From the sequence record SRR2962707_1633: DNA of 38,501 bases. One strand, given 5' to 3'. The notes beneath the pieces were generated by a model. It saw only the letters and a program-made list of their open reading frames with translations. It did no database searches and was not told where the DNA came from. Positions 1-38,501 of the stretch are shown in pieces (within the stretch, counting starts at the first letter, position 1; each line of letters starts with the position of its first letter). A program made the translations under genes and the position numbers.

Positions 1-747
1 GCCGGAATAGAGCCGGGCGATGCCGTCGGCATCGATATGGACATTGAACTCGGCGCCTGCCGTCGATCCGAATACCTGGTAGCCGGTGGTGGCATCGCCG
101 TCGGTGTTGAACCAGAAGGTCGTTCCCGGTGCGATCGGCTGGGCACTCGAGAGCGCGAATACGAAATGATCGGGTTCAACCCGGCCGTACATTGCGTATC
201 CTTCGACCAGCGTCGATTGGGTATCGAGACGTTGATCTTCAGTCCACTCGGTCAGCAGCCCGTCAAATGTGCTGTCGGGCATCTGGGTAACGAGATACCC
301 GCCGTCGGCATATGACGATGGCAGAAACACGGAATTGTTGATGTCCGCATAAACCGTGAGCGAGGTCACAGCGAGTCCGACCAGCGCCTGGGGCAATTTC
401 ATTTCCAGCGTCATCCCCCCGGCGCCGATTACATATTCGATTTCGGCAACAAGGGTTGCCCCTTCCGAGCCCGAATAGAGCCGGGCGATCCCGTCGTCGC
501 CGAAGTTTATGTTGAACTCTGCACCCACCGCCCAATCAAAGACCAGGTGTCCGGTCTCGCCGTTGGCGTCGGTGTTGAGCCAGAACGTCGTGTTGGGTCC
601 GATCGGCACGGCACTTTCCAGTGCAATGAGGAAAGCCCCGTCCTCATACCGGCCAAAGAGCGCATAACCATCGACGAGCGTTTCGGGCCGCTCGAGGCGA
701 TCGGATGGCGACCAGTCGGTGAGGGTTCCATCAACGGTGATGGTCAT
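1..747 (-). CDS. N-terminal part (249 aa visible) of a large protein made of tandem ~156-aa CBM9/DOMON-like repeats; continues beyond the left edge
   Basis: Manual translation from the ATG at 747 (RBS AGGAG upstream; overlaps the TGA of the upstream ORF as ATGA) is open to position 1. Repeat 1: MTITVDGTLTDW...TTFWLNTDANGETG...GAEFNI...GIARLYSG...TLEMKLP. Repeat 2: TFDGLLTEW...TTFWFNTDGDATTG...GAEFNV...GIARLYSG. It is absent from the ORF track because there is no stop in the window. No signal peptide. Confidence 0.85.
   Translation of the reverse strand, partial: MTITVDGTLTDWSPSDRLERPETLVDGYALFGRYEDGAFLIALESAVPIGPNTTFWLNTDANGETGHLVFDWAVGAEFNINFGDDGIARLYSGSEGATLVAEIEYVIGAGGMTLEMKLPQALVGLAVTSLTVYADINNSVFLPSSYADGGYLVTQMPDSTFDGLLTEWTEDQRLDTQSTLVEGYAMYGRVEPDHFVFALSSAQPIAPGTTFWFNTDGDATTGYQVFGSTAGAEFNVHIDADGIARLYSG
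5..489 (-). repeat. Intragenic tandem domain repeat with a 468-bp (156-aa) period
   Basis: Identical 17-mer GAATAGAGCCGGGCGAT at 5-21 and 473-489, plus collinear protein similarity along the unit. Confidence 0.9.
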
Positions 748-1418
748 TGGGGTGTCTCCTGTGCAGAAGGGTTGTCAATCAGCGCCAATGATCGCCATTC
801 GGCGGTTTCATCCGTCGCTGCTGATTTGAGGCGTTCAAGCCGCGCAAGGTCGTGCTGGCTTGCCAGCCCGTTCGTGCGGCCCAATTCGATGGTGGCACGC
901 TCACCGGTCCGGTCGCCCTCAAGCCGGTACAGCCCGATCAGCCGCCGATAGGCGGCGGCGGTGGGTGTCCGGACAAAGATCTGTGCGAGGATGCGGGCTT
1001 CGTTGCCGTAGGAATTCTGGGCTCGATAAACGTCGATCAGCATCGGCCGTGCCCAGTCACTTTGCGGGCGGGTGGCGATTTCGTCTTCAAGCAGATGCGT
1101 AAGTGGGCCGATCTCACCCTGGGCCTGATAGAGCCCAGCCAGCGAATAGGCCTCGAACGGGTTGAGCCGAGCCGTTTCGCGCTTGGTTTCATATAGCACT
1201 ATGGCTTCGCTTACTCGCCCCTGCGAAAGCAGCACCTGAGCCTTTTCCTCGGTGTTGGGCAGCATGGCAATCGCCGCAACGATGGTGACTGCGACGATAA
1301 CCGCGACAAAGATCGTGGTTCGTTCGGACGGATCCATGCGCGACAGGAAGGCCAGGGGGCCGGGGCCCGAAAGCCATGTCGGCCGGTAGGGTTCGCGGTG
1401 GTCAGCGAGAGTGGGCAT
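744..1418 (-). CDS. Membrane-anchored TPR-like protein (224 aa); possible stand-alone counterpart of the PelB TPR region
   Basis: Probable start ATG 1418 (AGGGAG RBS; the ORF track extends it to 1490). One hydrophobic helix (IFVAVIVAVTIVAAIAML) followed by TPR-like helices (AQVLLSQGRVSEAIVLYE, LAGLYQAQGE, LIDVYRAQN, LIGLYRLEGD). Overlaps both neighbours. Confidence 0.65.
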   Translation of the reverse strand: MPTLADHREPYRPTWLSGPGPLAFLSRMDPSERTTIFVAVIVAVTIVAAIAMLPNTEEKAQVLLSQGRVSEAIVLYETKRETARLNPFEAYSLAGLYQAQGEIGPLTHLLEDEIATRPQSDWARPMLIDVYRAQNSYGNEARILAQIFVRTPTAAAYRRLIGLYRLEGDRTGERATIELGRTNGLASQHDLARLERLKSAATDETAEWRSLALIDNPSAQETPQ

Positions 1419-2313
1419 CGTCGAGCTCCCTGTCGCCGACAAACAACACCACCCCGAGCGTCGCGGCGGCATCGTGGGCCTGGGCAACATCAGCGGAGGC
1501 GCTGAGATACTCGGCCAGGAACACCGGCTTGCCCTCAGCAGTGAGGCGGGAGATCAGTTCGAGAGAAGCGCGCAGCGTCCCGAGGCTGTTGCGCTGCTCG
1601 TCTTCTTCGGCGCCAAACAGCAGGTCTTCCTTGGCCAGTCCGTCGATGATGTGGCGGTATGAAGGGTCGCTCAGCAGCTCTTCGCCATTCTGCGGCACGA
1701 CCAGAAATTGCGGCACGCCGGAACGGGCATAGGCGGCAAGGCTATTGACGAAAGCCACCATCGCGCTTTTGCGGGGGGAGGCGCCGAGCTGGGGATCGTT
1801 GCGCTCGAAAGCATCGACCCGATCGAGATAGACGCCATCGAAGCCGGCCGCGATAATCTGGTCGAGATAGCTGGCGGGCTGACCGAAAATGATCGCCTGC
1901 CAGGCTGGGTCCCAGTAACGGATATCGTAATTGCCGTCCCATTCGGGGTTCTCGCCAAGCAGCCAGGCCGGGCGGTTCCGGGCCCAGTCGTCCTGCCAGT
2001 AGAACCGGTAGCTTTCAGCCTCACCTATTGAGAGATAGGCGAGGACAAAGCGCCGCGATCCATCGGGCTTGGTTTTGAGGGTGGCGATTTCGCGGGCGGA
2101 AAAGGCGCCTTCCACCGTCCCATCGCGCGAGTAGTCAATGACCAGCAGGTCAGAATGGGTGGCGGCAAGGATACGCAGATCGATCCCCTGGAGCTGGTAG
2201 CTCCAGGACCGAACTCCGGCCAGTGCCGAAGCTGCTCCGCCGATTGCATACGACGAAAGCATCAGCGGAAATGCGGCCAGGACGGCGGCCAGTCCGGCCA
2301 AGCGTATCCCCAT
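1402..2313 (-). CDS. Secreted TM1410/MJ1477-type (PF03537, GH114/GH166-like) endo-alpha-1,4-polygalactosaminidase, similar to the PelA hydrolase domain
   Basis: Signal peptide; motifs SWSYQLQG, LAYLSIGEAESYRFYW, GENPEWDGNY, GFDGVYLDRVD, VPQNGEEL and AKEDLLFG are typical of this family; no deacetylase domain. Confidence 0.85.
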   Translation of the reverse strand: MGIRLAGLAAVLAAFPLMLSSYAIGGAASALAGVRSWSYQLQGIDLRILAATHSDLLVIDYSRDGTVEGAFSAREIATLKTKPDGSRRFVLAYLSIGEAESYRFYWQDDWARNRPAWLLGENPEWDGNYDIRYWDPAWQAIIFGQPASYLDQIIAAGFDGVYLDRVDAFERNDPQLGASPRKSAMVAFVNSLAAYARSGVPQFLVVPQNGEELLSDPSYRHIIDGLAKEDLLFGAEEDEQRNSLGTLRASLELISRLTAEGKPVFLAEYLSASADVAQAHDAAATLGVVLFVGDRELDDAHSR

Positions 2314-2388
2314 AACGCAAGTCTCCCATTCGCCCGATCATTTGGGTCGGGGCGATCTGGACACTATGGGGGCGCTGCCTGCGCAATG

Positions 2389-2402
2389 TTGACATTCATC
2401 AA
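2389..2402. promoter_or_regulatory. FixK/FNR-type binding site TTGAC-ATTC-ATCAA in the divergent pel-like promoter
   Basis: Matches TTGAY-N4-RTCAA exactly. Candidate -10 hexamers lie at class-II distance on both sides: CATTAT at 2425-2430 (+) and TAGTGT at 2366-2361 (-). Confidence 0.75.
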
Positions 2403-2487
2403 CTCGGGGTCGGCTTGGGCACGACATTATTGGGGCAGTTGTCACAAGACGTTCGGGAACCCGAACAGAGAAAGCAGGGTGGCCATC

Positions 2488-3189
2488 ATGGCACAGTCCA
2501 TTCAGACCTCTTCCGGGGCAAAATCCGCGCCCCTTCCGGAAAAGCCAGTCGCCCGGACATTGTTTACCGCGCTCAAGACACTGGTCTTTGCCACCGAACT
2601 GGTTGGAATTATCCTGCTCGTTCTGGGGTACATCGACCTGGGCACCGCGCTGGCCCTTCATCTGGGATATTGCGCCGTGTTGCTGGCGACCGTTTTTACG
2701 GCGGAGCGCGGCGGCGTCTATTCGGGCGATCTTCAGTGCTTTGCGCTTCAGGTGCTGGTGGCTGGCCCGCTGGGCGCGGCCTCGGCCATGATCGACGAGC
2801 AGCTTTCATCTCGCATCCGTTCAGAGCATCTCCAGCGCTGGTACGATACCATAGCGCCACCACTTAAACCGGCAGTGACCCTGGCCGACCGTATCCGTGA
2901 CGATCAGGTCGTCCGTCCGGCAGCACGGCTGCCGAAATCGGTCGACCGGCTGATTACGTCGGGCTCGATGCGGGAGAAACAGGCGCTTTTTGCCTCGATC
3001 GTTGCCGACGGCCCAACCGAGGGCGTCAACCTGATCGAAAAGGCGCTGCGCAGCCGCGATCAGCGGGTTCGCGTCCAGGCGGCCGCCGTTTCCGCGCTCT
3101 TTCGCTCCAAGGTTCGCATCAGTGCGGGCCAGCGTCATCAATCGGATATTGCCGTTCCTGCCAATGACTTCACGACGCCTGCAGCATAG
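2488..3189 (+). CDS. pelE: PelE-like membrane protein (TM helices plus HEAT-like repeat), 233 aa
   Basis: Probable start ATG 2488 (the ORF-track start 2155 overlaps the divergent gene). N-terminal TM helices, then HEAT-like NLIEKALRSRDQRVRVQAAAV. Sits directly upstream of pelF-pelG. No C-terminal TPR. Confidence 0.6.
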   Translation: MAQSIQTSSGAKSAPLPEKPVARTLFTALKTLVFATELVGIILLVLGYIDLGTALALHLGYCAVLLATVFTAERGGVYSGDLQCFALQVLVAGPLGAASAMIDEQLSSRIRSEHLQRWYDTIAPPLKPAVTLADRIRDDQVVRPAARLPKSVDRLITSGSMREKQALFASIVADGPTEGVNLIEKALRSRDQRVRVQAAAVSALFRSKVRISAGQRHQSDIAVPANDFTTPAA

Positions 3190-3200
3190 GGGCTGACGAC

Positions 3201-4730
3201 ATGGAAATGCCCTCCTGGTTTGTGCCCACTTGGCGCGACCCCGAGCCTGAAACAGATGTGTGCCTGATCGCCGAGGGCTGCTACCCCTATGTTGCGGGAG
3301 GGGTCTCCACCTGGATCGACTGGCTTATCAGAAGCCATCCGGATCTGAGCTTTTCGGTGCTGGCCATCTTGCCGAGCATACCGCTGACCGAACCGCGCTA
3401 TGAGCGCCCGGCCAATCTGAAGGCCATCGATCACCTGTATCTTGACGACAAGAGCAGGGGCCAGAAGAACAGCTGGCCGGCCATGACGCCGCAATGGTAC
3501 GCCGATACGCTCACCGCAATTCTCGATCATGGCGATCCGGCGGCGTTTCATGCACTGCTCGACAAGCTGGGGCCGGGAAGACGTCGCCCTGGCGTTGCGG
3601 CACTGCTCGATTCCCCCCAGGCATGGCAGGCGCTTTCGGCCGGCTATGGACGCATGCCGCAGACGGCGTTCATTTCGTATTTCTGGGCATGGCGTGCGCT
3701 GGCCGGCGGGTTATTGCGCACCCTTGTCAGCCCGCTTCCCAACGCCCGGCTCTACCATTCGGTTTCCACGGGCTATGCAGGACTGGTTGCGGCGCGTGCT
3801 GCCCACGATACCGGCCGTCCGGTGATGATTACCGAGCACGGAATCTATTCCAACGAGCGGCGCGTCGAAATCCTGATGGCCGACTGGATCAAGAACAGCA
3901 TCGAAACCGGGCTCGATTTTACCGATGAGCGCCAGGATGTTCGCGATTTCTGGGCCGACGCTTTTGAAAGCTTTGCGCGCATCGCCTATAGCGCGGCCGA
4001 CGACGTTATCGCGCTCTATGGCGACAACAACGCCTTCCAGCTGGCGCTGGGGGCCGACGCCAAGAAGCTCACCGTGGTCCCCAACGGGGTGGATGTCGAC
4101 CGCTTCAATACGCTGCCTGAACGCGTTTCAAAACGTCCCACCCTGGCGTTTATCGGCCGCGTCGCGCCGATCAAGGACATCCAGACGTTTATCGATGTCG
4201 CCGAACGGGCTGCGTCCAAGGTCAAGGACCTGCGCGCCTTCATCATAGGGCCGATGGATGAAGATCCCGAGTACGCCCAGAGCTGCATCGACGCCGTCAA
4301 TGAGCGTGGGCTGACTGACACCATCATTTTTACCGGTCCGGTCGATGTGCGCGACTACATGGCCGAAATAGATGTTCTCATGCTCACCTCGATTTCCGAG
4401 GCGCTGCCGCTCGTTATTCTCGAAGCCGGGGCTGCGGGTGTTCCCTGCATCGCAACCGATGTTGGCGCCTGCCGGGAAATCCTGGGATGCCCGGGCAGTC
4501 CCGGGCAGGCAGCCGTCGCTGGCATTGGCGGCATGGTCGCGCCGGTTGGCGATGTCGGGGCGCTCGTTTCGGCCGCCGTGCATCTGCTCAACAATCCCAT
4601 GGCGCGCGAGAAGATGGGTGCAGCGCTACGCTCCAAGGTCCGGATCCAGTTCCGGTCGGATACCATCGCTGCGGCCTATACGAAACTTTACGGCCGACAT
4701 CTTTCCAAATTCGCCAAGAGTGAGGTCTAG
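3201..4730 (+). CDS. pelF: GT4 glycosyltransferase PelF (DUF3492 + Glycos_transf_1)
   Basis: PelF signatures DVCLIAEGCYPYVAGGVSTW, HSVSTGYAG, ITEHGIYSNER, GRVAPIKDI and the EX7E motif SEALPLVILE. Confidence 0.93.
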   Translation: MEMPSWFVPTWRDPEPETDVCLIAEGCYPYVAGGVSTWIDWLIRSHPDLSFSVLAILPSIPLTEPRYERPANLKAIDHLYLDDKSRGQKNSWPAMTPQWYADTLTAILDHGDPAAFHALLDKLGPGRRRPGVAALLDSPQAWQALSAGYGRMPQTAFISYFWAWRALAGGLLRTLVSPLPNARLYHSVSTGYAGLVAARAAHDTGRPVMITEHGIYSNERRVEILMADWIKNSIETGLDFTDERQDVRDFWADAFESFARIAYSAADDVIALYGDNNAFQLALGADAKKLTVVPNGVDVDRFNTLPERVSKRPTLAFIGRVAPIKDIQTFIDVAERAASKVKDLRAFIIGPMDEDPEYAQSCIDAVNERGLTDTIIFTGPVDVRDYMAEIDVLMLTSISEALPLVILEAGAAGVPCIATDVGACREILGCPGSPGQAAVAGIGGMVAPVGDVGALVSAAVHLLNNPMAREKMGAALRSKVRIQFRSDTIAAAYTKLYGRHLSKFAKSEV

Positions 4731-4732
4731 AC

Positions 4733-6127
4733 ATGGCCGGCATCGGGTTTGCCCTTTCCAAGCTGAGCAGTCAGAACAATCTGGCCGGGCATTCCATGGC
4801 CACCGGTCATGCCATCATGGTTACGGCCGGGCCATGGATCGTCATCATGGTCGGCCTGGCGTTGATTTCATGGCTCGGCGTTCCGCTGGTGGGGCTGGAG
4901 ATGACGACGACGTTCCGCGTCCTGGTCATCTATTGCTTTGCACTCTCTCTGGTGGTGACGGCCCCTATCGCGCTCGAGCTCAATCTGCGCGTTTCGGCCC
5001 AGTTGTTCGACCGCCGCTTCGACCAGGTACATGGCATCTACAATGGTGCCCTGGGGGTTGCGGCGCTGATTACCGTGGTTCTCGCCTGGGTGCTGTTTTA
5101 CGTTATCATCGGGCTGGACATGGCCACGGCGACGGCCGCCACCTTCTGCGTTTTGCAGGTGTCGCTGCTCTGGCTCACCATGTCCATGGTCGCGGCGATC
5201 CGCCAATATACCACGGTGACAACGGGCTTTACCATGGGGTTGAGCGTGTCGGTCGTGCTCGGCCTGTCGCTCGCCAGCCTGGGCTATGGTGTTGCGGGCC
5301 TGCTCGCCGGGTTCGGGGCGGGGCTGTTTCTGGCCTTTGCCATTCTGCACGGGCTCATTGTCCAGACCTTTCCCGGCCGGATGCTGCGCTTATCCGACGG
5401 CATTCGATCGCTGATCGCCCACCCCATACGCTCGCGCACTTTCGTCATAGCGGGGCTGTCGAGCGCGCTCGCCGTGTGGATCGACAAGCTCGTCGTCTGG
5501 CAATCGTATGAAGCCACGGCCATCGCGCATGGGCTCATTCACGCGCCACGATACGATGTGCCCATGTTTATTGCCTATCTCTCGATCGTTCCGCTGATGA
5601 GCATCGTTTCGATCTGGCTGGAGACCGATTTTTTCGTCGCCTATCGCAAGTATCGCGACATCGTCCATTCGGGCGGCACGCTCCGCCACATCGATGCCCA
5701 GCGCAGCGAGATCACCGGGCAGACCACAAATACGATCTTTTCGGCTTTCGTTATCCAGATCGCGATCAGTCTCGTGCTGGCGCTGGCCGGACCCTGGATC
5801 GTCGGCTTTCTCGGACTTGGGCTCGAAACGCTGCAGGTCCTGCGTCTCGCGCTGATTGGCGCAGCGTTCCACTTTCTTTTTCTCGCATGCGTCGGGGTTA
5901 TCCTCTTTGTGCAGTACGCGCGTGCCTACTTCGTGCTGCAGGCCACCTTTCTCGTGCTCAATGGTGGGCTGACTTATGCGCTGCTGGCCAATCCGGACGC
6001 CCTGGGACTGGGGTACGTGATCGCAACGGGCGCCGCTGCGATCCTTGCCTATGTGGTCATGGTCAACACGCTCAAGGTGATGAACAGGCTGACATTCATC
6101 GACAATAACCCGGCGGTTGCAGGCTAG
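4733..6127 (+). CDS. pelG: Pel polysaccharide transporter PelG (MOP-like, ~12 TM)
   Basis: MAGIGFALSKL start, AGPW, WIDKLVVW, YDVPMFIAYLSIVP, LETDFF..YRKY; begins 2 bp after the pelF stop. Confidence 0.92.
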   Translation: MAGIGFALSKLSSQNNLAGHSMATGHAIMVTAGPWIVIMVGLALISWLGVPLVGLEMTTTFRVLVIYCFALSLVVTAPIALELNLRVSAQLFDRRFDQVHGIYNGALGVAALITVVLAWVLFYVIIGLDMATATAATFCVLQVSLLWLTMSMVAAIRQYTTVTTGFTMGLSVSVVLGLSLASLGYGVAGLLAGFGAGLFLAFAILHGLIVQTFPGRMLRLSDGIRSLIAHPIRSRTFVIAGLSSALAVWIDKLVVWQSYEATAIAHGLIHAPRYDVPMFIAYLSIVPLMSIVSIWLETDFFVAYRKYRDIVHSGGTLRHIDAQRSEITGQTTNTIFSAFVIQIAISLVLALAGPWIVGFLGLGLETLQVLRLALIGAAFHFLFLACVGVILFVQYARAYFVLQATFLVLNGGLTYALLANPDALGLGYVIATGAAAILAYVVMVNTLKVMNRLTFIDNNPAVAG

Positions 6128-6161
6128 ACCCTGCGCTGCCCCGGAACCAAGGATAAACACA

Positions 6162-6698
6162 GTGAACGTCCATGCGCCGAAACGGGGGAGTCCCAGGCTC
6201 TCGCTGGGAGAAACGACCAGAGGCTCCACGAACCATTGGGTGGGGGTCGTTGAAGGCGCCGTGCTGATTGGCGGTGTGTTTGCCGTCGAACGCCTGGGGT
6301 TGTTCGATCTTCAGACGCTGCCGCTCCATCCGCTGGTTCTCGCCGTGGCGCTGATTGCCGCTCAATATGGGGCTTCGGGCGGGATCATGGCCGCTGCAAT
6401 GGCTTCCGCACTTGCGCTTCTGGGCGGCACGCTGCCCCAAAGGGTGGTGGGAGAGGGGTACTTTGAGTATCTCGCTGCGGTCTGGACGACGCCTTTGGCC
6501 TGGCTGGTCATCGCCGTGCTCGTGGGGATCATCTCGGATGGCCACCGGCGATTGCTGCAGCGCTCCGAGCAAGCGCTTTTTGAAGTGCAGAAAGAGCGCG
6601 ACCTGATTTCAGCGCAATATGAGGCACTGGCGGCACGCGCCAAACGGCTCGAAAGGCGCGTTGCAGGGATCGAGAACGGCTCCTCGTCTCGTCGATGA
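6162..6698 (+). CDS. Mini-PelD-like protein: 4 TM helices and a coiled coil only (178 aa)
   Basis: Probable GTG start at 6162 after AAGGA. TM region with HPLVLAVALIAAQYGASGGIMAA resembles the PelD membrane domain, followed by a coiled coil (RRLLQRSEQALFEVQKERDLISAQYEALAARAKRLERRV) and a stop. No GAF or GGDEF domain. Confidence 0.6.
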   Translation: MNVHAPKRGSPRLSLGETTRGSTNHWVGVVEGAVLIGGVFAVERLGLFDLQTLPLHPLVLAVALIAAQYGASGGIMAAAMASALALLGGTLPQRVVGEGYFEYLAAVWTTPLAWLVIAVLVGIISDGHRRLLQRSEQALFEVQKERDLISAQYEALAARAKRLERRVAGIENGSSSRR

Positions 6699-6802
6699 AA
6701 ATTGGTTTGCTGTCAATATCGTACAAACCCTAGTGGGAGAACCGGAATTTCTTAACAAAAGTTAAAAACCCATAATTAAGAAAATATGGGAGGACTAAAC
6801 AA

Positions 6803-7456
6803 ATGTTTATGCAAAGGGAGCCCCGCAGTATGGGTCCAAGTTCCATCACCGGAGCTGCCGGGTATACGGGATTTGCTGAGGGTTTGAAGCTTAGCGCTAC
6901 CGCACGGCATAGGGAAAAAGAGCTCATCTATGCTCAGGGCGACGAGGCCGGCGACATCTTTATCGTCGAATTCGGCTGCGTCCGCGTCTCTCGGATAACG
7001 CTGGAAGGCCGTCGACTGGTCACCGGGTTTTACTTTGCGGGCGAGGTCTTCGGCTTCGAAACGGGCTCCGAGCGGCAGTGCTACGCTGAAGCGCTCGAAT
7101 ATTCAGGCACGCGGAAATTTCATCTCGAAGATAGGGATCTGACCAATCCGCGGATTGCCGATATGCTGTTTGACTACCTTGAAAGCACCCATCAGCACCT
7201 GTTGATACTGGGAACCCAGAATGCCATCGAACGCGTGGCTGCATTTCTTGTGGGGATTGCCGACCGGCGGGGGGGCGACGGTCCACGGGCCCGTCTTCCG
7301 ATGTCGCGGAGCGATATTGCCGATCATTTGGGGCTGACGCTGGAAACCGTATCGCGCGCCATTCACCGCCTGCAGGTTCTCAAGCTCATTACGCTGGTGG
7401 GCGCACGCGATGTCATTCTGCTCGACCGCGAGGCGCTGATCGATCTGGGCGCTTAG
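6803..7456 (+). CDS. fixK: CRP/FNR-family transcriptional regulator, FixK-like
   Basis: GGAGG RBS; IYAQGDEA, GRRLVTGFYFAGEVFG, ERVAAFL and HTH LPMSRSDIADHLGLTLETVSR (E..SR recognition helix); no N-terminal Fe-S cysteine cluster; adjacent to fixJL-like genes. Confidence 0.8.
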   Translation: MFMQREPRSMGPSSITGAAGYTGFAEGLKLSATARHREKELIYAQGDEAGDIFIVEFGCVRVSRITLEGRRLVTGFYFAGEVFGFETGSERQCYAEALEYSGTRKFHLEDRDLTNPRIADMLFDYLESTHQHLLILGTQNAIERVAAFLVGIADRRGGDGPRARLPMSRSDIADHLGLTLETVSRAIHRLQVLKLITLVGARDVILLDREALIDLGA

Positions 7457-7497
7457 ACCGGTGTTTCGCAGGGTGTTGGAGTAGTGCCTGTTTTGTA

Positions 7498-7539
7498 GCG
7501 TATTGAGGTAAAGTGGTGTCGCACTTTATCTCAGTACGC
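7498..7539 (+). terminator. 18-bp stem-loop between convergent fixK and fixJ
   Basis: GCGTATTGAGGTAAAGTG-gtgtcg-CACTTTATCTCAGTACGC; two G-U pairs on the + strand; no U-tract. Confidence 0.5.
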
Positions 7540-7544
7540 CCCAG

Positions 7545-8171
7545 CTAATCGCGGCCTGCATACTGGTCCGAGCCCTCAACGGCCATCCGTACCAACTCCG
7601 CGAGGCTGTGGGCATGCATCTTGGTCATGATCGTGGCGCGATAGACTTCGACCGTCCGGGGGCTCAGGCCGAGATTGCGGGCGATGGACTTGTTGGGGAG
7701 CCCGTTGACGACTCCTTCGAGAACCTGACGCTCGCGGGTGCTGAGCGACTCCAGCTTCTGACGGGCCGCCTGGCGCTGGTGACGAACCTGGCTCTTTTCC
7801 TGTGCCGCAGCGCAAACCCTGGTGAGGGTGGCCAGAATGGTCTCTTCGCTGAACGGCTTTTCAATGAAATCGCTGGCGCCGGCCTTCATGGCCTCGACGG
7901 CAGCCAGCACGTCTCCATGTCCGGTGACAACGATCACCGGCAGGGTGTTTCCGTCCTTGCGCAAACGCCGCAGCAGATCGATGCCGTTCATTTCCGACAT
8001 GCGCAGATCGGTTACCAGGCAGGCCTCGTGCAAGTTTTCAGCCGTGTCGAGGAATTCGGCCGCTGACGCGTATTTCCGTGATCGCCAGCCCGACGCCGCG
8101 AGCAGAAACGATAGTGACTGACGAACCGGTTCTTCGTCGTCTACGATGTGGATCAGGAAATCACTCGTCAT
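7545..8171 (-). CDS. fixJ: FixJ-family response regulator (REC + LuxR HTH)
   Basis: IHIVDDEEPVRQSL, CLVTDLRMSEMNG, TGHGDVLAAVEAMKAGASDFIEKPF, PNKSIARNLGLSPRTVEVYRA. Confidence 0.9.
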   Translation of the reverse strand: MTSDFLIHIVDDEEPVRQSLSFLLAASGWRSRKYASAAEFLDTAENLHEACLVTDLRMSEMNGIDLLRRLRKDGNTLPVIVVTGHGDVLAAVEAMKAGASDFIEKPFSEETILATLTRVCAAAQEKSQVRHQRQAARQKLESLSTRERQVLEGVVNGLPNKSIARNLGLSPRTVEVYRATIMTKMHAHSLAELVRMAVEGSDQYAGRD

Positions 8172-9618
8172 GAGCCTGAACCTCTCTGTCGACCAAGGGA
8201 AGGGTGAACGTGAAAATCGTTTCTCTGCCCGCTACGGACCGAGCACTTATTGCGCCTCCATGTGCTTCTATAATGCGCTTGGAAATCGAGAGGCCGACCC
8301 CCATGCCGCGCCGTTTCGTCGTTACGAAGGCCTTGAAGATTTCCTCGCCGAAGTCAGGGGGAATACCCTGCCCGGTATCGCTGAGTTCGATCCGCGCGAA
8401 TTGACCGCTGCGCCGTGTGCGTATGGTGATGACCTTGCGCTCGCTGGTTCGCACAGCGTCGGTGGCATTGCGCAGGAGATTGACGATAACCTGCTGGATT
8501 TGGGTCGGGTTGCCCAGGGCCTCAAGCGGCCCGGGGGCCAGGTCGAGTTCGGTAAGAATGCCGTCTTCCCTCGTGCCGGCCAGCGCCAGCGCCATGGCAC
8601 CTTCGATCAGCGTGTTGACGTTGACGATCTCCTTGTCGATCTCGCCCTGTGCCATGAAGATACGAAGGTGATGGATGATGTCGCCGGCGCGCAGCGCCTG
8701 GGTTGCTGCTGCCGCAAGCGACTCGCGCAGTGCAGGAAGCATTGCTGCGTCGAAGACCTCGAGCATGCGCTTGGCGCCCTGCACGTAATTGCTGATTGCC
8801 GAGAGCGGCTGGTTGATTTCATGGGCCAAAGCTGAAGCCATCTCACCCATCTCGCTCATGCGCGACAGCCGGGCCAGTTCGGCTTCGGTTTGTTCGAGCC
8901 GGGTTGCGGCACGCTCGCGCTCGGTCATGTCGCGCGCAAAGCCGATAAACAGAAGGCCTTCGCCGGTCGCGATCCGGACCACGTCGATGCTCATGGGAAA
9001 CGTTGTGCCGTCGCTCCGCTTGCCCCGTAGCAAACGGTTCCGGCCAAGAAACCGGGCAAAGCCGGTGGGCGGATAGTCTGCACTGCCAATGCGATCGAAA
9101 TGATGGGGTTCGGCTATCAGGATCTGGACGCTCCGGGTCAGCACCACTTTCTCGCGATAGCCAAATAATCTCTCGGCCGCCGCGTTGAATGAAACGATCT
9201 CTCCACTCGGTTTGCTCGCTATCGTCGCGTCCGAGATCGTGTCGAGGATGGCCTGCAGGTAGCTCTCCCGCCGTTGCAGGAGCTTGCTCGCCATCAGAGC
9301 CTTGTTCCGTTCCTCGCGCAGGATGCCGCCCAGCCAGGCGATTCCAACACCGACGCCCGCGAACAAGATGAGGTCGGGGCCTTGAGACGTGCTCTCTTCT
9401 TCGGTGAAAAGATACACCAGCGGGAGCGCAAGGACCATGGTGAACACGCCGGGCGCCATGCCGCCCATGCCAGCAGCGAGCAGAATGGCCAGCGCAAAAA
9501 ACATGCCGTTAAATGATGATGTGAAAACGAGGGCGACGGCCAGCTTCAGGGTACTAACAAGGATTAGTCCCGCCAAGCCAATCACATAAGCAATTATTAT
9601 GTCCCTCGGCAGCCCCAT
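8161..9618 (-). CDS. fixL: FixL-like membrane sensor histidine kinase (TM region, PAS, HisKA, HATPase)
   Basis: FixL-type H-box RMSEMGEMASALAHEINQPLSAISNY, PAS with FNAAAERLFGY and GKRSDGTTFPM, G-box GMGVGLSISKRIIEAHGG; overlaps the fixJ start. Confidence 0.8.
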   Translation of the reverse strand: MGLPRDIIIAYVIGLAGLILVSTLKLAVALVFTSSFNGMFFALAILLAAGMGGMAPGVFTMVLALPLVYLFTEEESTSQGPDLILFAGVGVGIAWLGGILREERNKALMASKLLQRRESYLQAILDTISDATIASKPSGEIVSFNAAAERLFGYREKVVLTRSVQILIAEPHHFDRIGSADYPPTGFARFLGRNRLLRGKRSDGTTFPMSIDVVRIATGEGLLFIGFARDMTERERAATRLEQTEAELARLSRMSEMGEMASALAHEINQPLSAISNYVQGAKRMLEVFDAAMLPALRESLAAAATQALRAGDIIHHLRIFMAQGEIDKEIVNVNTLIEGAMALALAGTREDGILTELDLAPGPLEALGNPTQIQQVIVNLLRNATDAVRTSERKVITIRTRRSGQFARIELSDTGQGIPPDFGEEIFKAFVTTKRRGMGVGLSISKRIIEAHGGAISARSVAGRETIFTFTLPLVDREVQAHDE

Positions 9619-9715
9619 GACAACAGTAGCACCCGGTTTCCGGCCGCAGGGTAAAATCTTGTCGGAAAAGCGGCAAGTAAATTAAAAAAGAGCGTATGGC
9701 GGAGGCGTGTGCGGG

Positions 9716-11227
9716 TTACGACCTGGCAGATGCCGGCGTGCTGCGTTTCGTGCGGAGCGCACTCCAGACGAAATAGACGATCAGCAGAGCCCCGATGGCA
9801 AGGACAGTTGCGCTGATGGGGCGCTCGAAAAACACCCAAGGGTCACCGCGCGACAGCAGCAGGGACCGGCGCAGATTGGTTTCGATCAGCGGGCCGAGCA
9901 CCAGGCCCAAAAGCAGCGGGGCAGGGGAAAAGCGCATCAGGCGCAGGCCATAGCCGACGAGCCCGAACGTAACGGCCAGCATCACGTCGAACACCGAATT
10001 GTGGATGGAGAAAACGCCGACGCAGATGAAAACCAGAATGGCCGGATAGAGCAGGCCATAGGGAATGGAGAGGATCCGCACCCATACCCCGATCAGTGGC
10101 AGGTTGAGGATCAGAAGCATGATGTTGCCGATGAGAAAGCTGACGGTCAGGCCCCAGAACAGTTCGGGCTGATCGACCACGAGACGCGGGCCAGGCACGA
10201 TGCCGTGGATGATGAGCGCGCCGAGCATGATGGCGACGATGGCATCGCCGGGGATGCCGAGGCTGAGGGTGGGGATGAAGGCGGTCTGTGCGGCGGCGTT
10301 GTTGGCCGCCTCGGGGGCGACGACCCCTTCGATGGCGCCCTTGCCCAGCTGGTCGCGATTGGGCGAAACGCGCTTTTCGACGGCATAGGCAACGAAGGTC
10401 GATAGGGCCGCTCCGGTGCCGGGCAGGATGCCGAGCACCGAACCGATGCCAGTGCCGCGGATGGCCGGCATGAGCGAACGTTTCCAGTCGCCCCGCGTGG
10501 GGAGCAGGGAGCGCCAGGTGACATTCATGGCTTGCACCGTGCCGCGCTTGATGCGGCCGGCATTGGCGATGACCTCGGAAATGCCGAACAGGCCCGTTGT
10601 GATGATGACTAGGTTCAGCCCGTCGCCGAGTTCGGGGAAGCCGCCGGTAAACCGGCGCACGCCGCTGTTGACGTCGGTGCCCACGATGCCGAGCAGCAAG
10701 CCGAGCACCACCATGGCAAGGGAGCGGGCCGGAGAGCCATCGCCGACCAGGGCAGCTGCGAGCAGGCCCACGGCCATCAGCGCGAAATATTCCGGTGAGC
10801 CGAAGGTGAGTGCAATCCGGGCCAGCGCGGGCGCAAAGGCGGCAAGGATGAGGATACCGACCATGCCGCCGGCAAAGGACGCGATGGTTGTGGCAAACAG
10901 CGCCACACCGGCCCGGCCCTGCCGCGCCATGGGATAGCCGTCGAGACAGGCCACGGCGGCCCCGGCGGTGCCGGGCAGATTGAGCAGGATGGACGCTGTC
11001 GAGCCGCCATACATCGAGCCGTAATAGATGCCGGCCAGCATGATGATGGCATCGGTCGGGCCAGCATAAAAGGTCAGGGGCAGCAGCATGCCGACCGTTG
11101 CGAGCGGGCCGATGCCGGGCAGGACGCCGATGAACATGCCCAGGGTGACGCCGAGAGCGCAATAGAAGAGGGACGAGGTCGACAGCGCGACCGAAAAGCC
11201 CAGGGCGAGATTGTCGAACAGTTCCAT
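9716..11227 (-). CDS. tctA: Tripartite tricarboxylate transporter large permease TctA
   Basis: GVLPGIGP, GIYYGSMYGGS, PEAANNAAAQTAFIPTLSLGIPG, GLVLGPLIETNLRRSL. Confidence 0.95.
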   Translation of the reverse strand: MELFDNLALGFSVALSTSSLFYCALGVTLGMFIGVLPGIGPLATVGMLLPLTFYAGPTDAIIMLAGIYYGSMYGGSTASILLNLPGTAGAAVACLDGYPMARQGRAGVALFATTIASFAGGMVGILILAAFAPALARIALTFGSPEYFALMAVGLLAAALVGDGSPARSLAMVVLGLLLGIVGTDVNSGVRRFTGGFPELGDGLNLVIITTGLFGISEVIANAGRIKRGTVQAMNVTWRSLLPTRGDWKRSLMPAIRGTGIGSVLGILPGTGAALSTFVAYAVEKRVSPNRDQLGKGAIEGVVAPEAANNAAAQTAFIPTLSLGIPGDAIVAIMLGALIIHGIVPGPRLVVDQPELFWGLTVSFLIGNIMLLILNLPLIGVWVRILSIPYGLLYPAILVFICVGVFSIHNSVFDVMLAVTFGLVGYGLRLMRFSPAPLLLGLVLGPLIETNLRRSLLLSRGDPWVFFERPISATVLAIGALLIVYFVWSALRTKRSTPASARS

Positions 11228-11685
11228 CAGAAGGGCCAGTCTATCGGTGCGATGGGCATTTTCAGGAAGGTGATGAAGACCAGCGTGCAGCCGAGCGCCA
11301 AGCCGGTGGCCAGAAGAAGCACGCTCAGCGGACGCAGCGAGCGATCGGCGAGCGCAGAGATCATGACACTGGCAACAATCGCAGGGATGAGCCCGAACGG
11401 GACGACAAGCAGCGCAAAAGCGATAGGGCCGCCAGCTACGGTGAGCAAGCTCGTCAGCGGGACCGGGGTTTGCGGTATCGTGCCGGCGCGCAGATCTTCA
11501 ATGATGATGGCGATCCCGGCGATAATGAGGAGCACTGATAGCCCGAGGGGAAAGACAGCGGGGCCGATCTGACCGATGCTGCCCAACGGGTAGCGAAACG
11601 ATTCGATAAACGCCGCCGCGCCCACGAGAAGTGTGACAGCGCCGGTGACTGCCGGCCGAACAGGAACCTGACGAGATTTTGCCAC
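11227..11685 (-). CDS. tctB: TTT small permease TctB
   Basis: Probable GTG start at 11685 (GGGGAG upstream); YPLGSIGQIGPAVFP motif, 4-5 TM helices, stop overlaps the tctA start. Confidence 0.85.
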   Translation of the reverse strand: MAKSRQVPVRPAVTGAVTLLVGAAAFIESFRYPLGSIGQIGPAVFPLGLSVLLIIAGIAIIIEDLRAGTIPQTPVPLTSLLTVAGGPIAFALLVVPFGLIPAIVASVMISALADRSLRPLSVLLLATGLALGCTLVFITFLKMPIAPIDWPF

Positions 11686-11760
11686 CGGGTGCGAGTCTCC
11701 CCTCGCGTTGCAGGCTGAACCGGCATGCCCTCTTGCAATGCTGGACCTGTGTGATAGCCT

Positions 11761-11776
11761 GTTCACAAATGTGAAT
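11761..11776. promoter_or_regulatory. Candidate IclR operator GTTCACAAATGTGAAT
   Basis: Imperfect palindrome between divergent tctB and iclR; a similar 16-mer occurs at 12647-12662. Confidence 0.5.
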
Positions 11777-11787
11777 AGGTTTACAAT

Positions 11788-12549
11788 ATGAGACAGCCAT
11801 CAATCCGAAAAGTCAAGTCGGCAGATCGCACGCTCGATCTTTTGGAAACGCTGGCCGGGGCATTGTCGCCGCTGAGCGCGACGGAAATTTCCACAGCGCT
11901 GGAAATTCCGAAAAGCAGCCTTTTTCATTTGCTGGGAACGCTCGAAGAGCGTGGCTATCTCAGCCAGGATAACTATGCCGGCTATACGCTGGGCCCGGCC
12001 GCCGCCCGCCTCGCGAGCGCGGCGATGTCTGAGCCTTCAGTGCTGACGGTGCTGGAGAGCGTGCTCGACGAGTTGCGCGACGCGATCAACGAAAGTTGCA
12101 GCTTCAACGTGGAAAAGGGCGATGAGGTCGAAGTGGTGGCGACGCGAGCAGGGCGCAACGCGTTGACCTATACAATGCAGGTCGGTGACCTGGCGCCGCT
12201 GTATGCCGTTTCTTCGGGAAAAATCTTTCTGGCCAACAAGACGCGCGACTGGTTCGACGCCTATCTCGACCGGGTCCGTTTCGAGCGCTTTACGCCCAAT
12301 ACCATCCAGTCCCACGAACGCCTGCTGCGTGAAATCGAGCGGACGCGGGCCGAGGGAATTGGGTTTGTGGAGGAAGAATTCACGCCCGGCATAATCGGGA
12401 TGGGCGCGGTGGTCCGCCAGCAGGGACAGATCGTTGGCGCTATCAACGTCGCGGTGCCCAGCCCCCGGTTCAGCCCCCAGAAGGCCTCGCAGGTGCGCCA
12501 GCATCTGCGGCAGGCCGTGAGCCGGGCTGAGAGCCTGCTCGGCAGCTAA
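11788..12549 (+). CDS. IclR-family transcriptional regulator
   Basis: VKSADRTLDLLE..EISTALEIPKSSLFHLLGTLEERGYL wHTH; PLYAVSSGK; EEFTPGIIGMGA; GAINVAVP. Confidence 0.93.
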   Translation: MRQPSIRKVKSADRTLDLLETLAGALSPLSATEISTALEIPKSSLFHLLGTLEERGYLSQDNYAGYTLGPAAARLASAAMSEPSVLTVLESVLDELRDAINESCSFNVEKGDEVEVVATRAGRNALTYTMQVGDLAPLYAVSSGKIFLANKTRDWFDAYLDRVRFERFTPNTIQSHERLLREIERTRAEGIGFVEEEFTPGIIGMGAVVRQQGQIVGAINVAVPSPRFSPQKASQVRQHLRQAVSRAESLLGS

Positions 12550-12646
12550 ACTGTTCATCAGCCATCGGTGCCCTTCGCGTCAGCGGTTCCCGGGAGCGGC
12601 TTGACATGCGGTGCCGCGCGTGCACTTTTGTTTATGAATAGGAATA

Positions 12647-12662
12647 GTTTATATATGTAAAC
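12647..12662. promoter_or_regulatory. Candidate IclR operator GTTTATATATGTAAAC upstream of the tctC operon
   Basis: Palindrome downstream of TTGACA (12601-12606); shares the consensus GTTYAYAWATGTRAAY with 11761-11776. Confidence 0.5.
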
Positions 12663-12692
12663 AATTATTTGAAAGACATGGAGGAGGATCCA

Positions 12693-13664
12693 ATGACTTT
12701 TCGCAAATCGATACTGGCCGGTCTGACGGTTGCGCTGGCGTTTGCCGCTGTGCCGGCCATGGGCCAGCAATGGCCCGAGCGTCCCGTCAATATGGTGGTG
12801 GCCTACGGAGCGGGCGGGGGAACCGACACGCTGGCCCGTATCGTGGCGGACCCGCTTTCGCGCATCGTCGGCCAACCAGTGGTCGTTGAAAACCGCCCCG
12901 GCGCGGGCGGAACGATCGGCGCGGATGCCGCGGCCAAGGCCACACCGGATGGCTATACGCTGTATATGATGGCCAACGGCCACACTGTGGCCGGCGCCAT
13001 GTATGCAAGCCTGCCCTACGATCCGGTCGGCGACTTCCAGGGGATTTCCGAGGTTGCCGCCATGCCGCTCGTTGTCGTGGCGCGCCCCGATTTCGAAGCC
13101 GATACGCTCGAAGAGCTTATAGCGCTTGCCGCGGAACGCCCGGGCGAACTCAATTTCGCCAGCGTCGGCGTGGGTTCGTCGCAGCATTTTGCCGGCGAAC
13201 TTCTGGCGGAAACCGCCGGCATCGACATGATGCACATTCCCTATCAGGGCACGCCCGAAGCTCTGGCCGCAGTCCTTTCGGGGGAAGTGGACATGCTGGT
13301 CGAGGTGCTGGCACCGATGCTGGGCCAGATCAGCAGCGGTGACATCAAGGCCATCGTGGCGACGAGCGCCGAGCGTCATCCCAAAATCGCTGACGTCGCA
13401 ACCGTCGCCGAGGCCGGTTTCGAAGGGTTCGATGTTTCCACCTGGTATGGCATCGCTGTGCCGTCCGGAATGGATGCCGGGCTGGCCGAAGAGATCAACG
13501 CAGCGGTCTCGGCGGCGCTCGAAGACGAGGCGCTCATCAATCAGCTCGGGGAATCGGGCTATATCGTTGGGGCCTCGGAGCCCGAAGCCTTCACCGCCAA
13601 GATCGGCTCGGAAGTCGAGCGCTGGACCGCCGTTCGCGTCAGCGCCGGTATCGACCAGATCTAG
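12693..13664 (+). CDS. tctC: TTT substrate-binding protein (Bug/TctC family)
   Basis: ATG 12693 after GGAGGAGG; signal peptide; WPERPVNMVVAYGAGGGTD, VVENRPGAGG, PDGYTL, HIPYQG. Confidence 0.93.
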   Translation: MTFRKSILAGLTVALAFAAVPAMGQQWPERPVNMVVAYGAGGGTDTLARIVADPLSRIVGQPVVVENRPGAGGTIGADAAAKATPDGYTLYMMANGHTVAGAMYASLPYDPVGDFQGISEVAAMPLVVVARPDFEADTLEELIALAAERPGELNFASVGVGSSQHFAGELLAETAGIDMMHIPYQGTPEALAAVLSGEVDMLVEVLAPMLGQISSGDIKAIVATSAERHPKIADVATVAEAGFEGFDVSTWYGIAVPSGMDAGLAEEINAAVSAALEDEALINQLGESGYIVGASEPEAFTAKIGSEVERWTAVRVSAGIDQI

Positions 13665-13726
13665 GGCAATCCATGGGCCGCGCCGATGGGCGCGGTCCTT
13701 CACCTTTTGCGGAATTATTCATCCCC

Positions 13727-14314
13727 ATGACCAGAACGCTAAATCTGCTCACTGTTTGCGGTAGCCTGCGCCAGGGCTCGTTCAACCGCATGGTGGCCAA
13801 TACCCTGCCCGATCTCGCGCCCGATGGAGTCTCGATTGTCGAAGCGCCCTCGATTGGCGATCTTCCGCTCTACAATGCCGATATCCAGAACGCCGACGGA
13901 TTTCCGGCTGCCGTAACCGCGCTGGGCGAAGCCATTCGCGCTGCTGACGGGGTGGTCTTTGTGTCGCCCGAGTATAATTTTTCGGTTCCCGGCGTGCTCA
14001 AGAATGCGCTGGACTGGGTGTCGCGACTGCCCGACCAGCCCTTCAAGGGCAAGCCCATCGCGCTGCAATCGGCGGCGACCGGGATGTTGGGGGGTGCGCG
14101 GGCGCAGTATCACATGCGCCAGATTATGGTGTTTCTCGAAGCCCTGGTGTTCACCAAGCCGGAAATCTTCGTGTCCTTTGCCAAGGACAAGGTGGACCCG
14201 CAGACCGGCCGCCTTGTCGATGAAACAACCCGCACGATGATCGCCAGCCAGTTAGACGGCTTTGCGCAGTTTGTCGCCCGCGTGGGCCCAGCCCAAACCG
14301 GAGAACAACGATGA
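13727..14314 (+). CDS. NAD(P)H-dependent FMN/quinone reductase (YieF/chromate-reductase type)
   Basis: GSLRQGSFNR, LPLYNAD, SPEYNFSVPGVLKNALDWVSR, GGARAQYHMRQ; probable start ATG 13727. Confidence 0.9.
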   Translation: MTRTLNLLTVCGSLRQGSFNRMVANTLPDLAPDGVSIVEAPSIGDLPLYNADIQNADGFPAAVTALGEAIRAADGVVFVSPEYNFSVPGVLKNALDWVSRLPDQPFKGKPIALQSAATGMLGGARAQYHMRQIMVFLEALVFTKPEIFVSFAKDKVDPQTGRLVDETTRTMIASQLDGFAQFVARVGPAQTGEQR

Positions 14315-14934
14315 CGATGCCGCAGGATTTGGTCGACCGCCTTGCCATTCGCGATCTCGTTGAGAACTGGGCCGTTTGGCGCGATGCCGGAGACTGGACG
14401 CGCTTCCGGACGTGTTGGCACGATGATGGCGTGATGCAGGCGACCTGGTTTCAAGGGACGGCGGATGAATTCATACGCGTCAGCCGCGAAGGGTTCGAGA
14501 AGGGTGTGAGCATCCTCCATTTCCTCGGCGGCACTTCGATCGATCTTTCGGGAGATCGAGCCATCGCCCAGACCAAGATGACCATCTCTCAACGTGGAGA
14601 CGTGGACGGGGTTTTGTGCGACGTTGTTTGCACGGGGCGGTTCTACGACTTTCTGGAGAAGCGCGACGGCAAATGGGGTGTGGTGCTGCGCCAGCCAATT
14701 TATGAGAAGGATCGGCTCGATCCTCTCGATCCGGCTGCCCAATTGCGGCTCGACAAGGAGCTGTTGGAACGCTTTCCGGCCGGGTATTGTCATCTGGCCT
14801 ATATTCAGACGCGCATCGGCTATGTGGTGAAAAAAGACATGCCCGGATTGGTCGGACCTGAAGTCGAGGCGCTTTATGCGCGGGGCGCGGAATGGCTTTC
14901 GGGCGCTGCGCTGTCCGCCAAAGCATCGGCCTGA
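14311..14934 (+). CDS. NTF2/SnoaL_4-fold protein; candidate cofactor-free hydroxybenzoate decarboxylase (AGDC1/PPP2-like)
   Basis: RLAIRDLVENWAVWRDAGDW, ATW, SILHFLGG, GRFYDFLEKRDGKW, IYEKDR, GYCHLAY; coupled to the upstream reductase by an ATGA overlap. Confidence 0.7.
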   Translation: MTMPQDLVDRLAIRDLVENWAVWRDAGDWTRFRTCWHDDGVMQATWFQGTADEFIRVSREGFEKGVSILHFLGGTSIDLSGDRAIAQTKMTISQRGDVDGVLCDVVCTGRFYDFLEKRDGKWGVVLRQPIYEKDRLDPLDPAAQLRLDKELLERFPAGYCHLAYIQTRIGYVVKKDMPGLVGPEVEALYARGAEWLSGAALSAKASA

Positions 14935-14941
14935 CCTGGCG

Positions 14942-16048
14942 ATGAGCAGGGCGTTTACATACCGGAGTCTGCCCAGCGATATCCGGTTCGGCCCGGGCCT
15001 CCGGCACGGGCTGGCCGATCTGCTCGAAGGGGCGGGACTTTCGCGTGCGCTGGTTTTGACCACGCCGGGACAGGCCGGACTAGGGCATCAAGCACTCAAG
15101 ATACTGAATGGACTGGCTGTCGGGTTGTTCGATGGCGCGCGCATGCACACGCCGACCGAAGTGACCGGACGGGCGCTCGAGGAAGCGCAAAGGCTTGGCG
15201 CTGACTGCCTCGTGGCGGTCGGGGGCGGGTCGACCATCGGGTTGTCCAAGGCGGTATCGGTGCGCACCGGGCTGACGCAGATCGTCGTCCCCACCACCTA
15301 CGCGGGCTCGGAAGTGACACCCATTCTGGGCGAGACCGAGAACGGGCAAAAGGTCACACGGCGGGACGACGCCATCCTGCCGCGGTTTGTTATTTACGAT
15401 CCCGAATTGACCTATGCGCTGCCCGTACAGATAAGCGTGACGAGTGGGTTCAACGCGCTGGCCCACGCCGTCGAGGCTCTTTATGCGCCCGACAGCTCGC
15501 CGATCGTGGGCTTGATGGCACGGGAGGCCATCGCCGTCATGGTGGGGGCGTTGCCGGTCATCAAAGCCGATCCCGGCAATAGCGAGGCCCGGGCCGAGGC
15601 GCTCTATGCCGCCTGGCTGTGCGGAACGTGCCTGGGCAGCACGACCATGGGGTTGCATCACAAGATCTGTCACGTCCTGGGCGGAAGCTTCGATCTTCCG
15701 CACGCTGCAACCCATTGCATCATGCTGCCCCATGTTCTCGCCTATAACAGCGTGGCCGCCCGGCCCGCCTATGAGCAGATCGGCGCGATCCTCGATACCG
15801 ACCGGCCCGAGCTTGCGCTGTTTGAACTTGTTGCATCGCTGGATGGGCCCTTGGCGCTCAACGCGATCGGCATGCCTGAAGCCGGGCTGGACGCGGTTGT
15901 CGGGCAACTCGGCGCTTCGCCCTACGCCAATCCTGCCCCGCTTGTCACCGAACGGTTGCGGGCCATGCTGGCCGACGCCTGGGCGGGTCGTCCGCCGGTG
16001 CGGGACGGTGCCTCGGCGATGCGTGCGCAAAATAGGAGGCTGGGATGA
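14942..16048 (+). CDS. Maleylacetate reductase (iron-ADH superfamily)
   Basis: Probable start ATG 14942; ARMHTPTEVT, GGGSTIGLSKA, PTTYAGSEVT, NALAHAVEALY, GLHHKICHVLGGSFDLPHA. Confidence 0.92.
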   Translation: MSRAFTYRSLPSDIRFGPGLRHGLADLLEGAGLSRALVLTTPGQAGLGHQALKILNGLAVGLFDGARMHTPTEVTGRALEEAQRLGADCLVAVGGGSTIGLSKAVSVRTGLTQIVVPTTYAGSEVTPILGETENGQKVTRRDDAILPRFVIYDPELTYALPVQISVTSGFNALAHAVEALYAPDSSPIVGLMAREAIAVMVGALPVIKADPGNSEARAEALYAAWLCGTCLGSTTMGLHHKICHVLGGSFDLPHAATHCIMLPHVLAYNSVAARPAYEQIGAILDTDRPELALFELVASLDGPLALNAIGMPEAGLDAVVGQLGASPYANPAPLVTERLRAMLADAWAGRPPVRDGASAMRAQNRRLG

Positions 16049-16893
16049 GCGGCTATTTCACTGAGGACACCTCGGTCGATGCTGTCAATTCACGGATGGG
16101 GCCGGACGTCAGCCCGCGGCTTGCCAAGGTGATGACGGCGCTCGTCAGGCATTTGCATGAGTTTGCCAAGGAGGTTGAGCTTACCGAGCAGGAGTGGGAA
16201 ATCGGCATCGACTTTTTGACCCGGACGGGCGGCATCTGCAGCCCCGAGCGGCAGGAATTCATCTTGCTGTCCGATACGCTGGGGTTTTCCATGCTTGTCG
16301 ATGCCATCAACAATCGTCGTCCCGAGGGGGCAACGGAAAACACCGTATTCGGGCCGTTTCATGTGGAGGGCGCGCCCGTGCGGGCCATGGGCGACAGCAT
16401 CAGTCTCGACGGCAAGGGCGAACCTTGTCTTTATGAGGGGCGGGTGCTCGATCTCGACGGGCGGCCGATCGCCGGGGCGAAGATCGATGTCTGGTGCGAC
16501 AATGAAGATGGCTTTTACGACGTGCAGCAGCCCGATGTGCAGCCGAAATGGAACAATCGCGGCGTCTTTTTAACCGGGCCGGACGGGCGTTACAGCTTTG
16601 TCGGCATCAAGCCGGTTTCCTATCCCATCCCCGACGATGGGCCGGTGGGGCAGATGCTGACCGCGCTGGGGCGCCATCCGTTCCGGCCCGCCCATATGCA
16701 TTATCTGGTCACCGCTCCGGGTTTTGAAAAGCTGGTGACCCATACCTTTGTGGGCGGCGATCCCTACCTGGATTCCGACACGGTGTTCGGGGTCAAGAAG
16801 TCGCTGATTGCTCCGTTCGAAGCGGTCGAGGGCGGCGGAACGCGCTGGCGTTCGCCGTTCGATTTTGTCCTGACACCGGCCGGCGGCAACTGA
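16045..16893 (+). CDS. Hydroxyquinol 1,2-dioxygenase-type intradiol ring-cleavage dioxygenase
   Basis: RQEFILLSDTLG, TENTVFGPFH; Fe ligands in GFYDVQ, SYPIPDDGPVG and RPAHMH; adjacent to maleylacetate reductase. Confidence 0.88.
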   Translation: MSGYFTEDTSVDAVNSRMGPDVSPRLAKVMTALVRHLHEFAKEVELTEQEWEIGIDFLTRTGGICSPERQEFILLSDTLGFSMLVDAINNRRPEGATENTVFGPFHVEGAPVRAMGDSISLDGKGEPCLYEGRVLDLDGRPIAGAKIDVWCDNEDGFYDVQQPDVQPKWNNRGVFLTGPDGRYSFVGIKPVSYPIPDDGPVGQMLTALGRHPFRPAHMHYLVTAPGFEKLVTHTFVGGDPYLDSDTVFGVKKSLIAPFEAVEGGGTRWRSPFDFVLTPAGGN

Positions 16894-16959
16894 TGGAGTG
16901 GTTGCGTTCGATGTCGGTCGACCGACATCATGGCGCCATGGATTCGCAGGAGATCGCCA

Positions 16960-17670
16960 ATGACCTTGTCCCGGCACGCAATTGAAACGCTCAAGGGCGT
17001 TTCGACCGCCACGCTGACCACCGTGCTGCTCAAAAAGGGGCTGCGCAATGTGTGGATCCGCAACGCCAGGCCAATCCGGCCATCAATGCCAAGGATCGTC
17101 GGGCCCGCCTTTACGCTGCGCTTCGTTCCTGCGCGTGAGGACCTTGCAACCCCGGCAAGCTGGGGTTCTCCGATCTCGACCCGCGCTGCCATCGAGGACA
17201 TGCCCGAGGGCGCCGTTGTGGTTGCCGATGCCATGGGCGTATCCGACGCCGGCATCTTTGGCGATATTCTGTGTTTGCGCATGGCAAAGAGGGGTGTTGC
17301 CGCGCTGGTCACCGATGGGATGATGCGGGACGCAGTGGGCGTCCACTCCACACATCTGCCTGTCTGGTGCAATGGCATTTCGGCGCCGCCATCGGTGGCC
17401 GGGCTGACCTTTGTGGGCTGGCAGGAAACCATCGGCTGCGGCGGGGTGGCGGTGATCCCGGGGGACGTCATCGTCGTCGATGACGACGGTGCCGTCGTGA
17501 TCCCGCAGGCGCTGCTCGATGCTGTGTTGATCGAGGCGCCCGAGCAGGAAGCCATGGAAGCCTGGATCATGACCGAGGTCGACCGCGGCGTGCCGCTGCC
17601 TGGCCTCTATCCCATGAACGAAGAGACCAAGACGCGCTACGAGGCGTTCAAGGCTGGACGGCAGCTCTAG
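16960..17670 (+). CDS. RraA / HMG-CHA aldolase family protein
   Basis: ATG 16960 after AGGAG; VSTATLTTVL, GPAFTLRFVPARED, GIFGDIL, VTDGMMRD, GDVIVVDDDGAVVIP. Confidence 0.85.
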   Translation: MTLSRHAIETLKGVSTATLTTVLLKKGLRNVWIRNARPIRPSMPRIVGPAFTLRFVPAREDLATPASWGSPISTRAAIEDMPEGAVVVADAMGVSDAGIFGDILCLRMAKRGVAALVTDGMMRDAVGVHSTHLPVWCNGISAPPSVAGLTFVGWQETIGCGGVAVIPGDVIVVDDDGAVVIPQALLDAVLIEAPEQEAMEAWIMTEVDRGVPLPGLYPMNEETKTRYEAFKAGRQL

Positions 17671-18074
17671 TTGCTGGCGCCCAACAGGCGCGTCGCGAAA
17701 TAGCCGGCGGTCGCGGCGGTGCCGGTGAGCGCGGCGCCCCAGAGGATATCGATGATGGTGACCGAAACCGACCAGTCCCGGATGGTCGCGAGATTGGTCA
17801 TGTCGTAGGTGCCATAGGCCACAAGGCCCAAAATGGCGCCGGCGATCAGGGCCTGTGTCCAGTTGCCCGATTGCATGGCCGGGGCGACGGCGAAGTAAAC
17901 GATGCCCCCGATATAGAACAGGTAGAAGGCACCGGCCGCGGCGAGATTGGGCTGGTCGAGCAGGACGTGGCCGATCTGTTCGCGGTAAAAGCCGAAAGCA
18001 ACCCGCGACAGCCAGATATAGTCGATGGCGAAAAAGACGATGGCCGTTCCGATGTAAGCGACGACGTACGGCAT
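17667..18074 (-). CDS. DUF2177-family membrane protein
   Basis: Probable ATG 18074 after GAGGG; IDYIWL, FYLFYIGGIVYFAV, GLVAYGTYDMTNLATIRDWS, DILWG; last gene of the rpoE-chrR operon. Confidence 0.85.
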   Translation of the reverse strand: MPYVVAYIGTAIVFFAIDYIWLSRVAFGFYREQIGHVLLDQPNLAAAGAFYLFYIGGIVYFAVAPAMQSGNWTQALIAGAILGLVAYGTYDMTNLATIRDWSVSVTIIDILWGAALTGTAATAGYFATRLLGASN

Positions 18075-18082
18075 GTGATCCC

Positions 18083-18742
18083 TCATATCCCCAGCACTGG
18101 CTGGAACAGGCGCACGATCCAGCTCTTGAACTTGAGCGGCGCTTCGGTGACGGCAAGACAGATGCAATCGGCATCGTCGGTCGCGACAGGCTGATGGGTC
18201 AGGCTGCCATCGGCGATCTCGATGTCGCCGCGGGTGAACGTTCCGTCCTCATCACTAAAGGCGCCGGACAAAACCAGTGTCATTTCCATGCCGCGATGGG
18301 TGTGTTCGGGCACGGGCTTGCCGGCCGGAATGCGCAGCAGACGCGCAACAGCGCGGCCATCGCGTGTAGGGATGATGAACTGGGCGGCGCCCGGCATGGC
18401 CTTCCAGCGGATGGCGTCGACGTCCGAGCCCACGTAGGAGCGCAAGGGTTCAGGCAGGATTGGGGCCGACCCGCCTGCGCTGCCGCGGCGCGCAGGCTTT
18501 GCGGTGGGCAACGGGGCGCCGGCGATCCGTGTCCTCAACGACTGCCAGCTGGCATCAGTATCGGTGGCCGGTTCGATATCCTCGAGCAGCGCGCCACCTG
18601 TACCCTCGATCATGGCGTAGCGCTCGCGACAGGCGGGGCAGATGGCCAGATGGGTGGCCACGGCGAGCGAAAAGCCCTCGGCGAGCGTGCCTGCGGCATG
18701 GTCGAGCAGGATGTCTTCTTCGAGGTGGTGGACGATGCTCAT
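18083..18742 (-). CDS. chrR: Anti-sigma factor ChrR (ZAS + cupin)
   Basis: HHLEEDILLDHAAG, HLAICPAC zinc motif, cupin PEHTHRGMEMTLVLSGAFSDE..HQP..CICL. Confidence 0.93.
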   Translation of the reverse strand: MSIVHHLEEDILLDHAAGTLAEGFSLAVATHLAICPACRERYAMIEGTGGALLEDIEPATDTDASWQSLRTRIAGAPLPTAKPARRGSAGGSAPILPEPLRSYVGSDVDAIRWKAMPGAAQFIIPTRDGRAVARLLRIPAGKPVPEHTHRGMEMTLVLSGAFSDEDGTFTRGDIEIADGSLTHQPVATDDADCICLAVTEAPLKFKSWIVRLFQPVLGI

Positions 18743-19428
18743 GACCGATCCTCCAGCGCTGTGCGCAGCTTGGCGAAGGCGAGACGGATACGGGATTTGA
18801 CAGTGCCCAGCGGCAGGCCGAGTTTCTCGGAAATCGAGCCGTGGGAAGCTTCCTCAAAAAACGAAAGCTTCAAGAGCTCGAGCTGTTCGGGGGGAAGGGT
18901 CTCCATGGCACGGTGCAGCCGGTCGGCATCTTCGTTCATGTCGAAAGCCGCATCGGCGGGCGTGATCTCGGCGGGAACGAAGGCCGGGTCGTTGGGGTCG
19001 AAATCGGGCCGGTTGGCCTTGCGCCAGTGATCGATGCGCTGGTTGCGCGCTATGGTAAAGATCCACGTCGAGACGTTGCCCTTGTCGGGGCTGTATAGGG
19101 CGGCCTTGTTCCAGACCGCCACCATGGTTTCCTGCATCAATTCCTCGGCGAGCTGCCCGTCGCGGCAGAGTTTGGCCATGTAGGCGCGCACGCGGGGGCC
19201 GTAGTAACGAAACAGCTCTTCAAAAGCGGCGACGTCGCGCGATGTGGCGACGGCAAACAGTTTCTGGCGCATCAGGATATTGAGCGCCTTCTTGTCATTG
19301 AGATCGACGGCCATCTTGTCGGTACGCGCAACTCCTCTGGGGGCTGGACGCACAGCATATTCGCGCTGCGCCGCCAAGGGCTTTGAAGTTTGGCACGTGG
19401 CCGGATCGATTGAAAGCACTGTCGTCAT
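18739..19428 (-). CDS. rpoE: ECF sigma factor RpoE (ChrR-regulated type)
   Basis: RDVAAFEELFRYYGPRV, AEELMQETM, WIFTIARNQRID, GLPLGTVKSRIRLA; stop overlaps chrR. Start is 19428 or 19314. Confidence 0.9.
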   Translation of the reverse strand: MTTVLSIDPATCQTSKPLAAQREYAVRPAPRGVARTDKMAVDLNDKKALNILMRQKLFAVATSRDVAAFEELFRYYGPRVRAYMAKLCRDGQLAEELMQETMVAVWNKAALYSPDKGNVSTWIFTIARNQRIDHWRKANRPDFDPNDPAFVPAEITPADAAFDMNEDADRLHRAMETLPPEQLELLKLSFFEEASHGSISEKLGLPLGTVKSRIRLAFAKLRTALEDRS

Positions 19429-19437
19429 GCTTGGATT

Positions 19438-19463
19438 TACGGCAGCACGAAGGGGGCGGATCA
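19438..19463 (-). promoter_or_regulatory. SigmaE-dependent autoregulatory promoter TGATCC-N15-CCGTA
   Basis: Matches the Rhodobacter-type RpoE consensus (TGATCC...CGTA); ends 9 nt before ATG 19428. Confidence 0.8.
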
Positions 19464-19495
19464 CCGGGACCTGAAGAAAAAATCCCGTCGCGGGT

Positions 19496-19521
19496 GCATC
19501 CGAATTGGCGTTGGGCTCGTA
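19496..19521 (+). promoter_or_regulatory. Divergent sigmaE-type promoter GCATCC-N15-TCGTA
   Basis: Same spacing as the rpoE promoter, upstream of homologues of known RpoE-regulon genes; the -35 is degenerate. Confidence 0.65.
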
Positions 19522-19553
19522 CCTAATGAAAAGCAACAAGGACAAGCCGACCA

Positions 19554-20909
19554 ATGTATCTCGATGCTGGCCCCAAGGGACCAAAAGGCACAAAGCGTAT
19601 CGCTGTTATCGGAAGCGGAATTTCGGGACTTTCGGCCGCCTGGCTGATGAGCCAGACCCACGACGTTACGCTCTATGAGGCCGACTCGCGGATCGGGGGG
19701 CACTCCAATACGGTCGATGTCGATTACGATGGCAAGACGATCCCGGTCGATACCGGGTTCATCGTCTATAACGAGGCCAACTATCCCAACCTCGTTGCCA
19801 TGTTTGACCATCTGGGGGTGCAAACGGCGCTGTCGTGGATGTCGTTTGGGGCTTCGATCGATGGCGGGGTGTTTGAATATTGCTCAGACCCGCTGGGGCT
19901 TATCGGGCAGAAATCGAACGTAGTGCGTCCACGCTTCTGGCGGATGCTCTCGGACGTCGTGAAATTTTCCCGCTCGCACCGGGAAATCCTGGCCGATGGC
20001 AGTCTCGCGCATGTCGGTCTGGCTGATTATCTGGCGGAAAACGGGTACTCTGAAAGCTATATCCACGACCATATCCTGCCCATGGCAGCGGCGATCTGGT
20101 CGTCATCGGCCACCGATATTCGCAACTATCCCGTGCAGGCCTTTGTGCGGTTCTTTCTCAATCACGGATTGCTCGATCTCTACAACCGCCCGTTGTGGCG
20201 GACCGTCGAGGGCGGTAGCCGCGAATATGTTTCGCGTCTCGTGGCCGGCTACAAGGGCGCCGTGCGTCTTTCGACCGGGGTAAGCCGGATCGAGCGGCAT
20301 TCGGGCGTAGTGGAGGTGACCGACATACGCGGCCACAAGGACATCTTTACCGATGTCTTGATCGCCACCCATGCGGATCAGGCGCTCGCGATGCTCGCCA
20401 ACCCCGATCAGGACGAGCGGGCAGTGCTGGGCGCATTCGAATACACGCACAACAAGGCCGTGCTGCACACTGACCGGCGCCTGATGCCCAAGCGCAAATC
20501 GGTATGGTCGAGCTGGAATTATATCGGCGAGCGCGAATGGGACGGGGATAGCCCGCTTTGCGTTACCTACTGGATGAACAAGCTGCAGAATATCGACAAG
20601 AAATACCCCCTGTTCGTGACGCTCAACCCCAGCCGCGAGATCGATCCGGCGACGGTCTTTGAGACGTTCGATTACACGCATCCGCTTTTCGACCAGAAAG
20701 CCATGGCGGCGCAAAAAGAGCTGTGGCGCCTGCAGGGGCGCGGTGGCGTCTGGTTTGCCGGTGCGCATTTTGGTTCGGGCTTCCACGAGGACGGCTTGCA
20801 GGCCGGCCTTGCGGCGGCGGAAGATCTGGCCGGGGTGCAACGTCCCTGGGCGGTGGACAATGCCTCGGGTCGTATCCATATCAACACCGAAAGGGTGGCC
20901 GCTGAATGA
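19554..20909 (+). CDS. FAD-dependent oxidoreductase, RSP_1091/UfaD-like fatty acyl desaturase
   Basis: IAVIGSGISGLSAAW, GGHSNT, VDTGFIVYNEANYPNL, PMAAAIWS, WSSWNY, GFHEDG; paired with DUF1365 next to rpoE-chrR. Confidence 0.85.
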   Translation: MYLDAGPKGPKGTKRIAVIGSGISGLSAAWLMSQTHDVTLYEADSRIGGHSNTVDVDYDGKTIPVDTGFIVYNEANYPNLVAMFDHLGVQTALSWMSFGASIDGGVFEYCSDPLGLIGQKSNVVRPRFWRMLSDVVKFSRSHREILADGSLAHVGLADYLAENGYSESYIHDHILPMAAAIWSSSATDIRNYPVQAFVRFFLNHGLLDLYNRPLWRTVEGGSREYVSRLVAGYKGAVRLSTGVSRIERHSGVVEVTDIRGHKDIFTDVLIATHADQALAMLANPDQDERAVLGAFEYTHNKAVLHTDRRLMPKRKSVWSSWNYIGEREWDGDSPLCVTYWMNKLQNIDKKYPLFVTLNPSREIDPATVFETFDYTHPLFDQKAMAAQKELWRLQGRGGVWFAGAHFGSGFHEDGLQAGLAAAEDLAGVQRPWAVDNASGRIHINTERVAAE

Positions 20910-21688
20910 GCGATGGCGCGATCTATGCTGGAGAGGTTGTGCATGTGCGGCACCGGCCGCGCGAGCATACGCTCCGCTATCGCGTTTTTTCGCTGCTTCT
21001 CGATCTTGACCGGCTCGAGGCGCTCGACAAAAGGCTCAGGCTGTTCTCCCACAACCGGTTCGGCGTGTTCAGCTTCCGCGACGCCGACCATGGTGATAGT
21101 GAACCGGGTGGCTTGCGACGATGGGCCGGGCGGCTGCTGGCCGATGCGGGAATTGCGGGCGAAGATCTCAAGATCGAAATGCTCTGCTATCCGCGGATTT
21201 TTGGCTATGTTTTCAACCCGATTACAGTTTATTTTTGCTCGGACGTCCGGGGGTTGCGGGCCATCCTTTATGAGGTGTGCAACACGTTTTACGAGCGGCA
21301 CACCTATGTGATCCCGATCAGCGATCATGCCGAAGGCGCGGTGCGCCAATCCTGCGCCAAGGAACTTTATGTTTCGCCCTTCGTGCCGATGCAGGCGCAA
21401 TACGACTTCAAGATCACGCCGCCCAGCGACAAAGTTCAGATCGTCATCAATGAAAGCGATAATGAGGGCGCGCTGCTCTATGCGGCGTTTACCGGCAAAC
21501 GCGAGGAACTGAGCGACAAGAGCCTGGGGCGTGCGCTGTTGCGCTATCCGCTGATGACGCTGAAGATCATGGGCGGCATCCATTGGGAGGCGCTCAAGCT
21601 CTGGCTCAAGGGTACCCCCGTATTCATGCACGAAAAGGCGCAGGACAAGATTTCCCACTCGGTGATCGGGACGGCGCCGGCCGAATAG
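20906..21688 (+). CDS. DUF1365-family protein, RSP_1090/UfaO-like
   Basis: VHVRHRPREH, PRIFGYVFNPITVYFC, EVCNTFYERHTY, KELYVSPF, IHWEALKLWLKG. Confidence 0.9.
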   Translation: MSDGAIYAGEVVHVRHRPREHTLRYRVFSLLLDLDRLEALDKRLRLFSHNRFGVFSFRDADHGDSEPGGLRRWAGRLLADAGIAGEDLKIEMLCYPRIFGYVFNPITVYFCSDVRGLRAILYEVCNTFYERHTYVIPISDHAEGAVRQSCAKELYVSPFVPMQAQYDFKITPPSDKVQIVINESDNEGALLYAAFTGKREELSDKSLGRALLRYPLMTLKIMGGIHWEALKLWLKGTPVFMHEKAQDKISHSVIGTAPAE

Positions 21689-21806
21689 GTATCAGCGCGT
21701 GTCATCGATCCATCACCAATCGGCGTTTTGACCGAAGCAGTGCTTCCTTTAAGCTCGGTGCAAATCGACCCTCGAAGGTCGAACATCATGCAAAGAGGAA
21801 ACATCC

Positions 21807-23300
21807 ATGTCCCATGCCGACATTCTTTCAGCCGCAATGCTGGATGCTGCCGATCTGACGGGCGGCGCGCTCAAGGTGCATTCGCCGGTTGACGGCGCGC
21901 TGATCGGAGAGGTCGCCACCCATTCTGGCGCCGAAGTCGAGGCGATGATCGCAACGGCCAAAGCAGCGTTCGCTGACTGGAAGCTGGTGCCGGCGCCGCG
22001 GCGGGGGGAATTGATCCGGCTGTTCGGTGAGGAATTGCGCAATGCCAAGGACGCGTTGGGCGCGTTGGTGTCGCTCGAGGCGGGCAAGATTTTTCAGGAA
22101 GGTCTGGGCGAAGTACAGGAGATGATCGATATCTGCGATCTGGCAGTGGGCCAGTCGCGGCAGTTGTTCGGGCTGACCATCGCGTCGGAGCGCCCCGGCC
22201 ACTCGATGCGGGAAACCTGGCATCCGCTGGGCGTCGTTGGCGTGATCTCGGCCTTTAATTTTCCCGTGGCGGTGTTTGCCTGGAATTTCGCCCTGGCGGC
22301 AATTTGCGGCAACACGGTCATCTGGAAACCATCGGAAAAGACGCCGCTGACGGCGCTGGCGGTCAAGAAGATCTTCGACAAGGCGGCGGCGCGGTTTGGC
22401 GATGCGCCCGCGGGCTTGCTGCATGTCGCCATCGGTGGAGCCGATGTGGGCGAAGCGTTGACCGGGTCGAAGGACGTGCCGCTGATTTCAGCGACCGGGT
22501 CGACGCGGATGGGGCAGATCGTGGGGCCAAAGGTTGCCGAGCGGTTCGGCAAGAGCGTCCTGGAACTCGGCGGTAACAACGCGATGATTGTTGCGCCCTC
22601 TGCCGATCTGGACAACGCGGTTCGGGCCATCGTCTTTTCGGCGGTGGGCACGTGCGGGCAGCGCTGTACCAGCCTGCGCCGGCTGATCGTGCATGAGGAT
22701 GTGCGTGACGAGCTGGTTGAAAAACTCAAATCCGTTTACGGCAAACTGCCGATCGGCAGCCCCTTGGAAGAGGGCGTTCTGGTCGGGCCGCTGATCGACA
22801 AGCAGGCTTATGACGGCATGCAGCACGCGCTTGAAAAGGCGAAGACTGAAGGCGGCAAGGTGACCGGCGGAGAGCGCGTGGATGGTGTCGCGGGCGGGCA
22901 TTACGTGCGCCCGGCCATTGTCGAGATGGTCGAACAGACCGGCATCGTCAAGCACGAGACCTTCGCGCCGATCCTTTACGTTCTCACCTACCGCACGCTT
23001 GATGAAGCGATTGCCTTGCAGAATGACGTGCCGCAGGGGCTGTCGAGCTGCATCTTTTCGACCGATGTGCGCGAGACCGAAACTTTCCTTTCGGCGGCGG
23101 GGTCCGATTGCGGCATCGCCAACGTCAATATCGGGCCTTCGGGGGCTGAGATCGGCGGGGCGTTCGGCGGTGAAAAGGAAACCGGCGGCGGGCGCGAGAG
23201 CGGGTCCGATGCCTGGAAGGCCTATATGCGGCGCCAGACCAATACGGTCAATTATTCGCGCGAATTGCCGCTGGCGCAGGGCATCAAGTTCGATATCTAG
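21807..23300 (+). CDS. ALDH7-family aldehyde dehydrogenase (piperideine-6-carboxylate / alpha-aminoadipate semialdehyde dehydrogenase-like)
   Basis: GEVQEMIDICD, ISAFNFPVAV, LELGGNNA, GQRCT, SGAEIGGAFGGEKETGGGRESGSDAWKAYMRR. Confidence 0.92.
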   Translation: MSHADILSAAMLDAADLTGGALKVHSPVDGALIGEVATHSGAEVEAMIATAKAAFADWKLVPAPRRGELIRLFGEELRNAKDALGALVSLEAGKIFQEGLGEVQEMIDICDLAVGQSRQLFGLTIASERPGHSMRETWHPLGVVGVISAFNFPVAVFAWNFALAAICGNTVIWKPSEKTPLTALAVKKIFDKAAARFGDAPAGLLHVAIGGADVGEALTGSKDVPLISATGSTRMGQIVGPKVAERFGKSVLELGGNNAMIVAPSADLDNAVRAIVFSAVGTCGQRCTSLRRLIVHEDVRDELVEKLKSVYGKLPIGSPLEEGVLVGPLIDKQAYDGMQHALEKAKTEGGKVTGGERVDGVAGGHYVRPAIVEMVEQTGIVKHETFAPILYVLTYRTLDEAIALQNDVPQGLSSCIFSTDVRETETFLSAAGSDCGIANVNIGPSGAEIGGAFGGEKETGGGRESGSDAWKAYMRRQTNTVNYSRELPLAQGIKFDI

Positions 23301-23476
23301 GTCCGGCTCGGGCTTTCGTTTTGTCGCGTTTCCCGCAAGGCCCGGTTAACCCTCGGGCCCGTCGCCTTGTGTGGCGCGGGGAAAAACAGACTTCGTTAAT
23401 CTCTGGGTCTTCACACTCTCTCGTACGGGACGGCCCCTGGGTCGCCCGAACGGGGGAACCGATCCGGGATTGCAGA

Positions 23477-25705
23477 ATGCACGATGGACGAAACGCTGGT
23501 GGATGTCTGGCCACCAATCCGAGCCGGCTCGATTTCATCGAGATGGCAATCGCACGCACCGATCGGGCTGTTCTGATTTCCGATAGCGAGGGGCATCCGT
23601 GCTATCTCAATCCCGCTTTCGAGGCGCTGTTCGGCTATGGGCTGGACGATTTTGCCGGACAGACCCCCTGGTCGCTGCTGGCCGGCCCGATGACCGATGA
23701 ACGGCTGCATCAGCGGGCGCGCAGCTTCGACAAGACGGGCGGGGGATTCCACGACGATTTGCTGTTGCGCACGCGATCGGGCGACCCGGTCTGGGTTTCG
23801 GCCAGGCTCGACCCGGTGCACGATGCGCAGGGGCGTTTTACCCATCTCGTCGCCATGCTCGCCGACACCACGCAATCGAAGCGTCTTCAGGTCTTCCAGC
23901 GCCTCTCACTCGATGCGCTGAGCCGTGACATGCCGCTCAAGGAGTTCATGGGGCAAATCTGCGAGCAGGTGCAGGCGCTCGCGCCCGATACGATCTGTTC
24001 GATCCTGCGGGTGGACGAGAACCAGAAGCTGCGGCCCCTGGCGGCGCCGAGCCTGCCGGAATCGGTGGCGAAACAGATCGACGGGCTTGAAATCGGGCCG
24101 CGAGCTGGAAGCTGTGGCACCGCCGCCTGGCGCGGCGAGCCGGTGGTGGTTGAAGATATCGAGATCGACCCGCTATGGACCGATTTCAAGTACCTCTTTC
24201 TGCCGCTGGGGCTCAAGGCTTGCTGGTCCTATCCGATGGTGTTGCGCAACGGGCGTGTTGCCGGGACGTTCGCCTTCTATTTCCCCGAATCCAGACCACC
24301 AAGCGCCTGGCATTTGCGGCTCGTGGAGACCTGCCTCAGCCTCTGCGTGATGGCGATCGAGCGGCACGAGGCGCGCACGCAAATCCGGCGGCTCGCCTAT
24401 TACGATGCGCTGACCGGGTTGCCCAACCGGGTATTGATGCGTCAGCGGCTCGAACAGACTTTGGCCGGTGATCCGCAGCGCAGGAAATCGCTGGCCTGCC
24501 TGTGCCTCGATCTCGACAGGTTCAAGGACATCAATGCAGCATACGGCCTGCCGGCAGGGGATATGGTGCTCGAGGCGGTCAGCCAGCGGCTTCTCGATCG
24601 GGCTTCTTCATCGGACATGGTGGCCCGGATGAGCGCGGATACCTTCATCTTGCTGCTTGACGATTGCCGGGCCGAAGACGCGGCCGCAGCAGCACAGGGG
24701 GTGCTGGCGAGCCTTAGGGAGCCCTTTACGGTCAGCGGAAGGGTACTATCGCTTTCCGGATCGATTGGCATCGCTCTCTATCCTGACGACGCGACGGATG
24801 TTGAGACGCTGGTCAATCGCTGCGAGACGGCGATGTCTGAAGCCAAGACCGCAGGGCGAGCGAATTATCACTTCTTTTCCCCGGAAATGAACGTGGCCAA
24901 TCGCGACCGGCTCGAACTGGGCGCGGCGTTGCGCGAGGCGCTGGCCGGCAATCAGCTCTCGCTTGCTTTCCAGCCGCAGATCGACCGGACCAGCGATGAA
25001 ATCTACGGCGTGGAGGCGCTGGCGCGCTGGACGCATCCGCAGTTGGGAACCGTTGGCCCGGACAGGTTCATTCCGGTGGCCGAACAGATCGGGTTGATCG
25101 AAGAACTCGGGCTCTGGGCGCTCGACGCCGCATGTGCGCAGCTCGCCCGCTGGCGGGCCGGGGGACGCGACGTACCTTCGATCTCGGTCAATATCTCCGC
25201 GCAACAGTTCCGCAATGGTGAATTCTGCGCTCAGGTGGCTCAAACGCTGGCCGCTCACGCGCTCAAACCGTCCGATCTTACCATCGAGATCACCGAAAGC
25301 CTCATGCTCGACCAGACGGCGTCGGTGACCAGCAATACCGATACGCTGAGCGAAATGGGCGTTAATCTGTCGATGGATGATTTTGGAACGGGCTATTCGT
25401 CGCTTTCGCTCATTGCCCGCCTTCCGGTCAGCGAACTCAAGATCGACAGGGCGTTCATCGACAAGCTGGAGAGCGACGCTGGGGCGCAGGCCGTGACGAC
25501 CGCCGTGATCTGCATCGGCCAGAGCCTCGATATGCGCGTGGTCGCCGAGGGCGTGGAAACCGACGCCCAGCGCCGGTTTCTCGACGCGCTCGGATGCGAT
25601 GCCCATCAGGGCTATCTCTATTCCAAACCGCTCAGCGCCGACGCCATGGATGCCTGGCTCCACGCTAACGCAGGAAAGCCGGCGCCCCTCCAGCGGCGGG
25701 CCTGA
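23477..25705 (+). CDS. PAS-GAF-GGDEF(degenerate)-EAL protein; probable c-di-GMP phosphodiesterase
   Basis: PAS (YLNPAFEALFGY), GAF (GSCGTAAWRG, ACWSYP), YDALTGLPNR, GGDEF position reads SADTF, intact VEALARW and DDFGTGYSSL; start uncertain. Confidence 0.88.
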   Translation: MHDGRNAGGCLATNPSRLDFIEMAIARTDRAVLISDSEGHPCYLNPAFEALFGYGLDDFAGQTPWSLLAGPMTDERLHQRARSFDKTGGGFHDDLLLRTRSGDPVWVSARLDPVHDAQGRFTHLVAMLADTTQSKRLQVFQRLSLDALSRDMPLKEFMGQICEQVQALAPDTICSILRVDENQKLRPLAAPSLPESVAKQIDGLEIGPRAGSCGTAAWRGEPVVVEDIEIDPLWTDFKYLFLPLGLKACWSYPMVLRNGRVAGTFAFYFPESRPPSAWHLRLVETCLSLCVMAIERHEARTQIRRLAYYDALTGLPNRVLMRQRLEQTLAGDPQRRKSLACLCLDLDRFKDINAAYGLPAGDMVLEAVSQRLLDRASSSDMVARMSADTFILLLDDCRAEDAAAAAQGVLASLREPFTVSGRVLSLSGSIGIALYPDDATDVETLVNRCETAMSEAKTAGRANYHFFSPEMNVANRDRLELGAALREALAGNQLSLAFQPQIDRTSDEIYGVEALARWTHPQLGTVGPDRFIPVAEQIGLIEELGLWALDAACAQLARWRAGGRDVPSISVNISAQQFRNGEFCAQVAQTLAAHALKPSDLTIEITESLMLDQTASVTSNTDTLSEMGVNLSMDDFGTGYSSLSLIARLPVSELKIDRAFIDKLESDAGAQAVTTAVICIGQSLDMRVVAEGVETDAQRRFLDALGCDAHQGYLYSKPLSADAMDAWLHANAGKPAPLQRRA

Positions 25706-25725
25706 CAGCACAAAATTTGCGGACC

Positions 25726-26142
25726 TTAAACCGCTTCTCCATCCAGCGGCGCGTTGCTTAACCGGTCGTCGGCAAGCTGGCGGATTTCGGTCAGCTCTGT
25801 GATGGTCGTCTCTAGATCGGTCAGTTGGGCGCGCAGCAGATCGAGGCGCTCGTCGACCTTTTCGATCAGCAGTTTGACCTGGGCCGTGCGCGTGCCGTCG
25901 GCATCGTAAAGGCTGAGATATTCGGAAATGTCGCGCAGGGTGAAACCCAGCCGCTTGCCGCGCAGAATGAGGATCAGCCGGGCGCGATCCCGCCGACGGA
26001 ACACGCGCGTCGATCCCAGGCGGTCGGGTTTTAGGAGCCCCTTGGTTTCGTAGAACCGGATGGCGCGGGTGGAAATGCCGAACTCGTTTGCCAAATCGGC
26101 AATGGCAAACAGATCGCGCTTGTCGGCATCGTGCTTGTTCAA
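25726..26142 (-). CDS. MerR-family regulator, LiuR-like
   Basis: FAIADLANEFGISTRAIRFYETKGLL, RDRARLILILRGKRLGFTL; probable TTG start at 26142 after GGGGGA. Confidence 0.88.
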   Translation of the reverse strand: MNKHDADKRDLFAIADLANEFGISTRAIRFYETKGLLKPDRLGSTRVFRRRDRARLILILRGKRLGFTLRDISEYLSLYDADGTRTAQVKLLIEKVDERLDLLRAQLTDLETTITELTEIRQLADDRLSNAPLDGEAV

Positions 26143-26146
26143 GATG

Positions 26147-27859
26147 CTATCCCCCGGCCTTGACGTTCTTTTCATAATCCTCGCGCAGATCGTTCTTGGA
26201 CAATTTGCCGATCATGGTCTTGGGCAATTCGTCGCGGAAAATGATCTCGCGAGGCATTTCGAGCTTGGAGAGGCGTTCCTCGAGAAAGGATTTCAGTCCC
26301 CCCTCGGTCACCGACTGCCCGTCCTTTAGCTTGACATAGGCGACGGGTACCTCTCCGCGATATTCGTCCTTTACCCCGATTACGTTCGTTTCGTCCACGG
26401 CAGGGTGGTGGTAAATGGCGTCCTCGATGGCACGCGGATAGACGTTGAAGCCCGAGCAGATAATGAGGTCCTTGATGCGGTCGACAAGGAAGATGTAGCC
26501 GTCCTCGTCGAGATAGCCGACGTCGGCAGTACGCAGATAGCCATTGGCGGTGAAGGCGCCTTTTGTAGCTTCCTCGTCGTTGAAATAGCCAAGCATGACC
26601 TGTGGGCCCTTGAGCACGAGTTCGCCGCGCTCTCCCTGCGCCACTTCGCTCTCCGGATCGTCGAGATCGACGAAGCGCACGTCGGTTGCAGGAATGGGCA
26701 GGCCGATCGAGCCGGGCTTGGAGGGCACACGCAAGGCGGCGCAGGCCACCACAGGCGATGCCTCTGTCAAGCCATACCCTTCAGCGAGAATGGCGTCCGA
26801 TTTTTTGCCGAAGGCCTCGCGCGTTTCACCGGGAAGACCCGCACCGCCGGAAATCGCCACTTCTATGGGCGCCAGGATTTCGGCGGTTGCCACGTCCTTT
26901 GTTGCCAGCGCATGCAGCAAGGTGGGGACGGCGGGCAAGACATTGGGTTTGGTGCGCTTCATGAGGGAAAGGAAGGCCTTCATCTCGAAGCGCGGGAGCA
27001 TGACGACCTGGGCGCCCGAGCACAGCGGCACGTTCATGCACACGGTCATCGCAAAGATATGGAAGAACGGCAGGATGGCGACCACTTTGGAGGGAGGATA
27101 GAATAGCCCGCATCCCCATTTGTCGATCTGGCTCATATTGGCGGCGATATTTGCGTGGCTGAGCATGGCGCCCTTGGGGGTGCCGGTGGTGCCGCCGGTA
27201 TATTGCTGGACTGCGACGTCCTTTTCGGAATCGATCTGGACGGATGTGGGCGTCTTGCCCCGGGTGATCAGATCCTCGAAGGATATGACAGCGCGTGCGG
27301 CCGGAGAACTGCCCGGCTTTACGATGTCCTTGCCCTTGAACAGCGAGAACAGGATTTTTTTCAGTCCCGGCAGCGCATTGGGGAAATGGGCTACGACAAG
27401 TTTCTTGATGTGACCCTGCCCGACCAGTTTTTCTGCGTTGGGATAGGTGGCCTTGAGATCGACCGTAATGAGTACGGTTGCACCGGAGTTGGAAACGATG
27501 TGGCTGAGTTCGCCCAGCGAATAGAGTGGATTGCAGTTGACGACGGTTGCGCCGATGCGCAGCACCGCGAAGTAGGCAATGACGTAGAATGGGGTGTTGG
27601 GCATCAGCAGCGCAACGCGGTCACCCTTTTTGACGCCAAGCTCGGACTGCAAGGCACCGGCAAGGGCGTTGACCTGTTCGCCAAGCCGGCGGAACGACGT
27701 AGTGGCGCCCATAAAATCGAGGGCCGTGGCATCGCCCATCTTTGCGCAGGAGGCCAGCAGCTGCTCGTGTACGGGGGTTGTATCGATGGGCACGTCCCAT
27801 TCGATGCCCTCGGGATAGGCGGCAATCCAGGGATGGGGGGCGCTGACTGGCTTGTTCAT
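26147..27859 (-). CDS. fadD: Long-chain fatty acid--CoA ligase
   Basis: QYTGGTTGTPKGAMLSH, EGYGLTEASP, GPQVMLGY, DRIKDLIICSGFNVYP, PKTMIGK; ATG 27859 after GGAGG. Confidence 0.9.
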   Translation of the reverse strand: MNKPVSAPHPWIAAYPEGIEWDVPIDTTPVHEQLLASCAKMGDATALDFMGATTSFRRLGEQVNALAGALQSELGVKKGDRVALLMPNTPFYVIAYFAVLRIGATVVNCNPLYSLGELSHIVSNSGATVLITVDLKATYPNAEKLVGQGHIKKLVVAHFPNALPGLKKILFSLFKGKDIVKPGSSPAARAVISFEDLITRGKTPTSVQIDSEKDVAVQQYTGGTTGTPKGAMLSHANIAANMSQIDKWGCGLFYPPSKVVAILPFFHIFAMTVCMNVPLCSGAQVVMLPRFEMKAFLSLMKRTKPNVLPAVPTLLHALATKDVATAEILAPIEVAISGGAGLPGETREAFGKKSDAILAEGYGLTEASPVVACAALRVPSKPGSIGLPIPATDVRFVDLDDPESEVAQGERGELVLKGPQVMLGYFNDEEATKGAFTANGYLRTADVGYLDEDGYIFLVDRIKDLIICSGFNVYPRAIEDAIYHHPAVDETNVIGVKDEYRGEVPVAYVKLKDGQSVTEGGLKSFLEERLSKLEMPREIIFRDELPKTMIGKLSKNDLREDYEKNVKAGG

Positions 27860-27915
27860 TATTCTCTCCTCCAACGGATCTTGTGTCCGTACTTATGGCG
27901 TAAACTATGTCATGG

Positions 27916-27933
27916 GATGACGTTAGCGTCAAA
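27916..27933 (-). promoter_or_regulatory. LiuR-type operator overlapping the fadD promoter
   Basis: Minus strand reads TTTGACGCTAACGTCATC; TTGACG-N17-CATAGT promoter. Confidence 0.65.
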
Positions 27934-28128
27934 CAATGCACCCAAGGCAAGGTTCCTTACCCGTTTCCGGAGGCGGCGCACGGCAGCACGCATGAGGCGT
28001 CCCTGGCAGCCGGGAGATTTGGGCGCTTTGAAACGAATCCGGAGCGAACGCGTTCTAATTTCAAGCGCGCGATTACCGATACGTTCCGGTTGGCAGGCAT
28101 TTTTGATGAATGACCTTATGGGCATCAG

Positions 28129-28157
28129 GTTGACGTTTACGTCCACAGGTGTATGCT
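28129..28157 (+). promoter_or_regulatory. LiuR-type operator GTTGACGTTTACGTCCAC overlapping the fadE promoter
   Basis: Matches TTkACGT-N2-ACGT; TTGACG (28130-28135)-N16-TATGCT (28152-28157). Confidence 0.7.
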
Positions 28158-28303
28158 CGACGTAATTTCAGCCCGCACCAGATTAAGGTGCGTGAGCGGA
28201 ACCAAAGTTCGGAAAGAGGATCCGAATTCTGTAAGGTTCCGACATCGATATTTCGTAGCGCCGGGTTATGATCCGAGCGCTTCAGGTCAGGGGAGGCCAT
28301 CTT

Positions 28304-30787
28304 ATGGTTTTGGCACTTATCGTCCTTAGCATCGTCGCGTTTCTGGTTCTGGCGATCCGCCAGTCCCCTCTGTGGCAGTGGGCGCTGGCCGCCGCGGCCA
28401 TCGGGGTTCTTGCCATGATACGGCCCGATGACGGGCTGACGCTGTCGACCAGCATTGTCGGCTGGATATTCGCGCTGCTGCCGGCGGCCATACTGGGCCT
28501 TTTGGCGCTTCCGGCCATTCGGCAGATGGTTCTGACGGGCCCCGCCTATTCGATGGTCAAATCCATCCTGCCGCGCATTTCGCGGACCGAACAGGAGGCG
28601 CTCGACGCCGGGACTGTCGGCTGGGACGCCGAGATTTTCTCGGGGCGCCCGGTCTGGGACAGGCTGCTCGACATTCGCAAGCCGGACCTCACTGAAGAAG
28701 AGCAGGCGTTTATCGACGGGCCATGCGAACAGGTCTGCGCCATGATCGACGATTGGGACACGCGCAACAACCGCATGGATATGCCACCCGAAGTCTGGCA
28801 GTTCCTGAAAGACAAGGGCTTTCTGGGCATGCTCATCGGCAAGGAGCATGGGGGCTTAGGCTTTTCGGCGCAGGCCCAGAGCCAGGTGGTGTCCAAGATC
28901 GCCTCGCGCTCGATTGCTGCGGGTATTACCGTAATGGTGCCCAATTCGCTCGGGCCGGGTGAGTTGCTCGAAAAATACGGGACGCCTGAGCAGCAGGGCA
29001 AATATCTCCACAGGCTCGCCAAGGGCCAGGAAGTTCCGTGCTTTGCGCTCACCGGCGCCCATGCCGGGTCCGATGCTGCGGGCATGCGCGACGTTGGCGT
29101 GGTGACCTATGGCGAATATGACGGCAAACAGGTGCTCGGCGTACGCCTCTCCTGGGACAAGCGCTACATCACGCTCGCCCCGGTTGCGACGCTGCTTGGC
29201 GTAGCATTCAACCTCTATGATCCTGACAATCATCTGGGCAAGGGCGAGGAAGTGGGCATCACGCTTGCTCTGGTTCCAGCAGATTATCCGGGCGTTGTGA
29301 TCGGGCGGCGGCATTTGCCGGCACGTTCGGCGTTCATGAACGGGCCTACTTCGGGCAAGGACGTTTTCGTGCCCATGGAATTTTTGATCGGCGGCACCGA
29401 ATATGCCGGGCAGGGCTGGCGCATGCTCATGGAATGCCTTGCGACGGGCCGCGCCATTTCGCTGCCGGCCATCGGCACGGTTTCGATCAAGGCTGCCCTG
29501 CGCACTACATCGGCCTATGCACGCATCCGCCGCCAGTTCGGCATTTCCATCGGCATGATGGAAGGGGTCGGCGAGGGTATGGCCCGGCTGGTCAAGTCGG
29601 CCTATCAGTTCGAGGCCTCGCGGGCCATGACGGCTGCAATCGTCGATGACGGGCAAAAGCCGGCGGTGATTTCGGCGGCGCTCAAGTACCGCACGACCGA
29701 AGAAATGCGCGGGCGGGTCGACGATGCCATGGACATTCATGGCGGACGCGCCGTTCAGGACGGGCCATCCAACTATCTGTTTGCCGGCTATCAGACCATT
29801 CCCGTGGCGATCACTGTGGAAGGCGCCAACATTCTGACGCGGACGCTGATCACTTTCGCGCAGGGCGCGCTGCGGGCTCATCCTTATCTGCTCAAAGAAG
29901 TGCAATCGGCCCAGAATCCCGACAAGCGTCAGGGGCTCAAAGATTTCGATGCGGCCTTTTCGGGCCATATCGGGTTCATGCTGCGCAATATGACGGCGTC
30001 GTGGTGGCACAGTCTGACGTTCGGGCGGTTTGCCTCGAGCCCGGTTGAGCATGAACTCAAGGGCTGGTATCGCGAACTGCACCGATATTCGCAGAGCTTT
30101 GCTCTGGCGGGGGACTGGACCGTGGCCTTTCTGGGCGGCGATCTGAAGCGCAAGCAGATGCTGTCGGGCCGCATGGCGGACGTGTTCTCGGACCTCTACC
30201 TGCTGTCCACAGCGCTCAAACGATTTGAGGATGACGGGCGGATGCCCGAGGACGTTGCGGTGATCAATGCGATTGCCCGCGACCGGATCGCCGCAATCGA
30301 AAAGGGGCTGGGGGAGGTTATCGACAATTTCCCCAACCCGTTCCTCAAGTTTGCACTGGGCGCCTTTATCTTCCCGCTTGGACGCCGTGCACGGCCATCG
30401 AGCGACCGGGAAAATTACCGGCTTGCCCGATCGGTTCTGGGGCAGTCTGCGTATCGCGACCGGTTGACACGCGGGGTCTATCTGACCTTCGATCCGGCGG
30501 ATCGCACGGGCATGCTCGAAGATGCGCTGGTCAAGGTCGAGGCGGCGGCCGAGATCGAAAAGAAGTTCTTCCGTGCCATCAAGAAGGGCGAAATTGACCG
30601 GCGCCTCGATCGGGACGCCATAGAGGATGCCGTTTCCAAAGGTATTCTGACCGCGGAGGAAGCGCAGATCATGCGAGTGGCGGATGAAGCCACGGACAGG
30701 GTCATCAAGGTCGACGATTTTGCCGCCGACGCGCTGGCGCGCCCGGCCCAAAAACCGGAAAATGGATATACCGCGGCCGCCGAATAG
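28304..30787 (+). CDS. fadE: Acyl-CoA dehydrogenase, FadE type (N-terminal TM, C-terminal DUF1974)
   Basis: LPRISRTEQEALDAG, TVMVPNSLGPGELL, PCFALT, WDKRYITLAP, AITVEGANILTR; ATG 28304 after GGGAGG. Confidence 0.92.
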   Translation: MVLALIVLSIVAFLVLAIRQSPLWQWALAAAAIGVLAMIRPDDGLTLSTSIVGWIFALLPAAILGLLALPAIRQMVLTGPAYSMVKSILPRISRTEQEALDAGTVGWDAEIFSGRPVWDRLLDIRKPDLTEEEQAFIDGPCEQVCAMIDDWDTRNNRMDMPPEVWQFLKDKGFLGMLIGKEHGGLGFSAQAQSQVVSKIASRSIAAGITVMVPNSLGPGELLEKYGTPEQQGKYLHRLAKGQEVPCFALTGAHAGSDAAGMRDVGVVTYGEYDGKQVLGVRLSWDKRYITLAPVATLLGVAFNLYDPDNHLGKGEEVGITLALVPADYPGVVIGRRHLPARSAFMNGPTSGKDVFVPMEFLIGGTEYAGQGWRMLMECLATGRAISLPAIGTVSIKAALRTTSAYARIRRQFGISIGMMEGVGEGMARLVKSAYQFEASRAMTAAIVDDGQKPAVISAALKYRTTEEMRGRVDDAMDIHGGRAVQDGPSNYLFAGYQTIPVAITVEGANILTRTLITFAQGALRAHPYLLKEVQSAQNPDKRQGLKDFDAAFSGHIGFMLRNMTASWWHSLTFGRFASSPVEHELKGWYRELHRYSQSFALAGDWTVAFLGGDLKRKQMLSGRMADVFSDLYLLSTALKRFEDDGRMPEDVAVINAIARDRIAAIEKGLGEVIDNFPNPFLKFALGAFIFPLGRRARPSSDRENYRLARSVLGQSAYRDRLTRGVYLTFDPADRTGMLEDALVKVEAAAEIEKKFFRAIKKGEIDRRLDRDAIEDAVSKGILTAEEAQIMRVADEATDRVIKVDDFAADALARPAQKPENGYTAAAE

Positions 30788-30852
30788 GCGGTTGCGGACA
30801 AGTGTAATTTCACCCTTGTTCCGACCGAGAGAAAAACGAGAGGAGCCAAGCC

Positions 30853-32820
30853 TTGGCGCAAGCTGATACGCCGCAAACCCGACACTGGGACTTTTCAATC
30901 GATGTCGAGCAGATCGGCTGGCTGACGCTGGACGTTCAGGACAATTCGGTCAACGTGCTCAGCCGGGACGTGATTGCCGAACTTGAAACACTGGTCGGCC
31001 ATATCGAACATCTCGGCCAGGCGGGCACCCTGACAGGTGTTGTCCTGCTTTCGGGAAAATCGGGCTTTATTGCAGGCGCCGACATTTCCGAATTCGACCA
31101 GATGAGCGATCCGGCCATTTTGCCCGAGGCACTCAAGCGCACCCACGCGGTGTTCCAGCGGATCGAGGATCTCAAGATCCCGTTCGTGTGCGGCATTTCG
31201 GGGTTCTGTGTGGGCGGCGGGTTGGAGCTCGCGCTGGCGTGTCACTACCGCATTGCGGTCAATGACGATGGGACCAAGCTGGGTTTTCCGGAAGTCAATC
31301 TGGGGATTTTTCCCGGCTTTGCCGGAACCGGCCGTTCGATCCGCCAGGCCGGGCCGGTCGACGCGATGCAATTGATGCTGACGGGCAAGATTCTGCGCGC
31401 TTCGCAGGCGCGCAAGCTTAATCTCGTCGACAAGCTGGTGCGCCACCCCGACATGTTGCGCTGGGAGGGCCGCAAGGCGGTGCTGTCCAAACGAAAATCC
31501 GAGCCTGCGCCGTTCACCAAGCGTGCGATGGCCCTGGGGCCGATCCGCTCGCGGGTGGCCGACAGGATGCGCGAGGAAGCGGGCAAGAAGGCGCCGAAAA
31601 ATCACTATCCAGCGCCCTATGCGCTGATCGATCTGTTCGAGAAGTATGGCGACGATCCCAAAAAGATGATCGCCCATGAGATCGATTCCTTTGTGCCGCT
31701 GATGGCCTCGCCGACTGCGCAGAATCTGCGCCGGGTGTTCTTTTTGTCCGAAAGCCTGAAGCGCCTCGGGGTGAAGGGCAAGGACAAGCCCAAATTTACC
31801 CGCGTCCATGTGGTGGGCGCCGGCGTGATGGGCGGCGATATCGCCGCGTGGTGCGCCTATCGCGGTATGGCGGTGACGCTCCAGGACATGGATATGGACC
31901 GGATCAAACCGGCGCTGGACCGGGCGAAAAAGCTGTTCAAGAAACGCCTCAAGACCAAACAGGCCGTCGATGCCGCCATGGCGCTTATGGAAGCCGATGT
32001 CGAGGGCAAGGGCATCGCGCGGTGCGACGTTTTGATCGAAGCGGTGGTGGAAAAGCTCGAGGTCAAGCAACAGATATTTTCCAGTGCCGAAAAGCAATTG
32101 AAACCCAATGCGATCATGGCGACCAATACCTCCTCGATCGAACTCGAGCGTATTGCCGAGGCGTTGGACAATCCCAACCGGCTGATCGGGCTGCACTTCT
32201 TCAACCCGGTGGCGCAGTTGCCGCTGGTCGAGGTGATCCGCTCGACGCTCAATGACGACGATGCGATCCGGGTCGGTGCATCGTTCGTTCTTGCCATCGG
32301 CAAGAGCCCGGTGGTGGTCAAGTCCAAGCCGGGGTTCCTCGTTAACCGGGCGCTGATGCCTTACATGCTCGAAGCCATCGACCGGGTGGAAAAGGGCGAA
32401 AGTCCCGAACAGCTCGATGCGGCGGCGGTTGCCTTCGGCATGCCCATGGGACCTATCGAATTGATGGACACCGTGGGCCTCGACGTCGGGGCATTCGTGG
32501 CCAAGGAATTGGGCCAGAAAGTGCCTGAGGACAGCAAGTTCGCACGGCTGGTCGCCGCAGGGAAGCTGGGCCGCAAGAGCGGTCAGGGCTTTTACAAATG
32601 GGAGGATGGCAAGGCGCAAAAGGAAAAGGCGCCGGCCCATGCCAATCTCGAAGGGCTTGGGCGCGATCTGGTCCAGCCGCTTGTGGACACAGCAGAAGTT
32701 ATCGTTTCCGAGGGCGTCGTTGAAAGCGCCGACATGGCCGATATCGGCATGATCCTGGGGACCGGCTTTGCGCCGTTCCTGGGCGGACCGCTCAAGGCAC
32801 GTGAGGACGGAAGGGCATAA
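30853..32820 (+). CDS. fadJ: Fatty-acid oxidation complex alpha subunit (enoyl-CoA hydratase / 3-hydroxyacyl-CoA dehydrogenase)
   Basis: FIAGADI, GGGLELALAC, PEVNLGIFPG, VVGAGVMGGDIA, ATNTSS, GLHFFNPV; TTG start after GAGGAG. Confidence 0.88.
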   Translation: MAQADTPQTRHWDFSIDVEQIGWLTLDVQDNSVNVLSRDVIAELETLVGHIEHLGQAGTLTGVVLLSGKSGFIAGADISEFDQMSDPAILPEALKRTHAVFQRIEDLKIPFVCGISGFCVGGGLELALACHYRIAVNDDGTKLGFPEVNLGIFPGFAGTGRSIRQAGPVDAMQLMLTGKILRASQARKLNLVDKLVRHPDMLRWEGRKAVLSKRKSEPAPFTKRAMALGPIRSRVADRMREEAGKKAPKNHYPAPYALIDLFEKYGDDPKKMIAHEIDSFVPLMASPTAQNLRRVFFLSESLKRLGVKGKDKPKFTRVHVVGAGVMGGDIAAWCAYRGMAVTLQDMDMDRIKPALDRAKKLFKKRLKTKQAVDAAMALMEADVEGKGIARCDVLIEAVVEKLEVKQQIFSSAEKQLKPNAIMATNTSSIELERIAEALDNPNRLIGLHFFNPVAQLPLVEVIRSTLNDDDAIRVGASFVLAIGKSPVVVKSKPGFLVNRALMPYMLEAIDRVEKGESPEQLDAAAVAFGMPMGPIELMDTVGLDVGAFVAKELGQKVPEDSKFARLVAAGKLGRKSGQGFYKWEDGKAQKEKAPAHANLEGLGRDLVQPLVDTAEVIVSEGVVESADMADIGMILGTGFAPFLGGPLKAREDGRA

Positions 32821-32823
32821 ATC

Positions 32824-34110
32824 ATGACTCAAACACTGCGTAAAGTCGCCATCGTAGGATCGGCGCGCATCCCGTTCTGCCGCGCCTATACCGGATACGA
32901 AAACGAATCCAACCTCTCGATGCTCTCGACGGCGATTGGCGGGCTGGCCGAGAAATACGGTCTGAAGGGCCAGAGAGTGGGGGAAGTGATGGCCGGGTCG
33001 GTCATCTCTCATTCGAAAGACTTCAATCTCGCGCGCGAGGCGTTGCTCGACGCGGGGCTGTCGCCGCAAACCCCGGGCACGACCATCCAGATCGCTTGTG
33101 GCACGTCATTGCAGGCGGCGCTAACGCTGGGGGCCAAGATCGCCACCGGGGAGATCGACAGCGGGATCGCTGCGGGGTCCGATACGGTTTCGGATAGTCC
33201 GGTGGTTCTGGGCCCGAAAATGCAAAAGCGGATGATCGCGATGTCGCGGGCGCGGACGACAGGTGAGAAATTTTCCGCCTTCAAGGGGTTTAATTTCGGT
33301 GAGATCACGCCGGTGGCCCCCTCGACCCAGGAGCCGCGCACGGGGCTGTCGATGGGCGAGCACTGCGAATTGATGGCCAAGCAATGGGGGATTTCGCGCG
33401 AAGCGCAGGATGTTCTGGCGCTGCGCAGCCACCAGAATGCGGCGGCGGCCTATGACGCTGGATTTCATGACGATCTGATCGTGCCATGCGCCGGTATCTA
33501 TAAGGACAACAATGTCCGCCCCGATACCAGCCTTGAAAAAATGGCGACCATGAAGCCCGCTTTCGACAGGAAATCGGGCAAGGGCACGCTGACGGCGGCC
33601 AATTCCACCCCGCTGACCGATGGGGCCTCCTCGGTGCTGCTGGCCAGCGAGGAGTGGGCGCGCGAACGCGGCCTGCCGATCCTGGGTTACCTCACCATGG
33701 GGGCTGTTTCGGCCAATGATTTTGCCCATGGCGACGGGCTGTTGATGGCGCCGACGATAGCGGTTTCCGACCTGATGCGGAGGAGCGGGCTGAGCTTTGC
33801 CGATATCGACCTGTTTGAGCTGCACGAGGCCTTCGCCGCGCAGGTGCTCTGCACATTGGCCGCATGGGAAGATCCTGACTACAATCGGGCCGTTTTGGGG
33901 CGAGATGATCCGCTTGGAGCCGTTCCTGTGGATAAAATTAACGTGTTTGGCTCCTCTCTGGCATATGGTCATCCTTTTGCAGCCACAGGTGCGCGCATTT
34001 TGGGGATGACGGCCAAGATGTTGAATACACTTGAAAAAAAGCGTGCGCTGATTTCCGTGTGTACAGCCGGAGGTATGGGCGTTGCCGCGATTGTGGAGAA
34101 AGCGTCTTAA
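32824..34110 (+). CDS. fadI: Acetyl-CoA C-acyltransferase (3-ketoacyl-CoA thiolase)
   Basis: NLAREA, IACGTS, NSTPLTDGAS, HEAFAAQ, GHPFAATG, CTAGGMG. Confidence 0.9.
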   Translation: MTQTLRKVAIVGSARIPFCRAYTGYENESNLSMLSTAIGGLAEKYGLKGQRVGEVMAGSVISHSKDFNLAREALLDAGLSPQTPGTTIQIACGTSLQAALTLGAKIATGEIDSGIAAGSDTVSDSPVVLGPKMQKRMIAMSRARTTGEKFSAFKGFNFGEITPVAPSTQEPRTGLSMGEHCELMAKQWGISREAQDVLALRSHQNAAAAYDAGFHDDLIVPCAGIYKDNNVRPDTSLEKMATMKPAFDRKSGKGTLTAANSTPLTDGASSVLLASEEWARERGLPILGYLTMGAVSANDFAHGDGLLMAPTIAVSDLMRRSGLSFADIDLFELHEAFAAQVLCTLAAWEDPDYNRAVLGRDDPLGAVPVDKINVFGSSLAYGHPFAATGARILGMTAKMLNTLEKKRALISVCTAGGMGVAAIVEKAS

Positions 34111-34155
34111 TCAGTGCTTGTCAAAGCGGTTTGAGCAAGGATAGGCTCGCTGCCC

Positions 34156-34188
34156 AGATCAACGGGGAATGTTTTTCCCCGTTGATCT
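34156..34188. terminator. Perfect 14-bp hairpin between fadI and oppA (terminator or 5' leader stem)
   Basis: AGATCAACGGGGAA-TGTTT-TTCCCCGTTGATCT. Confidence 0.55.
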
Positions 34189-34275
34189 TCGTTTGAGCTG
34201 TCCCGTTTCAAAAAAGAGGGCAGCCATGGGCTGGAAGCATCACAAACGTCCAAATATCAAAAGGAGACGACCATT

Positions 34276-35895
34276 ATGACACGTACCACCAAGCTTTTGG
34301 CGGCGCTTGCCGCGACGACATTCCTCGTCGCGCCCGCCATGGCAGCAAATGTTCCGGACGGCGTAACGCTTGCCGAAGACCAGAGCTTCACCTACCGCGT
34401 TCTCGACGAGCACAGCTCGGTCGATCCTCAGATCGTCGAAGACGTTTCGGGCTCGGAAATCGTGCGCGACCTGTTCGAAGGCCTGCTGAGCCAGAATGCC
34501 GACGGTGAACTTGTTGGTGGCGTTGCGATCGAGTGGGGCGCCAACGAAGACAATACCGAGTGGACCTTCACCCTGCGTGACGACGCCATGTGGTCGGACG
34601 GAACACCCGTCACCGCTGGCGATTTCGTTTATGCCTGGCAGCGCCTGGTCAATCCTGAGCTTGCTTCGCCCTACGCATGGTTCGGCGAATTGATGTCGAT
34701 CGAAAATGCCGGCGCCATCATTGCTGGCGAAATGGAGCCTTCCGAGCTCGGCGTGGAAGCCGTCGATGATCACACCCTGGTCGTCCACTTGAGCGATCCG
34801 CTTCCCTATTTCGCCGCCATGACCACGCACGCTTCGACCTTCCCTTCCCCGAGCTGGGTGATCGAAGAGCATGGTGACCAGTGGACCCGTCCGGAAAATA
34901 TCGTCACCAACGGTGCCTACACGCTGTCCGAGCACGTTCCGCAGGAACGTTCGGTCCGTGTCAAGTCCGACACCTATTGGGATGCGGAAAACACGGTTCT
35001 CGAAACTGTCACCGCCCTGATCATCAACGATGAAAACCAAGCCCTGACCCGTTTCCTCGCCGGTGAACTCGATCGTACGGAAATCCCGACCGGCGAATAT
35101 CCGCGCCTGGCCGAGGAATATCCCGATACCGCGATTTCCTTCCCGCGCCTGTGCACTTACTACTACAACATCAACCTGCGCGACGCCGGTCCTGAGGCCC
35201 TCAAGGACGTCAATGTCCGCAAGGCCCTGGCCTATGCAATCGACCGCAACGTCATCACCGACCAGATCCTGCAGGGCGGCCAGATCCCGGCTTACACCTT
35301 TACCCCGGGCTCCACGGCCAACTTCGAAGTTCCCTCGGTTCCGTTTGGCGAAATGACCCAGGCAGAGCGTGATGAAATGGCCGTCCAGCTTCTCGAAGAA
35401 GCCGGCTACGGTTCGGACAACCCGCTCGAACTTTCGATCCTTTACAACACCGACGAAGCGCACCGCGAACTGGCCACTGTCATCGCACAGATGTGGCAGC
35501 AGAAGCTCGGCGTACAGACCACGCTCGACAACATGGAATGGAACACCTTCCTTGACGCGCGTGGCAATGGCGATTTCGAAGTCGCCCGTGCCGGCTGGTG
35601 CGGTGACTACAACGAAGCCTCGACCTTCCTCGATCTGATGGATACCGATTCGGGCTACAACGACTCCGCTTACAGCAATTCTGAGGTCGACGACCTTCTG
35701 GCTGAAGCCAAGACGATGTCCGATCCGAGCGAGAACTACACACAGATCGAGCAGATCATCGCCGAGGACATGCCTGTTCTTCCGCTCTACCACTATGCCG
35801 GCGTCTACATGCTGAATCCGCAGATTCAGGAATGGCCCGTCAATAACGTCGAGCAGAACTGGTACTCCAAGGACCTTTATCGGGTCGCCGAGTAA
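34276..35895 (+). CDS. oppA: Oligopeptide ABC transporter substrate-binding protein
   Basis: Signal peptide; RDLFEGL, WSDGTPVTAGDFVYAWQRL, VRKALAYAIDR, RAGWCGDYNEASTFL. Confidence 0.93.
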   Translation: MTRTTKLLAALAATTFLVAPAMAANVPDGVTLAEDQSFTYRVLDEHSSVDPQIVEDVSGSEIVRDLFEGLLSQNADGELVGGVAIEWGANEDNTEWTFTLRDDAMWSDGTPVTAGDFVYAWQRLVNPELASPYAWFGELMSIENAGAIIAGEMEPSELGVEAVDDHTLVVHLSDPLPYFAAMTTHASTFPSPSWVIEEHGDQWTRPENIVTNGAYTLSEHVPQERSVRVKSDTYWDAENTVLETVTALIINDENQALTRFLAGELDRTEIPTGEYPRLAEEYPDTAISFPRLCTYYYNINLRDAGPEALKDVNVRKALAYAIDRNVITDQILQGGQIPAYTFTPGSTANFEVPSVPFGEMTQAERDEMAVQLLEEAGYGSDNPLELSILYNTDEAHRELATVIAQMWQQKLGVQTTLDNMEWNTFLDARGNGDFEVARAGWCGDYNEASTFLDLMDTDSGYNDSAYSNSEVDDLLAEAKTMSDPSENYTQIEQIIAEDMPVLPLYHYAGVYMLNPQIQEWPVNNVEQNWYSKDLYRVAE

Positions 35896-35909
35896 TCAGG
35901 CCAATCACA

Positions 35910-35946
35910 GGCGTTCCGCACCCCCGCGTGCGGGACGCCCCCTTTT
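35910..35946 (+). terminator. Stem-loop after oppA (partial terminator or mRNA stabiliser)
   Basis: GGCGTTCCGCAC-ccccgc-GTGCGGGACGCC followed by CCCTTTT. Confidence 0.55.
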
Positions 35947-36062
35947 CGGGGTAAAGAAATGACAGGGCGCCGCCTCACACGCGCCTTTGCACCAATATTG
36001 CAAAGCGCTGTTTTCCGCTTCGTCGGACCCTCGGCTGCGTCATGCGCGCACGGACTTTCGAC

Positions 36063-36986
36063 ATGTTGAAATACATCCTCAAGCGCCTCGGGGTCGCCAT
36101 CCCGACGCTGTTGCTTTTGATTATCTTTTCGTTCGTTCTGATGCGGCTGGCCCCGGGCGGGCCCTTCAATTCCGAACGCCCGCTCCCGCCGCAGGTGCTG
36201 GCCAATATCGAAGCCAAGTTTGGCCTCGACCAGCCCTGGCATCTGCAGCTCTGGGAATACATGGTCGGCATCATAACCCGTTTCGATTTCGGGCCGTCCT
36301 TTGCCTATACGGACCGCACGGTCAACGATATCATCGCGCAGGGCTTCCCGGTTACGCTGACCTATGGGACGTGGTCCTTTGTGCTCGCCGTGCTTTTCGG
36401 CTGTTCGCTCGGCGTTGCCGCGGCGGTGCGTCACAATTCCTGGCTCGACTACTTCTCCGTCGGCACGTCCATCGGCGCCCAGGTGTTGCCCAACTTCGTG
36501 ATGGCGCCAATTCTGGTCATCGTGTTTACCCTCTGGCTGCGCTGGCTGCCGGGTGGCGGCTGGAATGGCGGGCAATGGAACTACGTCATCATGCCGGTTA
36601 TCGCACTGGGCACGAGTTACATGGCGTCCATCGCCCGTATCACGCGTTCCTCGATGCTCGAAGTGCTCAATTCCAACTTCATTCGCACGGCGCGCGCCAA
36701 GGGCATGCCGGCCCACCATGTCATCCTCAGACATGCGCTCAAGCCGGCGCTGATGCCGCTGTTGTCCTATCTCGGCCCGGCCTTTGTGGGCATGGTCACC
36801 GGTTCGGTGATTATCGACGTCTATTTCTCCACGGGCGGCATTGGGCAACTCTTCACCAATTCGGCCTTCAACCGGGACTATTCGGTCATCATGGGCATCA
36901 CGATCCTGTTGGGCACGCTGACCATCATGTTCAACCTGATCGTGGACATACTCTATGCGTGGATCGACCCACGCATCCGCTACTAG
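36063..36986 (+). CDS. oppB: Oligopeptide ABC permease
   Basis: MLKYILKRL, MRLAPGGPF, EAA loop FIRTARAKG, DILYAWIDPRIRY. Confidence 0.95.
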   Translation: MLKYILKRLGVAIPTLLLLIIFSFVLMRLAPGGPFNSERPLPPQVLANIEAKFGLDQPWHLQLWEYMVGIITRFDFGPSFAYTDRTVNDIIAQGFPVTLTYGTWSFVLAVLFGCSLGVAAAVRHNSWLDYFSVGTSIGAQVLPNFVMAPILVIVFTLWLRWLPGGGWNGGQWNYVIMPVIALGTSYMASIARITRSSMLEVLNSNFIRTARAKGMPAHHVILRHALKPALMPLLSYLGPAFVGMVTGSVIIDVYFSTGGIGQLFTNSAFNRDYSVIMGITILLGTLTIMFNLIVDILYAWIDPRIRY

Positions 36987-36996
36987 GAGGCCGATC

Positions 36997-37941
36997 ATGG
37001 TATTAAGGCCAGTAAGGGTTGAGGCTTCGGCCGATCCCATCGACGTCGATGACGCCAATTATGAAGTCTCTGCCAAGGGCCGTTCCCTGTGGGCGGATGC
37101 GGCGGGGCGTTTTTTCAGGCACGCTCCGTCTGTCGTCAGCCTCGTTGTCCTGATCCTCGTGGCGCTCTTTGCGTTCACCGGGCATTTCTTCGCTGCATGG
37201 TCCAACGAGGAAATCGATTGGTCGGTGCTGGGCAATGTGCGCATCGCAGGCGTGCCTTCGCTGGAGTCGGGGCACTATTTCGGAACCGACGACCTGGGGC
37301 GCGATCTTTTCTCACGCGTGGTCCAGGGTAGCCAGATCTCGCTGATGGTAGGGTTCGTGGGGGCCGGGATCGCCGTGGTCGTGGGCACGTTCTATGGTGC
37401 GGTGGCCGGTTATTTCGGTGGTCGCATCGATTCCATCATGATGCGGATCGTCGATATCCTGCTTTCGATCCCCTACATGTTCGTGCTGATCCTGCTGCTC
37501 GTTGTGTTCGGTCGTTCGATCACCATGCTTTATGTGGGTATCGGGCTGCTCTCGTGGCTGGACATGTCGCGTATCGTGCGCGGGCAGACGCTATCGCTCA
37601 AGGAAAAGGAATTCGTTGAAGCGGCACGGGCCGGTGGCGCCGGGCACTTCACGATCATCTTTAGGCACATCGTGCCCAACCTGATGGGCATCGTGGTGGT
37701 CTATGCCACGCTTCTGGTGCCGCAGATGATCCTGACCGAGAGCTTTATTTCCTTCCTTGGGCTTGGTGTCCAGGAGCCTCTGACCTCCTGGGGTGCCCTG
37801 ATTTCCCAAGGCGCGGGCACTGTGATGTACGGAACGCTGTGGCAGTTGTTGTTCCCGCTGTTCTTCTTCGTCGTCACCCTGTTCAGCTTCTACTTCATCG
37901 GCGACGGTCTGCGCGATGCGCTCGACCCGCGTGACCGGTGA
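36997..37941 (+). CDS. oppC: Oligopeptide ABC permease
   Basis: GRSLWADA, FGTDDLGRDL, KEFVEAARAGG, ESFISFLGLG, GDGLRDALDPRDR; ATG after AGGAGG. Confidence 0.95.
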   Translation: MVLRPVRVEASADPIDVDDANYEVSAKGRSLWADAAGRFFRHAPSVVSLVVLILVALFAFTGHFFAAWSNEEIDWSVLGNVRIAGVPSLESGHYFGTDDLGRDLFSRVVQGSQISLMVGFVGAGIAVVVGTFYGAVAGYFGGRIDSIMMRIVDILLSIPYMFVLILLLVVFGRSITMLYVGIGLLSWLDMSRIVRGQTLSLKEKEFVEAARAGGAGHFTIIFRHIVPNLMGIVVVYATLLVPQMILTESFISFLGLGVQEPLTSWGALISQGAGTVMYGTLWQLLFPLFFFVVTLFSFYFIGDGLRDALDPRDR

Positions 37942-37954
37942 GGAAAGGACGATC

Positions 37955-38501
37955 ATGACTATGCTTGAAGTCACCGACCTTTCGGTGTCGTTCAAAACGC
38001 CCGACGGCACAGTGCGCGCCGTCAACAAGATGAACTTTTCGATCGGGCCGGGCCAGACGCTGGCTATCGTGGGAGAGTCGGGTTCGGGCAAGAGCCAGAC
38101 GGTCATGGCCGCCATGGGGCTTCTGGCCGGTAATGGCGAAGTCGAGGGCTCGGTCAAGCTCGACGGCCAGGAATTGATCGGCATGAAGGCCGGCGATCTC
38201 AACAAGATCCGCGGCCGGGACATGGCGATGATCTTCCAGGATCCCATGACCTCGCTCAATCCCTATCTGTCCGTTGCGGATCAGATGACCGAAGTGCTCA
38301 TGTTCCACAAACGCATGAGGCGCTCTGAGGCGATGGATAAGTCCGAAGAGATGCTCAGGACAGTGCATCTTCCCGACCCGGGGCGTATCCTGCGCCGCTA
38401 TCCGCACGAGCTGTCGGGTGGGCAGCGCCAGCGCGTGATGATCGCCATGGCGTTGCTGTGCGACCCCAAGGTGCTGATCGCCGACGAGCCGACAACGGCG
38501 C
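37955..38501 (+). CDS. oppD: Oligopeptide ABC ATP-binding protein (truncated at the window edge)
   Basis: Manual translation: [62 protein letters not shown]; not in the ORF track. Confidence 0.93.

Follow-up and report, generated by a model that had tools for sequence, protein, structure and literature searches.

Among described systems, the closest to the locus analysed here are pelABCDEFG of Pseudomonas aeruginosa and pelDEADAFG of Bacillus cereus. In many Gram-positive pel loci the glycoside hydrolase is encoded divergently (PMC12345266). Streptococcus intermedius, with its class IV PelD, has a c-di-GMP-independent Pel system whose regulation is described as 'yet to be determined' (PMC12345266). 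As to regulators, FixLJ of the Burkholderia cepacia complex is an oxygen-sensing, global system tied to biofilm formation (PMC5234846), and in Dinoroseobacter shibae FnrL and Dnr regulators form a cascade (PMC5398030).

The window, i.e. the whole stretch of 38.5 kb that was analysed, contains a gene cluster resembling these systems in part. PelF and PelG match those of P. aeruginosa and B. cereus at orthologue level and are likewise accompanied by a homologue of PelD and, in the position of PelE, by a membrane protein. However, pelD follows pelG and its product is devoid of GAF and GGDEF domains, the surroundings of the cluster showed no outer-membrane export genes for PelB or PelC, a separate gene encodes the hydrolase, which is of the GH114/TM1410 type, and a possible deacetylase lies inside a giant RTX protein. 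The hydrolase gene is divergent, as in the Gram-positive loci. The promoter carries an FNR/FixK box, and FleQ-type control is not evident. The GGDEF receptor domain is missing from the class IV PelD of S. intermedius as well, but the streptococcal protein keeps GAF and has gained a degenerate SDR domain (PMC12345266), whereas only the membrane and coiled-coil part is present here, in a Gram-negative host with many GGDEF proteins. The host is a marine Pelagibacterium.

As in the rhizobial and Caulobacter FixL-FixJ-FixK cascades, a FixL-type PAS kinase, an equivalog-level FixJ and a cysteine-less Crp/Fnr protein with a TTGAT-recognising helix are encoded together. In contrast to those cascades the haem-ligand histidine is absent, fixK is convergent with fixLJ instead of co-directional, the sole nearby box lies at a polysaccharide cluster, and the nearest genome (G001) has no cbb3 oxidase, no ccoN being found there above the family cut-off. 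Linkage to Pel and loss of the haem ligand are features of the present locus; the available text on the Burkholderia system states neither (PMC5234846). An iron-sulfur sensor appears to coexist with cysteine-less paralogues using the same palindrome, as in FnrL/FnrN and FixK/Dnr-type systems, but the proposed shared target is an exopolysaccharide cluster and not respiration genes.

Gene content of the cluster

The rightward unit starts with a gene best assigned to positions 2488-3189, immediately 5' of pelF; the first ATG of its open reading frame, at 2155, was rejected as start. It encodes a PelE-position protein of 233 aa with membrane segments and helical repeats, for which profile matches were weak only, with hints of HEAT and EboA. 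A homologue directly precedes pelF in all 19 Devosiaceae loci and in 25 others, i.e. in 44 of the 80 pelG loci. PelF (3201-4730, plus strand), a GT4 glycosyltransferase, scored 370.7 bits with NF038011 (cut-off 100) and 234.6 bits with DUF3492, and PelG (4733-6127, plus strand) matched PF16933 with 369 bits over profile positions 1-452 of 452. The pelE-like, pelF and pelG assignments of the sequence-only reading are thus borne out, as is its claim of a PelD-like gene lacking signalling domains. This last gene (6117-6698, plus strand; possibly starting with a GTG at position 6162) encodes membrane helices and a coiled coil and aligns, at 31% identity (E 4e-17), with the corresponding part of a TM+GAF protein encoded in a pel locus of Hyphomicrobium. 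A profile of the truncated family recovered 5 of 10 proteins bearing PelD_GGDEF (E <= 4e-6), in alignments that run collinearly from the membrane part on into GAF, and this makes the short protein a homologue of genuine PelD. Across the 19 Devosiaceae loci the homologues measure about 160-290 aa and contain neither GAF nor GGDEF. These findings support the view that the cluster is a Pel-type system without the receptor part of PelD.

The leftward unit (minus strand) begins with a secreted glycoside hydrolase (1402-2313), which scored 100.7 bits with PF03537 and 249 bits with TIGR01370 (cut-off 181). Its nearest solved structures were TM1410 (E 1.8e-45) and a GH114 TIM barrel, and PelA chains gave no match at E <= 0.01; the hydrolase, previously taken as PelA-type, is assigned to the GH114/TM1410 family. 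It is followed by a membrane-anchored TPR-like protein (744-1490; true start probably downstream of 1490) with a weak TPR_14 match; it also aligns with the N-terminal portion of a TPR protein of 511 aa from the Hyphomicrobium pel locus L058 (27% identity, E 2e-14). By tblastn it was detected in 17 of the 19 Devosiaceae loci, being missing in L051 and partial elsewhere. Positions 1-747 encode a giant secreted protein as far as residue 249; the remainder lies beyond the window edge. At full length (L016:529-6015) it comprises 1828 aa with four repeats of about 155 aa, a CE4-like motif that possibly marks a deacetylase domain, a cadherin-like domain and RTX repeats. A structure model of the repeat (pLDDT 94.7) was most similar to Sas6 (Z 11.1) and CBM9 (Z 9.1), with a Foldseek match to CBM9 at E 1.1e-3, in agreement with the carbohydrate-binding repeat protein predicted earlier.

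The cluster does not end there. Two glmS copies above the cut-off are present in the nearest genome, and the second is paired with a type I secretion operon adjoining the cluster, with the same type of box upstream, 11.4 kb to the left of the box at the pel divergent promoter. In D. albogilva (L019), too, a glmS gene with its own box stands beside the cluster. Contigs from RNA libraries covered the entire locus evenly, and since the same runs contain contigs of more than 50 kb they resemble DNA carry-over.

The fixK-fixJ-fixL trio

Adjoining pelD are a gene for a FixK-like Crp/Fnr regulator (6803-7456, plus strand) and, on the minus strand, genes for FixJ (7545-8171) and a FixL-like membrane histidine kinase (8161-9618), as had been noted from the sequence. 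FixJ exceeded the cut-off of NF006900 (281.6 versus 255 bits). The FixK-like protein matched HTH_Crp_2 (64.7 bits) and cNMP_binding (37.3 bits); its best NCBIfam model was FixK, at 136 bits below the cut-off of 300. It is 34-50% identical to FixK proteins encoded next to canonical fixLJ on metagenome contigs, has the recognition helix ETVSR, which matches the box type, and lacks an N-terminal cysteine cluster. An AT-rich block of about 63 nt 5' of its gene (6712-6774) is nearly invariant in four sequences that diverge in the spacer and at the end of the gene before it; it is a candidate regulated promoter.

The FixL-like gene occurred in 6 of 18 Pelagibacterium genomes, in each case about 2.0-2.2 kb from pelG, and the trio was not found apart from the pel cluster in any of the 18. 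Two metagenome contigs carried the same haem-less type of FixL, both with the cluster alongside. However, linkage was seen in only 3 of 80 pelG loci and none of 14 Devosia-named loci, and five other Devosiaceae genomes that were searched lacked a close FixK-like orthologue (best 35-36% identity). The linkage is therefore confined to one Pelagibacterium clade. Because PelG of the six trio-bearing genomes is 89-100% identical to that of the window, the linkage may represent a single inherited event.

In other lineages the position after pelD appears to be a regulatory slot that is filled differently. Pelagibacterium sediminicola (L021) has a different cysteine-less Crp/Fnr gene with the helix ETISR, two Devosia loci scanned with Pfam (L059, L068) a REC-LuxR regulator with a HisKA_3 kinase, and two more (L020, L072) open reading frames matching in size and strand.

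Control of the divergent promoter

The palindrome TTGACATTCATCAA (2389-2402) lies between the divergent units, in an intergenic region of 174 bp (2314-2487), and is the one exact TTGA-N6-TCAA of the window. It might be thought a chance palindrome in a neighbourhood of no regulatory meaning: 0.36 exact boxes are expected in the window, and 32 of 100 shuffles contained at least one. The significance of the box lies in its conservation and not in this single match. It recurs in exact form, as 11 distinct sequences, at the pel divergent promoter of all 19 Devosiaceae loci; all 8 half-site positions are invariant, the centre varies, and neither flank has an invariant position among 30. In 11 of these loci (13-21 kb each) it is the only exact box, and just 13 others occur in their 391,584 bases. 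Chance is thus a very improbable explanation, and the box, being exact between variable flanks throughout the family, is almost certainly functional. No positionally conserved box was found in 61 non-Devosiaceae pelG loci. Which protein it serves is less clear-cut. All six Devosiaceae genomes examined encode an FnrL-like regulator (59-95% mutual identity; best NCBIfam model FnrL, 210 bits) with an N-terminal C-x2-C-x5-C motif and the same helix, ETVSR, as the FixK-like protein, and it could bind the pel box too. Possibly it alone does so, the cluster being an ordinary member of a low-oxygen regulon in all Devosiaceae and the trio controlling something else or being a redundant passenger. The 14 Devosia-named loci keep the box with no FixK-like or FixL-like gene nearby, so the FixK-like protein is not needed to explain it; the box is family-wide and the linkage restricted to one clade, hence the box is older than the trio, or the two are independent. 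The nearest genome has 15 exact boxes (5 for a reversed control pattern), including sites at cydDC/cydA, hemF, usp and the operon of the second glmS and type I secretion genes. Nevertheless we regard exclusive control by FnrL as rather unlikely: the trio never strays from the cluster in the 18 genomes of the genus, the 38.5 kb around it hold no other exact box, and other lineages also have a regulator in the slot after pelD. In rhizobia, sharing of one box by FNR-type and FixK-type proteins is an established pattern, so that the two assignments are not mutually exclusive.

A canonical haem-based FixL-FixJ-FixK low-oxygen cascade devoted to the cluster, as implied by the title of the sequence-only reading, is improbable in our view, although FixJ is genuine by its score and the kinase core is intact (246 bits against that of Bradyrhizobium japonicum FixL). 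The PAS domain is similar to haem domains of FixL (1d06, E 3.6e-27; 1dp6, E 2.9e-22) and retains an arginine that we take to correspond to B. japonicum R220. However, the kinase reached only 347 bits with NF041777 (cut-off 850), and all 9 clade members have R, E or D in place of the proximal histidine, whereas the aligned segments of canonical FixLs in a metagenome scan show it in 78 of 78. An HH pair 3-4 residues upstream in the window kinase is not conserved in the clade. Comparison of six close orthologues shows 3 invariant columns of 23 in the former haem helix (residues 168-190), against 71 of 94 in the remaining PAS domain, so that the helix appears to be decaying. Having lost the haem ligand, the kinase is not the low-oxygen sensor of rhizobia and Caulobacter and probably does not sense oxygen in the manner of FixL; the nearest genome yielded no second PAS kinase of FixL type. 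A further layer of control is a real, if on the whole doubtful, possibility: c-di-GMP might gate polymer synthesis post-translationally through a receptor other than the PelD GGDEF domain, transcription from the box being one layer only. There are 22 GGDEF matches in the nearest genome, one being a PAS-GAF-GGDEF-EAL protein in the window (23321-25705), and in P. aeruginosa c-di-GMP acts both on transcription, via FleQ, and on PelD (PMC12345266). On the other hand, the Devosiaceae PelD homologues are short and lack GAF and GGDEF, the scanned Hyphomicrobium relative has TM+GAF only, and Pfam revealed no PilZ or other known receptor domain in the cluster proteins. In view of the 22 GGDEF matches, independence from c-di-GMP is at best plausible.

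The sequence-only reading had proposed a self-contained Pel-like module run by its own FixL-FixJ-FixK cascade instead of c-di-GMP. The Pel-type cluster, the conserved box and the FixK-like regulator stand, as does the lack of typical FixK targets (no fixNOQP or hemN in Pfam scans of the window). Haem-based oxygen sensing by the kinase and a wide linkage are not supported, and replacement of c-di-GMP was inference only. Self-containment fails as well, because the system extends leftwards to the giant RTX protein, the type I secretion operon and the second glmS with its box, and further boxes lie elsewhere in the genome, at cydA, hemF and usp.

We propose that a Crp/Fnr-family dimer probably binds the single box between the two units and activates both directions, although -10-like hexamers at class II distance scored no better than random positions. 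Rightward transcription would yield the PelE-like protein, PelF, PelG and the membrane/coiled-coil PelD, and leftward transcription the GH114-family hydrolase, the TPR membrane protein and the giant type-I-secreted protein with CBM9-like repeats. The second box of the nearest genome would serve the type I secretion genes together with the additional glmS. The ancestral input to the box at the pel divergent promoter was likely the FnrL-like oxygen sensor, which probably still acts through it. In the Pelagibacterium clade the FixK-type regulator, encoded right after the truncated pelD, is most likely expressed under FixJ; phosphorylation of FixJ by the adjoining kinase would then bring a lineage-specific signal to the box. 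As the iron-sulfur cysteines are absent, the activity of this regulator would be set by its level and not by a cofactor, and the signal is probably not haem-sensed oxygen since the haem ligand is lost.

With moderate confidence, we therefore predict a reduced Pel-type exopolysaccharide system that is common to the Devosiaceae and that receives, in one Pelagibacterium clade, the input of a FixK-type regulator through the divergent box. The arrangement of the locus suggests that the cluster may be controlled by transcription rather than via c-di-GMP.

The pel-like gene cluster

The left 9.6 kb of the window comprised two back-to-back transcription units and a block of regulatory genes. The rightward unit started, at the position of pelE, with a gene for a membrane and helical protein of 233 aa (2488-3189, +), followed by pelF, pelG and a gene for a membrane and coiled-coil protein of 193 aa (6117-6698, +). 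PelF, a GT4 glycosyltransferase (3201-4730, +), matched the NCBIfam model NF038011 over profile positions 1-489 of 489 with 370.7 bits, far above the cut-off of 100, and the membrane protein PelG (4733-6127, +) matched the Pfam model PF16933 over its full length with 369 bits. With two full-length profile matches, these genes are as clear as the sequence-only reading had found them.

The leftward unit encoded a hydrolase of the GH114/TM1410 family with a signal-peptide-like N-terminus (1402-2313, -; PF03537, 100.7 bits; TIGR01370, 249 bits against a cut-off of 181), a TPR-like protein anchored in the membrane (744-1490, -) and the first 249 residues of a giant repeat protein, which continues past the window edge (1-747, -). 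PelA-type functions may be represented by the hydrolase, encoded as a separate gene, and by a motif-level CE4 match in the giant protein. Pfam recognised neither PelB nor PelC among the scanned ORFs of the window and of the 15 kb to its left. In a pel locus of Hyphomicrobium (L058) three GH114-family genes were arranged in tandem downstream of pelG (11436-15303, -), and upstream of the TPR gene a 795-aa protein was encoded that could be placed in no known family.

Eighty pelG loci were gathered from one-genome-per-species contigs with an alignment of 17 PelG sequences. According to their record titles 19 of them belong to Devosiaceae: 4 Pelagibacterium or close relatives, 1 uncultured Devosiaceae and 14 Devosia. 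A homologue of the 233-aa protein was encoded directly upstream of pelF in all 19 and in 25 other loci (44/80). The protein gave weak HEAT/EboA hints and is a candidate PelE by its position.

In the 193-aa product of ORF 6117-6698 Pfam matched neither a GAF nor a GGDEF domain, so it does not have the make-up of a c-di-GMP-binding PelD. It consists of a membrane and coiled-coil part homologous to the N-terminus of PelD, in agreement with the PelD-like gene devoid of signalling domains that had been noticed before. The protein aligned with residues 48-191 of a 406-aa Hyphomicrobium protein with transmembrane segments and a GAF domain (31% identity, E 4e-17), which is encoded two genes upstream of pelF and had no match among solved structures at E <= 1. 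A profile of the truncated PelD family was run against ten PelD_GGDEF-bearing proteins from a 401-genome phylum sample and matched five of them with E-values of 1.5e-12 to 3.8e-6, which are modest evidence because the database comprised ten sequences. The best of these alignments, the single one viewed, was collinear over the membrane helices and the coiled coil and continued into the GAF domain. Judged from the Hyphomicrobium alignment and the PelD_GGDEF profile matches, the 193-aa protein is a PelD reduced to its membrane module. Homologous ORFs of 164-294 aa were present in the 19 Devosiaceae loci. In the protein atlas both the truncated PelD and the PelE-position protein fell into unnamed clusters with weak HEAT hints and nothing more.

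The complete giant protein, as encoded in a Pelagibacterium-like pel locus (L016:529-6015, -), has 1828 residues and is composed of four N-terminal repeats of about 155 aa, a region with the motif H-S-x-x-H, a cadherin-like domain and RTX repeats; close to the 3' end of the gene its translation contains a stretch of X. A single-repeat model built from 36 aligned repeats reached a pLDDT of 94.7. It resembled a starch-adherence protein (Z 11.1), CBM9 (Z 9.1; Foldseek E 1.1e-3), the C-terminal part of a glucodextranase (Z 8.9) and a putative carbohydrate-binding protein (Z 8.0). The fold of the model makes it a fair inference that the repeats bind carbohydrate, as had been supposed. The motif H-S-x-x-H is typical of CE4 deacetylases. 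Matches to this family were obtained with E 0.006 (Pfam) and E 0.06-0.12 (PdaC), and a profile of the region compared with solved structures gave matches at the motif with E 0.12-0.36 and no better. An AlphaFold model of the region (510 residues, 13 sequences) had a pLDDT of 45 and was unusable. These scores weakly suggest a deacetylase domain.

To the right of position 9618 the window carried tctA/tctB, an IclR regulator and tctC, genes for aromatic ring cleavage and for an ECF-type sigma factor, and genes for a PAS-GAF-GGDEF-EAL protein, beta-oxidation and a peptide transporter. Classical FixK targets were absent from this gene content, as the sequence-only reading had stated for the window. 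The stretch 9716-17670 looks like a block for uptake and ring cleavage of aromatic acids: tctA/tctB (-) and an IclR-family regulator gene (+) were followed by tctC (+) and genes for an FMN reductase, a SnoaL-like protein, an iron alcohol dehydrogenase, an intradiol dioxygenase and an RraA-like aldolase. An ECF-like factor of the sigma-70 family adjoined an amine-oxidase-like flavoprotein and a DUF1365 protein (18739-19593, -, and 19554-21688, +). Genes for fatty-acid beta-oxidation occupied 26147-34110 and encoded an AMP-binding ligase, a large acyl-CoA dehydrogenase, a fused enoyl-CoA hydratase/3-hydroxyacyl-CoA dehydrogenase and a thiolase.

A conserved FNR/FixK-type box in the divergent promoter

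The intergenic region between the two units (2314-2487) contained TTGACATTCATCAA at 2389-2402, the sole exact TTGA-N6-TCAA palindrome in the window. A single match of this kind is within chance expectation. Comparison of the pelG loci was more telling. All 19 Devosiaceae loci had an exact box in this intergenic region, and the 61 others had no positionally conserved box, so that the FixK/FNR box that had been seen in the promoter is confirmed and, among these 80 loci, confined to one family. In an alignment of the 19 loci anchored on the box all eight half-site positions were invariant, compared with one of the six central positions, and no position within 30 bases on either side was invariant. 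The 19 loci showed 11 distinct box sequences. The box was the sole exact one within the 13-21 kb examined in 11 of the loci, the remaining loci having one or two extra, and over all 19 loci there were 13 other exact boxes in 391,584 bases. This pattern of conservation clearly marks the pel-promoter box as the phylogenetic footprint of a site of Crp/Fnr type.

The palindrome agreed with the consensus TTGAT-N4-ATCAA at 9 of 10 positions. In the clade of the window the -10-like hexamers CATTAT and CATAGT begin at a distance of 21-23 bases from either edge of the box. This spacing fits two class II promoters, whose box is centred near -41.5, sharing one site, a predicted arrangement in which the hexamers score no better than random positions. 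Six Devosia loci (L055, L056, L057, L059, L060 and L062) had another exact box, TTGATGGCAGTCAA or TTGACGGCAGTCAA, at positions of about 64-83, at the edge of the examined DNA and just past the 3' end of a small RTX gene.

Regulators encoded beside and apart from the pel cluster

The first gene of the regulator block (6803-7456, +) encoded a Crp/Fnr protein matching cNMP_binding and HTH_Crp_2. Its recognition helix (LTLETVSRAI), cysteine-free N-terminus and adjacency to fixLJ are features of FixK, and its best-scoring NCBIfam model was that of FixK (NF050806), at 136.3 bits, below the cut-off of 300. A recognition helix of the E--SR type reads TTGAT. A second candidate for the box is an FnrL-like protein, encoded in all six Devosiaceae genomes searched, i.e. 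the genome nearest to the window (G001) and five others. These proteins had an N-terminal C-x2-C-x5-C motif and the helix ETVSR, and shared 59-95% identity among themselves and 27-35% with the FixK-like protein; for the copy of the nearest genome the best NCBIfam model was FnrL, at 210 bits, below the cut-off of 300. Either the FixK-like or the FnrL-like protein, or both, may use the box.

The remaining two regulatory genes encoded FixJ (7545-8171, -) and a FixL-like PAS histidine kinase (8161-9618, -). FixJ had a receiver domain (Response_reg, 94.7 bits) and a LuxR-type HTH (GerE, 79.2 bits) and exceeded the equivalog cut-off (NF006900, 281.6 bits against 255). The best NCBIfam model for the kinase was FixL (NF041777) with 347.2 bits, below the cut-off of 850. 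Its PAS domain (residues about 105-245) aligned with the FixL haem domains of S. meliloti (E 3.6e-27) and B. japonicum (E 2.9e-22). The window protein has an arginine in the column of the proximal histidine, the haem ligand numbered H194 or H200 in FixL. This column held R, E or D in all nine clade members (48-100% identity), and an HH upstream of it in the window protein was not conserved. P0138, P0143 and P0146 (48-51% identity) are relatives of the haem-less type at a greater distance. The histidine was kept in eight canonical FixLs of the same alignment and, as read from sequence segments, in all 78 canonical FixLs from metagenomes. In six close orthologues 3 of 23 columns were invariant in the haem helix/loop segment (residues 168-190), 71 of 94 in the rest of the PAS domain and 350 of 485 in the whole protein. 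No part of the protein changes faster than the former haem site.

The kinase core was intact: it matched chimeras carrying the B. japonicum FixL core with 246 bits, H266 and the N and G boxes were invariant, and the kinase motifs were conserved among the clade members together with the N-terminal membrane helices. With the proximal histidine replaced, the FixL-like kinase is predicted not to sense haem-bound oxygen in the manner of FixL. The FixL-FixJ-FixK cascade of the sequence-only reading stands for FixJ, for the FixK features and for the kinase core and fails at the haem histidine, with FixL and FixK scores below their cut-offs.

FixK-like, FixJ and FixL-like genes stood beside pelG in only three of the 80 pelG loci (L016, L017 and L018), all Pelagibacterium-like. 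Of the 18 genomes of the nearest genome's genus, each at least 91% complete, six had the FixL-like gene and seven had pelG, and in all six the two genes were about 2.0-2.2 kb apart. The synteny of pelF-pelG with the three regulatory genes held in one clade of this genus and was rare among the 80 pelG loci. PelG was 89-100% identical to that of the window in the six genomes, and because of this the linkage may have been inherited from a single event. The kinase found 80 loci when metagenomes were scanned with it. Two were of the haem-less type, both with a pel cluster alongside; pelF or pelG was near none of the 78 canonical FixLs, many of these contigs being 2-10 kb long. When the left and right flanks were compared with five genus genomes as an island test, scattered matches of 63-84% and no clear empty site were found.

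The slot after the truncated pelD is occupied by regulators in other lineages too. P. sediminicola (L021) had a different cysteine-less Crp/Fnr gene there (22% identical to that of the window, helix ETISR), and two Devosia loci scanned with Pfam (L059 and L068) had a REC-LuxR response regulator with a HisKA_3 kinase. In two further Devosia loci (L020 and L072) the slot held ORFs matching in size and strand. The Devosia two-component pair was followed in L059 by a gene for a protein of more than 2200 aa that combines an animal-haem-peroxidase domain with many RTX repeats (14562-21392, +), and an ORF of more than 2100 aa lay at the matching position in L072 (15031-21392).

Boxes in the nearest genome

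Genome-wide statements rest on G001, which is 99% complete and 99% identical to the window over 9.7 kb. It contained 15 exact TTGAY-N4-RTCAA sites, compared with 5 for a reversed control pattern. By our own ORF reading, intergenic boxes preceded cydA (with a CydDC-like transporter encoded divergently), hemF and usp, and one was located in the pel promoter. An identical box, TTGATGTGGGTCAA, occurred at two places, upstream of usp (C6:161880) and between ftsK and an ammonium transporter gene (C3:149470). Judged by its boxes, G001 has an ordinary small regulon of FNR type, with the pel cluster carrying a box of the same family. No ccoN was found above the cut-off (28 bits against 583), and no other kinase of G001 matched the FixL-like PAS region.

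A further box was located 11.4 kb to the left of the pel promoter, between glmS and a type I secretion ABC/HlyD pair. In the corresponding segment (L129, G001:C2:164000-179400) TTGACAATCGTCAA at 6325-6338 separated a second glmS (-) from the ABC/HlyD pair (+), which was followed by genes for a 296-aa RTX protein and the giant repeat protein. Together with the genes beside pel, these extend the cluster to about 25 kb with two divergent promoters that each carry a box. Two glmS genes of G001 exceeded the family cut-off, the copy on the cluster side scoring 738.5 bits, and in D. albogilva (L019) glmS adjoins the cluster and has its own box. The GH114-family hydrolase and a second glmS near the cluster behind the same type of box are indirect hints at an alpha-1,4 GalN/GalNAc product. 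The sequence-only reading was right that the window lacks classical FixK targets, but its module is not self-contained in view of the boxes at cydA, hemF, usp and glmS2/type I secretion.

Control of the pel cluster

Pel is among the most widespread biofilm polysaccharides, and its known on-switch is the binding of c-di-GMP to PelD. Since the PelD homologue lacks the receptor domain, this switch is absent here, and the proposed control by the cascade instead of c-di-GMP is plausible. G001 nevertheless had 22 GGDEF matches, one of them in a 794-aa PAS-GAF-GGDEF-EAL protein encoded in the window itself, 14 kb from the cluster (23321-25705, +; EAL 250 bits, GGDEF 135 bits), and c-di-GMP may act through another receptor. 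Oxygen information, if any, would more likely enter via the FnrL-like protein than via the kinase. A different, rather doubtful possibility is that the FixL-FixJ-FixK cascade has been freed from respiration. The haem-less kinase would then sense something else, perhaps via its membrane domain, and the sole targets would be a matrix regulon: the Pel-type synthase with a PelD minus its c-di-GMP receptor, the type-I-secreted giant protein with carbohydrate-binding repeats and a deacetylase-like domain, and a private GlmS for precursor supply, one box driving two back-to-back promoters.

Regulation at the pel locus is throughout a prediction from sequence. Two RNA-seq libraries contained the locus. 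Because their contigs covered genes and spacers evenly at a depth of about 10, and the runs included contigs of more than 50 kb, they look like DNA carry-over and are uninformative on transcription. In runs X1-X19 near-identical DNA was present in phycosphere, algal and seawater metagenomes and in the two RNA-seq libraries, and a PelG 89% identical to that of the window (P0007) was filed in a eukaryote protein set; the suggested source is an alga-associated bacterium travelling as a contaminant.

PelD variants without GGDEF domain occur in streptococci, and their alternative regulation is called undetermined (PMC12345266). The diversity of pel operons has been described, with Alphaproteobacteria unmentioned in the main text (PMC7112194). 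A full-text literature search returned no paper joining Devosia with PelF or Pelagibacterium with FixL. The matches listed for FixK/FixLJ with biofilm and exopolysaccharide comprised Burkholderia FixLJ and rhizobial work and none on Pel, and those listed for pel operons and FNR/Anr tied no FNR box to pel. The locus is best seen as a variation on known systems, in which a Pel-type cluster has a minimal PelD and a promoter with a conserved FNR/FixK box and is joined in one Pelagibacterium clade by a dedicated FixK-type regulator and a haem-less FixL/FixJ pair.

The locus provides a Gram-negative, non-pathogenic and apparently culturable case of a PelD cut down to its membrane module (for orthologue P0127 one source gives the name Pelagibacterium halotolerans), and connects a Pel-type synthase with a dedicated GlmS copy and a giant secreted protein that bears carbohydrate-binding repeats. 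As a natural relative of FixL with a decayed haem pocket and an intact kinase, the sensor is useful for asking what else this family can sense. Because a single sharply conserved box predicts the control point, the question of Pel control is directly testable with reporters and footprints. If a cascade devoted to the matrix alone were true, transcription by itself would account for the control of Pel in the absence of c-di-GMP.
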